A stretch of 61,925 nucleotides of DNA, filler included, from Coriobacteriales bacterium (GCA_031263105.1; 6 parts of 6 records of this genome joined end to end with filler, not necessarily neighbours in it); one strand, 5' to 3'; shown: positions 1 to 61,925, counted from the whole stretch's first letter. Translations and numbers: made by a program. The notes: generated by a model not told the origin, from the letters alone.

Positions 1-372
1 CACTGTCATCCCGGTCCCCACTGTCGCCCCGACCCCCCACTGTCGCCCCGACCCCCCACTGCCACCCCGACCCCCCACTGTCATCCCGAGCCTGCCGAGG
101 GATCCTTGGGTCCGAGCGCCCGGAAATCGCACCGCGTTTTCAGCGAGGACGGGCCGACAGACCCACGGGACGCGAAGCAGCCGAGCGCGGGCCGAGGCGC
201 TTTCTGGCCGCAGTCGACCGCTTGCGCGGTCGAGGATCCCTCGGCAGGCTCGGGATGACAGTGGGGGGTCGGGGTGGCAGTGGGGGGTCGGGGCGACAGT
301 GGGGGGTCGGGGCGACAGTGGGGACCGGGATGACAGTGGGGGCCGGGATGACGGTGAGGGTGTGACGAGTAC
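1..372. mobile_element. Nested palindromic repeat element (REP/MITE-like), copy 1, core type A; left outer end truncated by window start
   Basis: 1..106 is the exact reverse complement of 233..338, including tandem CACTGTC(A/G)... subunits and the core arm CACTGTCATCCCGAGCCTGCCGAGGGATCC. A degenerate outer end GGGTGTGACGAGTAC finishes at ~372. Confidence 0.8.
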
Positions 373-468
373 CATGCAGTGGTTATATTTGGTACTTTAC
401 AAACTCCTTTAGCCTATAGTATGATGCTAGTATTAAATAATATTCCTCTACTCGAAAGGACTGAGAAC

Positions 469-1542
469 ATGAAACGATGCGTGCGCAATGTGCTCATGGC
501 CGTCGGCCTGAGCGCGGTGCTTCTTGTGTCGGGGCTCCCTGTGGGCGCCCAGGCAGCCGATGCGGTGGCAGTCCCACCCACGAGGGAGGGAGCCGTCGCG
601 ACCACCTCCCCAAGCTCTTCAAGGGGCGACCTGTCGACGATGGCGACCTCGCTCGGCATCTATGTGCTCTCGTTCGACTCCTGTGGAGGGGCCCAGTTCG
701 CACCACGGCTCGTGGTCAAGCATGTCAAACTGGGGCTCCTGCCCACTCCCGTGAAGACCGGTTACACCTTCCAGGGCTGGTACACGAGCGAGAGCGGCGG
801 CAGCAAGAAGACCGCCGCGTCCACCCTCACGAAATCCACCGTCCTGTACGCACACTGGAAGGGAAGGACGTACACGCTCAGCTTCGACCCCAACGGGGGG
901 ATCCTGAACGCGAGCAAGAGCAAGAAGGTCACCTACGGCAAGGCCGTAGGCAGGCCTCCGACCCCGAAAAGGGCCGGATACCACCTGACCGGATGGTATA
1001 CCGCAAGGTCGGGCGGCCTGAAATACGATGCAGGCACAGTCTACCAGCAGCTCAAAGACACGGTTCTGTACGCCCGCTGGACAGCGAACCGCTACACGCT
1101 CAGCTTCGACCCCAACGGGGGGACGGTCTCTGCCTCGGCAAAGGAGCTGACCTTCGGTGCGGCGGTCGGGAGCCTGCCGACCCCTGAGCGCGAGGGCTAC
1201 GGCTTCCAAGGCTGGTACACCACCAAGACCGGCGCGACGAGGATAGATGCCGGCACGAAGTACGGCTTCAGCAAGAACACCAAGGTCTATGCACGGTGGG
1301 CGGCGAACAAGTACACGCTCACCTTCGACCCCAACGGGGGGACGGTCTCTGTCCCGTCGAAGAAGGTGACCTTCAACGGGAAGATCGGGAACCTGCCGAC
1401 CCCCAAGTGCACAGGCCACAGCTTCCAAGGCTGGTACACCGGCAAGGTGAAGGGCACGAAGATAGGAACCACCGCGAAGTACCGGCACAGCAAGGACATC
1501 AGCGTCTACGCGCACTGGAAGAAGCTGGCGACGAAGAAGTAG
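469..1542 (+). CDS. Secreted InlB B-repeat (Listeria-Bacteroides repeat, Flg_new) protein, 4 repeats
   Basis: ATG at 469 after AAGGA; signal peptide (MKRCVRNVLMAVGLSAVLL..AQA); four repeats of YTLSFDPNGG...LPTP.R.GY.FQGWYT...YA.W. Confidence 0.85.
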   Translation: MKRCVRNVLMAVGLSAVLLVSGLPVGAQAADAVAVPPTREGAVATTSPSSSRGDLSTMATSLGIYVLSFDSCGGAQFAPRLVVKHVKLGLLPTPVKTGYTFQGWYTSESGGSKKTAASTLTKSTVLYAHWKGRTYTLSFDPNGGILNASKSKKVTYGKAVGRPPTPKRAGYHLTGWYTARSGGLKYDAGTVYQQLKDTVLYARWTANRYTLSFDPNGGTVSASAKELTFGAAVGSLPTPEREGYGFQGWYTTKTGATRIDAGTKYGFSKNTKVYARWAANKYTLTFDPNGGTVSVPSKKVTFNGKIGNLPTPKCTGHSFQGWYTGKVKGTKIGTTAKYRHSKDISVYAHWKKLATKK

Positions 1543-1543
1543 C

Positions 1544-3352
<1,809 letters not shown>

Positions 3353-3528
3353 GCTGTGCCTTTCAGTTCCTGATGGGTCGATGTACACGTTACTGCCGAC
3401 GAGACGCAGGCGGGCGGCGGGGGCGGGCCGCCGGTGGGCCGCCGGTTGCATGTGCGCCGCCGCCGCCAAGTTGCGTCCGCGCACCGCCGCCGCCAAGCCG
3501 CCCCGAAGCCGAGCCGCACGGGCCGCCG

Positions 3529-4146
3529 CTACAGTTCCTCAAGCTCCTGCTCGCACTTCCTGCGTCCACGCTCAAGCTCGGCAAGGTGGCCGTTGATGAC
3601 CTTGATGTTCGCCTGCGAGCTGAACAGTTGTATGACCCCCCACACAGCAGCGACGGGGGCGATGGCGAGCAGGGGCCGCAGAACGCGGCCGACGAGCGTC
3701 CCGACAACGCCGCCGACGGTGAGGTATATCCCCACGCGCCGCCGGTCGAGCTCGGTGTCGAGCTGCGCGGTCAGCTGCACCCGCGCCGCAGCAATGCCTG
3801 CGAGCCGCGCCCTGAGAGCGGACGCACGGTCGAAGCCGCCCCCGCCCGAGCCGCCGCCCGCCGCACCCGAACCCGCCGCGCCGCCCGCACGAGCGCTGCG
3901 CGCGGAACCCGGACGTGCGGAACCCGCGCCCCTGCTCCTGCGGCGCGACGCGCCCCTCCCCAACAATAGCTCCCGTGCCTCGTTGACGTGCTTGAACTGC
4001 TCGGTCGCACGCTCGGCAAGCCGCTTGTTGTCGACATACTTGTCGGGATGGAGTATCTGTGCCATCTCTTTGTAGGCGAGCCTGATGTCCTCCTCGGTGG
4101 CATCCTCATCAAGCCCAAGAAGCCGCAAGGCCTCGTCATACGTCAT
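3529..4146 (-). CDS. J-domain membrane protein
   Basis: N-terminal J domain with HPD motif (ILHPDK), G/A-rich linker, two hydrophobic segments and C-terminal coiled coil. Confidence 0.85.
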   Translation of the reverse strand: MTYDEALRLLGLDEDATEEDIRLAYKEMAQILHPDKYVDNKRLAERATEQFKHVNEARELLLGRGASRRRSRGAGSARPGSARSARAGGAAGSGAAGGGSGGGGFDRASALRARLAGIAAARVQLTAQLDTELDRRRVGIYLTVGGVVGTLVGRVLRPLLAIAPVAAVWGVIQLFSSQANIKVINGHLAELERGRRKCEQELEEL

Positions 4147-4238
4147 AGAATATGCTCCTGGATGGGATCCGTGCCTGCATGAACCATACTACCGCAACCA
4201 CGCCGACACGGATACCCACAAGGCGGTTTTCCCCTTTG

Positions 4239-4293
4239 GTTACTGTTCACGCCCTCACTGTCATTCCGAGCTTGCCGAGGAATCTTTGGGTCG
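4239..4293. mobile_element. Nested palindromic element, left end, truncated by contig break
   Basis: GTTACTGTTCACGCCCT-CACTGTCATTCCGAGCTTGCCGAGGAATCTTTGGGTCG; the end matches the 55883 copy in reverse. Confidence 0.8.
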
Positions 4294-4393
4294 NNNNNNN
4301 NNNNNNNNNNNNNNNNNNNNNNNNNNNNNNNNNNNNNTTAATTAATTAANNNNNNNNNNNNNNNNNNNNNNNNNNNNNNNNNNNNNNNNNNNN
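4294..4393. other. Artificial contig linker
   Basis: 100 nt of Ns around TTAATTAATTAA (stops in all frames); identical layout five times in the window. Confidence 0.98.
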
Positions 4394-4440
4394 TGCTCAA
4401 GGCCTCTTGCAGGCGCTCCGCTCAGAATGACAGTGGGGTT
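4394..4440. repeat. Fragment of a related REP-like repeat (CCCCACTGTCATTCTGAGCGGAGCG on minus strand)
   Basis: Shares CCCCACTGTCATT with the main family but continues differently; sits at a contig start. Confidence 0.5.
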
Positions 4441-4478
4441 CCACGCTGACAGCAAAAAAGGGACGGGGCCGATACCTC

Positions 4479-6785
4479 CTAGCGGCCTGTTTGGGGGCTG
4501 CGGCGGGCGGTCAGGCCGAGGCGCATGCTGTAGAGTATCACGAGGACGAGTACGCCGACGTCGGCGAAGATGGCCATCCACATCTGGGCGATGCCGAGGA
4601 CGGCGAGCACCATGACCGCTGCCTTGACGGCGAGCGCGAAGGCGATGTTGGTGTGGATGGTGGCGACGACCTTGCGCGCAAGGCGGAAGAACGCGGGCAG
4701 CACCTCGATGTTGCTTGCCATGAGCGCCACGTCGGCGACCTGGATGGCCGTGTCGCTGGAGGCGGCGCCCATCGCGATGCCCACGTCGGCGAGCGCGAGC
4801 GCCGGCGCGTCGTTGATGCCGTCGCCGACCATGGCGACCGTCCCGTACTCGCGCTTGAGGTCCTCGATGCACCCCATCTTCTCGCGGGGGAGCAGGCCGG
4901 CGAACACCTGGCCGATGCCCGCCTCGCGTGCGACGGCCTGGGCGGTTGCGGCGTTGTCGCCGGTGAGCATCACCGTGTGCATCCCCAGGGAGCCTTGGAG
5001 CCTTCCGAGCAGCGCAGCGCTCTCCGTGCGCACGACGTCCCTGACGGCGATAAGGCCGACGGGGACCGTGTCCGCAAGCACCACGAGGACGGTGGCGGCG
5101 GTGGCCTCGAGCGCGGCGACGCGCTCGCGGGCCTCGGGGAAGTGCCGATCGAGTGCCTGTGCGCCAGACGGCGAGCCGATCAGTGCCTCTCTGGGGGCGG
5201 GGCCCGCAAGACCGAACGCGTAGGAGGGGCTGCCGACGGTGACGGCGACGCCCCCGACCACGCCGCTGATCCCCTGCCCTGCCACCTCGGCGACCTGCTC
5301 GGCCTGCGGGACGGACGCCTTGTCCTGCACGGCGGCGACGACGGCGCGGGCAAGCGGATGGGCTGAGTCCTGTTCGAGGGCCGCAGCGAGGGCGAGGACG
5401 GCCTCGGGGGAGGCAGGGGCGGGGGCGGCGGGGCGGGGCGGCGGCGGGGCGGCGGCGGGGGCGGCGGCGGCCGCAACCAGGGCGACAGGCGCGCCCAAGG
5501 AGGCGCCCGACGCCTTGGAGCCGCCCGTCGCCGGGGCGTCCGCCGCCGGGGCGGCGGACGCCCCGAGCAGCTCGACCCCGACGACCTCCGGCCTGCCGTA
5601 GGTGAGCGTCCCGGTTTTGTCGAAGGCTATGGCACGGACCTTCGACCCCAGCTCGAGGAAGGCGCCGCCCTTCACCAGCACGCCCATGCGGGCCGCGCGC
5701 GAAAGGCCGGTGACGACGCTGACCGGCGTGGCGATGACGAGCGCACAGGGGCAGGCGATGACGAGCAGGGCGAGGGCACGGTAGCCCCACGTCCCTATCC
5801 CTCCCAGATCGAGCGGGGTCAACAGGCTTATCGTCGTCGGCACGAGGGCGACGAGGGCCGCGATGGCGACGACGAGCGGCGTGTAGTACTTCGCGAAGCG
5901 GTTTATGAAGCGCTCGTAGGGCGTGCGCTTGCCCTGCGACTCCTCGACGAGGGCGACGATGCGCGCCAGCGTGGAGTCCGCCACGGTCGCCGTCGTGGCG
6001 AACTCGAGCTTCCCGTCGACGGAGAGCGAGCCGGCGTAGACGGCGTCGCCCTCCTGCTTCAGCACGGGGACCGACTCGCCCGTTATCGGGGACTCGTCGA
6101 CGGACGCGCCGCCCGAGACGACGGTGCCGTCCAAGGGGATGCGGTCGCCCGCACGGATGGCCACGATGGAGCCGAGCGGAACGGCCTCGGGGGCGAGCTC
6201 GAGCGTCTCCCCTCCCCGTCTGACGCGCACGACCTGCGGCGTGAGATCCATGAGCCGCTCGATGGAGGAGCGGTTGCGCTCGATGGCGAAGTCCTCGAGC
6301 CACTCGCCGACACAGAAGAACAGCACGACGGCCGCAGCCTCGACGAAGTCGCCGAGCAGCCAGGCTCCGACGACGGCGATGGCCATGAGGATGTTGATGT
6401 CGATGGAGCGCCTGACGACGGCGCCTCGGACCGCCGGCGCGATGATGACAAGGCCGACGACGGAGCCGAGGACGGCAAGCACGGTCGTGAGCGGGGTCAG
6501 GAAGGGCCCTGCGGCACCGCCGATATGCAGGGCGGCGCTTGCGAGGGTCGGCACCGCGCAGGCGACGAGCATGAGGAGCGCCCGACGCCTGGAGCCGTCG
6601 TCCTCGGGAGCGTCCGCCGACGCGCAACAGGCGCAGGGGGCGCCGTCGTCCTCGTCGGATGCGGCGGGCGCGGGGGCGGCAGGGCCGGGCGCAGCAGGGC
6701 CGGGGGCGGCAGGCGCGGCGGGATGCCCGGGATGGGCCTGCTCGTGGCAGCAGGCGCAGCAGGCGCCGCCCTGTTCGGCCGCCAT
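4479..6785 (-). CDS. cadA: Heavy-metal translocating P1B-type ATPase (CadA/ZntA-like)
   Basis: TGES, CPC, DKTGT, HP, MLTGDN, GDGINDAPALA, FADVG; Cys/His-rich N-terminus (CCACCHE, CACC). Confidence 0.93.
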   Translation of the reverse strand: MAAEQGGACCACCHEQAHPGHPAAPAAPGPAAPGPAAPAPAASDEDDGAPCACCASADAPEDDGSRRRALLMLVACAVPTLASAALHIGGAAGPFLTPLTTVLAVLGSVVGLVIIAPAVRGAVVRRSIDINILMAIAVVGAWLLGDFVEAAAVVLFFCVGEWLEDFAIERNRSSIERLMDLTPQVVRVRRGGETLELAPEAVPLGSIVAIRAGDRIPLDGTVVSGGASVDESPITGESVPVLKQEGDAVYAGSLSVDGKLEFATTATVADSTLARIVALVEESQGKRTPYERFINRFAKYYTPLVVAIAALVALVPTTISLLTPLDLGGIGTWGYRALALLVIACPCALVIATPVSVVTGLSRAARMGVLVKGGAFLELGSKVRAIAFDKTGTLTYGRPEVVGVELLGASAAPAADAPATGGSKASGASLGAPVALVAAAAAPAAAPPPPRPAAPAPASPEAVLALAAALEQDSAHPLARAVVAAVQDKASVPQAEQVAEVAGQGISGVVGGVAVTVGSPSYAFGLAGPAPREALIGSPSGAQALDRHFPEARERVAALEATAATVLVVLADTVPVGLIAVRDVVRTESAALLGRLQGSLGMHTVMLTGDNAATAQAVAREAGIGQVFAGLLPREKMGCIEDLKREYGTVAMVGDGINDAPALALADVGIAMGAASSDTAIQVADVALMASNIEVLPAFFRLARKVVATIHTNIAFALAVKAAVMVLAVLGIAQMWMAIFADVGVLVLVILYSMRLGLTARRSPQTGR

Positions 6786-6786
6786 C

Positions 6787-7290
6787 TCACACCTCCCGCT
6801 CTGCGGCGTGCTCAAGGCCGATGAGGATGAGCGAGCGCACGTGGTCGTCCGAGAAGCGGTAGACGACCCGCTGGCCGTCGCGGCGGGAGCTCACGAGGTC
6901 GCGGTCGCGCAGCAGGCGCAGCTGGTGGCTGACCGCCGACTGCGAGACCTCGCATATCTCGACCAGCTCATGCACGCACAGCTCCCCCGCCGACAGCGAG
7001 CTGAGTATCTTGAAGCGCGTCGAGTCCGCCAAGGCGGCGAATATCTCCGTCGCACGGTAGATGAGCGTGTCGCTCGGGATGGCGCCGCCCTCCCCGTACA
7101 GGGACTCGCTGTTGCGGATGACCGCGCCGCAGCAGCTCTCGTCGTACTCGCAGCCCCCTCTGGTGCCCTGATGCCCCCGATGCCCCTGTGCGGGCCGCAG
7201 GGGCTTCCGCCCCGACACAGGGTTCCTGCCCTGCTTCCTCAGCTCTGCCCCGGCCTTGCCCGCCTCTGTCGTCTTGTCGGCTTTCGTCAT
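6787..7290 (-). CDS. ArsR/SmtB metalloregulatory repressor
   Basis: IFAALADSTRFKIL..ELCVHEL..VSQSAVSHQLRLLR..YRFSDDHV..EH; start uncertain (basic N-terminal extension). Confidence 0.9.
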   Translation of the reverse strand: MTKADKTTEAGKAGAELRKQGRNPVSGRKPLRPAQGHRGHQGTRGGCEYDESCCGAVIRNSESLYGEGGAIPSDTLIYRATEIFAALADSTRFKILSSLSAGELCVHELVEICEVSQSAVSHQLRLLRDRDLVSSRRDGQRVVYRFSDDHVRSLILIGLEHAAEREV

Positions 7291-7399
7291 CGTGCCCGCT
7301 CCTCTCGCCGTCGTCCTTGCCTGGGGAAGCACCGGTTACGCGCTTGGCGCTTCCCTGGGCCGCCCCTGTGGAACCTGTCGGCCCCTCGCAGCGCGGCCT

Positions 7400-7463
7400 T
7401 TATAATGAATATATGAACATCTGCTCATATGTGCATTATAAGGGCACTCGGACAGGATTGCAA
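7400..7463 (-). promoter_or_regulatory. Sigma70-type promoter and ArsR/SmtB-type operator for arsR-cadA
   Basis: Minus strand TTGCAA (7463-7458)-17 nt-TATAAT (7440-7435). Imperfect palindrome ATATGAACA-TC-TGCTCATAT (7411-7430) inside a longer inverted repeat, similar to SmtB/CzrA 12-2-12 operators. Confidence 0.8.
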
Positions 7464-7504
7464 GCGTTTGTTTTCCAGAAGCCGTGCCGGAGTCCTCCCT
7501 CCGT

Positions 7505-7734
7505 GTTACAGACTCACGCCCCCGCTGCCATCACTGCCCCGCTGCCATCACTGCCCCGCTGCCGCCCCCCGCCGCCGCTGCCGCTGCCGCCCCGGCCACT
7601 GTCAACCCGGCCCCCACTGTCATCCCGAGCCCCCACTGTCATCCCGAGCCTGCCGAGGGATCCTCGACTGCGAAGCAGGCGACTGCGGCCGGAAGGCGCC
7701 TCGACCTGCGATCGGCCGCTGGCGCGGCCGAAGA
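7505..7734. mobile_element. Nested palindromic element, core type B, truncated by contig end
   Basis: GTTACAGACTCACGCCC outer end, degenerate tandem CCGCTGCC units, then CACTGTCATCCCGAGCCTGCCGAGGGATCC and core. Confidence 0.78.
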
Positions 7735-7834
7735 NNNNNNNNNNNNNNNNNNNNNNNNNNNNNNNNNNNNNNNNNNNNTTAATTAATTAANNNNNNNNNN
7801 NNNNNNNNNNNNNNNNNNNNNNNNNNNNNNNNNN
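7735..7834. other. Artificial contig linker
   Basis: N/TTAATTAATTAA/N, 100 nt. Confidence 0.98.
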
Positions 7835-8274
<440 letters not shown>

Positions 8275-8376
8275 CCCCCCCCGACCCACCGCGCCGCCAT
8301 TGATCATCGTCTCCCTAGGGATTCGGGTGGAGCCGACGAGGCTCGAGGGAGCCGTTCGCTGTTCAGGGGGAGCCCC

Positions 8377-10392
8377 TCAGCGCAGCACGAAGACGAGGCG
8401 GGAACGGGGGCGGTCGACGGAGAGGAGGACGACCTCGACGGGCTGCCCCAGACGCACGGCACGTCCGTTGACGGGGTCGCGGTAGCGCTGGTGCGCCATG
8501 TCGAGCTCGAGTCCTGCAGGGAGGGCGTCCCTCTCGATGAGGCCCTCGGCGGTCGTCGTCTCCTCGCGCACCGTGACGCCCGCTGCGCCCACCGCCACCA
8601 CGACGCCCCTGAAGCGCTCCCCTGTGCGGGGCCCCAGGTACTCGCAGAGCTTGCAGGCCGTCGCCTCGCGGGAGGCCTGCTCCGCGTCTCGCTCCCTCTC
8701 CGAGGAGTACCTGCATATCCAGTCGAGCTGCGCCGCCATGTCCGCCGAAGGAGGCCTCCCGGCGAGCCGGCATTTGAGCAGGCGGTGCGCCATGAGGTCG
8801 GGATAGCGCCGGATGGGCGAGGTGAAGTGCGTATAGGCCGTCGAGGCAAGGCCGAAATGCTCCGTGAAGGCAGGGGCGTACCTCGCCCGCTTCATGGCAC
8901 GCAGGAGCAGGGAGCTGACGAGGTGATGCTCGGGCCTGCCTGCGCTCGCCTCGAGTATCTCCTGTACCTGACGGGAGGTCTGCGGTGCGCCGCCCTGCGC
9001 ATAGCCGAACTCCCTCAGCGTCGGCACGAGCGCCTCGAGCGCCGAGGCATAGGGCTCCTCGTGGACGCGGTAGAGCATAGGGGCCCGGCCGCGGAGCATG
9101 AAGGCGGCCACCTCCTCGTTCGCCCGTATCATGCACTCCTCGACGAGCGAGGTCGCCGCCGTCTTGGTACGGAGGCGCACCCCGAGGGGCACGCCCTCCC
9201 CGTCGAGGGCAAGCTTCGCCTCCACGCCCTCGAAGCCTATGGCGCCCCGTTGGAGGCGGCGCCGCTCGAAGGCCTCCGCGAGCCGATGGAGCGCATGCAG
9301 CCTCCTGCCCAGGGCGTCCCCCTCGGCGGGCTCCTCCCCAAGCATCCTTTGCGCCTCGTCGTAGGTGAGGCGCACCGCCGAGCGGACGAGCGAGGGATAG
9401 AAGCGGGTCCCCGTCACGTTCCCCTCCCCGTCCACGGCCATGTCCACCGTGAAGGCGCGCCGGTCGGTGCCGGGGGCCAGGGAGCAGAGCCCCTCCGAGA
9501 GCGGCAGCGGGAGCATGGGGATGACGCGGTCGGGCAGGTAGACGCTCGTCGAGCGCCTGCGCGCGTCAAGGTCGAGGGCGCTGTCCCACGCGACATAGGA
9601 GCTCACGTCCGCGATGTGCACGCCGAGGCGCAGCTGCCCGTCGGCGACGTCGAGCGAGAGCGCGTCGTCGAAGTCCTTGGCGTCCTCGGGGTCGATGGTG
9701 AAGACGAGGCGCCCGCGCAGGTCGTGGCGCGGAAGTGGGGGTGGGTCCTCGAAGGACGCAAGCCCCTCGGCCTCCTCGAGCGCAGCGGCCGAGAAGCCCC
9801 GCTCGAAGCCGTACCGGTGGATGACGGCCTCGATCGCCGCGCCCCCGTCGTCCTCCTTGCCGAGCACCTCCTCGATGACCCCCTGGGCGGCCTCGAGGCG
9901 TGTGGGGTAGACCGTGATGCGCACGACGACGACGTCGCCGTCCTCGGCCCGGGCGACGGGGCCGTCCGGGGCGGGCACGCGACGGTCGACGAACAGGTCG
10001 TAGGGGACACGCTCGTCGAGGGGGCGCACGACCGCAAGGCCGTCCGCGCAGCGCAAGGTGCCGACAAGGGTCGTGTGCGCACGCCTCGTGACGCGCTGCA
10101 CGCTCCCGAGCATCTCGCGCCTCTCCCCGCCGTCTGCCCCGGCGCCCTGTCCGCCCTGCCCCTGTGGCGCGGCACCGGCGCGGCGGCGCTGCGTGCGCCT
10201 GCGCGCCTCGAGGGCGCGCAGGCGTGCCACCTCGACGGTGTCGCCGTCCATGGCGCCGCGCAGGTGCCTGCGCAGGACGAGGAACTCGCCTTCCGGGGTA
10301 TCGACGAACCCGTGGCCCTTGCGCGCCACCCGAATGACGCCTGTGCTCGTCTCCGTGCGCCGACGCCTGCCCTTGCGGTTGCGGCGGGACAT
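8377..10392 (-). CDS. rnr: Ribonuclease R
   Basis: FTIDPEDAKDFDDALS, VHIADVS, YTHFTSPIRRYPDL, N-terminal cold-shock domains, C-terminal S1. Confidence 0.95.
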   Translation of the reverse strand: MSRRNRKGRRRRTETSTGVIRVARKGHGFVDTPEGEFLVLRRHLRGAMDGDTVEVARLRALEARRRTQRRRAGAAPQGQGGQGAGADGGERREMLGSVQRVTRRAHTTLVGTLRCADGLAVVRPLDERVPYDLFVDRRVPAPDGPVARAEDGDVVVVRITVYPTRLEAAQGVIEEVLGKEDDGGAAIEAVIHRYGFERGFSAAALEEAEGLASFEDPPPLPRHDLRGRLVFTIDPEDAKDFDDALSLDVADGQLRLGVHIADVSSYVAWDSALDLDARRRSTSVYLPDRVIPMLPLPLSEGLCSLAPGTDRRAFTVDMAVDGEGNVTGTRFYPSLVRSAVRLTYDEAQRMLGEEPAEGDALGRRLHALHRLAEAFERRRLQRGAIGFEGVEAKLALDGEGVPLGVRLRTKTAATSLVEECMIRANEEVAAFMLRGRAPMLYRVHEEPYASALEALVPTLREFGYAQGGAPQTSRQVQEILEASAGRPEHHLVSSLLLRAMKRARYAPAFTEHFGLASTAYTHFTSPIRRYPDLMAHRLLKCRLAGRPPSADMAAQLDWICRYSSERERDAEQASREATACKLCEYLGPRTGERFRGVVVAVGAAGVTVREETTTAEGLIERDALPAGLELDMAHQRYRDPVNGRAVRLGQPVEVVLLSVDRPRSRLVFVLR

Positions 10393-10407
10393 CCCCGAAG
10401 GCCCTGC

Positions 10408-11733
10408 CTATCCTTCGCCCGAAGGCGCGCCCAAAGCCGCAAGCGCCGCGTCGAGCTGCACGTCGACGCCCTCCCTGTACCGATAGTCGGCACCGGCGAT
10501 GTTGTCGCCGAGCTCGATGCTCCCCGGCCCGGCAGATGCCGGCACGGGCAGGTCGGGCTCGACCCCGATGCCGTCGAGGGGCGTCCCGTGGGGGCTTTTG
10601 TAGTGGGCTATCGTATATTTGAGCGCACCTCCCCAGCTGAGCTTGCGTATGTGCTGCACGGTGCCCTTCCCATACGTGCTCTCGCCGACGATGGTCGCGC
10701 GCCCATGGTCCCTGAGCGCCGCCGCCACCAGCTCGGACGCAGAGGCGGAGCCTTGGTTGACGAGCAGGACGAGGGGCTTGTCGGTGACCGCGTTGCCGTC
10801 GACCTCCTCGACGGCGGTCCCGGCACGGTCCTCTATCTGGACGACCGCGCCTTCGGAGACGAACAACGAGGTCACCTCTATCGCCTGTTCGAGATAGCCG
10901 CCGGGGTTGCCCCGCAGGTCCAGGAGGTACGAGCGTGCCCCCTCGTCGCCGAGCGCACGGAGGGCGGCCGCCAGCTCCGAGGCGCTCTGGGCGTTGAAGC
11001 GGCGCAGATGGATGTACCCGACGGCCCGGCCCTCGTGCTCGATGAGGTGCGAGACGACGGTGGGGACGTTCACCTCGCCCAAGACAAGGACGCTCTCGCG
11101 TTCCTCGCCGTCCCTGCTCCAGAGGATGCCGACCTCCTCGCCAAGGGGACGGGAGATGGCCTCCGTCGCCTCCCTCAGCTCCCAGTCCCGACGGTCCCCG
11201 TCGATGGCCAGAAGGAGGTCGCCCGCCAGCACGCCGGCATCGGCCGCAGGGGAGCCCTCGTAGACCTGCAGCACCATAAGGCCCTCGTCGGTCGACGTGA
11301 GCACGATGCCGATGCCCGAGTACTCCCCTTTGGATACGTGGAGGTAGGCCTCGTACTCCTCGGGCGTGTAGTAGTGCGCATAGCCGTCGTCGCCCGTCTC
11401 GATGAGGGCCCTGATGGCCTCGGTCGTCGCGGTGTCGAGGTCGCCCTGGGTGTAGCGGTAGAGCGCATCGGAGTCAAGGAGGTCGGCGGCCTCCTTGAGG
11501 CGCTCGCCCAACTGTGCGGCCACGACCTCGTCGTCGGCAGAGGGCGCGCTTGCGACCCGTGCCTTTTCGCCGAGGCCGACGATGCGCGCCGCGTCAAGGC
11601 CGCCGAGCGAGGAGGAGAGGTTGCCCGCGAGAAAGACGATGCCGACGGCGAGGGCGGCCAGAAGGGCGCGGCCCAGTCCCTTTGCCAGCCTCGTCCCATG
11701 CCGCCGGACGTCCTGGCCGCTGGGCTCGTCCAC
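10408..11733 (-). CDS. ctpA: C-terminal processing peptidase, S41A family with PDZ domain
   Basis: GIGI PDZ, LDLRGNPGG, SASASE, TYGKGTVQ, GIGVEPD. Confidence 0.92.
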   Translation of the reverse strand: MDEPSGQDVRRHGTRLAKGLGRALLAALAVGIVFLAGNLSSSLGGLDAARIVGLGEKARVASAPSADDEVVAAQLGERLKEAADLLDSDALYRYTQGDLDTATTEAIRALIETGDDGYAHYYTPEEYEAYLHVSKGEYSGIGIVLTSTDEGLMVLQVYEGSPAADAGVLAGDLLLAIDGDRRDWELREATEAISRPLGEEVGILWSRDGEERESVLVLGEVNVPTVVSHLIEHEGRAVGYIHLRRFNAQSASELAAALRALGDEGARSYLLDLRGNPGGYLEQAIEVTSLFVSEGAVVQIEDRAGTAVEEVDGNAVTDKPLVLLVNQGSASASELVAAALRDHGRATIVGESTYGKGTVQHIRKLSWGGALKYTIAHYKSPHGTPLDGIGVEPDLPVPASAGPGSIELGDNIAGADYRYREGVDVQLDAALAALGAPSGEG

Positions 11734-11737
11734 CCTC

Positions 11738-12649
11738 TTACACCTTGAGGTAGCGGCGCATCGCCCAGACGGAGCCGAACAGGCCGATGACGATGCCCGC
11801 GCCCAACAGCGCGAGGTAGATCATCCAGAGGTTCAGCGCCGCGAAGTCGACGGGAAGCCACTCCAGCAACTGGTTGCGCACCTGCTGGAGCAGATAGTTG
11901 CAGACGAGCGAGATGGAGCCGATGGCAAGGCCCGCCCCCACAAGCGCCTGGAGCGCACCCTCCATCAGGAAGGGCCCTCGGATAAAGGCGTTCGAGGCCC
12001 CGACGAGGCGCATGATGGCGATCTCCTTGCGCCGGGCGAGGATGGCAAGGCGTATGGTGTTGTTGATGAAGATGAGGGCGACGAAGATCAGGAGCAGCAC
12101 GAGCGCCAGGCAGACGACGCGTATGATGTTGCTCACGCTGAACAGGCGGTCGATGAAGTCCTCGCCGTAGTTGATGGAGCTGCTGGGGTTGTCGGGGCGG
12201 TCTATCACGGCCACGAAGAGGTCGGAGGCCTTGATCTGCCCGACGACCTGTTCGACCTGTTCCGGGTCGTTGAGCGATATCTCGAACAGGGCAGGCAGGG
12301 GGTTCCCGTCGAGCGCGTCGGCTATGCCTGCGCTTGTCGAGAGCTCCTTGAACCTCTCCAGCGACTCCTCCTTGCTGACGTAGACGACCTCCTTCACCTC
12401 GGGCATGCCGCGCACGTAGCCCTCGAAGGTGGCGAGGTCGGACTCGAGGACGTTGTCGTTGATGAATATCGTGATCGAGATCTGGCTTTCGAGCGATTTG
12501 ACCAGCTGGTCTACGATGAGCGATGCGACCATGAACACGCCTATGACCAACAGGGACAAAAATATCGTGATCACGGCGCCGAGTGTGGTCGAGAAGTTCT
12601 TTCGCGAGTTGCGGAGGGCCTCCCGGATAAAATAGGCAAGACTACGCAT
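11738..12649 (-). CDS. ftsX: Cell division permease-like protein FtsX
   Basis: Four TM segments, NTIRLAILARRKEIAIMRLVGAS..FIRGPF; directly after ftsE. Confidence 0.95.
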   Translation of the reverse strand: MRSLAYFIREALRNSRKNFSTTLGAVITIFLSLLVIGVFMVASLIVDQLVKSLESQISITIFINDNVLESDLATFEGYVRGMPEVKEVVYVSKEESLERFKELSTSAGIADALDGNPLPALFEISLNDPEQVEQVVGQIKASDLFVAVIDRPDNPSSSINYGEDFIDRLFSVSNIIRVVCLALVLLLIFVALIFINNTIRLAILARRKEIAIMRLVGASNAFIRGPFLMEGALQALVGAGLAIGSISLVCNYLLQQVRNQLLEWLPVDFAALNLWMIYLALLGAGIVIGLFGSVWAMRRYLKV

Positions 12650-13844
12650 CGGCCCCGTACACCCCCTTGTCCTGGTCGCGGACGAGATAGCCGTTCTCCA
12701 AGGCGACCACCCGTTTGCGCAGGGAGTCCACCATCTCACGGTCGTGGGTGGCGACCAGGATGGTGGTGCCCGTGCGGTTGATGCGGTCGAGGAGGCGCAT
12801 GATGCCGAGCGAGGTCTGCGGGTCGAGGTTGCCCGTCGGCTCGTCGCAGATGAGCAGGGGGGGACGGTTGACGATGGCGCGCGCGATGGAGACGCGCTGC
12901 TGTTCGCCTCCCGAAAGCTGGTCGGGGTACTGGTCCACCCTGTCCTCGAGGCCCACGAGCCTCAGCACCTCGGGCACCTGTGTGCGGATGATATGCTTGG
13001 ACTTCCCGATGACCTCCAATGCGAAGGCCACGTTGTCGAAGGCGGTCTTGTTGGGCAGCAGCTTGAAGTCCTGGAACACACAGCCGATGTTGCGGCGCAG
13101 GTAGGGGACGCGCCAGTTGCGCATGCGGATCACGTCCTCGCCCGCAACGGCAAGGCGCCCCCGCGTCGCGACGATCTCACGGTTGATGAGGCGGATGAAC
13201 GTGGACTTGCCGCTCCCCGAATGACCGACGAGGAAGATGAACTCCCCTGCGTATATCTTCAGGGAGACGTTGCTGAGCGCCGGCTTGTTGGGCTGGGCGG
13301 GGTAGACCTTGGAGACGCTGTCGAAGGAGATGACCGGCATGCCGCCGGGCATGCGGGAGGATGCGTCGGCAGCCGGGGCGGCCGCAGCGCGTCCTGTGGC
13401 GGAAGGGGCCCTGTCGGGGGCGGGGGCAGAAGCCGGGGATGCGCCGCCCGACGCGCCCGACGGCACGGCAGCCGGGCCGTCCGGGGCGGGGGCAGGTGCA
13501 GGGGCCGCTGCGGCCGCCGCATGCGCAACCGCAGGGGCGGAGGCATCAGGGGCCCGCACCACAGGCGAGGCGGGCTCCTCGGGAAGCGGCTGCCCGGAAG
13601 GCGGGGGCGCATCCTGCTGCGAGGGAACGGGAAGCGGGGGAAGGGCCCCGCTCTGGGCAAGCAGTTCCTCGACGAGCTGCGAGGCGGACGCTGCCGCCGC
13701 GTCGTCGTCGTTCGCCGTTCCGGCACGTTGCCCGTCTGCGGCGTCGGCGGGGGCCATGTTGTTGGGGACAAGGGACGACAGGGACGGCAGAGGCTCCTGG
13801 GGAGCGCCCCGACCGTCGGTCTGGTGCTCGTCTGTCACAATCAC
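12642..13844 (-). CDS. ftsE: Cell division ATP-binding protein FtsE; core begins at 13340, with a long Ala/Pro-rich N-terminal extension if the upstream ATG is used
   Basis: [43 protein letters not shown]. Confidence 0.92.
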
Positions 13845-13945
13845 TCCGTTCGTTTAATCAACAGTTCGTGCGGGAGCAGGGAGTACCTGCCGCTGCCGCA
13901 CTGTCGTATTCGCGTTCCCCTGTCAGACCGGCGCAGTATCCATGG

Positions 13946-14884
13946 TTATTGTAGCACAAGCTCGCAGATTGCCTGCGCATCGAGCCGATATTCCCTGAAC
14001 AGCTCGTCGAAGCCGCCCGAGGTGCCGAAGCGGTCCTGCACGCCGATATGCATCAGGGGCCTCTTGAGGATGCCCGGACGCGTGCAGAGCAGGTCGGCGA
14101 CCGCCGCCCCCAGGCCCCCGATGACCGAATGCTCCTCGGCCGTGAGGACGGCCCCGGTCTTCGCTGCGGAGGCCAGGATGGTCGCCTCGTCGAGCGGCTT
14201 GAGGGAGAAGGCGTCGACGACCTCTGCGTCCACCCCCTGTGCGGCGAGCCGTTCGGCGGCCTCCAACGCGAGGTGCACCTCGACGCCGCAGGCGACGAGG
14301 GTGACGTCGGTGCCCGGACGGAGCACCCGCGCACCTCCCAGGCTGAAGCCGTCGGCGGCGGCGTAGAGCCGGGGCACGGACGCACGCCCCATACGTATAT
14401 AGAAGGGCCCGGGCGTATAGGCGGCTATCCTGAGTGCCGCCTTTGCCGACCGGTAGTCGGCAGGCACGAGGACGCGCATGCGGGGAAGCACGCGCATGAG
14501 CGCAAGGTCCTCGACCATCTGGTGGCTGCCCCCGTCCGGGCCCACGCTGATGCCTGCATGCGTGGGGGCTATCTTCACGTCCAGGCCCGCATAGCAGACG
14601 GTGTTGCGTATCTGGTCGTAGACCCTGCCTGTGCCGAACACGGCGAACGAGCCGGTGAACACGGTCTTGCCGGTCAGCGCGAGGCCGGCCGCGACCCCGA
14701 TCATGTTCTGCTCGGCGATCCCGACGTTGACATGGCGGGCCTCGTCCGCCTCCCGGAGGCGTATGCTGGTCGTCGAGCCGGACAGGTCGGCGTCCACCGC
14801 ATAGACGTCGAGGCCTTCGTCGAGCAGCTCGACAAGGGTCTCGCCGTAGGCGGCACGGGTCGCGGTCCTCTCATCGGTCGGCAT
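13946..14884 (-). CDS. Transketolase C-terminal subunit
   Basis: ATRAAYG, DADLSGST, VGIAEQNM, GPDGGSHQ, EEHSVIGGLG. Confidence 0.93.
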   Translation of the reverse strand: MPTDERTATRAAYGETLVELLDEGLDVYAVDADLSGSTTSIRLREADEARHVNVGIAEQNMIGVAAGLALTGKTVFTGSFAVFGTGRVYDQIRNTVCYAGLDVKIAPTHAGISVGPDGGSHQMVEDLALMRVLPRMRVLVPADYRSAKAALRIAAYTPGPFYIRMGRASVPRLYAAADGFSLGGARVLRPGTDVTLVACGVEVHLALEAAERLAAQGVDAEVVDAFSLKPLDEATILASAAKTGAVLTAEEHSVIGGLGAAVADLLCTRPGILKRPLMHIGVQDRFGTSGGFDELFREYRLDAQAICELVLQ

Positions 14885-15854
14885 CGTCGCCACCGCTCCT
14901 CTCACAGGTCGCCGACGCCCTGTCGGCACCGTTGTGCCCGCATGCGGCAAGGGGTGCCAAGGCAGCGAGCGCGACGTCGCACTGCGCGTCCGTCGGGGCC
15001 TTCCCATGCCAGCCGCACTGGCCCTCCATGAAGTCCACGCCCTTGCCCTTCACGGTGTGGGCGACGACAACGGTCGGCCCCTCCCCATAGGCGGCCGCCT
15101 GCCCGAGCGTGCGCTTGAGGGCGGCCACGTCATGGCCGTCGACCTCATGCGCCGCCCAGCCGAAGGCGGCGAACCGTGCGGCGACGTCCCCCAGCGAGAG
15201 GACCTCGTCGGTCGGGCCGTCGATCTGGAGGCCGTTCTCGTCCACGAGCGCGACAAGGTTGCCGAGCCTGCGATGGGCCGCGAACATCGCCGCCTCCCAC
15301 ACCTGGCCCTCCTGCAGCTCCCCGTCGCCCAGCAGGACATAGACCTGCCGCGCAAGGCAGCGGTCGCCGCCTGTGTCGGATGCGCCGCCCTCGGCCCCAG
15401 CACCGGTGCCTGCGCCGCCCTCGGCCCCAGGCCCGTCATGGCCGTCTGCGGCAAGGCCCAACGCCATGCCTGCGGCGATGGAAAGGCCCTGTCCGAGCGA
15501 GCCGGTGGCGGCCTCGACGCCGGGCAGCTTGCGGGAGTCGGGGTGCCCCTGCAGGCGCGAGCCGAGCCTGCGCAAGGTCGCAAGCTCGCTGAGGGCGAAG
15601 TAGCCCGCGCGCGCAAGCGCGGCATAGAGCACGGGGGCGGCATGCCCCTTGCTCAGGACGAAGCGGTCCCGCCCGTCCCAGGCAGGGTCGTCGGGCCGGT
15701 AGCGCAGCACCTCGCCGAAGTACAGCACCGCGAGCATGTCCGCAGCGGAAAGCGAGCCCCCCGGATGCCCGCTGCCTGCCAACGCTATCATCTTGAGGAT
15801 GTCGCAGCGCAGCTCGGCCGCCCTGCGTCGTATGTCCGCCTCGTCGAACGCCAT
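14871..15854 (-). CDS. Transketolase N-terminal (TPP-binding) subunit
   Basis: GSGHPGGSLS, RDRFVLSKGHA, TGSLGQG, GDGELQEGQVWEA, TVKGKG, WHGKAP. Confidence 0.93.
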   Translation of the reverse strand: MAFDEADIRRRAAELRCDILKMIALAGSGHPGGSLSAADMLAVLYFGEVLRYRPDDPAWDGRDRFVLSKGHAAPVLYAALARAGYFALSELATLRRLGSRLQGHPDSRKLPGVEAATGSLGQGLSIAAGMALGLAADGHDGPGAEGGAGTGAGAEGGASDTGGDRCLARQVYVLLGDGELQEGQVWEAAMFAAHRRLGNLVALVDENGLQIDGPTDEVLSLGDVAARFAAFGWAAHEVDGHDVAALKRTLGQAAAYGEGPTVVVAHTVKGKGVDFMEGQCGWHGKAPTDAQCDVALAALAPLAACGHNGADRASATCERSGGDDADR

Positions 15855-15872
15855 GTCGTGCCGCTCCTCCTC

Positions 15873-16979
15873 TTATCGCCCCTTCGCGGCCCTCATACGG
15901 AGGAAGGCCACGATGAACTGGTCCAGGTCGCCGTCGAGCACCGCATCGACGTTGCCGGTCTCCACGTCGGTGCGCGTGTCCTTCACCATCTGGTAGGGGT
16001 ACAGGACATAGTTCCGTATCTGGTTGCCCCAGGATGCCTCGTGCTTCGGGCCGCGCAGCTCCTCGAGCTCCGCCGCGCGCCTCTCTTGCTCCATCTCGTA
16101 GAGGCGTGCGCGGAGTATCCGCATCGCGACCTCCTTGTTCTGCAGCTGCGACTTCTCGTTCTGGCAGGTGACGACCGTGTTGGTCGGCAGATGCGTGATG
16201 CGCACCGCGGAGTCGGTCGTGTTGACGCTCTGGCCTCCCGGCCCGCTTGAGCGGTAGACGTCGACGCGCAGGTCGGAGGGGCTTATGTCGATCTCGATGT
16301 CGTCCGGCAGCACGGGGAGCACCTCGACGCCGGCAAAGGTCGTCTGGCGCCGCTTCTTGTCGTCGGTCGGCGATATGCGGACGAGCCGATGCACGCCCTG
16401 TTCCGCCGCGAGCATGCCGTAGGCGTTGTGGCCCTTGACGACGAAGGTCGCGTGGTCGATGCCGATGACCTCGCCGGCCGGGGCGTCGAGCACCTCTACC
16501 TTCCAGCCGTGGCGCTGGGCGTACCGGAGGTACATCCTGAAGAGCATGTCGGCCCAGTCCTGCGCCTCGAGGCCGCCCTGGCCGGGATTGACCGACACGA
16601 TGGCGTCGCCGTGGTCGAGGTCCCCGGTGAACCATGAGGCGAGCTCGAGCCCGTCTATGCGCCGGGCCAGGTCCTCGAGTGCCGCCGTCGCCTCCTCGAA
16701 GAACGACTCGTCGTCCTCGAGCTGCGCAAGCTCGTTGGCGGCCCTCGCGTCGCCGAGCAGGGCGACGGCCGACTCGTAGCCCTCGATGTCCGCCCGGATG
16801 TCGGACGCCTGTTTGCTCAGGTGGGTCGCCCGCTGCTGGTCGTCCCAGAAGCCGGGGCGGGCGGATTCCTGCTCGAGTCCGGAGAGCTCGACGCGCTTCT
16901 GTGCAAGGTGGAGGTACTGCTCGGCCTCGTCGAGGCGGGCCTGCATCTGCGTTATCTGTGGCGAGAGGTCGTCGGTCAT
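15873..16979 (-). CDS. prfB: Peptide chain release factor 2
   Basis: GVHRLVRISP, SSGPGGQSVNTTDSAVRITH, WGNQIRNYVLYPY; continuous reading frame overlapping the secA stop. Confidence 0.96.
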   Translation of the reverse strand: MTDDLSPQITQMQARLDEAEQYLHLAQKRVELSGLEQESARPGFWDDQQRATHLSKQASDIRADIEGYESAVALLGDARAANELAQLEDDESFFEEATAALEDLARRIDGLELASWFTGDLDHGDAIVSVNPGQGGLEAQDWADMLFRMYLRYAQRHGWKVEVLDAPAGEVIGIDHATFVVKGHNAYGMLAAEQGVHRLVRISPTDDKKRRQTTFAGVEVLPVLPDDIEIDISPSDLRVDVYRSSGPGGQSVNTTDSAVRITHLPTNTVVTCQNEKSQLQNKEVAMRILRARLYEMEQERRAAELEELRGPKHEASWGNQIRNYVLYPYQMVKDTRTDVETGNVDAVLDGDLDQFIVAFLRMRAAKGR

Positions 16980-19726
16980 AGGGCTTGGCTCGCTCCGTGG
17001 CACTTCTTGAACTTCTTGCCCGAGCCGCAGGGGCACGGGTCGTTGCGCCCGACGTTCGCAAAGGGGTCGTTCCTGTCCTTCACGACGGTGGCGGCCCTCG
17101 CCGCCGTCGGCCGGGTGCCCGGGCCTCCGGCAGCCTGTGCCCCGCCGCGCTGCAGGGCGGCCTGCGCCTGCGCGTCCGCCATCACGGAGGGCACGTCCTC
17201 GGACGGCCCGGAGTACTGCGCGGAGTCGAGGGGCGTGACCTCCTCCTCCTGGACGACGATCTTGATGCGGAGTATCGTCCGAAGGTAGTCCTCGAACATC
17301 GAGTCGCGCAGCTCGCCGAAGGCGGCGTGCGCCTCGTTCTTGTACTCGGTGAGGGGGTCGCGCTGGCCGAAGGCGCGCAGGCCTATGCCGGCCTTGAGGT
17401 AGTCCATCTCCTGGAGGTGGTTCATCCAGCGGGTGTCCATGATACGGAGCATGACCTGGGACTCCAGGCGACGGATGTCCTCTTCGCCGAGGACCCCCTC
17501 CTTCTCGGCGAAGATGGCCTCGAGGTGGTCGAAGAGCCTCTCCGCCATCTGTTCCGCATCGTCGCCATGGTCGAGGCTGTGCACATCGAAGCCGTCTATG
17601 CCCGTCAGCTCGTTCAGCCACAGCTGCAGGCCGTCCCAGTCCCAATCGTCGCTGACGGTCCCGCAGTGCTCCGCTATGGCCTTCTCCACCGTGTCCTGCA
17701 TGATGTCCAGCGCGCGCTTATGGATGTCCTTGCCGTCGAGGATGGCGTTGCGCTCCGCGTAGATCGCCTCGCGCTGGCGGTTCATGACGTCGTCGTACTC
17801 GAGCACGTGCTTGCGGGAGTCGAAGTGCATGGACTCGACCTGGCGCTGTGCGCTCTCTATCGCCTTGGACACCATGCCCGAGTCGATGGGCGTGTCCTCG
17901 GACATGTCGGTCCTGTCCATGAGCGCCCCGATGCGGTCCATCCGGTTGCCGCCGAACAGGCGCATGAGGTCGTCTTCGAGCGAAAGGTAGAACTGGGTCG
18001 ACCCGGGGTCGCCCTGCCGCCCGGAACGTCCGCGCAGCTGGTTGTCGATGCGCCGCGCCTCATGGCGCTCGGTGCCGATGACGGCAAGGCCGCCCGCCGC
18101 GACGACGGTCCCGTGCTCCTCCTCGGTTATGGCCCTCGCCTCGTCATGTGCACGCGCCCAGTCCTCCTCGGTGGCCTCCTCGGACACGATGCCCTTGTTG
18201 GCGAGTATCTCCTCGGCAAGGAAGTCGGGGTTGCCGCCGAGCAGGATGTCCGTGCCGCGCCCTGCCATGTTGGTGGCGATGGTCACCGCCCCCGCACGCC
18301 CCGCCTGCGCGACGATATGCGCCTCGCGCTCATGGTGCTTCGCGTTCAGCACCTCATGGGGGATGCCCCGCTTGTCGAGCAGGCGCGAGAGCCGTTCGGA
18401 GTTCTCGATGGAGACGGTGCCGACCAGCGAGGGCTGGCCCGCCGCATGGCGCTCGGCGACGTCGTTGGCGACGGCGTTGAACTTGGAGCCGACGCTGCGG
18501 TAGACGAGGTCGTTGTGGTCGATGCGGACGAACGGCCTGTTCGGGGGGATGGCCATGACCGGCAGCTTGTATATCTGGCGGAACTCGGCGTCCTCCGTCA
18601 TGGCGGTGCCCGTCATGCCGGAGAGCTTCCGGTACAGGCGGAAGTAGTTCTGCAGCGTGATGGTCGCAAGGGTCTGGTTCTCCTCGCGCACAAGGACGCG
18701 CTCCTTGGCCTCGAGCGCCTGATGGAGGCCCTCCGAATAGCGCCTGCCCTCCATGATGCGGCCGGTGAACTCGTCGACGATCTTGACCTCGCCGTCGACC
18801 ACGACGTAATCGACGTCCTTCTTGAAGAGGAACTGCGCACGCAAGGCCTGCTGCAGGTGGTTGACGAGCATGCCGGACGGGTCCGCATAAAGGTCGTCGA
18901 TGCCGAGCAGCACCTCCATCCTGTGGAGGCCCATGTCGGTCGCGAAGATCGTCTTCTTCGCCTCGTCCTTCTCGAAGTCGACGCCTGCATGGAGGTTGGG
19001 CACCGCACGGGCGAACCTGTTGTAGGTGTCTGCCGCGCGGGTCCCCACGCCGGAGATGATGAGGGGGGTGCGCGCCTCGTCGATGAGGATGGAGTCCACC
19101 TCGTCGACGATGGCGAAGGCATGGCCGCGCTGCACGCGCTCCGGCGCACGGGAGACCATGTTGTCACGCAGATAATCGAAGCCGAACTCCGAGTTGGTAC
19201 CGTAGGTGACGTCGGCCTGATAGGCAGGTATCTTCTCGGGGTTGCGCATGCCGTTCTGGATGAGGCCCACCTTCATCCCCAGGAAGCGGTAGACGCGCCC
19301 CATCCATTCGCTGTCGCGCTTGGCGAGGTAGTCGTTGACGGTGACCACGTGCACGCCGCCGTCCGACAGCGCGTTGAGGTAGCCGGCGAGCGTGGAGACG
19401 AGGGTCTTGCCCTCGCCGGTCTTCATCTCGGCTATCTGACCGGCATTGAGCGCCATGCCTCCGATGAGCTGCACGTCGAAATGCCGCATCCCGAGCGTGC
19501 GCTGTCCGGCCTCGCGCACCGTGGCGAAGGCCTCGGGCAGGACGTCGTCCGTGCCCTCGCCGCCGTCGAGGCGCTCGCGGAACAGGACGGTCTGACGAGC
19601 GAGCTCGTCGTCCGTCTTCTCTTGGAGCGAGGGCTCCAGTGCGTTGATGCGCTCGACGATGGCTTCAAAGCCCTTGAGCTGCCTTCCCTCGCCTACCGAG
19701 AGGAGCTTCGAGAAGAAATTGGCCAT
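16976..19726 (-). CDS. secA: Preprotein translocase ATPase SecA
   Basis: EMKTGEGKTL, DEVDSILIDEARTPL, ATNMAGRGTDI, QLRGRSGRQGDPG, C-terminal GRNDPCPCGSGKKFKKCHG. Confidence 0.98.
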   Translation of the reverse strand: MANFFSKLLSVGEGRQLKGFEAIVERINALEPSLQEKTDDELARQTVLFRERLDGGEGTDDVLPEAFATVREAGQRTLGMRHFDVQLIGGMALNAGQIAEMKTGEGKTLVSTLAGYLNALSDGGVHVVTVNDYLAKRDSEWMGRVYRFLGMKVGLIQNGMRNPEKIPAYQADVTYGTNSEFGFDYLRDNMVSRAPERVQRGHAFAIVDEVDSILIDEARTPLIISGVGTRAADTYNRFARAVPNLHAGVDFEKDEAKKTIFATDMGLHRMEVLLGIDDLYADPSGMLVNHLQQALRAQFLFKKDVDYVVVDGEVKIVDEFTGRIMEGRRYSEGLHQALEAKERVLVREENQTLATITLQNYFRLYRKLSGMTGTAMTEDAEFRQIYKLPVMAIPPNRPFVRIDHNDLVYRSVGSKFNAVANDVAERHAAGQPSLVGTVSIENSERLSRLLDKRGIPHEVLNAKHHEREAHIVAQAGRAGAVTIATNMAGRGTDILLGGNPDFLAEEILANKGIVSEEATEEDWARAHDEARAITEEEHGTVVAAGGLAVIGTERHEARRIDNQLRGRSGRQGDPGSTQFYLSLEDDLMRLFGGNRMDRIGALMDRTDMSEDTPIDSGMVSKAIESAQRQVESMHFDSRKHVLEYDDVMNRQREAIYAERNAILDGKDIHKRALDIMQDTVEKAIAEHCGTVSDDWDWDGLQLWLNELTGIDGFDVHSLDHGDDAEQMAERLFDHLEAIFAEKEGVLGEEDIRRLESQVMLRIMDTRWMNHLQEMDYLKAGIGLRAFGQRDPLTEYKNEAHAAFGELRDSMFEDYLRTILRIKIVVQEEEVTPLDSAQYSGPSEDVPSVMADAQAQAALQRGGAQAAGGPGTRPTAARAATVVKDRNDPFANVGRNDPCPCGSGKKFKKCHGASQAL

Positions 19727-19796
19727 ACCCTTGCCTTCTTGTTGAGGTGCCTTCCATGGGGATACCGGGTTTCACTAATGATAGCAGAAGTCTCCT

Positions 19797-21722
19797 TCAC
19801 CTCCTGTCGAGGATGAGCTCCTGGTACAGTGCCGTCGTCCTTTGGGACGGCAGTATGCCCAACTCGTCGCTGAGGAAACGCTTGCAGTCGAAATAGGTCC
19901 TCAGCGCGCTCGTCCTCTGCCCCGCCTTGTCCTGCATGTCCATGAGGGTGCAGTAGACGTCCTCGCGCGCAGGGTCTATGTCGTATGCCTTGCGGGCGAA
20001 CCAGACCGCGCTCGTGTCGTTGCCCTCCCGCGAGAAGAGCCTGGACGCCTCCAGCATGACGTCGACCAAGATGGAACGGTACCGTTGCTGCGCGGCGTTT
20101 ATATAGGGATCGACCCTGCAGCCGGAGAAGACGTCCCCTCGATAGAGCTGCTCCAGGCGGTAGATCGCATCGATGCGCACCCCGGTGTCCGACTGTTCGA
20201 AGAGGAAGGCACGCGAGACGCGCTCGAACTCCTGGAGGTCGGTCGACACCGTCGAGGACTCGAGCTTGCAGAGTCCCCTGATGTTGGTGAGGTAGGGGCT
20301 GCGCCTTGCCTCGCCCGACAGGAGGCGCTTCAGACGCGACCAGGTCGCATGGAAGTTCTCTCGGGCACGGGCGTAGTCCTTCTCGGGCCACATCCTTTCG
20401 ATGAGCGTGTCGCGCGAGACGCCCCGGCCTATGTTCAGCGCCAGATGGGCCAAGAGCTCCCGCACCTTGGAACGCTGCATGTCCTTCCCCTCGACACGCC
20501 TGCCTCCCTTGTATACCTCGAAGTCGCCCAGCAGCCGCACGGCCACGGGCTCGCAGGAGGCCCCCTCGGACTGCGTGCCCCCTGCCGCCTGCGGGCCTTG
20601 CCCCCATCCCTCGGCTGCGCCCCCGCCGTCGGGACGGACGGCCCCTGTCCCGAGCTTCGCGACGTGCCCCCATCCCTCGGCTGCGCCCTCGCCGCCTGCA
20701 GACGGGACGGCGGCCGCCGGAACGGGCAGCGCGACGCCGACGCTGCCCATGCCGAGGGGCACGGGGGGCCTCCCGGCGAGGGGGTAGCCGGCATCGTCGT
20801 GGGTGAGCAGGCTTCCGGCGAGCTCGAGCAGCACCTGGCCCTGCTCGCGCCGCTCGTGCCCGAACAGGTAGAGGGAGAGCTGGGTCAGGCGCTCGAAGCG
20901 GCGCTCCAGCCCCGACATCCCCTCCTCCCGCTCCTCCTCCCTCCCGTTGCGCGGCGCCTCGCCCAAGAGTGCGAGCAGGCGCCCCTCGAGCGGGGCAAGG
21001 GGTATGCCGGTGGCATCGAAGACGGCGGTCGCCTCGTCGACCTCGACGAACGGGCAGTGCCTCCTCAGCAGCAGGGGCGATGCGGGCGGGACGAGGTAGC
21101 CGAGCCCGCGCAGGTCGTCCGGGATGCCGCGGCCCATGAGGATCATGAGCGCGGCGAGGCTGCGCAGCTCCTGGGGCAGGGAGCCGTCAAGGAAGCAGGC
21201 CAGGGCGTCCGTCAAGCGCTCGGCGCTCCATTTCTGGGACATGACGAGCCTGCGCCCGTCGATGAGCAGGCGGTCGGACTGGAACTCGGGGAAGCAGTCC
21301 TCCTGCGGCGTCGTGACGACGAGGACCTCCGTGCCCTCCTCGATCATACGGTCGATCCAGTCGGAGAAGCGCGCGCATGCCTGCTCGTTGAGCGCAGGCA
21401 TGTCGTCGAACACGACGAGGCCGAGGCGCGAAGGGGCGCTTGCCCATTGCCGCTGGAGATGCTCGAAGGCCGTGCCTGCGGAAAGGGCGTCGTGGAATGC
21501 CTCGGTGCCCGCGTCTACCCAGAGGACCTCGTCGGGCCTATGCTGGCGCTGGGCATAGCCTGCCGCGAGGCTGCTCCTCCCTGTCCTTGCAGGCGCACTG
21601 ATGAAGAAGGGGACGCCGTGGGACAGGCGCATGCGTTCGATAAGCTGATGGCCCTGCGTCGGCAAAAGGGCAGGCCGCCTCCAGGCGGCAACGGTCATGG
21701 TTCCGGTCTCCATGGGCGTCAT
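19797..21722 (-). CDS. BTAD/SARP-type transcriptional activator with degenerate N-terminal P-loop domain
   Basis: C-terminal VRLLGDFEV..wHTH..LYRGD..DPAREDVYCTLM..ELGILPS; N-terminal ISAPARTGRS and VVFDD resemble decayed Walker A/B motifs. Confidence 0.82.
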   Translation of the reverse strand: MTPMETGTMTVAAWRRPALLPTQGHQLIERMRLSHGVPFFISAPARTGRSSLAAGYAQRQHRPDEVLWVDAGTEAFHDALSAGTAFEHLQRQWASAPSRLGLVVFDDMPALNEQACARFSDWIDRMIEEGTEVLVVTTPQEDCFPEFQSDRLLIDGRRLVMSQKWSAERLTDALACFLDGSLPQELRSLAALMILMGRGIPDDLRGLGYLVPPASPLLLRRHCPFVEVDEATAVFDATGIPLAPLEGRLLALLGEAPRNGREEEREEGMSGLERRFERLTQLSLYLFGHERREQGQVLLELAGSLLTHDDAGYPLAGRPPVPLGMGSVGVALPVPAAAVPSAGGEGAAEGWGHVAKLGTGAVRPDGGGAAEGWGQGPQAAGGTQSEGASCEPVAVRLLGDFEVYKGGRRVEGKDMQRSKVRELLAHLALNIGRGVSRDTLIERMWPEKDYARARENFHATWSRLKRLLSGEARRSPYLTNIRGLCKLESSTVSTDLQEFERVSRAFLFEQSDTGVRIDAIYRLEQLYRGDVFSGCRVDPYINAAQQRYRSILVDVMLEASRLFSREGNDTSAVWFARKAYDIDPAREDVYCTLMDMQDKAGQRTSALRTYFDCKRFLSDELGILPSQRTTALYQELILDRR

Positions 21723-24700
21723 CCTTTCTTCTTGTGCGAGGCGTGGGCCCTTCTGGCAAGGAACAGGCCCGCAAGCAGCAGCAGCGCAGTCGCAAACATG
21801 CAGGCGACGATCGCCAGCAGCTCGCCTGTGGACGGCAGCGCCGTCCCCTCAGGTGCAACGTAGCCTTCCAGGGTCGTGATGTCGGTCGGCTCCCCTGGGC
21901 TGGTGGAGACCATGAAGGGCCCTATGACGGCGGTGCTCACCCTGTCCTCGTCCTCGTCGCTGAGCACGACGTTGCGGGCGATGCCCACCGTCGCACGGTC
22001 CCTGATGGTCGAGGGCGGCAGCAGCGCCGTCGAGCAGGTGACCAGATAGGTCGCCGGCCTGAGGGCGGACGAGGAAAGGGCGCCGCCTTGGGGGCCTGTG
22101 CCTCCGTCTCCCCCGTCGTCCTCCGCCCCCGGCCGCCCTTCGCTCCAGTCGCTCGTGGTCGGCTTGGCGCCCTTGTCCTCCTGGAGCGCCTGCCTGACCG
22201 TGTCGCGCGTCGTGAAGCCCGCCTCGACGCTGCCGTACTCGAAGCGCAGGGCCGTGAGGTGCTCGTTCGGCGCGAGCCCGAGGCCACGGACCGACAGGCG
22301 GGTGGTGTGCGTGGTAGGGACACCGCCTTTCCAGAGCTGCCAGCCGACCGAGGGCCACCTCTGCTCCCTTTGGGGGTTGTTCGCGTTGTGGGGATTGGAC
22401 CCCATGGCACTCTCCGTGGAGTAGGTTCGCGAGGTGTCGGTGAGGTTGGTGCGGTACCAGAGGTTGAACAGGCCGTCGGAGTCGCCCCGGGCCACAGGGG
22501 TGAACAGCTCCTGGAGCCGCACGCCGCCCGTGACGACGGACTCGAGCGTGTCTATGACCGTGAACTCGTCGGCCCGCACATTGGAGGTCGAGCGGAAGTC
22601 GAGCGTGTAGTGGTAGGCCTCCGCGCCCACGTTCTCGACACGGAGATAGTCCTCGTCGCTCGTCTGGAGGCCTGCCGAGGTTATGTTGACGGTGTCCTCG
22701 TATACCTCGCAGCCCAGCTGTATCGCCTTGTCCTCGAACACCTGCACCTCGTCGGCCGCGTCCTTGTCGAGCGCGACGAAGCGGTCCGTCCCCCCGCTCT
22801 CCTCGAAGCTCGCGTACAGGGGGTTGGGACGGGTCTCCTTGAGCTGGTAGTAGCCGAAGGGCAGCCCCGTGAAGCGCAGCCTGCCCTCGGCATCGGTCAC
22901 GAGGCGGGCGCGCTCCGTCCATGCAGGGTCGTCGGCAGTGACGGAGGAGACGTCGGTGCCGATGCGGCCGTCCCTCATCTCGACGGGATAGGACAGGAGG
23001 GCAAACTCGGTGTCTCCGACGGGCGCCTGGGTGTCTGCGTCGCGCTTCTCGACGGGCACGTCGGGCCTGTCGTAGTCGGTGAACAACAGGTCAGGCTGCG
23101 TGTTGCCGACCTCGAGCATGAACGTGCAGGCATCGGAAAAGCCCGCCTCCGAGGGCAGCAGGTAGCCCTCGGGCGCCTTCTCCTCGACGAGCCGGTAGTA
23201 GCCGAAGGACAGCCCCGCAAAGCACAGGCTCCCGTCCTCGTCGCTGACGGCGGTGCCGACCTGTGCCCATGCGGGGTCGTCGGCCGCTATGGCCGCAGTG
23301 TCGGTCGCGACGAGGCCCTCCCTCATCTCTATGGGATAGGAGTACAGGGAGAAGCCCGCGCCGGCAAGGGGCGCCTGGGTCTTCGCGTCCCGTTTCTCGA
23401 CGGGCACATCGGGCCTGGGGTGGTCGGTGAACAGCAGGAAGGGCCGCGTGTTGCCCGCATCGACCTTGAGGGTCTGGGCGTCGGGAAAGCCTGCCTCCGA
23501 AGGGAGCAGGTAGCCCTCGGGCGCCTTGGTCTCGACGAGCCTGTAGTAGCCGAAGAGGAGCCCCTCGAACGCCAGGCAGCCCTCCGCATCCGAGACGGCA
23601 GTGCCGACCTGTGCCCATGCGGGGTCGTCCGCCGCTATGGATGCGGGGTCGTCCGCAACCAGGCCCTCGCTCAACGCCACGGGATAGGAGTACAGGGCGA
23701 ACTCGGCGCCGGAAAGGGCCCCGCCGTCCTTTGCGTCATGTTTCTCGACGGGCAGGTCGGGCTTGCGGTAGTCGGTGAAGAGCAGGGCGGGCTTCGTGCT
23801 GCCCATCTCGACCTTGAAGGTCTGGGCGTCGGAAAAGCCTGCCTCCGAGGGCAGCAGGTAGCCCTCGGGCGCCTTGGTCTCGACGAGCTTGTAGTAGCCG
23901 AAGCCCAGCTCCTCGAACACCAGGCAGCCCTCCGCGTCCGACGTGGCGGTGCCGACCCATGCCCATGCGGGGTCGTCTTCTGCTATGGATGCGGTGTCGG
24001 TCGCAATCAGGCCCTCGCTCAACGCCACGGGATAGGAGTACAGGGCGAACTCGGCGCCGGAAAGGGCCCCGCCGCCCTCCGCATCGCGCTTCTCGACAGG
24101 CAGGTCGGGCTTGTCGAAGTCGGTGAAGACCAGCACCAGCTGCGTGTCGTCGGCCTCGAGCTTGAACAGCCTGGCGTCGCTGAAGCCGGTCTCGGAGGGC
24201 AACAGGTAGCCCTTGGGCGCATGGTCCTCGACGAGCCGGTAGTAGCCGAAGGACATGCGGGGAAAGACGGCCTTCCCGTCGGCCCCCGTCGTGACCGTGC
24301 CGACCTTGGACCATCCGGGGTCGCCCGCCAAGACGGCCGAGACGTCGGTGGCGACGCGGCCGTCCTTCATCGTCACCGGATAGCGGTACAGGCTGAACTC
24401 CGCGCCGGGAAGGGCCTCGCCGCTCTCTGCGTCGTGCTTCTCGACGGGCACGTCGGGCTTGCGGTAGTCGGTGAAGAGCAGGAGCGGGTGCATGTTGCCG
24501 GCATCGACCTTGAAGGCCTGCACGTCGGAGAAGCCCGCCTCCGAAGGGAGCATGTAGCCCTCGGGCGCCTTGGTCTCGACGACCTTGTAGTAGCCGAAGC
24601 CCACACGGGGGAAGGACGCCTTGCCCTTCGCGTCCGTGACCGCCGTGGCCACCTTGGCCCACCTGGGGCCGTCCGACGGGACGCCCGAGACGTCGGTGGC

Positions 24701-27700
24701 GACGAAGCCGTCCTTCATCGTCACGGGGTAGGAGTACAGGCTGAGCTCTGCGCCGGGAAGGGAGGCGCCGGAGGCCGCGTCGCGCTTCTCCAGGGCGGGC
24801 TGGACCTTCGGATAGTCGTTGAAGACGAGCTCCACCACCTGTTCGGTCGAGGATGCGCCGACGGCGAAGAGGCGCTCGTTGGCCATGCCGGCCTCGGAGG
24901 GCAGCTGGTAGCCCTCGGGCGCCTTGGCCTCCACCACCTTGTAGGAGCCTGCCGCAAGGGGGCTGTACCCGACGGTGCCGTCCGTCCCTGCCGTCTTGCG
25001 CATGACCTCGGTCCAGACGCCGCTGCCGGGGGCGCTCTCACGGTAGAGGGCGAACACCGCCCCTGCGAGCGGTGCCGCGCTCGTCGCATCGCGCTTGCAG
25101 ACGCGCAGGCTGCGGGGCTGCTCGGAGACCTGGAGGGCGTTTGCGGCATACTGGACGGCCGTGCCGCCTGCGACGACGCTGCGTTTGACGGCACCGTTCT
25201 CGAGGGAGACCCGTATGAGGGAGACGGGGTTCGGCGAGGGCAGCAGGTAGGCCGACGGCGCCTTGGTCTCCTGGACGAGGAAGGTGCCGAGGGGCAGGAC
25301 GGGCCTGGCGCTCCCGTCGAGGTACAGGGCATTGCTTCCCGCGACGAGGTGGGACGCGTCAAGCACCGCAGCGCCGCCGGCCTTGGTCTCGACGACCCAT
25401 CTCCTCGTCGCCGCCCCCGATGCCTCGGCCTCCGCCGCCGTCGAGTACTGCCCGTCGTAGTAGCGGATGGTGAACTGGGCCCCCGCGAGGGACGCCCCTG
25501 TGGCATCGTCCCTGCCCCAGGCCTTGCCGGTCTCCTTGTCGAGCTTCTGCACGGAGATGCCCAGAGAATCGCTCCAAGGGACCTCGAGGGAGTCGACGCG
25601 GGGCACAGGCGTCGCGTCGGCCACCACGACCCGGTAGGCCCTGGTGTCGAGCGCGAACCCCGCAGGCGCGGTCAGCTCCTTCACATAGTAGGTCCTCTGC
25701 GCCAGAAGGCCGCTTCTGGCAAAGCCGCCCGCGTCGGTCGTCATCCTCGCCACGCGCTCCGTGTCGGCCAAGGCGGTGGCCCTCGTCTTGTATATGCCAT
25801 AGACGGCGCCCGCGAGCGTGTAGCCGGCGTTGCCGCTGCTGAGGGCAGGGAGGGAGGAGGCCTTCTGGAGCTCTATCCTGCCCAGAGGCTTGTCGACGGC
25901 ATCCTTGCACACGAAGACGGTGCCGGCCTCCAGTTTCACCGAATGGATCGCGGTGCTCAGAGCGAAGCCCTTGGGCGCGGTCACCTCCTTTAAGTAATAG
26001 ACGGCCGCATCGAGCATCCTCGTCGAGCGCCCCTTGCCGGCCTTGTCGGTGACGATGCTGGCCAGATGCCCGGTGTCCTCGGAGGCTGCCTCCCGCGTGG
26101 GGTACACGCGGTACACCGCGCCCTCAAGCGAGTAGTCGCTGTTGCCCGTGGTGTGCGCAGGCGCACTCGACGACTTCACGAGGTCGATGTAGCCCTTCGG
26201 GCTGTTGTTGAACCGGAAGGAGGCGTCCTTGCCGGCACCTATCGTGACCTCGACGAAGGCGTCCGAGCGGTCCTTCCATGCCCCTGCCGTCGTCATCTTG
26301 TAGGCCGTCGTCATGAACTCGTGGAGGTAGTAGGTCCCTGGCGCGATGCCGGTCAGCTTCGTCGACTTTAACCCGCCGAACTTATCCTCGTCTTCAACAT
26401 AGGTGAGCGTCGGACGTATGTACCAACGCTCGACAGCTCCAGTGTCATCATGCTGCCAGTCGGTGCCGGGCTTGTTGGAGAGTATATCGAAGCGGGCGAT
26501 GACCTTGCTGTCCTTGTGACCTGCCGGACGCGCAGAGGAGGTGGAGAGGAGGAACGCCGCGTTCTCGAGCGAGTAGGTCGCCTTGTCGAGCGTGGCAGGG
26601 TCGACGATGATGGACTTCTCTATTCGGAGCGTCCCCGTGTCGGGGATGAGGCGGTAGACATGGAAGGAGTCGTAGCTCTTGTACCCTGCGCCCCAGTCGT
26701 CGTCCATGTTCGCCAAGGGCTTGTACTGCGGGCCATGGGAGGGCGAGAGGCTCGCGTCGTACAGATGCCTGCCGTCCCCGACGATCAGGGCGTGGATCAT
26801 GTTGGAAGGGTCGCCCTTGAGGTACAGCAGGACCACGTCGCCCGGCTTGGCGGCATCGGCGATCCTCGTCCCTATGCCCGGGCCCTCTCCCGTGTCGGTA
26901 TGGACGATATGGGGGGCAAGCTCGGTGTACAGGTTATTCGTCCATGAGGCGTGCGCGGTGGAGAGGTTGTAGCCTTCGGCCGCCCTGAGCGCCTGGTACA
27001 CGAATATGCCGCAGTCGGCGGGGGTCGCGTTGCCGACGCAGCTGTCGAGGTAGGCCTTGATCTGGGGCCAGGTTCGCGCAGTGGCGGCGACCGCCAGGGG
27101 CGAGATGTTCGCTGCTGCAAGGGGCAGGAGCCCCTGCCCGTCCGCCGCCGCCTTCCTTGCCCCCTTCCCGGGGACGTCCTTCTCGCTTGACGCGTCCTCG
27201 GGCACGAGGGACGGCCCCTCGTCCTTGTCGCCGGTTGTTGCGGCACGGCCCTCGCCTGCTGCCGTGCCCGTGCCCCCTCCCCCTCCCCCTCCCCCGTCGA
27301 CCTCGACGGCCTCGTCGTCCACGCCCGGGACATCCTGCGACGCATCCCCTGCCCGGAGGCCGGCATCCGGGCTCGATGGGCCGTCCGCAGGGAGAGCCTC
27401 CGCATCGGGAACACCCCCGTCCCCCGACCCAAGGCCGCCCTCCTCTTCGTCGGAGACCCCCAGCTCCTCGAAGGCATACGAGCCGTCGGCCGCCGTGTAG
27501 CTGACGGCTATGCGAAAAGACGGCCCGCCACCGAGCAGGAAGACGGCCCTCGCGACGCCTCCGACCTCCTCGAAGGACTCGAGCACGACGGCGACAAGGT
27601 CGCCGTGCCCCTCCCCGAGGTGGGACGCGAGGGCATCGGCAAGGGCCTCCCTGCCGCCAAGGGCGACGAGCTGCTCCCCGTCGATCCCCGCAAGGCCCGG

Positions 27701-27871
27701 CCCTTCTGCCGCCCCTCCGTCCTCATCGGCTGCGGTTCCCACATGCCCGGATGCCGCGTCGGCGTCGTCGGCAAAGGCGGACGACGTCCCCGCTGGCAGC
27801 AGGGAGAACGCCACAAGCAGCGCACAGAGCGTCCTGAGCGTTCTTTGGGTATACGTCTTGGCTCCATCCAT
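21719..27871 (-). CDS. Giant sortase-anchored SpaA/Cna-B repeat (pilin-like) surface protein with NlpC/P60-like N-terminal domain
   Basis: ATG at 27871 after GAGGAG; signal peptide; many K.D....L.GA.F.L...G.Y..VETKAP.GY domains; LPSTG + TM + basic tail. Confidence 0.88.
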   Translation of the reverse strand: MDGAKTYTQRTLRTLCALLVAFSLLPAGTSSAFADDADAASGHVGTAADEDGGAAEGPGLAGIDGEQLVALGGREALADALASHLGEGHGDLVAVVLESFEEVGGVARAVFLLGGGPSFRIAVSYTAADGSYAFEELGVSDEEEGGLGSGDGGVPDAEALPADGPSSPDAGLRAGDASQDVPGVDDEAVEVDGGGGGGGGTGTAAGEGRAATTGDKDEGPSLVPEDASSEKDVPGKGARKAAADGQGLLPLAAANISPLAVAATARTWPQIKAYLDSCVGNATPADCGIFVYQALRAAEGYNLSTAHASWTNNLYTELAPHIVHTDTGEGPGIGTRIADAAKPGDVVLLYLKGDPSNMIHALIVGDGRHLYDASLSPSHGPQYKPLANMDDDWGAGYKSYDSFHVYRLIPDTGTLRIEKSIIVDPATLDKATYSLENAAFLLSTSSARPAGHKDSKVIARFDILSNKPGTDWQHDDTGAVERWYIRPTLTYVEDEDKFGGLKSTKLTGIAPGTYYLHEFMTTAYKMTTAGAWKDRSDAFVEVTIGAGKDASFRFNNSPKGYIDLVKSSSAPAHTTGNSDYSLEGAVYRVYPTREAASEDTGHLASIVTDKAGKGRSTRMLDAAVYYLKEVTAPKGFALSTAIHSVKLEAGTVFVCKDAVDKPLGRIELQKASSLPALSSGNAGYTLAGAVYGIYKTRATALADTERVARMTTDAGGFARSGLLAQRTYYVKELTAPAGFALDTRAYRVVVADATPVPRVDSLEVPWSDSLGISVQKLDKETGKAWGRDDATGASLAGAQFTIRYYDGQYSTAAEAEASGAATRRWVVETKAGGAAVLDASHLVAGSNALYLDGSARPVLPLGTFLVQETKAPSAYLLPSPNPVSLIRVSLENGAVKRSVVAGGTAVQYAANALQVSEQPRSLRVCKRDATSAAPLAGAVFALYRESAPGSGVWTEVMRKTAGTDGTVGYSPLAAGSYKVVEAKAPEGYQLPSEAGMANERLFAVGASSTEQVVELVFNDYPKVQPALEKRDAASGASLPGAELSLYSYPVTMKDGFVATDVSGVPSDGPRWAKVATAVTDAKGKASFPRVGFGYYKVVETKAPEGYMLPSEAGFSDVQAFKVDAGNMHPLLLFTDYRKPDVPVEKHDAESGEALPGAEFSLYRYPVTMKDGRVATDVSAVLAGDPGWSKVGTVTTGADGKAVFPRMSFGYYRLVEDHAPKGYLLPSETGFSDARLFKLEADDTQLVLVFTDFDKPDLPVEKRDAEGGGALSGAEFALYSYPVALSEGLIATDTASIAEDDPAWAWVGTATSDAEGCLVFEELGFGYYKLVETKAPEGYLLPSEAGFSDAQTFKVEMGSTKPALLFTDYRKPDLPVEKHDAKDGGALSGAEFALYSYPVALSEGLVADDPASIAADDPAWAQVGTAVSDAEGCLAFEGLLFGYYRLVETKAPEGYLLPSEAGFPDAQTLKVDAGNTRPFLLFTDHPRPDVPVEKRDAKTQAPLAGAGFSLYSYPIEMREGLVATDTAAIAADDPAWAQVGTAVSDEDGSLCFAGLSFGYYRLVEEKAPEGYLLPSEAGFSDACTFMLEVGNTQPDLLFTDYDRPDVPVEKRDADTQAPVGDTEFALLSYPVEMRDGRIGTDVSSVTADDPAWTERARLVTDAEGRLRFTGLPFGYYQLKETRPNPLYASFEESGGTDRFVALDKDAADEVQVFEDKAIQLGCEVYEDTVNITSAGLQTSDEDYLRVENVGAEAYHYTLDFRSTSNVRADEFTVIDTLESVVTGGVRLQELFTPVARGDSDGLFNLWYRTNLTDTSRTYSTESAMGSNPHNANNPQREQRWPSVGWQLWKGGVPTTHTTRLSVRGLGLAPNEHLTALRFEYGSVEAGFTTRDTVRQALQEDKGAKPTTSDWSEGRPGAEDDGGDGGTGPQGGALSSSALRPATYLVTCSTALLPPSTIRDRATVGIARNVVLSDEDEDRVSTAVIGPFMVSTSPGEPTDITTLEGYVAPEGTALPSTGELLAIVACMFATALLLLAGLFLARRAHASHKKKG
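22710..24800 (-). repeat. Six tandem 348-bp (116-aa) SpaA-like domain repeats
   Basis: The TTCTC anchor (EK codons of the VEK/LEK motif) recurs at 23046, 23394, 23742, 24090, 24438 and 24786, an exact 348-bp period; boundaries approximate. Confidence 0.9.
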
Positions 27872-27979
27872 GGTCCACTCCTCGTTCCGGTAGTCTCTGT
27901 GATGTGCCCGATGCACGGCATCGATTCAACGTGATACCCCCCTGTCCCTGGACTCCCCGGCAGGACAGGGCCTGATTCC

Positions 27980-29272
27980 CTAGCCTCGACCTCCTTCCGA
28001 CGCGGCCGCAAGCTCCGCATCCCTGCCTATCGACAGGTATGCCCCTTCGGCTCCCGCAGAGGCGTACAGAAGCTCCTGCGTGATGTCGATCTCGCGTCTC
28101 ATCCCACAGCTCAGCACCTGGCGGTCGCCCCACAGGAGCACCGCCCGCGCCTGCCTGCCTGCGAGCCGCCTGTTGAAGACCACGAGATGGGACGCGTCCT
28201 CGCAACAAAGGGGCATCGAAGGGTCGAGGCGGAACAGCGCCTCGCCCCGTTCGATGCGCACATGCCTCCGCACGAGGACCCTGCGCCTCCCCGAGGGGAC
28301 GGCCCTCACCAGACGCGCGTTCCAATAGAAGAGGTGCAGGAAGCAGAGCAGGCCGAGCAGCACGACCACCGTGCTTGCGCCCGCGACAACAAAGGGGTCG
28401 AAGGCAAGGGAAGGGACGACAAGGGGCACGGGATCCCCCGTCACCTCCACCGGCCGTATCGTCGGCACCGTAGGTGCGGGGGATCCAGAGGGCCCAAGGG
28501 CATAGGTGGCAGCGACGGACTGCCCGCCCTGCTTGGCCGGGATGCTTCCTGTGTAAAGCGCCGTCACCATGCGGTAGTCGGGCGCCAGGTAGCGCTGCGT
28601 CCCTCGGAAGACGACCGTCGCCGTGTAGAGGGAAGGGCGCCCGTCCTCGTCGTAGGCGGCCGTCTCCCAACTGACCGCCATGCGCCTGAGGGTCTGCCTG
28701 GTGGCGGCACCGGGCGCCTCGTCGCTGGTGACGGGGAACTCCCGGTATTCGGGAAGCTGCGCGACGTCCTCGCTGACAAGCCCCGAGAAGACCGCGACGC
28801 GCTCCGTCTGTTCCTCGACAGAGAAGTACAGGGGCTCGCCCGTCAACGACTGGAGCTGCAGGACGCCTGCGTAGTCCCCCGTGTCAAGGTCCAGGGACTC
28901 GCCGAACACCTCGCGCACCGCAGCCTCCCCCCGCGCATCGACCTCGAGGGGGACCGGACGCTGCACGGTGGCGCTGAAGGACCGCTCGGGTGCGCCCTCG
29001 AAGTCCGCAACGGGTTCGCCGACCTCCTTGAGGAGGTAGACGGATCCCTCGTCGTCGACGATGCGCTGCTCGACCGTCGGGGCGGGCCCGCCCCTGTCGA
29101 AGCGGTACTCCCGCGTGAGCTCGCCCGGCGGACCGGCCTGTGAGGGCTCGTCCGCTGCGCCCTCGGCAGACAATCCCAGAAGCGCCGAGGCGAGACAGGC
29201 CAGGAACAGGGGCGCACGAACCTTCCAGGGATGCCGACATGGGCACCGACCAGCAACCTGATGGCCGTTCAT
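27980..29272 (-). CDS. Hypothetical secreted single-pass membrane protein with cytoplasmic C-terminal domain
   Basis: ATG at 29272 after GAGGAAGG; signal peptide; TM (FVVAGASTVVVLLGLLCFLHLF); first gene of the adhesin/BTAD cluster. Confidence 0.7.
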   Translation of the reverse strand: MNGHQVAGRCPCRHPWKVRAPLFLACLASALLGLSAEGAADEPSQAGPPGELTREYRFDRGGPAPTVEQRIVDDEGSVYLLKEVGEPVADFEGAPERSFSATVQRPVPLEVDARGEAAVREVFGESLDLDTGDYAGVLQLQSLTGEPLYFSVEEQTERVAVFSGLVSEDVAQLPEYREFPVTSDEAPGAATRQTLRRMAVSWETAAYDEDGRPSLYTATVVFRGTQRYLAPDYRMVTALYTGSIPAKQGGQSVAATYALGPSGSPAPTVPTIRPVEVTGDPVPLVVPSLAFDPFVVAGASTVVVLLGLLCFLHLFYWNARLVRAVPSGRRRVLVRRHVRIERGEALFRLDPSMPLCCEDASHLVVFNRRLAGRQARAVLLWGDRQVLSCGMRREIDITQELLYASAGAEGAYLSIGRDAELAAASEGGRG

Positions 29273-29411
29273 CGAAGAATCCTTCCTCTCGGCTTCCGTT
29301 TCTTCTCTCCCCGGCTTGCATTTGGGGGGGACACATGCTAGCATACGCCTGTACGGTGTTGTCAATAGGTTGGCAATAAGTTTTTCGATAAAAATGAAAG
29401 GACGTATCAGA

Positions 29412-29639
29412 ATGGCTAAAGCGAGCGCAACTCCGGCCAAGAAGTCAGCGTTGACCAAGGCGCTGGAGAACGAGAAGGGGGTCGAGCGCCCCACCGTGTA
29501 CAAGGGCTTCTACATCTATGCGGACCAGTACGTGAAGCTGCTCGAGCTCTCCGCCCAGAACAAGATAGCCGGCGTCTTTCCGAGCAATTCCTCGGACATG
29601 ATACGCATCGCCTTGGACGAGTATCTGGCACGGCACTGA
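29412..29639 (+). CDS. Small putative ribbon-helix-helix (ParG/CopG-like) protein
   Basis: ATG after AAAGGA; alternating strand YKGFYIY followed by two helices ending SDMIRIALDEYL. Confidence 0.65.
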   Translation: MAKASATPAKKSALTKALENEKGVERPTVYKGFYIYADQYVKLLELSAQNKIAGVFPSNSSDMIRIALDEYLARH

Positions 29640-29651
29640 TACCGTTGTCCC

Positions 29652-30653
29652 ATGATAGGGCGTGGCAGGCATAACGACGTCTACCTCTACGAGGTGACGG
29701 AGCAGGATCTCCTCCTTGGCGACGAGATCGTCGGCGGGTACCGTGCCGGGAACGTCCTCATGTTCGGCGACAGGCGCAGAATCGACCTGGGCAGCGAACT
29801 CGCCCATGCGAAGGACCTCGATGAGGCCAAGGAGTACCTCTCCCGGGGCGGGTGGAAGGGCGGCCAGTTGGAAAACGACTACCAAGAAAAACTGGCCGTC
29901 CTGACCGAGCGCATCAGCACACAGGACAAGGACCTCAGAGGCCTTGCCGAGAAGATCGAGCAGCGCGACGAGCTTTTGCGCGACCTCGCCGAAAACCTCG
30001 CATCGCAGAAGCAGGACAACGAGCTTCTCCACACCCAGCTCGAGCATGCCCGCGCACAGCTTGCCGTCGACGAGCTCAGGCACAACGAGATGGTCGACGA
30101 CCTCCAGCATGTCAGCGAGGAGACCCTGACCATCGGGAACACGCTCGAACGGGTGATGGACGAGAAGTTCAAACTCGAGCAGGAGCTCGCCGAGCGCATA
30201 ACCGACCTGGTGGAGCTCAACCTCCAGAACGACGACCTGAAAAAGCAGCTGACGGATCCCCTTGGCGCGATGTCGGGCGCCCCGTCGCCTGCACGGGCCC
30301 CGGTCCCGGCACGACCGCATCCTGCGTCCCCCACCGGCAACGGGGCGTCCGAAGGGGATATACGGGACTGGCCTGAAGGCACCTCGGGGCGGCCTGCCGT
30401 GCCCGGCCCTCAGGCACACGCCCTTTCCTCCGACAAGGAGATCCATGTCCTGCACGAGTTCCCCGCTGCACCAAGGACGCCTGCGGGCCTGCGCGCGGGC
30501 CATGCGCTCTTCTCTGCGTTGCGCATCATGGCGATCGCCCTCCTTGCCCTGCTCGTCCTCGGTATGACGAGCATCTTGGCGACCGCCCAGGTGAACGGCA
30601 CGACCCTTGGGGCAGCGCTCGACCTTCTCATGAAGGGCATCGGCCTGGCGTAG
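29652..30653 (+). CDS. Coiled-coil protein with Pro-rich linker and C-terminal membrane anchor
   Basis: About 120 aa of E/L/Q/K-rich heptads, then ALRIMAIALLALLVLGMTSILAT; 12 nt downstream of the RHH gene. Confidence 0.75.
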   Translation: MIGRGRHNDVYLYEVTEQDLLLGDEIVGGYRAGNVLMFGDRRRIDLGSELAHAKDLDEAKEYLSRGGWKGGQLENDYQEKLAVLTERISTQDKDLRGLAEKIEQRDELLRDLAENLASQKQDNELLHTQLEHARAQLAVDELRHNEMVDDLQHVSEETLTIGNTLERVMDEKFKLEQELAERITDLVELNLQNDDLKKQLTDPLGAMSGAPSPARAPVPARPHPASPTGNGASEGDIRDWPEGTSGRPAVPGPQAHALSSDKEIHVLHEFPAAPRTPAGLRAGHALFSALRIMAIALLALLVLGMTSILATAQVNGTTLGAALDLLMKGIGLA

Positions 30654-30682
30654 CGCGATGCCAAGGGAAGCCGGAAGGGGCG

Positions 30683-31678
30683 TCAGGCAGCAAAGGGGCA
30701 GACGGCGTCGAGGGCGATGCCTTGCAGGATGTCCGTCTCACTGACCGTGAAGGCCTCCATGTCGGCAAGCCGCAGCACCGTCCTCAGCGCCATGAGGCCG
30801 CCGAGGATGACGGGGGCACGCCCCGGCTCAAGGCCCGTGCAGCGCCTGCGCCTGCTGAGGGGCATCCCCGCCAATGCGTCCAATACGGCATCGAGCTCGC
30901 CTTGGGTCACGGTCGCGCCGTGCACCTTCCACGGATCGTACTCGGCCGTCCCGTCCCGGACGCTGACTGCGGAGGTCGCGGTCCCTGCGACGGCGATCGC
31001 CTTGCGGGGCGCAGCGTCGGACCCTTCGAAGTAGCCCTGCATCTGTTGGACGAGCCATCTGTCCGCAGAGGCCATCTCCTCGGCGGTCGGGGGGTCGCTC
31101 TTAAGGAAGCGGTCGGTCACACGCCTGCTCCCTGTGTCAAAGGAGCGCCCTTTGAGGATGCGGGGCCGTGCGCCCTCCTTGCCCGTCTCGACCGAGCCAA
31201 GGACGAGCTCCGTCGAGCCGCCCCCCACATCGATTGTCAGGACGGGCCCGTCCGTCGGCATCGAGGGCCCCCCTTCGGCGGGAAAGCCGCTCAGCGTGCC
31301 AAGGAACGAGAGGCGGGCCTCCCGCAGCCCATCGATGACCTCGACGTGAAGGCCGAGGCCCCGCAAGGCGCCACAGACCTCAGAGGCGTTGCGCGCATCG
31401 CGCATCGCCGAGGTCGCCACCGCCACGGTCCGTTCGAAGGGCCTGCCGTCCCGTCGGCTGACGGCATCCATCTCTGCCAGGAAGTCCCTGCATGCGGCAA
31501 GCTCGCGTGCCAGGGCGGCCTCCCCTATCGAGCCGGTCGCAAGCAGGCCCTCGCCGAGATGGGTTATCCGCAGGAAGCGCCCCAGCTCGCGGATGCCTCC
31601 CCCCTCCCCGTCGACCTCGGCGAGCAGGAGGCGCGCGGTGACGGTACCGAGGTCGATGGCGGCCACGCGCACGGTCAT
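30683..31678 (-). CDS. ppx: Ppx/GppA family phosphatase
   Basis: AAIDLGT, ATSAMRDARN, EARLSFLG, IDVGGGSTE. Confidence 0.92.
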   Translation of the reverse strand: MTVRVAAIDLGTVTARLLLAEVDGEGGGIRELGRFLRITHLGEGLLATGSIGEAALARELAACRDFLAEMDAVSRRDGRPFERTVAVATSAMRDARNASEVCGALRGLGLHVEVIDGLREARLSFLGTLSGFPAEGGPSMPTDGPVLTIDVGGGSTELVLGSVETGKEGARPRILKGRSFDTGSRRVTDRFLKSDPPTAEEMASADRWLVQQMQGYFEGSDAAPRKAIAVAGTATSAVSVRDGTAEYDPWKVHGATVTQGELDAVLDALAGMPLSRRRRCTGLEPGRAPVILGGLMALRTVLRLADMEAFTVSETDILQGIALDAVCPFAA

Positions 31679-32139
31679 GGCGCGGGTATCAGGTCGTCAG
31701 GGTCCGGGACGGCAGGGACGGCGTCCCGGATGCCGAAGAACTCGTCCAGCGTCTGCGTCAGCCAGGTCTCCGGGACATCCACCGCGTCGGGCCCGACGGC
31801 AGGGGGCAGGCCCGTCGAGCTGTCGGAGACCTTGAGGCCGGTGATGTTGACGGCCTCCTCCCCTTCCTTCACCCATCCGAACTCCTCGCGCGCGCGGTCC
31901 TCTATGCCCTCGGGGGTCTGAAGGTCCTCTATCTGTCGCCTGATGCGCTCGTTGCGGTCAAGCACCGCTTGGTATTCCGCAGAGACCTGCTCGTTCTCGC
32001 GCATCACCAGGTAATACTCGCGTGCCACGGGATACAGCATGAACGCCATGAACGCCAGGCAGAAGAGGGCGGCCACAGCGACGATGGCTGCGACGGGGGC
32101 ACGGGGCACGGCCCTCTCTGTCGTGTTCCTTTTCGTCAT
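31675..32139 (-). CDS. Septum formation initiator (DivIC/FtsB family)
   Basis: TM, coiled coil, then LQTPEGIEDRAREEFGWVKEGE. Confidence 0.85.
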   Translation of the reverse strand: MTKRNTTERAVPRAPVAAIVAVAALFCLAFMAFMLYPVAREYYLVMRENEQVSAEYQAVLDRNERIRRQIEDLQTPEGIEDRAREEFGWVKEGEEAVNITGLKVSDSSTGLPPAVGPDAVDVPETWLTQTLDEFFGIRDAVPAVPDPDDLIPAP

Positions 32140-32165
32140 GCCGACACGGCCCTCGGGCTTCGGGC

Positions 32166-32747
32166 CTATCCTTCCAGCGGTTCGACCTGCGGCTTTATGA
32201 TGCCGTAGCTTCCGTCCCGGCGACGGTACATCACGTTGACCAGGCCGTCTGCGCTGTTCGTGTAGACATAGAAGTCATGGCCGAGCAAGTCGAGATGGAT
32301 GAGCGCCTCCCCCTCGGTGAGCGCATCGAGCCTGAGCTCCTTCACACGGACGACCTGGTCGACGTCCTCCAGATGCTCCTTGCGCCCTGATGTGGCGGCG
32401 TCCTCGGGCGGGAGCGCCTCGACGAGCTTCTTGGCATGGAGCCTGCGGTCGAGGACCCTGGTCTTGTACTTGCGCAGCTGGCGCTCGGCCTTCGCCGCTG
32501 CCACGTCGATGGCCGCGTACATGTCCTCCTCGGACTCCTCGGTGCGGATGATGTGCCCTTTTGTCCTGATGGTGACCTCGGCGATCGCCGGCCGGGGGTT
32601 CGAGGGGTTCCGCTCCTTGCGCAACACGACCTCGGCGACCATGGGGGTGATGTTGAACACCTTGACCGAGTTCCCTATCTTCTCCTCGACGTATTCCCGC
32701 AATGACTCGCTGACGGTCATCTTCCGACCTGTGACGGTTATCTCCAT
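32166..32747 (-). CDS. hpf: Ribosome hibernation promoting factor (long HPF)
   Basis: MEITVTGR..LREYVEEK, DMYAAID, ERQLRKYK, LLGHDFYVY, YRRRDGSYGII. Confidence 0.95.
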   Translation of the reverse strand: MEITVTGRKMTVSESLREYVEEKIGNSVKVFNITPMVAEVVLRKERNPSNPRPAIAEVTIRTKGHIIRTEESEEDMYAAIDVAAAKAERQLRKYKTRVLDRRLHAKKLVEALPPEDAATSGRKEHLEDVDQVVRVKELRLDALTEGEALIHLDLLGHDFYVYTNSADGLVNVMYRRRDGSYGIIKPQVEPLEG

Positions 32748-32859
32748 GAGGGCTCCCTTGCTTACGGTACCGTTGCTGGCTGTACCTCATCAGCATACCG
32801 GTTTTTCCCGCCCTGCGCCTGCGAGCGTCCTTCGGCGTAACCGACTCGCCACCCATACG

Positions 32860-33070
32860 GTTACCGTTCACACCCCGCTGCCGCCCCGGCCCTGCCCCCG
32901 CTGCCGCCCCGGCCCTGCCCCCGCTGCCGCCCCGGCCCCCCGCTGCCGCCCCGGCCCTGCCCCCGCTGCCGCCCCGAGCCTGCCGAGGGATCCTCGACTG
33001 CGAAGCAGGCGACCGAAGCACCTTCTGCTCGCAGTCGGCCGCTGCGCGGCCGAAGATCCCTCGGCAGGCT
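32860..33070. mobile_element. Nested palindromic element, core type B, truncated at contig end
   Basis: GTTACCGTTCACACCCC, tandem CCGCTGCCGCCCCGGCC units, GAGCCTGCCGAGGGATCC...GATCCCTCGGCAGGCT. Confidence 0.8.
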
Positions 33071-33170
33071 NNNNNNNNNNNNNNNNNNNNNNNNNNNNNN
33101 NNNNNNNNNNNNNNTTAATTAATTAANNNNNNNNNNNNNNNNNNNNNNNNNNNNNNNNNNNNNNNNNNNN
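33071..33170. other. Artificial contig linker
   Basis: N/TTAATTAATTAA/N, 100 nt. Confidence 0.98.
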
Positions 33171-33213
<43 letters not shown>

Positions 33214-33267
33214 AGGAACGCACGGAAGGGCCTGCGGGGCTCTCGCGTTGCCTCGGCCAAACACGCG

Positions 33268-34017
33268 TCACCGGGGCTGGATCAGGCCGTACCTCAGTTT
33301 GATGCGGTCGAGCTTCTCGAGCAGGGGGCGGGCGATCGCCAAGAGGAAGACCACCGTTGCGAGGGCATGCACGAGGTTGAAGGGGACGCCTTGGACATAG
33401 GCGACGAGGAACATCTCCCAAGTCGGGGCCGGCTGGAACATCAGCACCGACGCGGTGTCCATGATGCCGCCGTACAGGAACAGGGCCGCAAGGGCGCCGA
33501 ACAGCGCCAACGCCCCCCTGCCGCGCGGGAGCAGGCCCTTTTGGAAGAGCACTCCCGCAAGGAAGCCGATGACGCCGAAGGCGAACATCTGCCAAGGGGT
33601 CCAGGGCCCCTGCCCGAAGAACATGTTGCTGACAAACCCCGTCATCGCGCCGACGAGGAAGCCCGACTCGCCCCCGAAGGCCACGGCGGCGACGATGACG
33701 AGGGCTATGACGGGCTTGAACTGGGGCAGCATGAAGAAGGCGACCCTCCCGGCCACCGCAAGCGCACAGAGCACGGCGATGACCACGACCTCGCGGGCCT
33801 GGGGCCTGCGCCCCTCGAACACGAACACGAAGGGCAGCATGGCCTCGACGAGCACCAGCAGCGAGACCAGATAGTACCTGCGGTCGTCGAGGAAGGCGAT
33901 GCCGACGAAGATGGTCAGCGGTATGGCGACAAGCACCATGGCCGTCGCCAGCAGCGTCCGCCCCGACAGGCCTTGGAGGAGAGAGGGCGCGGCGGGGGCA
34001 GGAGAACGGGCGGGCAA
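33268..34017 (-). CDS. ECF transporter S component (CbrT-like); probably the C-terminal part of a frameshifted ATPase-S fusion
   Basis: PQFKPVIALVI, GFLVGAMTGFVSNMFFGQGPWTPWQM, FNLVHA; weak TTG start overlapping the ATPase. Confidence 0.85.
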   Translation of the reverse strand: MPARSPAPAAPSLLQGLSGRTLLATAMVLVAIPLTIFVGIAFLDDRRYYLVSLLVLVEAMLPFVFVFEGRRPQAREVVVIAVLCALAVAGRVAFFMLPQFKPVIALVIVAAVAFGGESGFLVGAMTGFVSNMFFGQGPWTPWQMFAFGVIGFLAGVLFQKGLLPRGRGALALFGALAALFLYGGIMDTASVLMFQPAPTWEMFLVAYVQGVPFNLVHALATVVFLLAIARPLLEKLDRIKLRYGLIQPR

Positions 34018-35918
34018 GGGGGGCGCACTTGACGGGTGACAGCGGGGACTGTGACAGCGGGGACGGTGTGACAGTCCCCGCTGTCACCAACCGTGCCGTC
34101 CCCCCTGTCACCGCCGCCCTGACACCTGTCCTCCCCCGCCCTGTGCCCGCTCTCGGCGAGGCCCTCGACCACATCCGAAACGGTGACCGCCTTGGGGAAG
34201 ACGTGCCGGGCCATCCGGTTCGCGGCCGTGGTGTAGAAGCTGTTGCCGGAGAAGAAGTCCTGCGGCGGGCCCTCGGCCACCACCTCCCCCTCGAAGACGA
34301 GGGCGCAGCGGTCCGCGTGCTCGGCACAGAACTCCCGGTCGTGGCTGACCATGAGCACCGCCGCCCCCGCTGCCGTCAGGGTGCGCAACAGGGCGGCAAA
34401 GGCCACCTTGAAGTCGGCGTCGAAGCCCTTGGTGGGCTCGTCGAGCAGCAGTATGCGCGGCCGCAGCAGCAAGACCTTCGCCAATGCCGCACGCTGCTGC
34501 TCGCCGCCCGAGAGGTCATAGGGATGGGAGGCGAGCAGGCCGTCGAGCCTGCACAGCCCCGCCATATGCCGCACCTGCTCCTCCCGCTCCTCTCGGGAAA
34601 GCCCCGACGCCGCAAGCATCTCCCCGAGGTCGTCTGCGACGGTCCTGCCGACGAACAGCGTCTGGGGGTCCTGCGGAAGGACGCCGAGCAGCCTGTCGAA
34701 CAGACGGCCCGCAGGAATCCTCCGCAGGTCCTGTCCCTCGACCAGGACCGTGCCCCGATACGGCCTCTGAAGCCCTGCGACGAGCGAGAGCATGGTGGTC
34801 TTCCCGGTGCCGTTGCCGCCGAGCACGGCGGTGACCTGTCCCGGACAGGCCTTGAGCGAGAGGCCCTGCAACACGTCGGGCGAGTCCTTCCCGTACCGGA
34901 ACCAGACCTCCTTGAGCTCGACCGCAGGGAAGGAGGAGGATGTCGATGCCGCGAGGGCAACGGGGACCGGGAGGCTGTCGGCGAGGACGGCGGGGAGCGG
35001 GGATGCAGACGGAGCATCCGGGGCGAGCGCGGGCGGCGCATCCGACCCGAGAGCAGCTGCGGGCGCTGCGGCATCCGGCGCGCTGCGGCCTCCGAGCATC
35101 TCATCCAGCCACTCGCGGCCGTCGCGGACGGTAAGGGGGCAGGGCAGGCCGTTCGGCACCGCCGCCCACACCCGCACAGGGGCCGACATGGCACGGAACA
35201 TCCCGCTGTGCGCCAGGCGCAGCTGCTCGGCCACCTCCCTGGGGGCGCCGTCGGCGACGATGCGCCCCCGCTCCATGACGACGACGCGGGACGCCAGGGG
35301 AAGCGCCTCCTCGAGCCGGTGCTCCGTGAGGATGACGGTGGTGCCCAGCTCGCGGTTGACCCTGCCGAGCGTCTGGAGGAACTCGGCTGCGGCGATGGGG
35401 TCGAGCTGGCCCGTCGGCTCGTCGCAGATGAGGACGCGCGGCTGCATGGCCATGACGGAGGCGAGCGCAAGGAGCTGCTTCTGCCCGCCGGACAGCTCGG
35501 ACACCTGCCGGTGGAACCAGGTCTGTATGCCGAGGAACGAGGCCATCTCCGCCACGCGCAGACGTATCGTGGGGCTGTCGTGTCCCAGGCCCTCGAGCCC
35601 GAAGGCGAGCTCGTGGTAGACCCGGTCGGCGACCATCTGGTCGTCGGGGCCCTGCATCACGAAGCCGATGTCTGCGGCCTCGCTGCGCGGGTCTTGGGCC
35701 TCAAGGGGCGTCCCGGCGTAGCGTATCCTCCCCTCCCTTCTTCCATGGGGGGCAAGCGAGGGCTTGAGATGGCGCAGCAGGGTCGTCTTCCCGCAGCCGG
35801 AGGGGCCGCAGAGCACGACGAACTCCCCTTGTCCGACGAGCAGGTCGACCCCGTCGAGCGCAGGCGCCTGCCGCGTGGGATAGAAGAAGGTCAGATGCTC
35901 GACCGCGAACGCTTCCAC
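33915..35918 (-). CDS. ECF transporter duplicated ABC ATPase
   Basis: Two NBDs: GPSGCGKTT/LSGGQKQ/DEPT and [24 protein letters not shown] start (VEAFAVEHLTF). Confidence 0.9.
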   Translation of the reverse strand: MEAFAVEHLTFFYPTRQAPALDGVDLLVGQGEFVVLCGPSGCGKTTLLRHLKPSLAPHGRREGRIRYAGTPLEAQDPRSEAADIGFVMQGPDDQMVADRVYHELAFGLEGLGHDSPTIRLRVAEMASFLGIQTWFHRQVSELSGGQKQLLALASVMAMQPRVLICDEPTGQLDPIAAAEFLQTLGRVNRELGTTVILTEHRLEEALPLASRVVVMERGRIVADGAPREVAEQLRLAHSGMFRAMSAPVRVWAAVPNGLPCPLTVRDGREWLDEMLGGRSAPDAAAPAAALGSDAPPALAPDAPSASPLPAVLADSLPVPVALAASTSSSFPAVELKEVWFRYGKDSPDVLQGLSLKACPGQVTAVLGGNGTGKTTMLSLVAGLQRPYRGTVLVEGQDLRRIPAGRLFDRLLGVLPQDPQTLFVGRTVADDLGEMLAASGLSREEREEQVRHMAGLCRLDGLLASHPYDLSGGEQQRAALAKVLLLRPRILLLDEPTKGFDADFKVAFAALLRTLTAAGAAVLMVSHDREFCAEHADRCALVFEGEVVAEGPPQDFFSGNSFYTTAANRMARHVFPKAVTVSDVVEGLAESGHRAGEDRCQGGGDRGDGTVGDSGDCHTVPAVTVPAVTRQVRPPCPPVLLPPPRPLSSKACRGGRCWRRPWCLSPYR
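34035..34112. repeat. Palindromic GTGACAGCGGGGAC repeat cluster
   Basis: GGTGACAGCGGGGACTGT (34035-34052) pairs perfectly with ACAGTCCCCGCTGTCACC (34071-34088); the unit is duplicated at a 15-bp period and a further inverted copy lies at 34097-34112. Confidence 0.75.
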
Positions 35919-36787
35919 AGACAGCCTTCCTGGAGGTCGATGGCGAGCGGCATGGCGCACAGGGCGAGATAGCAGGCGAAGAGGCCGACGGCCGCAGGGT
36001 CGGCCCAAGCCCCTGTCACCAGGGGGAAGTACTGGAAGCGCAGGCCGCCGAGCAGCGCCCCGACGACGAGGCAGCCGCCGCAGACGCCCAGGAACACGAG
36101 GGCCGCCAGGTCCCTGCGCCTGATGCGGTAGGCCGAGAATGCCGTGCGCCCCGCAAGGCCGAAGCCGCGTGCCCTCATGCTGTCGGCCGTCCCGACGGCG
36201 TTCTCCAGCGCCCACGTGACCATGATGGAGAGCATCCGCATCCCCTGGCGTGCACGTGCGCGGACGGTGCCCTGCGAGACGTCCCTGCCGACGCAGCGCT
36301 GTGCATCGGCTATCGCCCGGATCTGCGCCCGATAGCGCGGCACGAGGCGCAGGGAGAGGGAGAGGACGAGCGAGAGCGCAGGGACGACGCGCCCGAACAG
36401 GTACACGAGCTTGTCCGAGGTCATCACCGTGTTGAAGCACGAGAACCAGCTTATGACCGTGACCAGCATCGATGCCGCCGCCAGGCCATAGAGGACGGAC
36501 TCGAGCGTCAGGGGGTTGCCGCTGGGGAGATAGCCGAGGACCGTCACGCCCGCATGGTTGAAGGCGGGGTTCAGCAACGCCGTGACGACGAGCACGGGGA
36601 GCAGGAAGCGCAGGCCGAGGCGCAGGGCCGCCCTCCCGTTGAGACGGATCGCGTAGGCGGACGCGCACGCGAAGGAGAGCCCCAGACAGACCGGGTGCAT
36701 GAGGAACATGCCACAGGAGATGACAAGGACGAAGAAGAGCAGGCTCACCGCCGGATGGTAGGCCGCAAGGCCGTCTGTGGCCCTCAT
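35891..36787 (-). CDS. ecfT: ECF transmembrane component T
   Basis: YHPAV..FF, GNPLTLESVLYG, SLRLVP, TADSMRARGFG. Confidence 0.9.
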   Translation of the reverse strand: MRATDGLAAYHPAVSLLFFVLVISCGMFLMHPVCLGLSFACASAYAIRLNGRAALRLGLRFLLPVLVVTALLNPAFNHAGVTVLGYLPSGNPLTLESVLYGLAAASMLVTVISWFSCFNTVMTSDKLVYLFGRVVPALSLVLSLSLRLVPRYRAQIRAIADAQRCVGRDVSQGTVRARARQGMRMLSIMVTWALENAVGTADSMRARGFGLAGRTAFSAYRIRRRDLAALVFLGVCGGCLVVGALLGGLRFQYFPLVTGAWADPAAVGLFACYLALCAMPLAIDLQEGCLWKRSRSSI

Positions 36788-37740
36788 CCCTGCACGATCC
36801 CTCCGGCTCCGAGGTCCCGTCCCAGGTCGCAGGTGTAGTTCCACTGTATGACGTCGCCGTCGCCGAGCACGTATGCGCTGCATCCGTAGTTCGGGTACCA
36901 GCCGTTGACGCAGTACATCCAGCCGGACAGCTCCCCCACGTCGAACTCGTACAGGTTCCCTATCCCCTCGACATAGGCGCTGTTGTACAGCGGGACGTAG
37001 CTGGACTCCATGTGGATGCCGCTGGCCCTCGTCTCGCGTGCCAGAACGTCGTAGACGGTCTCGCCCTCCGTGAAGGCGACGCTGCGGCCCGCCATGAGCA
37101 CCCCGTCCGAGGGCACGAGGCCCGCCTTGGCCGGATCGAGCAGGCCTTGGTTGCCGAGGATGGTCGAGCAGCCGATGGAGAGGGTGCAGCTGAGTTGTGA
37201 GGATGGGGAGGAGGACGGGGCGTTGGGGGCGGGGGCGTTGGGGGCGGGGTTGGAAGCGCTGGGCAGGGCATCGGTGGCGGTGGGGGTGTCGGGGGCGGCG
37301 CTGCCGGTGGTGGCGCCTGTGGCGTTGCCGGAGCCGGAGCCGGCGCCGACAGCGCCGTTGCTGGAAACGCCGTTGCTGCCACTGGAGCTGGGAACGGAGT
37401 CCGTGGGAGCCGAGGTGCCCTGGGTGTCGGCACTGCCGGAACCGGAGGCGCCAGGGCCGCTGGTGTTGGACGGAACAGGGGCGACAGGGTCGTCGGCATC
37501 GGTGGAGACCGCCCCGGCGCTTCGCGCCGCCCCTCCCGATGCCGCAGCGGCATCCGTGCCCGTTGCCCCTGCTGCGGTGCCCTTCGATGCCGTCGTGCTC
37601 TCGGCGACAGGCCCGTCGCCCCCGACCGCCCCCGGCGTGTCGGCGCCTCCGCTGAAGGCGAGGGGCGCCAGGCCGTATATGCCGATTATCAGGGCGACGG
37701 CGATGCCGGCGCCTATGAGGATGCTGCTCCGTTTCAACAT
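36784..37740 (-). CDS. Membrane-anchored DUF4430 (transcobalamin beta-domain-like) protein
   Basis: N-terminal TM, S/G/A/P linker, GETVYDVL..YVEGIGNLYEFDVGELSGWMYCVNGWYPNYGCS..GDVIQW.YT. Confidence 0.88.
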   Translation of the reverse strand: MLKRSSILIGAGIAVALIIGIYGLAPLAFSGGADTPGAVGGDGPVAESTTASKGTAAGATGTDAAAASGGAARSAGAVSTDADDPVAPVPSNTSGPGASGSGSADTQGTSAPTDSVPSSSGSNGVSSNGAVGAGSGSGNATGATTGSAAPDTPTATDALPSASNPAPNAPAPNAPSSSPSSQLSCTLSIGCSTILGNQGLLDPAKAGLVPSDGVLMAGRSVAFTEGETVYDVLARETRASGIHMESSYVPLYNSAYVEGIGNLYEFDVGELSGWMYCVNGWYPNYGCSAYVLGDGDVIQWNYTCDLGRDLGAGGIVQG

Positions 37741-37757
37741 GATGCCCTCCCGGGGAC

Positions 37758-40700
37758 TCAGACCTGGGCGACCCCCTCCCTGCGCACTCGTCTGAGGGTC
37801 ACCGTCCTCGTCAGCAGGATGGTCGTGAGGACAAGCGCCACCATGAGGGCCGCGATGCCGAGCATGACGCGCGGCGTCAACACGATGCCGCCTGCGCCTT
37901 CCTGCGTCCCATCGGGCAAAAGGCCGCTCAGGGGCGTGGGGTCGTCCTCGATGGCCGTCGGGGCCGCAGTGCCCTGCGCGGTCGCAGCGGCTCCCGGCGC
38001 AGCGCCGCGCCCGACCTGGGCGCTGCCGTCGGCGCTGCCGGCGGCAGCCGGGCCGGAACCGCCGCTGCCCGCCTGTGCGCCGCTGCCGCCCTGCTGCCCG
38101 GCGCCATCGCCGCTGCCGCCACCCGGCTGCCCGGTGCCGCCGTCGCCTGGCTGCCCGCCGCCGCCCTCTCCTGGCTGCGCGGTCCCGCCCGGCTGCGCGG
38201 TGCCCGGCCGGTCCGTGCCGTCCGCCGTCGTGCCGTCGCCCGGTCGCGCGGTTCCGTCCGCCGCCGTGCCGCCGCTGCCCGGCTTCGCGCCGCCCTGCTC
38301 GCCGCTGCCCGGCTGCCCCGTGCCTCCCTGCTCGCCGCCGCCTGCCTGTGCGCCGCCGCCCGGCTGCCCGGTGCCGCCCGCAGGGTATGCGACGAGCGTC
38401 ACGTCGCTCATGTCGTACAGGGAGGTCGCGCCGGTGAGCGCACGGCGGAGCGCCGCAAGCGCATAGGTGCCCTGCCCGGTTGCCATGACATCGACGCTCC
38501 CGCCTGCCACATGCCTGAAGCCCCCGCTCCCTGCGTCGTAATAGGACATGAGCACGTCGTAGACCGTATGCCCCCCTTTGACGAAGCGCGCGTCGTTGAG
38601 CGGGATGCCGAGCGCACACAGGGCGACCACCACCTGGGCTGCGCTCTCGCAGTTGGGGGCGCCCATGCTCGAGAAGCCGCCGTCGGCGCGCTGGAGCGAG
38701 GAGAGCGCACCCAGCGCACGGCCGAGCGCCGCGTCAAGGACGGCGTTGCCCCTGCCCGCGTAGGGCGCCAGGGCCTGGAGGGCCATGGCCGTCATGTCGG
38801 GGTCGGCGGTGCTTGCGGACATGCCCCATCCGCCACCCGAGAGCTCGCGCGAGAGGAGGTAGGCGATGAGCCTCCCCCGGACGTCCTGGCCGTCCGTCGC
38901 CGTCCCGCCCGCAGGCGTCGCCAGGCCGTCGGCCTGATAGCCGCCGCTGTCGAGGGCAAGGAGCGCGAAGATGGGGCCGTTGACGCCCTGGCGGATGACC
39001 ATGGCGTAATCGGTCAGCGGAGCCGTGAGGTCGAAGCCCGCAAAGCTGCTCGCGTCCACGCCGAGCGCGGTGAGCGCAAGGACGGTACGCGCGTACTCGG
39101 TGTACTTCGTCGCGCTGAGCACGCCGCCTGCGGCCGTCACCTGCGTCGCAAGGTCGTCGAGGTAGGCCTTTTTGGATTGCTCGTCCATCTGTCCGCCCCG
39201 GGCAAGGCCGACGGCCAGCCAGTCCCTGTGGATGCCGACAGGCAGCGCACCGACCGTGCCCTGCGCGTGCCCGGCAGCTGCCGCATAGGCGGCCTCGACC
39301 TCTGCGACCGTGGGCGCAGGGACGGCGGGGGCCGGCGGGGCCGGCTTCCGCTCAAGGCCGTTGATGGCATCGACGAGCGCGGCGGCGGCCCCGTCGATCG
39401 CAGGCTGCCCGGCGGCTCCGTCGCCCAAGACGGCCTTGGCCGCGCCAAGCGCCTCCTGGAAGGCCCGCCAGCTCTCGGCGGTGTAGTCGGCCTCGTCAAG
39501 CGTGTCGGCGGCTGCGCAGGCCCGCCCCAGCGCGTCCTTGTCGGGTGCGGGGGCCACCTCAAGGTCCGCGAGGCAGACGGTCGGCAGGACGCAGTAGGTG
39601 CCCGAGTTCGCCCCGGCGGTCATGTTGATCTCAAGGCCGTTGTCGTAGTCGGCGGTGCGGTGCGCACCTGCGCCTGAGCCCAGATGCGAGTCCGCTATCG
39701 AACCGCCGGACCGTAACGGCGCGCCCGCCAGATGCGCCTCGGTCAGGGTTATCTCGTCGTCGTACTCGGCCGTCTTCGCGTAGCCCTGCGGGTTGTAGAT
39801 GCCGCTCATCTTCGGCACGGGGTAGGCGGGGATGCGCCCGCCGTACAGCACCCTGACCGTGTCTCCCGCCTGAAGCTCCCGGTCCGTGACGTCGGTCACG
39901 ACGCGGACGCTGCCGCCCCTGATCACCTGATAGATGACGGCGCCGTCCCTTACGGCCTTGACGATGTTGTTGCCGGGCCAGATCGTCAGCTTGCCGTCCG
40001 TGACGGTGTGCAGGCTGCCTGCGACGTCGGGGTTGTATGCCGTGACGTCCGCCTGGCCGCTGCCGGAGAGCCGCACGTCGATCTCTGCATTCGCCCCCGT
40101 GAAGAACCAGGTGTCGAACTCCGCGTCCCACGTGCCGTATGCCGCCCCTGGCCGCTGCACCTGGACGGAGGCCGCAGAGCTGCTCCCGCCGACCGTGACG
40201 ACGACGATGCCCTTGCGCTCCGGGTTGACCGCGCCGAAGCGTCCGCCCGACGGGCTGTACGTGGACCCGAAGACGTCGATCGCGTCATAGCTCACCTCGA
40301 TGACGGCCGTTCCTGCCTTCAGGGCCCTGACGTCCGTCCAGTTGCTGTTGATGGCGTCGTGCGGCGTCAGGTCAAGGACGTCCGAGCCTTCGAGCAGCCT
40401 GAAGTGGAAGTCCGGCTCGATCATCTTGTTCATCCAGTCGCTGTTGATGATCTCCCACATGCGGAAGCAGCGCAGCTTGAAGGTCCCGCCGACGCCCATC
40501 TGCAGATGGTTGCCGCCGCCGGGGATGTTCATGAGCAGGGAGTTCCCGTCGCGGTCCGGCTGCATGGTCGTGACGGTGTCGCCCGGGTCCTCGTAGCCGT
40601 CGAAGGTGAGGACCGTGCCCAGCTGCCCCAGGCCCCAGCCCGCCTTGGTGACCTTGCCCGGCAGGGTCGCACGCCAGATGGGGCTGCTGCCCCTGAAGGA

Positions 40701-43229
40701 GTACGTCATGGTGCCGTCGCCGTTGTCGCGTCCGTTCGTCAGCACGGCGCCCCCCGTGTTCACGTAGTACGTGGCCTGGGAGTAGGTGGTGACCTTCGCG
40801 GCCGAAGGCACGGTCAGGGAGTAGATCGGCCCCATCTCGAGCGTGAGCGAGCCCGAGCCGCCGGCGCTCTTGCTCGCCGTCGTCGCGTAGAAGTACGCGC
40901 TCGTCTGTGCGGTCGGCGCGATGCTCATGTTGTAGGAGGTCGCGGCGACGAGGGGCACCGCCCAGGCCCTGCGCGCCGTCGCGGCTGCCGTCGTGTTGTG
41001 GAGGCCGCCGAGCCTTACGCCTTGGTTCTTCTTGTCCTGTACCGCGACCGTGTAGTCCTCCCCCGCGACAAGCGGGTCGTCGCCCAAGGTCTGGTTGGAG
41101 TAGACCGAGCAGACCACGAGGGAGAGGGAATCGGTCATCTTCTCGGCATCCGCCGCGCTGGACGGGACGGTGAGGGATGCCCCTCCTATGTCCGTCGCGA
41201 CGCGCTCGCCGGAGCCGTCGGCCGCGTAGAGGGCGGCGGTGCCACGCACGGAGTAGGTGCCCACGGGCAGCCTGAGCGTATAGGTGGAGCGGCTGCCCTC
41301 GTCCGCCCCCTTTGCGGCATCGACCGCAAGGCCCGCGACGTCGTATCCGTCGCCGTCGAAGCCCTGCGTCCGATGGAAGGACAGGTCGGCGGCCACGTTC
41401 GGCACGGTCACCTCGACCGTGTAGACCGGCTTGGCGACAAGGGCGTCGAGCGCGTCCGCCAAGGCCTTGAATGCCTCCTCGAGCGCGGCCTCCCCGGCGG
41501 CCTCCCCTGCAAGCAGCCCCTTCGCCGCCGCAAGCGCCGCCTCAAGGGCCTCCCAGCCCCCGGAGTAGTCGTAAGGATCGAGCGCCTCGGCCCGCGCGAC
41601 CGCAGCGGCGAGGTCGTCGGCCGCCCCGACCCTCAACACGAGCGCGTCGAGCGCCGCACGCAGGGCCGCCTGGGCCGCGTCGAGCTCCTCCAGGGTCGCC
41701 TCCGCCCGCGCATCCGTCGTGCGCGCAGCATCGAGCGCCGCCACAAGCGCCGCCCACGAGGCGTAGGTGTGGTCTGCGGCGGCCTTGCCCTCGGCCTCGG
41801 TGACGACGGCCCTGAGCGCGCCCCGGTCCACCTTGCGCGTGACCGTTATCTCAAGAGGGCTGGGCGCGTTCACGGGGTCGGGGTGCTTGGAGCAGCTCTG
41901 GTTGCCGCCGCTTGCCGGAAGCGACGGTATGTCCCAAAGGTAGTCGGTATAGACCATGGTGGGCGGCGTCCTGCCCGTCACCTTGGTCCACGCATACGCA
42001 GGCTCCGTCAGCCTGTACGTGCCCGGGGCCGCACCTGTCGGCACAACGAAGGTGAGCGTCCGGTTGATATAAGGTGGCTCATTCGGTATGGAGACGCTCA
42101 CCGTCGCCAGGCCGGGGATGTTCGTCTTGTAGCTCAGGCTGCCTGCGGCGCCGTTCCCTGCAATGACCGTGTTGCTGCTGTTCTTCGCCGCCTGCAGGCC
42201 TGCACCGAGCGTGACGGTCACCTCATCCCCCGGATAGACGACCTCCGGCGAGACCGTGACGACGGATGCCGCCTTCAGGGCGGCGACCGCCGCGCCCAGC
42301 GCCGTCGCTGCCGCATCGACGGCGGCCTGCGCTGCCTTCTCGTCAGCCGCAACGGCCCGTGCCTGCGCAAGCGCGGCCCCAAGGGCGGCCCAGCTGCCAG
42401 CGGTGTAGTCGGCCTCGGCAAGCCCCTCGGCTGCGGCGATGGCGGCAACGAGCACGGCCTTGTCGGCGGGCGGGGCGGTGAGCGCCGCCAGCGCCGCAGC
42501 CACCTCGTCCGCCGACGCCAACGGGTCGATGACGACGTCGAGCGCCCCTTGGCGCGCACCCGCGACCGCACCTTCGGCGAAGAGCGCCCGGATCAGCTCG
42601 GTCTTGTCGACATGCGTGTAATACGGCGGCTCGGCCTCCTCCCATTCGGATGCAAGGCCGAGGTCGGCGCCGTAGCCCCAGACCGTGAACTGGAAGCGGA
42701 GCACGTCCCCCTCCCCCAGCGCCTGCTGTCCGATGCCGAGAGCCATCCGATGGTTCACGCTGTACGTCCACCCGCCCATGGGGCTGTAGTCGAACTCCCC
42801 CAGATAGCCGTCGTCGTTGCCATGTTCCTTGGCAGCTGCGGTCGTGGGCCCGCCGTTGGCCGTGACATACGCGGGGACAACGACCGTGGCAGGCCCCGTG
42901 TCGAAGCCCTCGACCGCCGAGAGGTAGCCGTCTGCGTTGCCGCCCTGGAAGCGATGGCCGGTCTGCTCCAGCAGCTCCTCCATCGCCTCGCCTGCCGTCG
43001 AGCCCTCCGGCACCTCGAGCGCCGTCGGCTCGATATAGAAGCCCTGCCCGAGGTTGTAGCCCTCGAAGTCGAGGTAGACGGTGACCGCGCCGTCGCCGTT
43101 CGCGTTCGGCGCAGGGCCTTCCGCGAGCGCCGCGCCCGGCACGAGCCCGAGCGAGAGCATGACGGCCAGCAGGAGCGCAAGCGCCCTGCTCCCGAGTCCC
43201 GTTTTCTTCCTCTGCGTTTCGCCGCGCAT
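37758..43229 (-). CDS. Large surface protein: DUF4430-like N-domain, FIVAR/GA-like helical repeats, alpha/alpha-barrel (prenyltransferase-like) domain, C-terminal TM
   Basis: Signal peptide; GEFDYSPMGGWTYSVN; repeated DYTA.SW.AL..AL..A; QGVNGPIFALLALDS, DPDMTAMALQALAPY, NCESAAQVVVALCALG. Confidence 0.85.
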   Translation of the reverse strand: MRGETQRKKTGLGSRALALLLAVMLSLGLVPGAALAEGPAPNANGDGAVTVYLDFEGYNLGQGFYIEPTALEVPEGSTAGEAMEELLEQTGHRFQGGNADGYLSAVEGFDTGPATVVVPAYVTANGGPTTAAAKEHGNDDGYLGEFDYSPMGGWTYSVNHRMALGIGQQALGEGDVLRFQFTVWGYGADLGLASEWEEAEPPYYTHVDKTELIRALFAEGAVAGARQGALDVVIDPLASADEVAAALAALTAPPADKAVLVAAIAAAEGLAEADYTAGSWAALGAALAQARAVAADEKAAQAAVDAAATALGAAVAALKAASVVTVSPEVVYPGDEVTVTLGAGLQAAKNSSNTVIAGNGAAGSLSYKTNIPGLATVSVSIPNEPPYINRTLTFVVPTGAAPGTYRLTEPAYAWTKVTGRTPPTMVYTDYLWDIPSLPASGGNQSCSKHPDPVNAPSPLEITVTRKVDRGALRAVVTEAEGKAAADHTYASWAALVAALDAARTTDARAEATLEELDAAQAALRAALDALVLRVGAADDLAAAVARAEALDPYDYSGGWEALEAALAAAKGLLAGEAAGEAALEEAFKALADALDALVAKPVYTVEVTVPNVAADLSFHRTQGFDGDGYDVAGLAVDAAKGADEGSRSTYTLRLPVGTYSVRGTAALYAADGSGERVATDIGGASLTVPSSAADAEKMTDSLSLVVCSVYSNQTLGDDPLVAGEDYTVAVQDKKNQGVRLGGLHNTTAAATARRAWAVPLVAATSYNMSIAPTAQTSAYFYATTASKSAGGSGSLTLEMGPIYSLTVPSAAKVTTYSQATYYVNTGGAVLTNGRDNGDGTMTYSFRGSSPIWRATLPGKVTKAGWGLGQLGTVLTFDGYEDPGDTVTTMQPDRDGNSLLMNIPGGGNHLQMGVGGTFKLRCFRMWEIINSDWMNKMIEPDFHFRLLEGSDVLDLTPHDAINSNWTDVRALKAGTAVIEVSYDAIDVFGSTYSPSGGRFGAVNPERKGIVVVTVGGSSSAASVQVQRPGAAYGTWDAEFDTWFFTGANAEIDVRLSGSGQADVTAYNPDVAGSLHTVTDGKLTIWPGNNIVKAVRDGAVIYQVIRGGSVRVVTDVTDRELQAGDTVRVLYGGRIPAYPVPKMSGIYNPQGYAKTAEYDDEITLTEAHLAGAPLRSGGSIADSHLGSGAGAHRTADYDNGLEINMTAGANSGTYCVLPTVCLADLEVAPAPDKDALGRACAAADTLDEADYTAESWRAFQEALGAAKAVLGDGAAGQPAIDGAAAALVDAINGLERKPAPPAPAVPAPTVAEVEAAYAAAAGHAQGTVGALPVGIHRDWLAVGLARGGQMDEQSKKAYLDDLATQVTAAGGVLSATKYTEYARTVLALTALGVDASSFAGFDLTAPLTDYAMVIRQGVNGPIFALLALDSGGYQADGLATPAGGTATDGQDVRGRLIAYLLSRELSGGGWGMSASTADPDMTAMALQALAPYAGRGNAVLDAALGRALGALSSLQRADGGFSSMGAPNCESAAQVVVALCALGIPLNDARFVKGGHTVYDVLMSYYDAGSGGFRHVAGGSVDVMATGQGTYALAALRRALTGATSLYDMSDVTLVAYPAGGTGQPGGGAQAGGGEQGGTGQPGSGEQGGAKPGSGGTAADGTARPGDGTTADGTDRPGTAQPGGTAQPGEGGGGQPGDGGTGQPGGGSGDGAGQQGGSGAQAGSGGSGPAAAGSADGSAQVGRGAAPGAAATAQGTAAPTAIEDDPTPLSGLLPDGTQEGAGGIVLTPRVMLGIAALMVALVLTTILLTRTVTLRRVRREGVAQV

Positions 43230-43366
43230 GGCCTCTTCCTCCTTCTTCGCCAGATGCTGCCGTCCAGACGGGGCGGTGCTCCCTGTGCCGTTCCTTCGGC
43301 AGCCGAAGCCCGCTCCCTCGTCGACGCATTGGCGCGGCCAGATTCGTTCCCTGGAGGCCGGTGCGC

Positions 43367-43404
43367 ATAAAAAACGAAGGTGCCCCCCATCGACCCGGGG
43401 GCAA
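43367..43404 (-). terminator. Intrinsic terminator, expression platform of the riboswitch
   Basis: Minus strand TGCCCCC-GGGTCGATG-GGGGGCA followed by CCTTCGTTTTTT. Confidence 0.65.
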
Positions 43405-43412
43405 CTCCTGCA

Positions 43413-43590
43413 CCATCATTGGTAAGTCTCCTGACTTCTGCTTCGTCCTCCCGGGCGCCTTCCCAGCAGACACTCCGTGTCCCGCCAGTGGCATGCTGCC
43501 CGTTCGTCAGCAGTTACAGTTGTGGTCCGCAGTCCCGGACTCGCACCGGGTTCCTCGTTATTGCGTCGCCGCAACCAATGAATCGACGAT
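43413..43590 (-). ncRNA. Cobalamin (B12) riboswitch
   Basis: Minus strand GAGGAACCCGGTGCGAGTCCGGGACTG..CAACTGTAA..GCCACTGG..GGGAAGGC..AGTCAGGAGACTTACC (B12-box), upstream of an ECF/DUF4430 operon. Confidence 0.9.
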
Positions 43591-43636
43591 ATTCGATTGA
43601 CCTTCCCAGACACCGAAGAGGCAATCGCCCCTCAGC

Positions 43637-43887
43637 GTTACTGTTCGCACCCCGCTGCCGCCCCGGATCCCCGCTGCCGCCCCGGATCCCCGCTGTCGCC
43701 CCGGATCCCCGCTGTCGCCCCGAGCCTCCGCTGTCATCCCGAGCCTGCCGAGGGATCCTCGATCGCGCAGCGGTCGACTGCGGCCGGAAGGTGCCTCGGC
43801 CTGCGGTCGGCTGCTTCGCAGTCGAAGATCCCTCGGCAGGCTCGGGATGACAGTGGAGGCTCGGGATGACAGGGTGTGAGCAGTAAC
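43637..43887. mobile_element. Nested palindromic element, complete copy (251 bp), core type B inverted
   Basis: GTTACTGTTCGCACCC...GGGTGTGAGCAGTAAC outer inverted ends; inner inverted repeat; flanks CCTCAGC / CCTCGGC. Confidence 0.85.
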
Positions 43888-43910
43888 CCTCGGCGTCCGT
43901 CAGGGAGACC

Positions 43911-43939
43911 AGTATAGCGATGGTCCTCCCGTCAGGCAA
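43911..43939 (-). promoter_or_regulatory. Putative sigma70 promoter of the B12 operon
   Basis: TTGCCT (43939-43934)-17 nt-TATACT (43916-43911). Confidence 0.6.
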
Positions 43940-44062
43940 CACCTTCTGGTACACTGTTTGTGCCACAAGGGCGGCCATGGCTTGGCCCGACGCCCGCCTG
44001 ACGGCGCACAACGAGCCAACGGCCCCAAAGGCCTCATTCAACCACCCGTATGCGAGGTTTTC

Positions 44063-44446
44063 TTGAAGCGCGCCCTGTTCTTCATATGTGCCTGGATATG
44101 CACCGTCACCGCACTGGTCGGCATATTCGTCCCCGTGCTGCCGACCACGCCGCTGCTGCTCCTGGCAACGTTCCTGTTCGCCAAGAGCTCGCCGCGCTAC
44201 CATGCCTGGATACAACAGACGAGGGCCTATCGGCGCTATGTGGTTCCCTTCAAGGAGCGCGGCGGCCTGCCCCTCGGCCAAAAGCTGCGCATCGTCGCCC
44301 TGTCGTTCGTCGTGATGGGCGTAAGCGCCGGCGTCGTGAGGGTCGTCTACGTCTGGGTGATCCTCGCACTGGTCGCGCTCTGGCTGCTGTACCTGATGTT
44401 CATACGCATCCCCACGGTGCCCAAGAAGGCCGACGGGCAGCAGTAG
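44063..44446 (+). CDS. YbaN/DUF454 family membrane protein
   Basis: GIFVPVLPTTPLLLLATFLFAKSSPRYHAW; TTG start after GAGG. Confidence 0.88.
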   Translation: MKRALFFICAWICTVTALVGIFVPVLPTTPLLLLATFLFAKSSPRYHAWIQQTRAYRRYVVPFKERGGLPLGQKLRIVALSFVVMGVSAGVVRVVYVWVILALVALWLLYLMFIRIPTVPKKADGQQ

Positions 44447-44498
44447 GCCGAGGAGGCCGCATCAGGCAGCACAAAGGCCACCGTCCCCTTTGCGCTGT

Positions 44499-45737
44499 CT
44501 ATTGGGTGCGTTCGGCCTTGTGCGCGCGTTTGTAGAAGTACATCTTCTCGTCGGCCATGCCGAGCAGCTCGCTGGCGTGGAGGTCGTCGTTCGCGCCCAC
44601 CTCGACGACCCCGTAGCTCATCGAGCGGTTGTAGGTGGACTTGCGCTTGCCGTTGTCGGCGACGAGCTTCGAGCGCAGCACCTCAAGGCGCCGCTCAGAC
44701 TCCTCCTCGCCCCAGTCCCTCGCCAACAGCATGAACTCGTCGCCCCCGAGCCGACAGAGCACCGCATCCTCCGAGAAGCTCCCGAGCAGCTGCGCGACCA
44801 GGAGGATGTACTTGTCCCCCTCGTTGTGCCCGAGCCTGTCATTGACGTACTTGAGGTTGTCCAGGTCGATGAAGCACAGCGAGAAGCGCTGCCTCTGCTC
44901 GAGCCATTGGTTGAAGAGCATCATGCCGAAGTGGCGGCTGTACGCGTTGGTCAGAGGGTCGTACTTCGCGATCTTCTCGAGCCGCAGGAAGGCACGGCGG
45001 CTCGCGGTCGTGTCGGTGAATATGAAGACGACCGCCTCGTGCTCCCCCCAGATATAGGGATGCTGCTGCACGGAAAACGACTGGAAGCCGCCCTCGAACG
45101 TCAGGTCCATGTCCCGCGTCACCTTGAGGGAGCAGCGGTCGGAGGAGAGCTGCTCGCCGAGCCACTCGAAGAGCTGCCCTTCCGTCGCCGGCTCCAGGAG
45201 CACCTGGTCGAGCGGATGGTTGCGAAGGAGCTCCTCCTTCGTGTCCTTGTTGAGCACGATGATGAGCTGCGACATCTGCGCCGTGATGTCCTCGAACACC
45301 GCGATGCTCCGCTGCAGGGCCTGCGACTTCAGCTCCTGGGCCTCCATGGCCGCCTCAAGGGCATACCGGCGCTCGGCAAGCTGCTCGACCATGTTGTTCA
45401 TGGCCTCCGAGAAGTTCCCCATGAAGCTGACGTGCTGCTGGTAGTCGCCCTTCGCTATCTGCTGCGTCTGCCAGGTGAGGTGGCGCAGGGACGCCTGGAG
45501 CGACTTGAGTCCCGCCGCGACCTCGTTGCCCGGCGAAAGGGGATTGGTATCGAGTTCGCCCTGCGCTATGTCGGAGGCGAGCACGCTCGCCTCCCGCACG
45601 CTTTGGACGTAGTAGAGCAGGCCCTTCACGAAATCCCTGAAGCCCTCGGGGAAGTCGGCAGGGTCAAGCACGGCGTCTTGCGGAAAATACAGGACGTTCC
45701 TCAGATACTCAAACAGTCGAGACGCTACAGGATCCGT
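44499..45737 (-). CDS. Diguanylate cyclase (HAMP-like + GGDEF); start uncertain (ACG at 45737 or GTG at 45671)
   Basis: YDPLTNAYSR, FIDLDNLKYVNDRLGHNEGD, RLGGDEF, ADEKMY. Confidence 0.9.
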   Translation of the reverse strand, partial: TDPVASRLFEYLRNVLYFPQDAVLDPADFPEGFRDFVKGLLYYVQSVREASVLASDIAQGELDTNPLSPGNEVAAGLKSLQASLRHLTWQTQQIAKGDYQQHVSFMGNFSEAMNNMVEQLAERRYALEAAMEAQELKSQALQRSIAVFEDITAQMSQLIIVLNKDTKEELLRNHPLDQVLLEPATEGQLFEWLGEQLSSDRCSLKVTRDMDLTFEGGFQSFSVQQHPYIWGEHEAVVFIFTDTTASRRAFLRLEKIAKYDPLTNAYSRHFGMMLFNQWLEQRQRFSLCFIDLDNLKYVNDRLGHNEGDKYILLVAQLLGSFSEDAVLCRLGGDEFMLLARDWGEEESERRLEVLRSKLVADNGKRKSTYNRSMSYGVVEVGANDDLHASELLGMADEKMYFYKRAHKAERTQ

Positions 45738-45803
45738 TTTCGTTCACCTGCCTCATTGCCCCCAATGATTCGATTGCGGTCACATACCGGGTCTGGGATA
45801 TTG

Positions 45804-46358
45804 TTATGAGAGCGTCGTGCCCTCGAAGCGACAGACGCGGTCGCCGTTCGCCCAGCAATCGACTTCACGGACGTCGTACTTCTTGCCGGTATAGGTCTCG
45901 AGGATCCCCGCTATGAAGCCTTCGTCGTAGAAGCAGACGGTCTCGTTCGTCGTGGGCAGACCGCTGCAGTCGAGATCCTGTCCGACCGTCAGCGTGAGGT
46001 TGCCGGTCTCGGCGTCAAAGGCCTCCATGCGCAGGATGCCGATCTTGAGGTCCTCGAGCGACTTTTGGAGGTTCGCCACGAAGGTGTCGAGCTCGACGTC
46101 CAGGTTCAGGACGTTCTTCGCGAACTCCGTCCCCGCGAGGAAGCCGCACTTGCGCCAGAGCTCGTCAGCGACCTCTACGCCGTATTCCTGGGTGAGTATG
46201 TCCAACATGGTGAACTGCATGAGCCGATAGACCAGGACGGGCATCTCCTCGCCCAGGTCCCCGCGGCCCTCCTTGATGTCCCCCAGGTTCTCCCACCTGA
46301 ACTTGTTGTGCGTCAACGGTGCCTGGAAAACGTTTTCGACTTGAAAGACATTGTCCAT
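45804..46358 (-). CDS. V4R-domain protein
   Basis: LKIGIL, DLDCSGLP..VCFYDEGFIAGIL, REVDCWANGDRVCRF. Confidence 0.88.
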   Translation of the reverse strand: MDNVFQVENVFQAPLTHNKFRWENLGDIKEGRGDLGEEMPVLVYRLMQFTMLDILTQEYGVEVADELWRKCGFLAGTEFAKNVLNLDVELDTFVANLQKSLEDLKIGILRMEAFDAETGNLTLTVGQDLDCSGLPTTNETVCFYDEGFIAGILETYTGKKYDVREVDCWANGDRVCRFEGTTLS

Positions 46359-46499
46359 TGAAACCCACTCCTCATTCTCACGTAACAGATAGGTACAAAA
46401 CGTAGCTCACGACGTTACCGCTTATCGCAAGAACAATTATACCCACCTAATCGAAACCTGACTAGTGCCAAATACGCGGAACCGGACAGGTTCGCTTTC

Positions 46500-46708
46500 C
46501 CGCCCCACCGTCCACGCCCCACTGTCCACGCCCCACCGTCATCCCGAGCCTGCCGAGGGATCCTTGGGTCCGAGCGCCCGGAAAACGCCCCGCGTTTTCA
46601 GCGAGGACGGGCCGACAGGCCCACGGAACGCGAAGCAGCCGACCGTGGGCCGAGGCGCTTTCTGGCCGCAGTCGACCGCTCGTGCGGTCGAAGATCCCTC
46701 GGCAGGCT
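46500..46708. mobile_element. Nested palindromic element, core type A, truncated at contig end
   Basis: Core nearly identical to 107..232; ends in GATCCCTCGGCAGGCT. Confidence 0.8.
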
Positions 46709-46808
46709 NNNNNNNNNNNNNNNNNNNNNNNNNNNNNNNNNNNNNNNNNNNNTTAATTAATTAANNNNNNNNNNNNNNNNNNNNNNNNNNNNNNNNNNNN
46801 NNNNNNNN
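46709..46808. other. Artificial contig linker
   Basis: N/TTAATTAATTAA/N, 100 nt. Confidence 0.98.
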
Positions 46809-46860
46809 CCCGAACGCATGAGAGCACGGGGGTACATCGATTGAAGGAGGGCGCGGCCGG

Positions 46861-46907
46861 TAAAGGGGGGAGGAAGCGAAAGGGATTTCGCTTCCTCCCC
46901 CCTTTAA
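46861..46907. repeat. Strong hairpin downstream of the LysE gene (terminator or REP-like unit)
   Basis: TAAAGGGGGGAGGAAGCGAAA-GGGA-TTTCGCTTCCTCCCCCCTTTA. Confidence 0.6.
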
Positions 46908-46956
46908 ATCCCCCCTCCATCACTTTCGGCCTTGGGCGCGATGCGGCGCTTTGCGC

Positions 46957-47808
46957 CTACGCGCCTGAGTCGGGGGCGGGGTTGTGGGTCGAGGGGCGGG
47001 GTTGCGCGCCGTTGGGGGGGGGGGGGGGGGCGCACTCGGGCAGCGGGGTGACGAAGATGCTGATGCCGAGGGCGAGGTAGAGTACGCCTGCGACGCGGTT
47101 GGCGATGACGGAGAGTCGGGGGCGGTGCTCCAGCAGACGCTTGGCCTGTCCGGCGGTCAGCGCCAAGACCAGGCACCAGAGGGTGCTGGTGCACAGGAAG
47201 GTGAAGCCGAGGAGCAGAAACGGCACGGGGGCCGAAGCAGCGCCCGGATCCACGAACTGCGGGAGGAAGGCCAGGAAGAACAGGGCTATCTTGGGGTTGG
47301 TGACGTTCGTTATCATCCCTTGGACGAATACCGGCCATGCCCGGGACGGGGGCCGGAGCGGAGGCCGCTCCTCCGGCCGCAGCATGAACGGCTCGTGTGA
47401 CAGGAGGGCGCGTATGCCCATGACTGCAAGGTAGCATGCGCCGAGCACCTTTGTTGCCCAGAACAGCCACGGGGAACCCACGAGGATAAGACTGAGGCCG
47501 AAGGCGACCAGCAGGGTATGAACCACAAGGCCGCAGGAGACGCCCAAAGCCGAGGCCACGCCGATGCGCGGGCCGCCGGTCACAGACTTCCCTAGGATGA
47601 AGAGCGTATCGATTCCTGGGGTCAGGTTGAGGACGATTGCCGCCACCACAAAGGCACCGTAGTTGATGATGCCCGTCGCGCCAAGGAGGTCGGCTGCGCC
47701 TGTCGCCGCAACAACCGCGCCCGCTGCGCCAGCCGCCGCCAGCGCCGTCGCGCCAGCGCCAACCATGCCGACCGCATCCGCCGCCACCGCCCCCAAGACA
47801 CCCAGCAT
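46957..47808 (-). CDS. LysE/RhtB family amino-acid exporter
   Basis: LNLTPGID, GACYLAVMG, QGMITNVTNPKIALFFLAFLPQFV; Ala-rich N-terminal extension, start uncertain. Confidence 0.9.
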   Translation of the reverse strand: MLGVLGAVAADAVGMVGAGATALAAAGAAGAVVAATGAADLLGATGIINYGAFVVAAIVLNLTPGIDTLFILGKSVTGGPRIGVASALGVSCGLVVHTLLVAFGLSLILVGSPWLFWATKVLGACYLAVMGIRALLSHEPFMLRPEERPPLRPPSRAWPVFVQGMITNVTNPKIALFFLAFLPQFVDPGAASAPVPFLLLGFTFLCTSTLWCLVLALTAGQAKRLLEHRPRLSVIANRVAGVLYLALGISIFVTPLPECAPPPPPNGAQPRPSTHNPAPDSGA

Positions 47809-47814
47809 GACCAG

Positions 47815-48543
47815 CTACAGAACCTTGTTGAGAAACGCGATGGTGCGCTGGTGCTGAGGGTTGCCGAACAGCTGCGAGGGCGGGCCCTGCTCGACGACAA
47901 GGCCTCCGTCGATGAACACCACGCGGTCGGCCACCTCGCGCGCGAAGCCCATCTCGTGGGTGACGATGATCATGGTCATGCCCTCGCCGATCAGCTTGCG
48001 CATGACGTTCAGGACATCGCCCACCATCTCGGGGTCGAGGGCGCTGGTGGGCTCGTCGAACAGCATGAGGTCGGGATCCATCGCCAGGGCGCGGGCTATG
48101 GCCACGCGCTGCTGCTGCCCGCCGGAAAGCGAGCCGGGATAGTCGTCCCACTTCTCGGAAAGCCCCACGCTCGCCAGAAGCTCATAGGCCCTTGCCTCGG
48201 CATCGGCCTTCTTGAGACGCTTGCACTGCATGGGCGCCATGGTGATGTTCCTCAGCACCGTGAGGTGCGGGAAGAGGTTGAACTGCTGGAACACCATGCC
48301 GATGTTCTCACGAATCCTGTCCAAGTTCGCATGGGCATCGGTTATCATGTTGCCGTCCACGACTATCGTGCCGTCAGTGGGCTGCTCAAGCGAGTTTATG
48401 CAGCGCAGAAACGTGCTCTTGCCGGAGCCGGACGGGCCGATGAGACACACGACCTCGCCTTCCTCGACATCGAGATCCATGCCACGGAGCACCTCGTTCT
48501 TGCCGAAGTATTTATGAAGATTCCTTATCTCCACCTTTGACAA
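47815..48543 (-). CDS. Polar amino-acid ABC transporter ATP-binding protein (GlnQ-like)
   Basis: [53 protein letters not shown]. Confidence 0.95.
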
Positions 48544-49189
48544 GGGAGAGCCTCTTTTCTACGAACTTGGACAACTTGCTGAGCGCATAGATTATCACGA
48601 AATACAGAACGCCGACGCAGACCCAGATCTCGAAGGAGCGGTAGGTGCGCGCGATTATCTGCGAGCCTACCATGGTGAGCTCGGCCAGGCCGATGACGGA
48701 TATGATCGAGGTGTCCTTGATGGTGATGATGCACTGGTTGACGACCGACGGCACGACGATGCGCAGGGCCTGAGGCAGTATCACCCTGAGCATGGTGGCA
48801 CGATACGACATGCCGAGGCTGCGTGACGCCTCCATCTGCCCGTGGGGCACCGCTTCTATCCCTCCACGGAATATCTCGGAGAGATAGGCGCCCGCGTTGA
48901 GGGAGAGCGCCACAATGCCGGCCGTCATCGCCGTCATCGTGAAGCCGAAGGCCTTGGTGACGCCGAAGTAGATAAAGAAGGTCTGCACCAGCAGCGGCGT
49001 GCCACGGATGACGTTTATGTAGCACTGCGAGATCCAGTGCAGCATCTTCAGCTTGGAGATGTTCATCAGGCACGAGCCCAGACCGATGAACATCGCTATG
49101 ACCAAGGAGACGACCGACAGCTCCACCGTGAGCAGCATGCCCCGCAGGAACATGGGCATCGACTGCTGCAACAGCTCAAAAAAGCTCAT
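48512..49189 (-). CDS. Polar amino-acid ABC transporter permease
   Basis: [41 protein letters not shown]. Confidence 0.95.
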
Positions 49190-49309
49190 GACGACCACTC
49201 AGGAAAGCAAGCCAGCAGACCGAGGCAGCAGATGCCCGCATCGCGCCTTTGGAAAGGCAGGCACCTGCTGGCACAGGCGTATAGGACAGAGGTATGCACG
49301 AAGTCTGGA

Positions 49310-50080
49310 TTATTTCTTGATATACGTGTCAAGAATCTCCTGATACGTGCCATTGGCCTTGATGTTAGCAAGCCCCGCATCGAACTTCTGGAGGAGTTCG
49401 GCATTCTGGCCCTTCTGCACAGCGAAGCCGTAGGACGACCCGCGCTCCATCTCGGTGACGATCTTAAGGCCGACATCCTGAGAGATGGCGTAGCCTAGGA
49501 CGGGGTAGTCCTCGAAGCAGGCCTGTGAGTTGCCTGCCACAACGTCCTCATACATCATGGCGGAATCTTTGAACGACACGGTCTCGAAGCCGTACTCATC
49601 CTTGATGCTGTTGGCGAAGGTCTCGCCCTCGGTGGCTATCTTCACAGCGACCTTCTTGCCAGCCAAGCCCTCATAGCCCTTGATGTCGTTGTCCGAGGCC
49701 CCTATTCCCATCACGACACCGGAATCGAAGTAGGGCGCGGAGAAGTCGAAGACCTCCTTGCGCTCGTCATTGATGCTCATCCCGGCAATGACGCCGTCCG
49801 CCTGACCGGACGTCACCGCCTGCAGGGCCGCATCGAAGCCCACGGAGTTGACCGTGTATTCGAACCCCTGGTCTTTGGCGACCGCCGCCAGAATGTCCAT
49901 GTCGATGCCCACGAAGTCCCCGTTGGCCTCCGTGAACTCGAAGGGCGGAAACGTCGTGTCGGTGGCGATGGTGTAGACCTTGCTCGCAGGCGGCGCACTC
50001 GAACAGGCTGCCAGCAGGGACAGGGGCACTGTCAGCGCCAGCACACAAACCATCGCGACGATCCTCTTGCTCGTCTTCAT
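49310..50080 (-). CDS. Polar amino-acid ABC substrate-binding lipoprotein
   Basis: Lipobox LAAC, DTTFPPFEF, GIDMDI, ERKEVFDFSAPY. Confidence 0.93.
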   Translation of the reverse strand: MKTSKRIVAMVCVLALTVPLSLLAACSSAPPASKVYTIATDTTFPPFEFTEANGDFVGIDMDILAAVAKDQGFEYTVNSVGFDAALQAVTSGQADGVIAGMSINDERKEVFDFSAPYFDSGVVMGIGASDNDIKGYEGLAGKKVAVKIATEGETFANSIKDEYGFETVSFKDSAMMYEDVVAGNSQACFEDYPVLGYAISQDVGLKIVTEMERGSSYGFAVQKGQNAELLQKFDAGLANIKANGTYQEILDTYIKK

Positions 50081-50217
50081 GACTTCCTACCTTCCTTTCG
50101 CAGTATTTCCTTGAACGGATACTTCGGGATAAAACCTAACAGCTCCCTCTTGCTACCATTTTACACGTACCTTACGAAAACCAGAATACCTTGACCAAGA
50201 ATCGGTGCCCGGAGCTT

Positions 50218-50274
50218 TACGCACACCCGATGAATGACTACAATGAGTACACGTATTCACTGTCTGACAGGAGC
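50218..50274 (+). repeat. Left copy of 57-bp direct repeat flanking the TA cluster
   Basis: 44/57 identical, ungapped, to 51679-51735; shared ATTCACTGTCTGACAG. Confidence 0.8.
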
Positions 50275-50279
50275 TACGT

Positions 50280-50507
50280 ATGCCTACTTCGATACGGCTC
50301 GACAAAGAAACAGAAGAGCGGCTCGCCCAGCTCTCCGCCAACACCGGTCGCTCCCGCGCCTTTTATCTACGTGAGGCGATAGAGTCCTCCCTGCCACGAC
50401 TGGAGTGGGAATACGACCTGCTACAGCGGGTTCATGCCGTTCGCTCCGGGAAAGCTGAGACCCGTTCATTGTCCGAGGTAAGGGCAGACCTTGACTTGGG
50501 CGATTAG
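50280..50507 (+). CDS. RHH antitoxin (RelB/CopG-like)
   Basis: MPTSIRLDKETEERLAQLSANTGRSRAFYLREAIE; overlaps the toxin. Confidence 0.88.
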   Translation: MPTSIRLDKETEERLAQLSANTGRSRAFYLREAIESSLPRLEWEYDLLQRVHAVRSGKAETRSLSEVRADLDLGD

Positions 50508-50754
50508 ATTCGACGAAGTTGCCCAAAAGCAACTGAAGAAGCTCGACAAAGAGGATGCACGAAGAATAGTAGACTACCTTGAAGACCTGTCTGGACTTGA
50601 AGATGTCCTCGTGCGCGGCAAAGCCCTGACCGGCAACCTTGCTGGCCTATGGAGGTACCGTGTAGGCGATTACCGTATCATCTGCGACGTGCATGCCAAA
50701 GAGGTCACCATCTATGTCGTTGAGGTCGGCCATCGGAAGGACATCTACGACTAA
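50491..50754 (+). CDS. RelE/ParE family toxin
   Basis: AQKQLKKLD, GKALTGNLAGLWRYRVGDYRII, VGHRKDIY. Confidence 0.93.
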   Translation: MTWAIRFDEVAQKQLKKLDKEDARRIVDYLEDLSGLEDVLVRGKALTGNLAGLWRYRVGDYRIICDVHAKEVTIYVVEVGHRKDIYD

Positions 50755-50905
50755 CGGCGCAATCTATATATTCCACGCGATGGCTCCCCCGTCGCACAAA
50801 ACACTTCAAGAACTTGGACTGATAGATCAAAGGAGAGCATATGGGCATAAAACTAAGAACGGTGTCGAGCTTACCGACGAGATGATGGAGCAGATCGCTG
50901 CTACT
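50755..50905 (+). pseudogene. Remnant of a third toxin-antitoxin pair (toxin C-terminus and frameshifted antitoxin N-terminus)
   Basis: IFHAMAPPSHKTLQELGL followed by AAGGAG-ATG that is out of frame with HKTKNGVELTDEMMEQIA; family resemblance judged by eye. Confidence 0.5.
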
Positions 50906-50963
50906 AGACGACGACTTGGCCGCAACAGCCCGATCCTGACACAGGGAGCTGTGCGGCTTGAGG

Positions 50964-51365
50964 CTAAACGATATGAAGGTATTCCTTCAGGCCCTGCTGG
51001 AGGATCTGTGAGAACGGGGCGTTTGCCCTCTCGGCCTGGAAATTGAGCCATGCCGGTATCGACAGGGTCTTCTTTACGGCACGCGCGTCCGCACGCCTGC
51101 GATACTCGTCAGTGTCGGCCGCCACCATGCTTACCTGCACGTTGTCCCCAGCCCGCTGTGCCAAAATGCTGCTCGGGTCGGATGCCTCGGGGACGTCCTC
51201 GCCCTTGTTCTCTGCGTCCCAGAGCCACATCTCCATCGCGTCCTGGGCCATGTAAAGCGCGTCCGACCACGTCTCGCCGAACGTATGGGTTCCCGGAAGG
51301 TCGGGAACGCTGGCTAGAATCGCATCGCCCTCAATGGTGAAGACCACCGGATACACATAGCGCAT
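50964..51365 (-). CDS. hicB: HicB family antitoxin
   Basis: YVYPVVF..VPDLPGTHTFGET..A..MAQDA, AVKKTLSIPAWL, FSQILQ. Confidence 0.93.
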   Translation of the reverse strand: MRYVYPVVFTIEGDAILASVPDLPGTHTFGETWSDALYMAQDAMEMWLWDAENKGEDVPEASDPSSILAQRAGDNVQVSMVAADTDEYRRRADARAVKKTLSIPAWLNFQAERANAPFSQILQQGLKEYLHIV

Positions 51366-51384
51366 TGGGCACCTCCATCGCAGG

Positions 51385-51567
51385 TCATTTCAGGCCTGCA
51401 TCTCTGAGTATCGAGTTCGCCGTGCCGACCGGGATGTCTCCACGGTGCCGTGGGATGGAAATCTTCACGCCGGGGCGCTGAGAGTTCGTTGCCTGGTCAT
51501 GCGATCCTGCATGCGCGATCTTCCAACCCGCTTTCCGCAACAAGCGCTTTAGTTCCTGTTCGGTCAC
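51385..51567 (-). CDS. hicA: HicA family toxin
   Basis: ELKRLLRKAGW..GSH..IPRHRGDIPVGTANSILRDAGLK; GGAGG RBS. Confidence 0.92.
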   Translation of the reverse strand: MTEQELKRLLRKAGWKIAHAGSHDQATNSQRPGVKISIPRHRGDIPVGTANSILRDAGLK

Positions 51568-51580
51568 TGAGTCCTCCGAA

Positions 51581-51609
51581 AGTATAGCACGTAATAATAC
51601 GTATTACAA
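51581..51609 (-). promoter_or_regulatory. hicAB promoter with overlapping palindromic operator
   Basis: TTGTAA-17 nt-TATACT; the spacer contains ACGTA-TTAT-TACGT. Confidence 0.7.
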
Positions 51610-51678
51610 GACCTGAGCTTGGATTCACTGCATCGACTTAACATGCGGTATAAAATATTATAGCATAGTATAAACATG

Positions 51679-51735
51679 TACGCGTATCCAATGAACGACG
51701 ACACCGAATACGCACATTCACTGTCTGACAGAAGC
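51679..51735 (+). repeat. Right copy of 57-bp direct repeat flanking the TA cluster
   Basis: 44/57 identical to 50218-50274. Confidence 0.8.
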
Positions 51736-51932
51736 CGGACACCTACGCCGTCTCTTTCCAATGATGTGCCCGCATGCCTTTCTCTCATGGAGATCGCGCT
51801 CGCATTAGGGGTCAGCGCGGCGCAGCTTCGCTGCTTGTCGGAGCGACGCTCCGTTCGCTTTCGCTCACTGCGCTAGGGCGGCGTGCCGCCGCCCTGAACC
51901 AGCCCGGGGGGGGGGGGGGGGGGGGGGGGGGG

Positions 51933-52032
51933 NNNNNNNNNNNNNNNNNNNNNNNNNNNNNNNNNNNNNNNNNNNNTTAATTAATTAANNNNNNNNNNNN
52001 NNNNNNNNNNNNNNNNNNNNNNNNNNNNNNNN
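51933..52032. other. Artificial contig linker
   Basis: N/TTAATTAATTAA/N, 100 nt. Confidence 0.98.
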
Positions 52033-52126
52033 GGGCGGGGCGGGGGGGGGGGGGGGGGGGGCGGCGGGGGGGGGGGGGGGGGCGGGGGGCGGGGGGGGGG
52101 GGGGGGGGGGGCGTCCCCCTGCCCCC

Positions 52127-53209
52127 TCATGAGGTGACGAGGTAGATGCGGGAAGGGGGTATCTCGATGAGGACGGAGGCGCCGCAGGCCGCAGGGTAGG
52201 CGGACGAGCACAAAGGGGACGGCGGCTCGGCGAGGGACTTGTCGAAGCGCCATTGCAGCTGCTGTGCGGCCGCAGCGGAGGGCTGGAGCAGGGCGGTGCG
52301 CTCGAAGCGCGAGTCGACGATGCGGCGCACCCGGGCCTCGAAGCTGTTGGGCGCGCCCGGGGCGGCCGACCTGATGAAGGCCGCACGGACTCCGAGGAAC
52401 GCAACGTCGTCGGGCACCGGGGCCTCGGTCTCCAGGGTGATGCCCCAGTCAAGGGCCTCCACCCGATGGTCTCCCCGTTTGCATGCCGCAGAGATGTTCT
52501 TGACCCCTGAGACCCTCATCGTCGCGTAGGTCGTCGGACGGTCGCGTATCTGCGCGGTGGGGGCGACCTCCCGCAGGCTGCCCTGGTCGATGACCGCGAT
52601 GCGGTCGCAGAAGCGGAAGGCCTCGTCGATGTCGTGCGACACGTAGACGATGCTGCCCTCGAAGCCGTCGAACAGGTCGAGGAGGTCGTATTCGAGCGAG
52701 GCCTTGAGATGCGAGTCGAGCGCGGAGAAGGGCTCGTCGAGCATGAGGATGGCCGGGTTTGCGACGAGCATGCGCGCCAGTGCGACGCGCTGCTGCTGGC
52801 CGCCGGACAGCCGGATGGGGTAGCGGCTGCCGAAGCCCTTGAGCCCGAAGCGCAAGAGCTGCTCCGACACGATGGCGTGAAGTTCCGCCTTGGGCGTTCT
52901 GCGGGGGATGCCGGCCGCGATGTTCTCTGCGACGGTGAGATGGGGAAAGAGCATGTAGCTCTGGAAGAGCAGGGCCGTCTTGCGCTGCTGCGCCGTGAGG
53001 TCGATGCCCTGAGCGGAGTCGAAGAAGGTTCTGCCCGCAACGACGATGCGCCCTTCGTCCGGCCGCTCGAGGCCGGCGATGCAGCGCAGCGTGAGGCTCT
53101 TGCCGCAGCCGGACGCGCCCAGCAGCCCCAGGGTCTCGTTGCCCGCCTCGAAGCGCACGTCGAGCCTGAAGGTCGGAAGCTCCTTGCGGATGTCGACGAC
53201 GAGGCTCAT
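52127..53209 (-). CDS. modC: Molybdate ABC transporter ATP-binding protein
   Basis: [41 protein letters not shown]; follows modB. Confidence 0.88.
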   Translation of the reverse strand: MSLVVDIRKELPTFRLDVRFEAGNETLGLLGASGCGKSLTLRCIAGLERPDEGRIVVAGRTFFDSAQGIDLTAQQRKTALLFQSYMLFPHLTVAENIAAGIPRRTPKAELHAIVSEQLLRFGLKGFGSRYPIRLSGGQQQRVALARMLVANPAILMLDEPFSALDSHLKASLEYDLLDLFDGFEGSIVYVSHDIDEAFRFCDRIAVIDQGSLREVAPTAQIRDRPTTYATMRVSGVKNISAACKRGDHRVEALDWGITLETEAPVPDDVAFLGVRAAFIRSAAPGAPNSFEARVRRIVDSRFERTALLQPSAAAAQQLQWRFDKSLAEPPSPLCSSAYPAACGASVLIEIPPSRIYLVTS

Positions 53210-54792
53210 AGGCCGCCTCCGCTGCCGATGCCGCCGCCTGCCGCGCCGCCCGCGCCCGCCGCGCCCGTAGGGGACGGCGTCCCCGACGTCCCGCCACCTC
53301 CGCCCGCGCCCGCCGCGCCGCTGCCGCCCGCGCCGGAGGCGAAGGGAGGCAACCCGCCGTCCTCCACATCCGAGCCCGCGCGGCGGTAGCGCTGCGTGTG
53401 GGACGCGTACCAGTTGACGAACAGGATGACCACGAACGAGAACAGGATGACCACGAGGACCCAGAAGGTCGCCACGTCGGAATGGCCGCCCATCCATTCG
53501 AAGTAGATGGCGATGGGCATGGTCTGCGTGACGCCGGGGTAGTTGCCGGCGACGAACAGCGTGGCGCCGAACTCCCCCATCGCGCGCGCGAAGGCGAGCA
53601 CGGTGCCTGCCGCGATGGAGGGCCAGGACAAGGGCATCGTAAGGCTGAGGAAGATGCGCCGCTCGCTCCATCCGAGCGTGCGGGCCGCGTCGCCCAAGGA
53701 GGGGTCGAGGCCCTCGAAGGCGCCCCGGGCCGTGCGGTACATGAGGGGGAACGACACCACGACGGCGGCGAGGACGGCGGCCGGCCAGCTGAAGATGAGC
53801 TCGATGCCGTGGCCGAGGAGCCAGCGCCCCACCGGCGTGGAGTTGCCGAACAGCACCAGCAGAAGGAAGCCGCAGACCGTCGGCGGCAGGACGAGGGGGA
53901 TGGTGAGGACGGAGTCCAGCACGCCCTTCAGGCGGGTGCTGATGCGTTGCGAGTACCAGGCCGCGAGCAGGCCGAGCACGAAGACGAAGAGCATGGCCAC
54001 CGCCGAGGTGCGCAGCGACACCCAGAAGGGCCGCAGGTCGAGAGAGAACAGGAACTCCCCGAAGGCGGCGAGGCCCGTGGGGGCCTCCTCGATGGAGACG
54101 CTCCCGGCATCGACGATACGGCCGGTCTCGCCGAACAGCGCCCCTGCGCTGTCGTCTGCGGCCCCTTCCCCGGTGACGGTCGTGTACCAGTAGCCCGGCT
54201 CGACCTCGACGGCGAAGTCGTAACGGTAGCCGTCCCGCCGCACCGAGCGCTCGGAGGTGTACTCGTAGGCCCTGTCCGTGTCCGCGAGCATGACGCCGCC
54301 GTTGGACATCTGGGCGTCGAGGGCCGCAAGCATCGCCTCGAAGCCCGCGCGGGCGGCCGCCCCCTCCAGCGCCGCACCGTCGCGCACGGGGAGGTAGACC
54401 AGGACGTTGCGCTCGTCCCTGACGACGACGGCGAAGGCGTCCTGGGAGGCCATCTGGTAGCGGTAGCCGAAGGAGCGCCCCTCGTACTCCTTGCCGGTGC
54501 CCTTGTTGAGGCGCATGAAGCCGCTCAGGGCGAAGGAGGAGCCCTCCAGACGCGCCTCCGTGCCGGTGCGTGAGACCTCCGGGACGCCCACCGCGCCCGG
54601 GACGTCCGCCACATCCGGGACGTCCGCCGCCGCCGCGTCCTCGTCGGCCCCGGCGGCAAAGGCGGCCCCTGCGACAAGGGACGGCAGGAGCAAAAGGCAG
54701 ATCGCCACGAGAAGGACAGGGCGCGCGCACCAAGCGAATCGGTGCTTCCCCGTTCCTGCCCTGCGCGCTCTGTCCCTGACCCCTGCCGTCAC
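53206..54792 (-). CDS. modB: Molybdate ABC permease with ~240-aa N-terminal extracytoplasmic extension
   Basis: PLVLPPTVCGF, FPLMYRTARGAFE, FARAMGEFGAT, TQTMPIAIY. Confidence 0.88.
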   Translation of the reverse strand: MTAGVRDRARRAGTGKHRFAWCARPVLLVAICLLLLPSLVAGAAFAAGADEDAAAADVPDVADVPGAVGVPEVSRTGTEARLEGSSFALSGFMRLNKGTGKEYEGRSFGYRYQMASQDAFAVVVRDERNVLVYLPVRDGAALEGAAARAGFEAMLAALDAQMSNGGVMLADTDRAYEYTSERSVRRDGYRYDFAVEVEPGYWYTTVTGEGAADDSAGALFGETGRIVDAGSVSIEEAPTGLAAFGEFLFSLDLRPFWVSLRTSAVAMLFVFVLGLLAAWYSQRISTRLKGVLDSVLTIPLVLPPTVCGFLLLVLFGNSTPVGRWLLGHGIELIFSWPAAVLAAVVVSFPLMYRTARGAFEGLDPSLGDAARTLGWSERRIFLSLTMPLSWPSIAAGTVLAFARAMGEFGATLFVAGNYPGVTQTMPIAIYFEWMGGHSDVATFWVLVVILFSFVVILFVNWYASHTQRYRRAGSDVEDGGLPPFASGAGGSGAAGAGGGGGTSGTPSPTGAAGAGGAAGGGIGSGGGL

Positions 54793-54825
54793 ACGTCACA
54801 CGCCCAAGGAAGCGCCGTGCGCTCC

Positions 54826-55746
54826 CTACAGCACCTCGAAGCCGTACTGCGACCAGACGGCCTGCGCGCCGGGATCGGTCATGCAGAAGACGAGGAAGTC
54901 GTCCGCGACGTCGCCGTGCTCCGATGCCTGGAGCGCCGCGCCCGGGTACACGATGTCCTTGTGCGCGTCGGCGGGCACCGTGAAGGCGGCCTCGATGCCG
55001 TCGTAGCGGTAGATGTCGCTCGTGTAGACGAAGCCTATCTGGCAGTCGCCCGTCGCCACGTAGTTCGCGGCGGTGCCGACCTTGTCGGCCAGCACGACCT
55101 TGCCCTCGATGGCGGCGTCGTATGCGCCGTCCTTGCCGCTCTCGTCCGAGTACAGCCCGATGCTGTTGAGCGCCTGGTTGGCGTACTGGCCGGCGGGGAC
55201 GGTGGCGGCGTCGCCTATGGCTATCTTGGAGAAGGCGTCGGAACGCACATCCTCGAGCGACGAGAAGGCGATGTCCGAGCCCTTGGCCCTCACGACGACG
55301 AGGTCGTTGGCGAACATGTCGATGCGGCTGCCCTCGGCGATGGCGCCCTGCTCAGAGGCCGTGTCCATGCTGCCCTTGGACGCGGTGATGAGCAGGTCGG
55401 CCTGAGCGCCCGCCCCTATCTGCTCCACGAGGTCGCCGGAGGCCTTGAACTGCGTCTCGGCGAAGGTCACCTCGGGGTGCGCCTCGGTGTAGAGCGCCTG
55501 CACCTCGGGCAGTGCCTTCTCAAGCGAGTTGGCGGCGAATATCTGGAGCTCGACCTCGGCGGCGGGCTCGTCGGCGGGCTCGTCGGCGGGCTCCTGCGCG
55601 GCAGGCGTCCCCGTGGCGGACGGCGGGGCCGAGGCCTCGTCCTTCGGCTCGGGCTGAGCGCCGCAGGCGGCGAGCGCGAACACGAGCGGGAACGCGCACA
55701 GCGCGGCGGCGATGCCCTTCAGTGCTGCAAGCTTCTTCTTCCTCAT
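54826..55746 (-). CDS. modA: Molybdate-binding lipoprotein
   Basis: LAAC lipobox, FAANSL, ASGDL, VPAGQYA, GFVYTSD, IVYP. Confidence 0.92.
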   Translation of the reverse strand: MRKKKLAALKGIAAALCAFPLVFALAACGAQPEPKDEASAPPSATGTPAAQEPADEPADEPAAEVELQIFAANSLEKALPEVQALYTEAHPEVTFAETQFKASGDLVEQIGAGAQADLLITASKGSMDTASEQGAIAEGSRIDMFANDLVVVRAKGSDIAFSSLEDVRSDAFSKIAIGDAATVPAGQYANQALNSIGLYSDESGKDGAYDAAIEGKVVLADKVGTAANYVATGDCQIGFVYTSDIYRYDGIEAAFTVPADAHKDIVYPGAALQASEHGDVADDFLVFCMTDPGAQAVWSQYGFEVL

Positions 55747-55882
55747 GCTTCTCTCCTTTTCTTCTTCCTGGATTTATTGTCCCAATTCCAGGATAGTCCC
55801 GTACAACAGGAGAAAGCCTATACCTCCTTGAGAATGCTGTCAAACAACAGTCCGCCCGCTGACGCCCCGACAACGCCCCGAC

Positions 55883-56113
55883 GTTACTGAGGTCACACCC
55901 CCGCTGTCTACTGGCCACACCTCCACGGACAGCTCACTGTCATTCCGAGCCCCACTGTCATTCCGAGCCTGCCGAGGAATCTTCGACCGCGCCCGCGGTC
56001 GACCACAGGTCGAAGGGGCCCCCGACCCAAAGATTCCTCGGCAGGCTCGGAATGACAGTGGGGCTCGGAATGACAGTGGGGCTCGGAATGACAGTGGGGG
56101 TGTGACCAGTAAC
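55883..56113. mobile_element. Nested palindromic element, complete copy, core type C
   Basis: GTTACTGAGGTCACACCC...GGGTGTGACCAGTAAC; tandem CACTGTCATTCCGAGCCC units; GCCCCGACAACGCCC on both flanks (55864-55878, 56114-56128). Confidence 0.85.
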
Positions 56114-56127
56114 GCCCCGACAACGCC

Positions 56128-56490
56128 CTATGCGGCAGCGAGCGCCTGCTTGGCGACCTCCGCAAGCTGGGCGAAGGCGACCGCGTCGTTGACGGCGATG
56201 TCCGCCAGGACCTTGCGGTCGAGCTGGACGCCCGCCTTCTTGAGGCCGTTCATGAACACCGAGTAGGACATCCCGTTGAGGTGGGCGGCCGCGTTGATGC
56301 GCGTGATCCACAGACGGCGGATGACGCGCTTCTTGTTGCGGCGGTCCCGGTAGGCGTATTGCAGGGAATGCTGCACCTGCTCCTTGGCGGCGCGGTAGGA
56401 CCGCGACTTCGCCCCGTAATAGCCCTTCGCCCGTGCAAGGACCACCCGGCGCTTCTTCTTTGCTGCAACTGAGCGCTTGACGCGTGACAT
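56128..56490 (-). CDS. rplT: 50S ribosomal protein L20
   Basis: [42 protein letters not shown]. Confidence 0.98.
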
Positions 56491-56504
56491 ATCGAATCAC
56501 TCCC

Positions 56505-56702
56505 TTACCGTAGACCGAGGTTGCGTGCGATGACCTTGTAGTCCGAGGTCGCCACCTCGGACTCGTGGCGGAAGTTGCGCTTGCGCTTCTGCGACTTCTT
56601 CTCAAGGATATGGCTCTTGTACGCCTTCGCCCGCATGATCTTCCCGGATCCCGTCACCCGGAAGCGCTTGGCGGAGCCACGATGGGTCTTCATCTTAGGC
56701 AT
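56505..56702 (-). CDS. rpmI: 50S ribosomal protein L35
   Basis: [21 protein letters not shown]. Confidence 0.98.
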
Positions 56703-57234
56703 TACCTGTCTCCTTTTCCTTCTTCTTGACAGGGGCGATCAACATGAACATGTTGCGTCCCTCCATCTTCGGCTGGTTCTCGATGACCGCCTCGTCCTTC
56801 AGCTCGCCGGAGAGCCTCTCAAGGATGTTAAGCCCTATCTCCGGGTGCGCCATCTCGCGGCCGCGGAACATGATGGTCACCTTGACCTTCGAGCCCATCC
56901 CCAAAAAGCGCATGATGTGCTTCTTCTTGGTCTCGTAGTCGCCCACGTCGATCTTGGGCCTGAACTTCATCTCCTTGACCTCGACGCGCGTCTGGTTCTT
57001 GCGCGCCTGCTTGGCCTTCATCGCCTGGTCGTACTTGAACTTGCCGTAGTCCATGACCCTGCAGACGGAGGGCTGGGCGTCAGGGGCGATCTCCACAAGG
57101 TCGAGCCCCTGGTCGTCGGCGATGCGCTGTGCGTCGTCGATGGCGAAGATTCCAAGCTGCGATCCGTCGACGCCGATAAGACGGCATTTGTCGACCCTGA
57201 TCTCGTCGTTGAGCCGAGGCTCCTGTGTGCTTAT
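56695..57234 (-). CDS. infC: Translation initiation factor IF-3 (non-canonical ATA start)
   Basis: [56 protein letters not shown]. Confidence 0.96.
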
Positions 57235-57299
57235 AGTGTCACCTCCACAACCTTGAAGGGCACGTCGCCCGTGCGCGCCGCATGCGCCAGACGGGAACA

Positions 57300-57450
57300 G
57301 ACCGGCCCTTCCCAAACAAAAGACCCGTCGGCACAGGGCAGGCGGGTCACGGAAAACACAGGCTCCGGAGAAGGGCCTCTATCCTCTTGTATGACCAGAC
57401 AGCCGCCCAAGGCGCCGCAAGGTGGGGAGCAAACCTCCCGCTTCGTGCGT
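57300..57450 (-). promoter_or_regulatory. Probable structured infC-rpmI-rplT (L20-type) leader
   Basis: Long 5' UTR with GAAGCGGGAG..CTCCCCACC and a GACCCG..CGGGTC stem; judged from position and by eye only. Confidence 0.4.
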
Positions 57451-57553
57451 CAGGCGACCAAACGCCCACGCAAGAGGACATGGTACCACAACTCAAGGAA
57501 TCATGGGGAGAAAAGCGTCACACATGCATGCACGCGCACATCACAGGCGATGC

Positions 57554-57718
57554 GTTACTGTTCACGCCTCCACTGTCATCCCGAGCCTGCCGAGGGATCC
57601 TCGACCGCGCCAGCGGTCGACCGCAGGTCGAAGGGCCCTGCGACCTGCCGTTGGACACTGCGTGTCCAAGGATTCCTCGGCGGGGCTCGGAATGACAGTG
57701 GAGGGTGTGAACTGTAAC
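57554..57718. mobile_element. Nested palindromic element, complete minimal copy (165 bp), core type C
   Basis: GTTACTGTTCACGCC...GGGTGTGAACTGTAAC, flanked exactly by ATCACAGGCGATGC at 57540-57553 and 57719-57732; a decayed second left end follows at 57733-57770. Confidence 0.88.
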
Positions 57719-57800
57719 ATCACAGGCGATGCGTTACCGACAATATGTGTTCACACCCCCCACTGTCGCCTCGCTCCCAAGGCACGCCCGGCAACAGCAG

Positions 57801-59255
57801 TCAGCCCGTGGCGCGGTAGGTGGCGCGGTCGGCGACGCGGACGTTGATGTAGGTGAGCTTGCCTTCGTGCGCGGCGAGCAGGGCCTTGATGACCTGCTCC
57901 TTCGCCTCGACGTCCTCGGCGGCGCCGAATGCGACCTCCACGTTGTTGGTGAGCGTGACCATGGTCTTGATGCGGTCGGGCGCAGAGACGAAGCGCACCA
58001 AGGAGAGCATGTCGGGGCTGAAGCCGTTGACGATGGCAAGCGCGTTGAGCACCCCCTCGTCGGTGGCGGCCTGCCCGACCTGGAAGGCGATGCCCGGGGA
58101 GGCCTCCCGGACGACGGGAAGCGCGGCCACCTCCGAGGCGGTCACCTGCACGTCCGCAAGCAGGCTCGCCCCGTTCTCGGGGCCGTCTGCGGAGACGCCC
58201 GCGCCGTCGGTTCCGAGGGCGACGCCCGCGCCGTCCGTGCTGCTGCCGCCGCCCGCGCCCTCGCCGTCGCTGCCGGTGCCCTCGCCGCCTTCGCCCTCGG
58301 CGCCGCTGCCGACACCCTCGCCCACGGTGCCGCCGTCGGCACCCTCGCCACCTCCGACGCCTTCGCCCGCGCCCTCGCCGCTGCCTTCGGCGCCCTCGCT
58401 CCCCGCGCCCCCGGTGCCCTCGCCTTCCTCGCCGCCCTGTCCTTGCGCGGCAGCATCCTCGGAGGGCGTCCCTGCGCTGAAGCTGCCGAGCCAGATGCCG
58501 TCCTTCGACAGCAGCCAGTCCTGGGCGGACGCGCCGCCTTGTTGGGAGGAGGGCTTTATCACGGCGGCCATCTGCCGTTCCGTCACGGTGAGCACCACCG
58601 TCGAGGGAAACGACCTGCGCACCTCCACGGAGGCGATCCACGGGTCCGACCCAAGGCGCTCGCGTATCCCCTCCGTGTCCAGGCGCAGCAGGGTGCTGCC
58701 TTCGGGGACGGCCGCCAGCTCCGTGAGGCGCTCGCTGCCCAGGCGCTGTGCGCCTTCGAGGCGCACCTCCTTGACCGCGAACAGCGGGGACTGGTAGACG
58801 AGGAAGGCCGCGACGGCGAGGATGGCGAGGACGGCGAAGGCGGCGAAGGCGCGGCCGGGCAGCCTCCGTTTGCGCCTCGCCATGTTCCGTTGCTGCTGCC
58901 GGTACTCGCGCACCGTCGTCCCCCGGACGGCCCCGCCTGCGCGCGCAGTGCGCCCCGTGCCCGTCCCGTCCGCCGAACGGTGGGCCCGGTCCGCAGGCCC
59001 GGAAGGCGCGTCGAGCACGCGCACGACCTTGTCGGAACGGTAGCGCGCGTACCGCATGCGCGGGTCGTCGCTGGCCGCCGGCGACGCGAGGTCCTCCTTC
59101 GCAGACTGGCGATAGACGACCTTGCTCCTGTTCGACGAGGATGCCGGACGCTTGGGGCGAGGACCCTGTGCGCCCCGCGACCCGCCCGGGGACACGCGTC
59201 CCCTGCTGTTACGAGAACCCGACGAACCGGATCTCGGGCTGTAGTTCGTGGCCAT
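57801..59255 (-). CDS. ftsQ: Cell division protein FtsQ/DivIB
   Basis: Basic N-terminus, TM, POTRA (SPLFAVKEVRLEG..DPWIASVEVRRSFPSTVVLTVTER), YINVRV. Confidence 0.88.
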   Translation of the reverse strand: MATNYSPRSGSSGSRNSRGRVSPGGSRGAQGPRPKRPASSSNRSKVVYRQSAKEDLASPAASDDPRMRYARYRSDKVVRVLDAPSGPADRAHRSADGTGTGRTARAGGAVRGTTVREYRQQQRNMARRKRRLPGRAFAAFAVLAILAVAAFLVYQSPLFAVKEVRLEGAQRLGSERLTELAAVPEGSTLLRLDTEGIRERLGSDPWIASVEVRRSFPSTVVLTVTERQMAAVIKPSSQQGGASAQDWLLSKDGIWLGSFSAGTPSEDAAAQGQGGEEGEGTGGAGSEGAEGSGEGAGEGVGGGEGADGGTVGEGVGSGAEGEGGEGTGSDGEGAGGGSSTDGAGVALGTDGAGVSADGPENGASLLADVQVTASEVAALPVVREASPGIAFQVGQAATDEGVLNALAIVNGFSPDMLSLVRFVSAPDRIKTMVTLTNNVEVAFGAAEDVEAKEQVIKALLAAHEGKLTYINVRVADRATYRATG

Positions 59256-60132
59256 ACTCCTCTTTCACACGTTTTCTGACATGCATGATTATAGCAACCA
59301 CGTCCGCAGCGGTCGCCGCGCCCTCGTTCACTATGAAGTTCGCATGCAGCTCGGAGACGCGCGCGCCGCCGACGGCATAGCCCTTGAGCCCCAGCGACTC
59401 GATGAGCTGGCCCGCCGAGGCGCCGGGCGGGTTGCGGAAGACGCTTCCGGCGCTGGGGACGGTGAGCGGCTGGGTGCTCCTGCGCCGTTTGAGGGACGCC
59501 TCCATCTTCGCACGAATCTGCCCGAGGTGCCCCTTGGCGACCTTGAGCCTGCCTTCGACGACGACCTCTCCCGCAGGGATGCCGCTGCGCCGGTAGCCCC
59601 ACGGCAGGTCGGACGCGCCGTAGCGCACCAGGCCCTCGCCGGGACGCAGCACGGTAAGGGACTCGACGATGCCGCCCATCCACTCCTCGGCCGAGCCGGC
59701 GTTCATGAACAATGCGCCCCCGAGGGTCCCCGGTATGCCGACCGAGAACTCGAGCCCTGCAAAGCCGCCCTTGAAGGCGCTCTGTGCGAGGTTGGAGAGG
59801 ATGACGCCGCCGCCTGCGACCAGCAGGCTCTCGCCCTCCTCCTCGTCAGGGAAGCTGAAGTGCTTGAAGTCGCTGCCCAAGGTCACGACGGCGCCTTTGA
59901 AGCCCTCGTCGCTGACCAGGAGGTTGCTGCCCTTGCCCGCGACGCACCACGGGAGCCCGTGGTCGGCGAACACCTCGAAGCAGCGGCCGACGTCGGAGAG
60001 GGATGCGCATTCGACGTAGAGCAGGGCCGGCCCCCCTATCCGATAGCTCGTGTGGCGCGCCATCGGCTCGTTGTAGAACACGGCCCCTTTGACGGCGCCC
60101 TCGAGGTCGCAGTAGGCGTCAAAGCCCGGCAT
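59209..60132 (-). CDS. murB: UDP-N-acetylenolpyruvoylglucosamine reductase
   Basis: HTSYRIGGPA, GKGSNLL, GIPGTLGGALFMNAG, SAGSVFRNP, HANFIVN, LQPEI. Confidence 0.95.
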   Translation of the reverse strand: MPGFDAYCDLEGAVKGAVFYNEPMARHTSYRIGGPALLYVECASLSDVGRCFEVFADHGLPWCVAGKGSNLLVSDEGFKGAVVTLGSDFKHFSFPDEEEGESLLVAGGGVILSNLAQSAFKGGFAGLEFSVGIPGTLGGALFMNAGSAEEWMGGIVESLTVLRPGEGLVRYGASDLPWGYRRSGIPAGEVVVEGRLKVAKGHLGQIRAKMEASLKRRRSTQPLTVPSAGSVFRNPPGASAGQLIESLGLKGYAVGGARVSELHANFIVNEGAATAADVVAIIMHVRKRVKEEYGHELQPEIRFVGFS

Positions 60133-61600
60133 CGCCGGCCTCCTGGGGGGCAGGGGCGGGGGCGGGGGCGGCGGGGGCAGGGACATCCTGGGGAGCGGCG
60201 GGGGCGGGGGCGGCCTCCAGCCGTTCGGCCTCCCGTTGCCGAAGCTCCTCGAGGACGAGCGGCGCGAGCACGGTCACATCCCCCGCCCCCATCGTGACGA
60301 CGAGGTCGCCCTGCGCCGCTGCGGCCGCCATGGCCGCAGGGACCTCGCTGCGACGGTGGATGACGCGGACCTCGACGGCCCCGTCGTGCGCGCGCAGGGC
60401 ATCGGCCATGGCATCGCTGTTGATGCCGGGAATCGGCGCCTCGCCGGCGGGATAGACCTCCATGAGGCTGACCGTGTCCGCATCGTCGAAGGCGCGGCCG
60501 AACTCCTCCATAAGCGCCTCGGTGCGCGTGTAGCGGTGCGGCTGGAACAGGACGTGCACCTTGCGGTGGCCCAGCGCACGTGCGGCCTTGAGCGTCGCGG
60601 CTATCTCGGTCGGGTGATGCCCGTAGTCGTCCACGACAGAGACCCCGTCGGCCACGCCGATACGGTCGAAGCGTCGGCGGACGCCGCTGAAGGCGCCCAG
60701 GGCGGCGGCGGCGGCGGCGGGCTCGAAGCCGAGCTCGTCAAGGGCCGTCATCACTGCGGTCGCGTTGAGCATGTTGTGGACGCCGTAGGAGACCGGGAGC
60801 CTGACGGAGCAGCGCCGGCCATCCTCGAAGACGACGTCGAAGTCCTGGATGCCCTTGGGCTCGCAGCGGACGGAGGGCGTGCCCTCGGTGCCGTAGCTGC
60901 GAACCTTCCGCCCGCTCTTCTCGGCAAGGGCGGCGAGGGCGGGGTCGCCGCCGCAGACGACCAACGTGCCTCCCGGCACCACCTTGCCGAGGAAGGAGGC
61001 GAAGGCCCCCTCGATCTCGTCGAGGCCGCCGTAATGGTCGAGGTGGTCGGCCTCTATGTTCGTGACGATGGCCAAGGACGGGTCGAGCCAGGTGAACGAG
61101 CCGTCGGACTCGTCGGCCTCCACGACGAAGAAAGGCCCCTTGCCCGTCCGCGCCGTGGAATCGTAGCCGTCGAGGACGCCGCCGATGAGGAAGGTGGGGT
61201 CGGCGCCGAGGCGGTCGAGGGCTGCGGCCAACATGGACGAGGTCGTGGTCTTCCCGTGCGTCCCGGCGACCGCCAGCGTCCGGTGGCCCTTGCTGAGATG
61301 GGCGAGCATGCGCGCCCTCGGCCATATCTCAAGGCCGCGCTCGACGGCGGCACGGTACTCGGGGTTCTTCTCGGGGACGGCCGCAGAGACCACGACGACG
61401 TCGATGGAGGGGTCTTCGACGTGCGAGGCGTCGTGGCCGACCGCGACCGACACGTCGGCCCTCAGAAGCGAACGCATGTACCGCGACTCCTTGAGGTCCG
61501 AGCCCGTCACCGCAAGGCCGCGCTCGTGCGCGACCAGGGCGATGCCGCTCATGCCGGAGCCGCCGATCCCGATGAAGTGCACCCGATGGATCTGGGACAC
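60119..61600 (-). CDS. murC: UDP-N-acetylmuramate--L-alanine ligase
   Basis: HFIGIGGSGMSG, AGTHGKTTT, EADESDGSF, DDYGHHPTEI, FQPHRYTRT. Confidence 0.97.
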   Translation of the reverse strand: MSQIHRVHFIGIGGSGMSGIALVAHERGLAVTGSDLKESRYMRSLLRADVSVAVGHDASHVEDPSIDVVVVSAAVPEKNPEYRAAVERGLEIWPRARMLAHLSKGHRTLAVAGTHGKTTTSSMLAAALDRLGADPTFLIGGVLDGYDSTARTGKGPFFVVEADESDGSFTWLDPSLAIVTNIEADHLDHYGGLDEIEGAFASFLGKVVPGGTLVVCGGDPALAALAEKSGRKVRSYGTEGTPSVRCEPKGIQDFDVVFEDGRRCSVRLPVSYGVHNMLNATAVMTALDELGFEPAAAAAALGAFSGVRRRFDRIGVADGVSVVDDYGHHPTEIAATLKAARALGHRKVHVLFQPHRYTRTEALMEEFGRAFDDADTVSLMEVYPAGEAPIPGINSDAMADALRAHDGAVEVRVIHRRSEVPAAMAAAAAQGDLVVTMGAGDVTVLAPLVLEELRQREAERLEAAPAPAAPQDVPAPAAPAPAPAPQEAGDAGL

Positions 61601-61711
61601 TGCCTCCTCCTTCTTACAAGAAAACCGTCACTTAAGAGACTCCCATGGTACCCCATCCCCGTCCCCCGCGCGACAGGCGCATGCCGGGCACGGGCGCACG
61701 GGACGGGGCGA

Positions 61712-61925
61712 GTTACTGTTCACACCCTCACTGTCATTCCGAGCCCCCCACTGTCATTCCGAGCCCCCCACTGTCATTCCGAGCCCCCCACTGTCATTCC
61801 GAGCCCCCCACTGTCATTCCGAGCCCCGCCGAGGAATCTTTGGACACGCAGTGTCCAACGGCAGGCCAGGGGGCCCTTCGACCTGCGGTCGACCGCTTGC
61901 GCGGTCGAAGATCCCTCGGCAGGCT
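61712..61925. mobile_element. Nested palindromic element, core type C inverted, five tandem 20-bp subunits; truncated by window end
   Basis: GTTACTGTTCACACCCT, then (CACTGTCATTCCGAGCCCCC) x5; the core is approximately the reverse complement of the 57554 core. Confidence 0.85.

What the first reader, a model, noticed from the sequence alone, without database searches (positions are those of the whole stretch)
57540..57770. High-copy, modular nested-palindrome mobile element family (about 9 copies in 62 kb) with no transposase in view
Seen: intergenic copies start at 1, 4239, 7505, 32860, 43637, ~46500, 55883, 57554 and 61712. They share four layers: (i) a ~16-bp outer inverted end GTTACTGTTCACACCC...GGGTGTGAACAGTAAC, (ii) a variable number of 18-20-bp tandem subunits derived from CACTGTCATYCCGAGCCC, (iii) a conserved ~29-bp inner inverted repeat CACTGTCATYCCGAGCCTGCCGAGGRATC, and (iv) a hairpin-rich core. 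The 57554 copy is bounded exactly by a 14-bp direct repeat. Known: REP/REPIN elements (RAYT/HUH-mobilised) have inner palindromes, and MITEs have terminal inverted repeats plus target-site duplications. Inference: this family combines both architectures and is the best candidate here for an undescribed non-autonomous mobile system. I cannot exclude that it is already catalogued.
Basis: partly seen in the sequence, partly recalled or inferred. Interest (0 to 1): 0.85.

Follow-up and report, generated by a model that had tools for sequence, protein, structure and literature searches.

The report
IS66-type miniature transposon swarm
The repeat is a real, very abundant family of small non-coding "hitch-hiker" transposons whose ends and 8-base insertion footprint match IS66-type insertion sequences found in related bacteria, so it is a new example of a known kind of mobile DNA, not a new kind.

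Summary
All nine window copies exist, and six of them are cut by contig joins or window ends. Genome-wide the 16-nt outer end occurs 548 times against 6 for a reversed control.

Its borders are those of a cut-and-paste type transposon. There is a sharp 17-nt terminal inverted repeat, GTTACnGTTCACACCCC. An 8-bp target-site duplication is exact in 54 and one-off in 15 of 125 pairs, against 0 and 0 in an offset control.

No transposase with these ends is in this 86%-complete assembly, which holds no contig under 2.5 kb. Relatives carry the partner:
- a 2302-bp element with perfect 15-nt ends GTTACAGGTCACACC around an IS66-family transposase;
- an IS66-type gene next to an end identical to the family consensus over 20 nt;
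- 46 of 80 metagenome relatives bounded by such ends, 20 of them with exact 8-bp duplications.

It is therefore an IS66-family (ISBst12-like) MITE, not a REP/RAYT system. The 14-bp repeat at 57554 is atypical for the family.

Extras are one-sided tandem subunit arrays, an inner module shared with Clostridia genomes, and IS200-type elements inserted at one fixed site in that module. This scan has already noted IS66-type MITEs on other genomes.

The parts
1..373 (.). Copy cut by the window start. Both arms carry 4-6 mirrored 19-nt subunits. The right outer end is at 358-373 (GGGTGTGACGAGTACC).
   Evidence: (C118 358 -)
4239..4293 (+). Left end of a copy (outer end plus inner module), cut by a contig join.
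4394..4452 (-). Right-arm fragment after the join, holding the inner module at 4419-4435. Its outer end is degenerate.
7505..7734 (+). Left part of a copy with a diverged outer end (GTTACAGACTCACGCCC) and a subunit array, cut by a contig join.
32860..33070 (+). Left end, an array of a CCGCTGCCGCCCCGGCC-type subunit, and the core, cut by a contig join.
43637..43887 (.). Complete 251-bp copy with subunit arrays on both arms. The flanks read CCTCAGCG / CCTCGGCG (7 of 8) if the border is moved by one base.
   Evidence: C122 10467-10717
46500..46708 (+). Left part of a long-core copy with no recognisable outer end, cut by a contig join. It is 94% identical to window 70-250.
   Evidence: (D15)
55883..56113 (.). 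Complete 231-bp copy between rplT and a modA-like gene. It has an exact 8-bp target-site duplication, GCCCCGAC, at 55875-55882 and 56114-56121.
57554..57718 (.). Complete 165-bp basic copy between the ftsQ-like stop and infC: outer ends, one inner module per arm, and a three-hairpin core.
57538..57558 (+). First copy of the 21-nt direct repeat (flank plus the first 5 nt of the element). The second copy is at 57717-57737.
   Evidence: D1
57733..57767 (+). Solo left-end remnant (GTTAC, a 10-nt insert, then TGTTCACACCCCCCACTGTC) that follows the second repeat copy. It forms a junction-spanning duplication.
   Evidence: D2, D5, I4
61712..61925 (+). Left end with five perfect 20-nt subunits and the core, cut by the window end.
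   Evidence: (D12)

Best explanation
The family is a MITE: a non-coding, non-autonomous DNA transposon moved in trans by a DDE transposase of the IS66 family. The transposase is most like the ISBst12-type elements, which lack the tnpA/tnpB accessory genes.

Inferred mechanism: the transposase recognises the 17-nt terminal inverted repeats GTTACnGTTCACACCCC, of which positions 6-9 tolerate variation. It integrates the element through cuts staggered by 8 bp, which leaves an 8-bp target-site duplication.

Shown here: the ends, the footprint, the copy number, the strong bias to non-coding sites, and autonomous elements in relatives and metagenomes that have the same ends and footprint around an IS66-family gene.

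Inferred only: that such a transposase moved these particular copies, and that it is or was present in this organism.

The interior is cargo assembled from hairpin modules. Tandem 18-20-nt subunit arrays most likely grow by local slippage, because they are usually on one arm only.
For: Abundance
- The outer end occurs 548 times with up to 3 mismatches, against 6 for the reversed control.

Borders and footprint
- The border is sharp. Base composition is random up to position -1, and then 17 conserved positions follow.
- Of 125 adjacent end pairs, 54 have an exact and 15 a one-mismatch 8-bp flanking repeat. An offset control gives 0 and 0.
- The duplicated 8-mers share no consensus.

Placement and subfamilies
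- Both flanks look coding in 2-4% of 84 elements, against 51-62% of 3000 random sites.
- The two ends of an element share their variable 4-mer in 44 of 86 elements. Shuffling gives a mean of 12 and a maximum of 23.

The same ends and footprint in other genomes
- G009, family f1: TSD AAGAAAGG.
- G290, family f6: three elements of 120-137 bp with exact TSDs.

Autonomous partner in relatives
- G020 (locus L043, 370-2671) is a 2302-bp element with a perfect 15-nt TIR, GTTACAGGTCACACC, and flanks CAAAACGG/TAAAACGG. It encodes a 575-aa protein with DUF6444, zf-IS66 and DDE_Tnp_IS66 domains; NF033517 scores 183 bits against a cut-off of 180.
- In G392 the end GTTACTGTTCACACCCCCAC is identical over 20 nt to the family consensus. 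It lies about 50 nt from the 3' end of a DDE_Tnp_IS66 gene (E 1.5e-18).
- Of 80 metagenome loci that encode relatives, 46 have such a TIR pair around the gene. Of these, 41 have both flanks; 20 show an exact 8-bp TSD and 1 a one-mismatch TSD.

Published parallel
- ISDge4 of the ISBst12 group has TIRs GTGACTACTCAGCA / GTAACTGCTCAGCA and an 8-bp direct repeat (passages of PMC12898284).
Against: - No IS66-family gene was found in this assembly: PF03050 gave 0 matches, a protein search gave 0, and tblastn with three transposases gave only noise at E of 0.39 or above.
- Laying the contigs of three runs on a close candidate (L049) gave only 35-40-nt scraps.
- The nearest copies are not identical. 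For 34 basic copies the median nearest-neighbour identity is 95.1% and the maximum 97.5%. The burst is therefore not recent, and the family may be an orphan.
- 56 of 125 end pairs have two or more mismatches in the 8-bp repeat.
- The copy named in the finding has a 21-nt repeat instead.
- 89 of 537 module clusters lie inside contigs without a recognisable outer end. Some of these are chance hits in genes and others are real TIR-less copies.
- Similarity between the MITE and the autonomous elements is confined to the terminal 15-20 nt.
Confidence: 0.87

Rival explanations
1. REP/REPIN-like system. The inner palindromic modules are recognised and spread by a Y1 (HUH) tyrosine transposase, either a RAYT or an IS200-type TnpA. 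The outer ends would be incidental.
For: - The genome has four Y1_Tnp matches. Two are RAYT-like, scoring 65 and 57 bits on NF047646, below the cut-off of 80.
- One IS200-type gene lies between a left and a right end of the family on contig C197.
- The 29-nt inner module occurs, without the outer ends, in Clostridia-type genome bins (loci L009-L013).
- 89 of 537 module clusters in this genome lie inside contigs with no recognised outer end.
Against: - REPINs and IS200/IS605 elements leave no target-site duplication. Here 69 of 125 pairs have an 8-bp duplication placed exactly outside the outer ends.
- The RAYT-like genes have no family module within 1.5 kb, apart from one that belongs to a separate MITE.
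- Removing the 662-bp IS200-type element from C197 restores a canonical MITE, so it is a passenger.
Confidence: 0.05
2. A MITE mobilised by a DDE transposase of another family that also makes 8-bp duplications, such as IS6/IS26, IS256, ISL3 or IS1595.
For: - The 8-bp TSD alone does not separate these families.
- From memory, the core ACTGTT of the end resembles IS26-type ends. This comes from no call.
Against: - None of PF13610, PF00872, PF01610 or PF12762 matches this genome.
- Every autonomous element found with these ends encodes an IS66-family protein.
Confidence: 0.04
3. Not mobile. On this view it is a host-maintained structural or regulatory palindrome, for example a terminator or an mRNA-stabilising hairpin, spread by recombination and duplication.
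For: - The element folds very strongly (z = -12.4).
- It is almost exclusively non-coding in placement.
- Junction-spanning tandem duplications show that local duplication does occur.
Against: - Unrelated 8-mers are duplicated at 54 loci.
- The same ends bound transposase genes in other organisms.
- A secondary host use is not excluded, but it would not explain the spread.
Confidence: 0.03

Closest known systems
ISBst12 group of the IS66 family (for example ISBst12 and ISDge4)
   Same: - Ends of the form GT(A/T)AC...TCA.
- 8-bp direct repeats.
- A transposase with the DDE_Tnp_IS66 domain and no tnpA/tnpB genes.
- ISDge4: TIRs GTGACTACTCAGCA / GTAACTGCTCAGCA and direct repeat CCTCGATG (passages of PMC12898284).
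   Different: - The window elements are 85-557 bp and non-coding.
- The autonomous relatives found here (2.3-2.45 kb) are at most about 32% identical in protein to annotated IS66-family genes on plasmids.
- They carry an extra divergent 70-76-aa gene.
- I saw passages of the paper only, not its Figure S1.
Bacterial MITEs in general (Correia/NEMIS of Neisseria, RUP, MITEPsy, MITEAba12)
   Same: Small size, non-coding, terminal inverted repeats, target-site duplication, high copy number, intergenic placement, hairpin-forming.
   Different: - The transposase family and TSD length differ. From memory, Correia has a TA duplication.
- This family has arrays of 18-20-nt subterminal subunits (up to 8-9 units) and a mosaic interior.
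BOX elements of Streptococcus pneumoniae (boxA-boxB(n)-boxC)
   Same: A modular build with a variable number of tandem internal units.
   Different: From memory, BOX elements have no defined TIR/TSD borders and no known transposase partner. Here both are defined.
REP/REPIN-RAYT systems and Neisseria dRS3/NIME mosaics
   Same: - Short conserved palindromic modules in inverted pairs that flank variable cores.
- The module ATTCC-N11-GGAAT resembles the design of dRS3 (recalled).
- Y1 transposase genes are present in the genome.
   Different: The whole element has DDE-type borders and duplications, the RAYT-like genes are not flanked by modules, and the IS200-type copies are passengers.
Foldback (FB) elements of Drosophila (recalled from memory)
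   Same: Long inverted arms built of short tandem subrepeats in variable number.
   Different: - Arrays here are usually on one arm only. Among the 29 elements with an array, 25 have it on one arm.
- The elements are about 10 times smaller.
- No relationship is implied.

Membership tests
MITE (miniature inverted-repeat transposable element) | Short and non-coding | tested here: met
   The 86 distinct TSD-bearing elements measure 85-541 bp, median 183. The largest pair with a TSD is 557 bp.
MITE (miniature inverted-repeat transposable element) | Terminal inverted repeats with a sharp border | tested here: met
   17 conserved positions start abruptly at the border, and the flank composition is random.
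MITE (miniature inverted-repeat transposable element) | Target-site duplication of fixed length | tested here: met
   The 8-bp repeat is exact in 54 and one-off in 15 of 125 pairs. The offset control gives 0 and 0. The copy at 57554 is an exception.
MITE (miniature inverted-repeat transposable element) | Ends shared with an autonomous element | tested here: met
   L043 has a 15-nt perfect TIR, GTTACAGGTCACACC, a variant that also occurs at ends in this genome. The L030 end is identical over 20 nt to the consensus.
MITE (miniature inverted-repeat transposable element) | Partner transposase in the same genome | tested here: inconclusive
   None was found. However, the assembly is 86% complete, has no contig under 2502 bp, and comes from a metagenome.
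IS66 family / ISBst12-type derivative | 8-bp duplication | tested here: met
   Among autonomous relatives, 20 of 41 testable loci are exact.
IS66 family / ISBst12-type derivative | The transposase of the matching autonomous element carries DDE_Tnp_IS66 | tested here: met
   PF03050 gives E 8.5e-20 (L043), 1.5e-18 (L030) and 2.8e-23 (L042). NF033517 scores 183 bits against a cut-off of 180 for L043 and 170 bits for L049.
IS66 family / ISBst12-type derivative | No tnpA/tnpB accessory genes (ISBst12 group) | tested here: inconclusive
   L043 has one long ORF. A conserved divergent 70-76-aa ORF with no Pfam family is also present in the closest relatives.
IS66 family / ISBst12-type derivative | Mobilisation by that transposase | not testable with these tools
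   This needs a transposition assay or strain comparisons.
REP/REPIN (RAYT-mobilised) | RAYT gene flanked by inverted REP modules | tested here: not met
   C191 has no module within 1.5 kb. C165 has only one, and it belongs to a separate MITE.
REP/REPIN (RAYT-mobilised) | Insertion without target-site duplication | tested here: not met
   An 8-bp duplication flanks the whole element.
Rfam RNA families | Match at the gathering score | tested here: not met
   The only gathering-level match is a cobalamin riboswitch elsewhere in the window. In the E-value scan the elements give only far sub-threshold matches to eukaryotic miRNA hairpin models, at most 43 bits against cut-offs of 62-99.

The most novel reading that the evidence does not exclude
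The element may be a two-tier mobile system. The outer tier is an IS66-type MITE shell.

The inner tier is the 29-nt module CACTGTCATYCCGAGCCTGCCGAGGRATC. It recurs letter for letter in Clostridia-type genomes without the outer ends. On this reading it is an independently propagated unit that Y1 (IS200/RAYT-type) enzymes recognise as a landing site or substrate.

In this genome both IS200-type copies, and one 78-nt hairpin insert, sit at exactly the same phosphodiester bond of the module (CACTGTCAT^TCCGAGC). MITE swarms would then serve as safe-haven target arrays and cross-phylum carriers for single-strand transposons and their miniature cargo.
Probability: 0.2. Interest if true: 0.65.

Novelty: new member of a known kind. 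Interest (0 to 1): 0.38.

Why it matters
The family explains why this genome assembles so badly: 45% of contig ends lie in the repeat.

It also gives IS66-type (ISBst12-like) elements a well-documented MITE family with several hundred copies in a 2.9-Mb genome, roughly one per 7-10 kb. That places it among the denser bacterial MITE swarms.

Two further points could be followed up:
- The ends can be separated from the cargo. The same ends carry unrelated interiors in other genera, and the same inner module occurs in another phylum without these ends.
- An IS200-type element uses a fixed site in the module.

Both bear on how hairpin modules travel between mobile elements. As a kind of element it is ordinary, and this scan has already noted IS66-type MITEs on other genomes.

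Tried and rejected
- Own-genome scans for IS256 (PF00872), ISL3 (PF01610), IS1595 (PF12762), IS6 (PF13610), rve (PF00665) and IS66 (PF03050) all gave 0 matches.
- PF01609 gave 3 matches. These are IS5-like elements with different ends (CTAGGGAAGC...).
I used the plain end pattern instead.
- Unpaired ends in relatives were mostly MITE-size elements with one degenerate end, or chance matches inside genes.
- Laying the contigs of runs X1-X3 on L049 at 80% likeness gave only 35-40-nt scraps. There is no support either way for a partner in the source sample.
- The 165-bp copy has no match in the plasmid collection and no look-alike in earlier scan windows.
- A fourth candidate for a same-site insertion, on contig C167, was dropped on inspection.
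- Mirror-symmetric foldback arms as a general rule were rejected. Only 4 of the 29 elements with arrays have them on both arms.
- Empty-site comparison at the ftsQ-infC and rplT-modA loci was not attempted. The genomes held are from other genera, and only 3 of 41 searched, counting this one, match the element at all.
- Literature searches: 'IS66/ISBst12/MITE', 'miniature inverted-repeat' with 'Coriobacteri' (the taxon was my own guess and is named by no tool), and 'IS66, miniature inverted-repeat, 8-bp, derived'. None of the listed papers describes this family. ISfinder could not be searched.

Full report
**What is there**

The stretch 57554-57718 is a 165-bp imperfect palindrome. It begins GTTACTGTTCACGCC and ends GGGTGTGAACTGTAAC. 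Inside each end lies one copy of CACTGTCATYCCGAGC..GAGGRATC. The centre holds three short hairpins. Folded as single-stranded DNA it gives -69.3 kcal/mol, with shuffles averaging -29.6 (z = -12.4).

The outer end (up to 2 mismatches) matches 8 times in the window, with 0 expected. The subunit matches 24 times against 0.03 expected.

The window is not one continuous piece. It is several contigs joined by N44-TTAATTAATTAA-N44 linkers, and six of the nine copies are cut by a join or a window end.

**Genome-wide picture**

The assembly has 2,905,931 bp in 250 contigs, GC 64.5%, and is 86% complete.

| Mismatches allowed | Outer-end hits | Reversed control |
|---|---|---|
| 0 | 66 | 0 |
| 1 | 232 | 0 |
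| 2 | 370 | 0 |
| 3 | 548 | 6 |

(all)

- 223 of 500 contig ends lie within 400 bp of family sequence, against 41 of 500 random windows. The repeat is therefore the main reason the assembly is fragmented.
- Clustering the inner module gives 537 loci. Of these, 379 have an outer end nearby (140 at contig edges), 69 sit at contig edges without one, and 89 are internal without one. Some of the 89 are chance hits in genes and others are real copies with decayed or missing ends.
- My estimate is roughly 270-400 elements.

**Borders**

- In 88 elements the base composition is random up to the last flanking base, and then 17 conserved positions follow: GTTACnGTTCACACCCC.
- Of 129 adjacent plus/minus end pairs (104-692 bp), 53 have an exact 8-bp flanking direct repeat.
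- In a stricter recount of 125 pairs, 54 are exact and 15 have one mismatch. A control that takes the left 8-mer 12 nt further out gives 0 and 0. The remaining 56 pairs have two or more mismatches.
- The duplicated 8-mers share no motif.
- No pair with a duplication is longer than 557 bp, so no autonomous copy is assembled.
- Elements avoid genes. Both flanks show codon periodicity in 2-4% of 84 elements, against 51-62% of 3000 random sites.

**Anatomy**

- Among 86 distinct elements the median length is 183 bp, and 34 are the basic 155-170-bp form.
- 38 elements have one unit per arm. 29 have two or more units on at least one arm (up to 8), and only 4 have arrays on both arms. Arrays therefore mostly grow on one side, which fits local slippage better than arm-to-arm copying. 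The copy at window 1-373 is one of the mirrored exceptions.
- Positions 6-9 of the end vary (TGTT, ACGT, AGTT, CGTT, TGGT and others). They agree between the two ends of an element in 44 of 86 cases, against a shuffled mean of 12 and maximum of 23. This indicates subfamilies, and hybrids also exist.
- Interiors are mosaics. The loop of the inner module varies from 5 to about 40 nt, core hairpins are swapped, and an optional 65-nt module can be amplified. That module was the subject of earlier scan note e1-2968871.
- Nearest-neighbour identity of the 34 basic copies has a median of 95.1% and a maximum of 97.5%, so the expansion is not very recent.

**The copy named in the finding**

Its bounding repeat is 21 nt, 57538-57558 = 57717-57737. 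A solo left-end remnant follows at 57733-57767. This is a duplication spanning the flank-element junction, not an 8-bp footprint.

Similar tandem repeats of flank plus end occur on other contigs (C222, C71, C96). I cannot explain how they arise.

The neighbouring copy at 55883-56113 has the standard exact duplication, GCCCCGAC.

On the minus strand the order is: murC-like, ftsQ-like (POTRA_1), the element, infC, rplT, a second element, a modA-like binding protein, a permease.

**The partner**

In this genome I found no match to IS256, ISL3, IS1595, IS6, rve or IS66 models. The three DDE_Tnp_1 matches are IS5-like elements with unrelated ends.

The exact end pattern GTTACNGTTCACRCC occurs in:
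- 6 of 34 genomes of the same family, counting this one: this genome 147 hits, G009 12 hits, and four genomes with single hits;
- 12 of 400 genomes sampled from the order.

MITE-size elements with the same ends but different interiors, and with exact 8-bp duplications, occur in G009 and G290.

Autonomous elements:
- In G392 the end GTTACTGTTCACACCCCCAC is identical over 20 nt to this family's consensus. It lies about 50 nt from the 3' end of a gene cut by the contig start, whose 305-aa product matches DDE_Tnp_IS66 (E 1.5e-18).
- Searching that protein through 400 genomes of the order found 4 with a match at E of 1e-20 or better.
- One of these, G020 of the window's own family, holds a complete element (L043 370-2671, 2302 bp). 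It has perfect 15-nt ends, GTTACAGGTCACACC / GGTGTGACCTGTAAC, and flanks CAAAACGG / TAAAACGG (7 of 8). Its 575-aa ORF carries DUF6444, zf-IS66 and DDE_Tnp_IS66. NF033517 'IS66 family transposase' scores 183 bits against a cut-off of 180. That end variant also occurs among this genome's ends.
- A metagenome scan with an alignment of three such proteins found 221 relatives, of which the best 80 loci were kept. Of the 80, 46 have a GT(A/T)AC..TCA end pair enclosing the gene and 41 have both flanks. Of those 41, 20 have an exact 8-bp duplication, 1 has one mismatch, and 20 do not match, plausibly because repeats were collapsed during metagenome assembly.
- The closest annotated proteins on plasmids are 'IS66 family transposase' entries at 27-32% identity. 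They come from Bacillus, Deinococcus and Geobacillus, including an ISGst1-family entry.
- Passages of PMC12898284 describe ISDge4 (ISBst12 group) with TIRs GTGACTACTCAGCA / GTAACTGCTCAGCA and an 8-bp direct repeat.

**Why the missing partner is weak evidence**

The smallest contig is 2502 bp, so a collapsed 2.3-kb IS contig would have been dropped. The best-holding run is labelled a termite gut metagenome, and multi-copy or plasmid contigs are easily lost from genome bins (general knowledge). Laying run contigs on L049 gave nothing usable.

The genome has four Y1_Tnp matches.

Two are IS200-type TnpA genes (NF033573, 137 bits). On contig C197 the gene does lie between a left and a right end of the family. 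But the 662-bp IS200-type element (3561-4222) is inserted precisely between CACTGTCAT and TCCGAGC of the inner module. Leaving it out gives a canonical MITE: 151 identical of 212 aligned columns against another copy, with 46 of the remaining columns being a subunit array.

The second copy, on C168, sits at the same bond in the opposite arm's module. A 78-nt hairpin insert starting TGCCAT sits at that bond in the other arm of the same element.

The other two Y1 genes are RAYT-like (65 and 57 bits, cut-off 80) and are not flanked by modules. Y1 enzymes therefore do not explain the family, but the module appears to be a preferred landing site for one of them.

**Wider distribution of the module**

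The exact 29-nt inner module occurs in genome bins titled Oscillospiraceae, Ruminococcus and Borkfalkiaceae, in small palindromes or arrays without the GTTAC ends.

**Databases and literature**

- Rfam: nothing at gathering score except a cobalamin riboswitch. The elements give only weak matches to eukaryotic miRNA hairpin models.
- No match in the plasmid collection.
- Three literature searches found no description of this family. I saw listings, and passages of three papers.
- This scan's own notes list 19 findings of IS66-type MITEs on other genomes, some noting cores shared between MITE families. These are unchecked AI notes, not independent evidence.

**Verdict**

This is a real and very abundant IS66-type (ISBst12-like) MITE family. 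It is a new member of a known kind. The fixed-site IS200-type insertions and the cross-phylum inner module are the parts worth a further look.

Noticed in passing
G000 contigs C197:3561-4222 and C168:about 12640-13290 (not in the window): Two IS200-type elements (TnpA, NF033573 137 bits) are inserted at exactly the same bond of the MITE inner module, CACTGTCAT^TCCGAGC. Removing the C197 copy restores a canonical MITE. A 78-nt hairpin insert starting TGCCAT sits at the same site in the other arm of the C168 element.
   Followed up: partly
L043:427-657(-), L049:18-230(-), L044-L048: The 2.3-2.45-kb IS66-type elements carry a small divergent ORF of 70-76 aa upstream of the transposase. It is 62% identical between two elements whose transposases are about 40% identical, and it has no Pfam family. 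It is present in 6 of 80 metagenome loci and absent from this genome.
   Followed up: partly
window 4294-4393, 7735-7834, 33071-33170, 46709-46808, 51933-52032: The window is a chain of contigs joined by N44-TTAATTAATTAA-N44 linkers. Long poly-C and poly-G runs sit near the joins (8230-8290, 33171-33213, 51905-51932, 52033-52110) and look like sequencing or assembly artefacts.
   Followed up: no
window 43404-43594 (-): A cobalamin riboswitch (94 bits) lies directly upstream of an 1823-aa FIVAR-domain ORF (37758-43229, minus strand) and 40 bp from the MITE at 43637.
   Followed up: no
window 22841-25300, inside the 2065-aa ORF at 21719-27916 (-): Six or seven tandem 348-bp (116-codon) coding repeats at 68-100% identity.
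   Followed up: no
window 57538-57767; G000 contigs C222:8545-8650, C71:1023-1148, C96:4420-4545, C250:4974-5190: Tandem duplications that span the flank-element junction (flank plus outer end repeated 2-5 times) recur in the family. In some copies the outer end itself is repeated in tandem (C31: four copies at 16-nt spacing). The mechanism is unexplained.
   Followed up: partly
L009-L013 (genome bins titled Oscillospiraceae, Ruminococcus, Borkfalkiaceae): The exact 29-nt inner module occurs in another phylum, in roughly 95-bp palindromes or arrays that lack the GTTAC outer ends and show no obvious duplication.
   Followed up: partly
G000 contigs C191:2857-3609 and C165:2223-3083: Two RAYT-like Y1 genes of 250 and 286 aa score 65 and 57 bits on NF047646, below the cut-off of 80. 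Neither is flanked by family modules.
   Followed up: partly
G000 contigs C1:1518-2801, C29:about 15900, C96:2111-3223: The genome also holds other mobile-element genes: an IS630-like ORF (judged by eye) and two IS110-type matches (PF02371, E 1e-26 and 6e-19).
   Followed up: no
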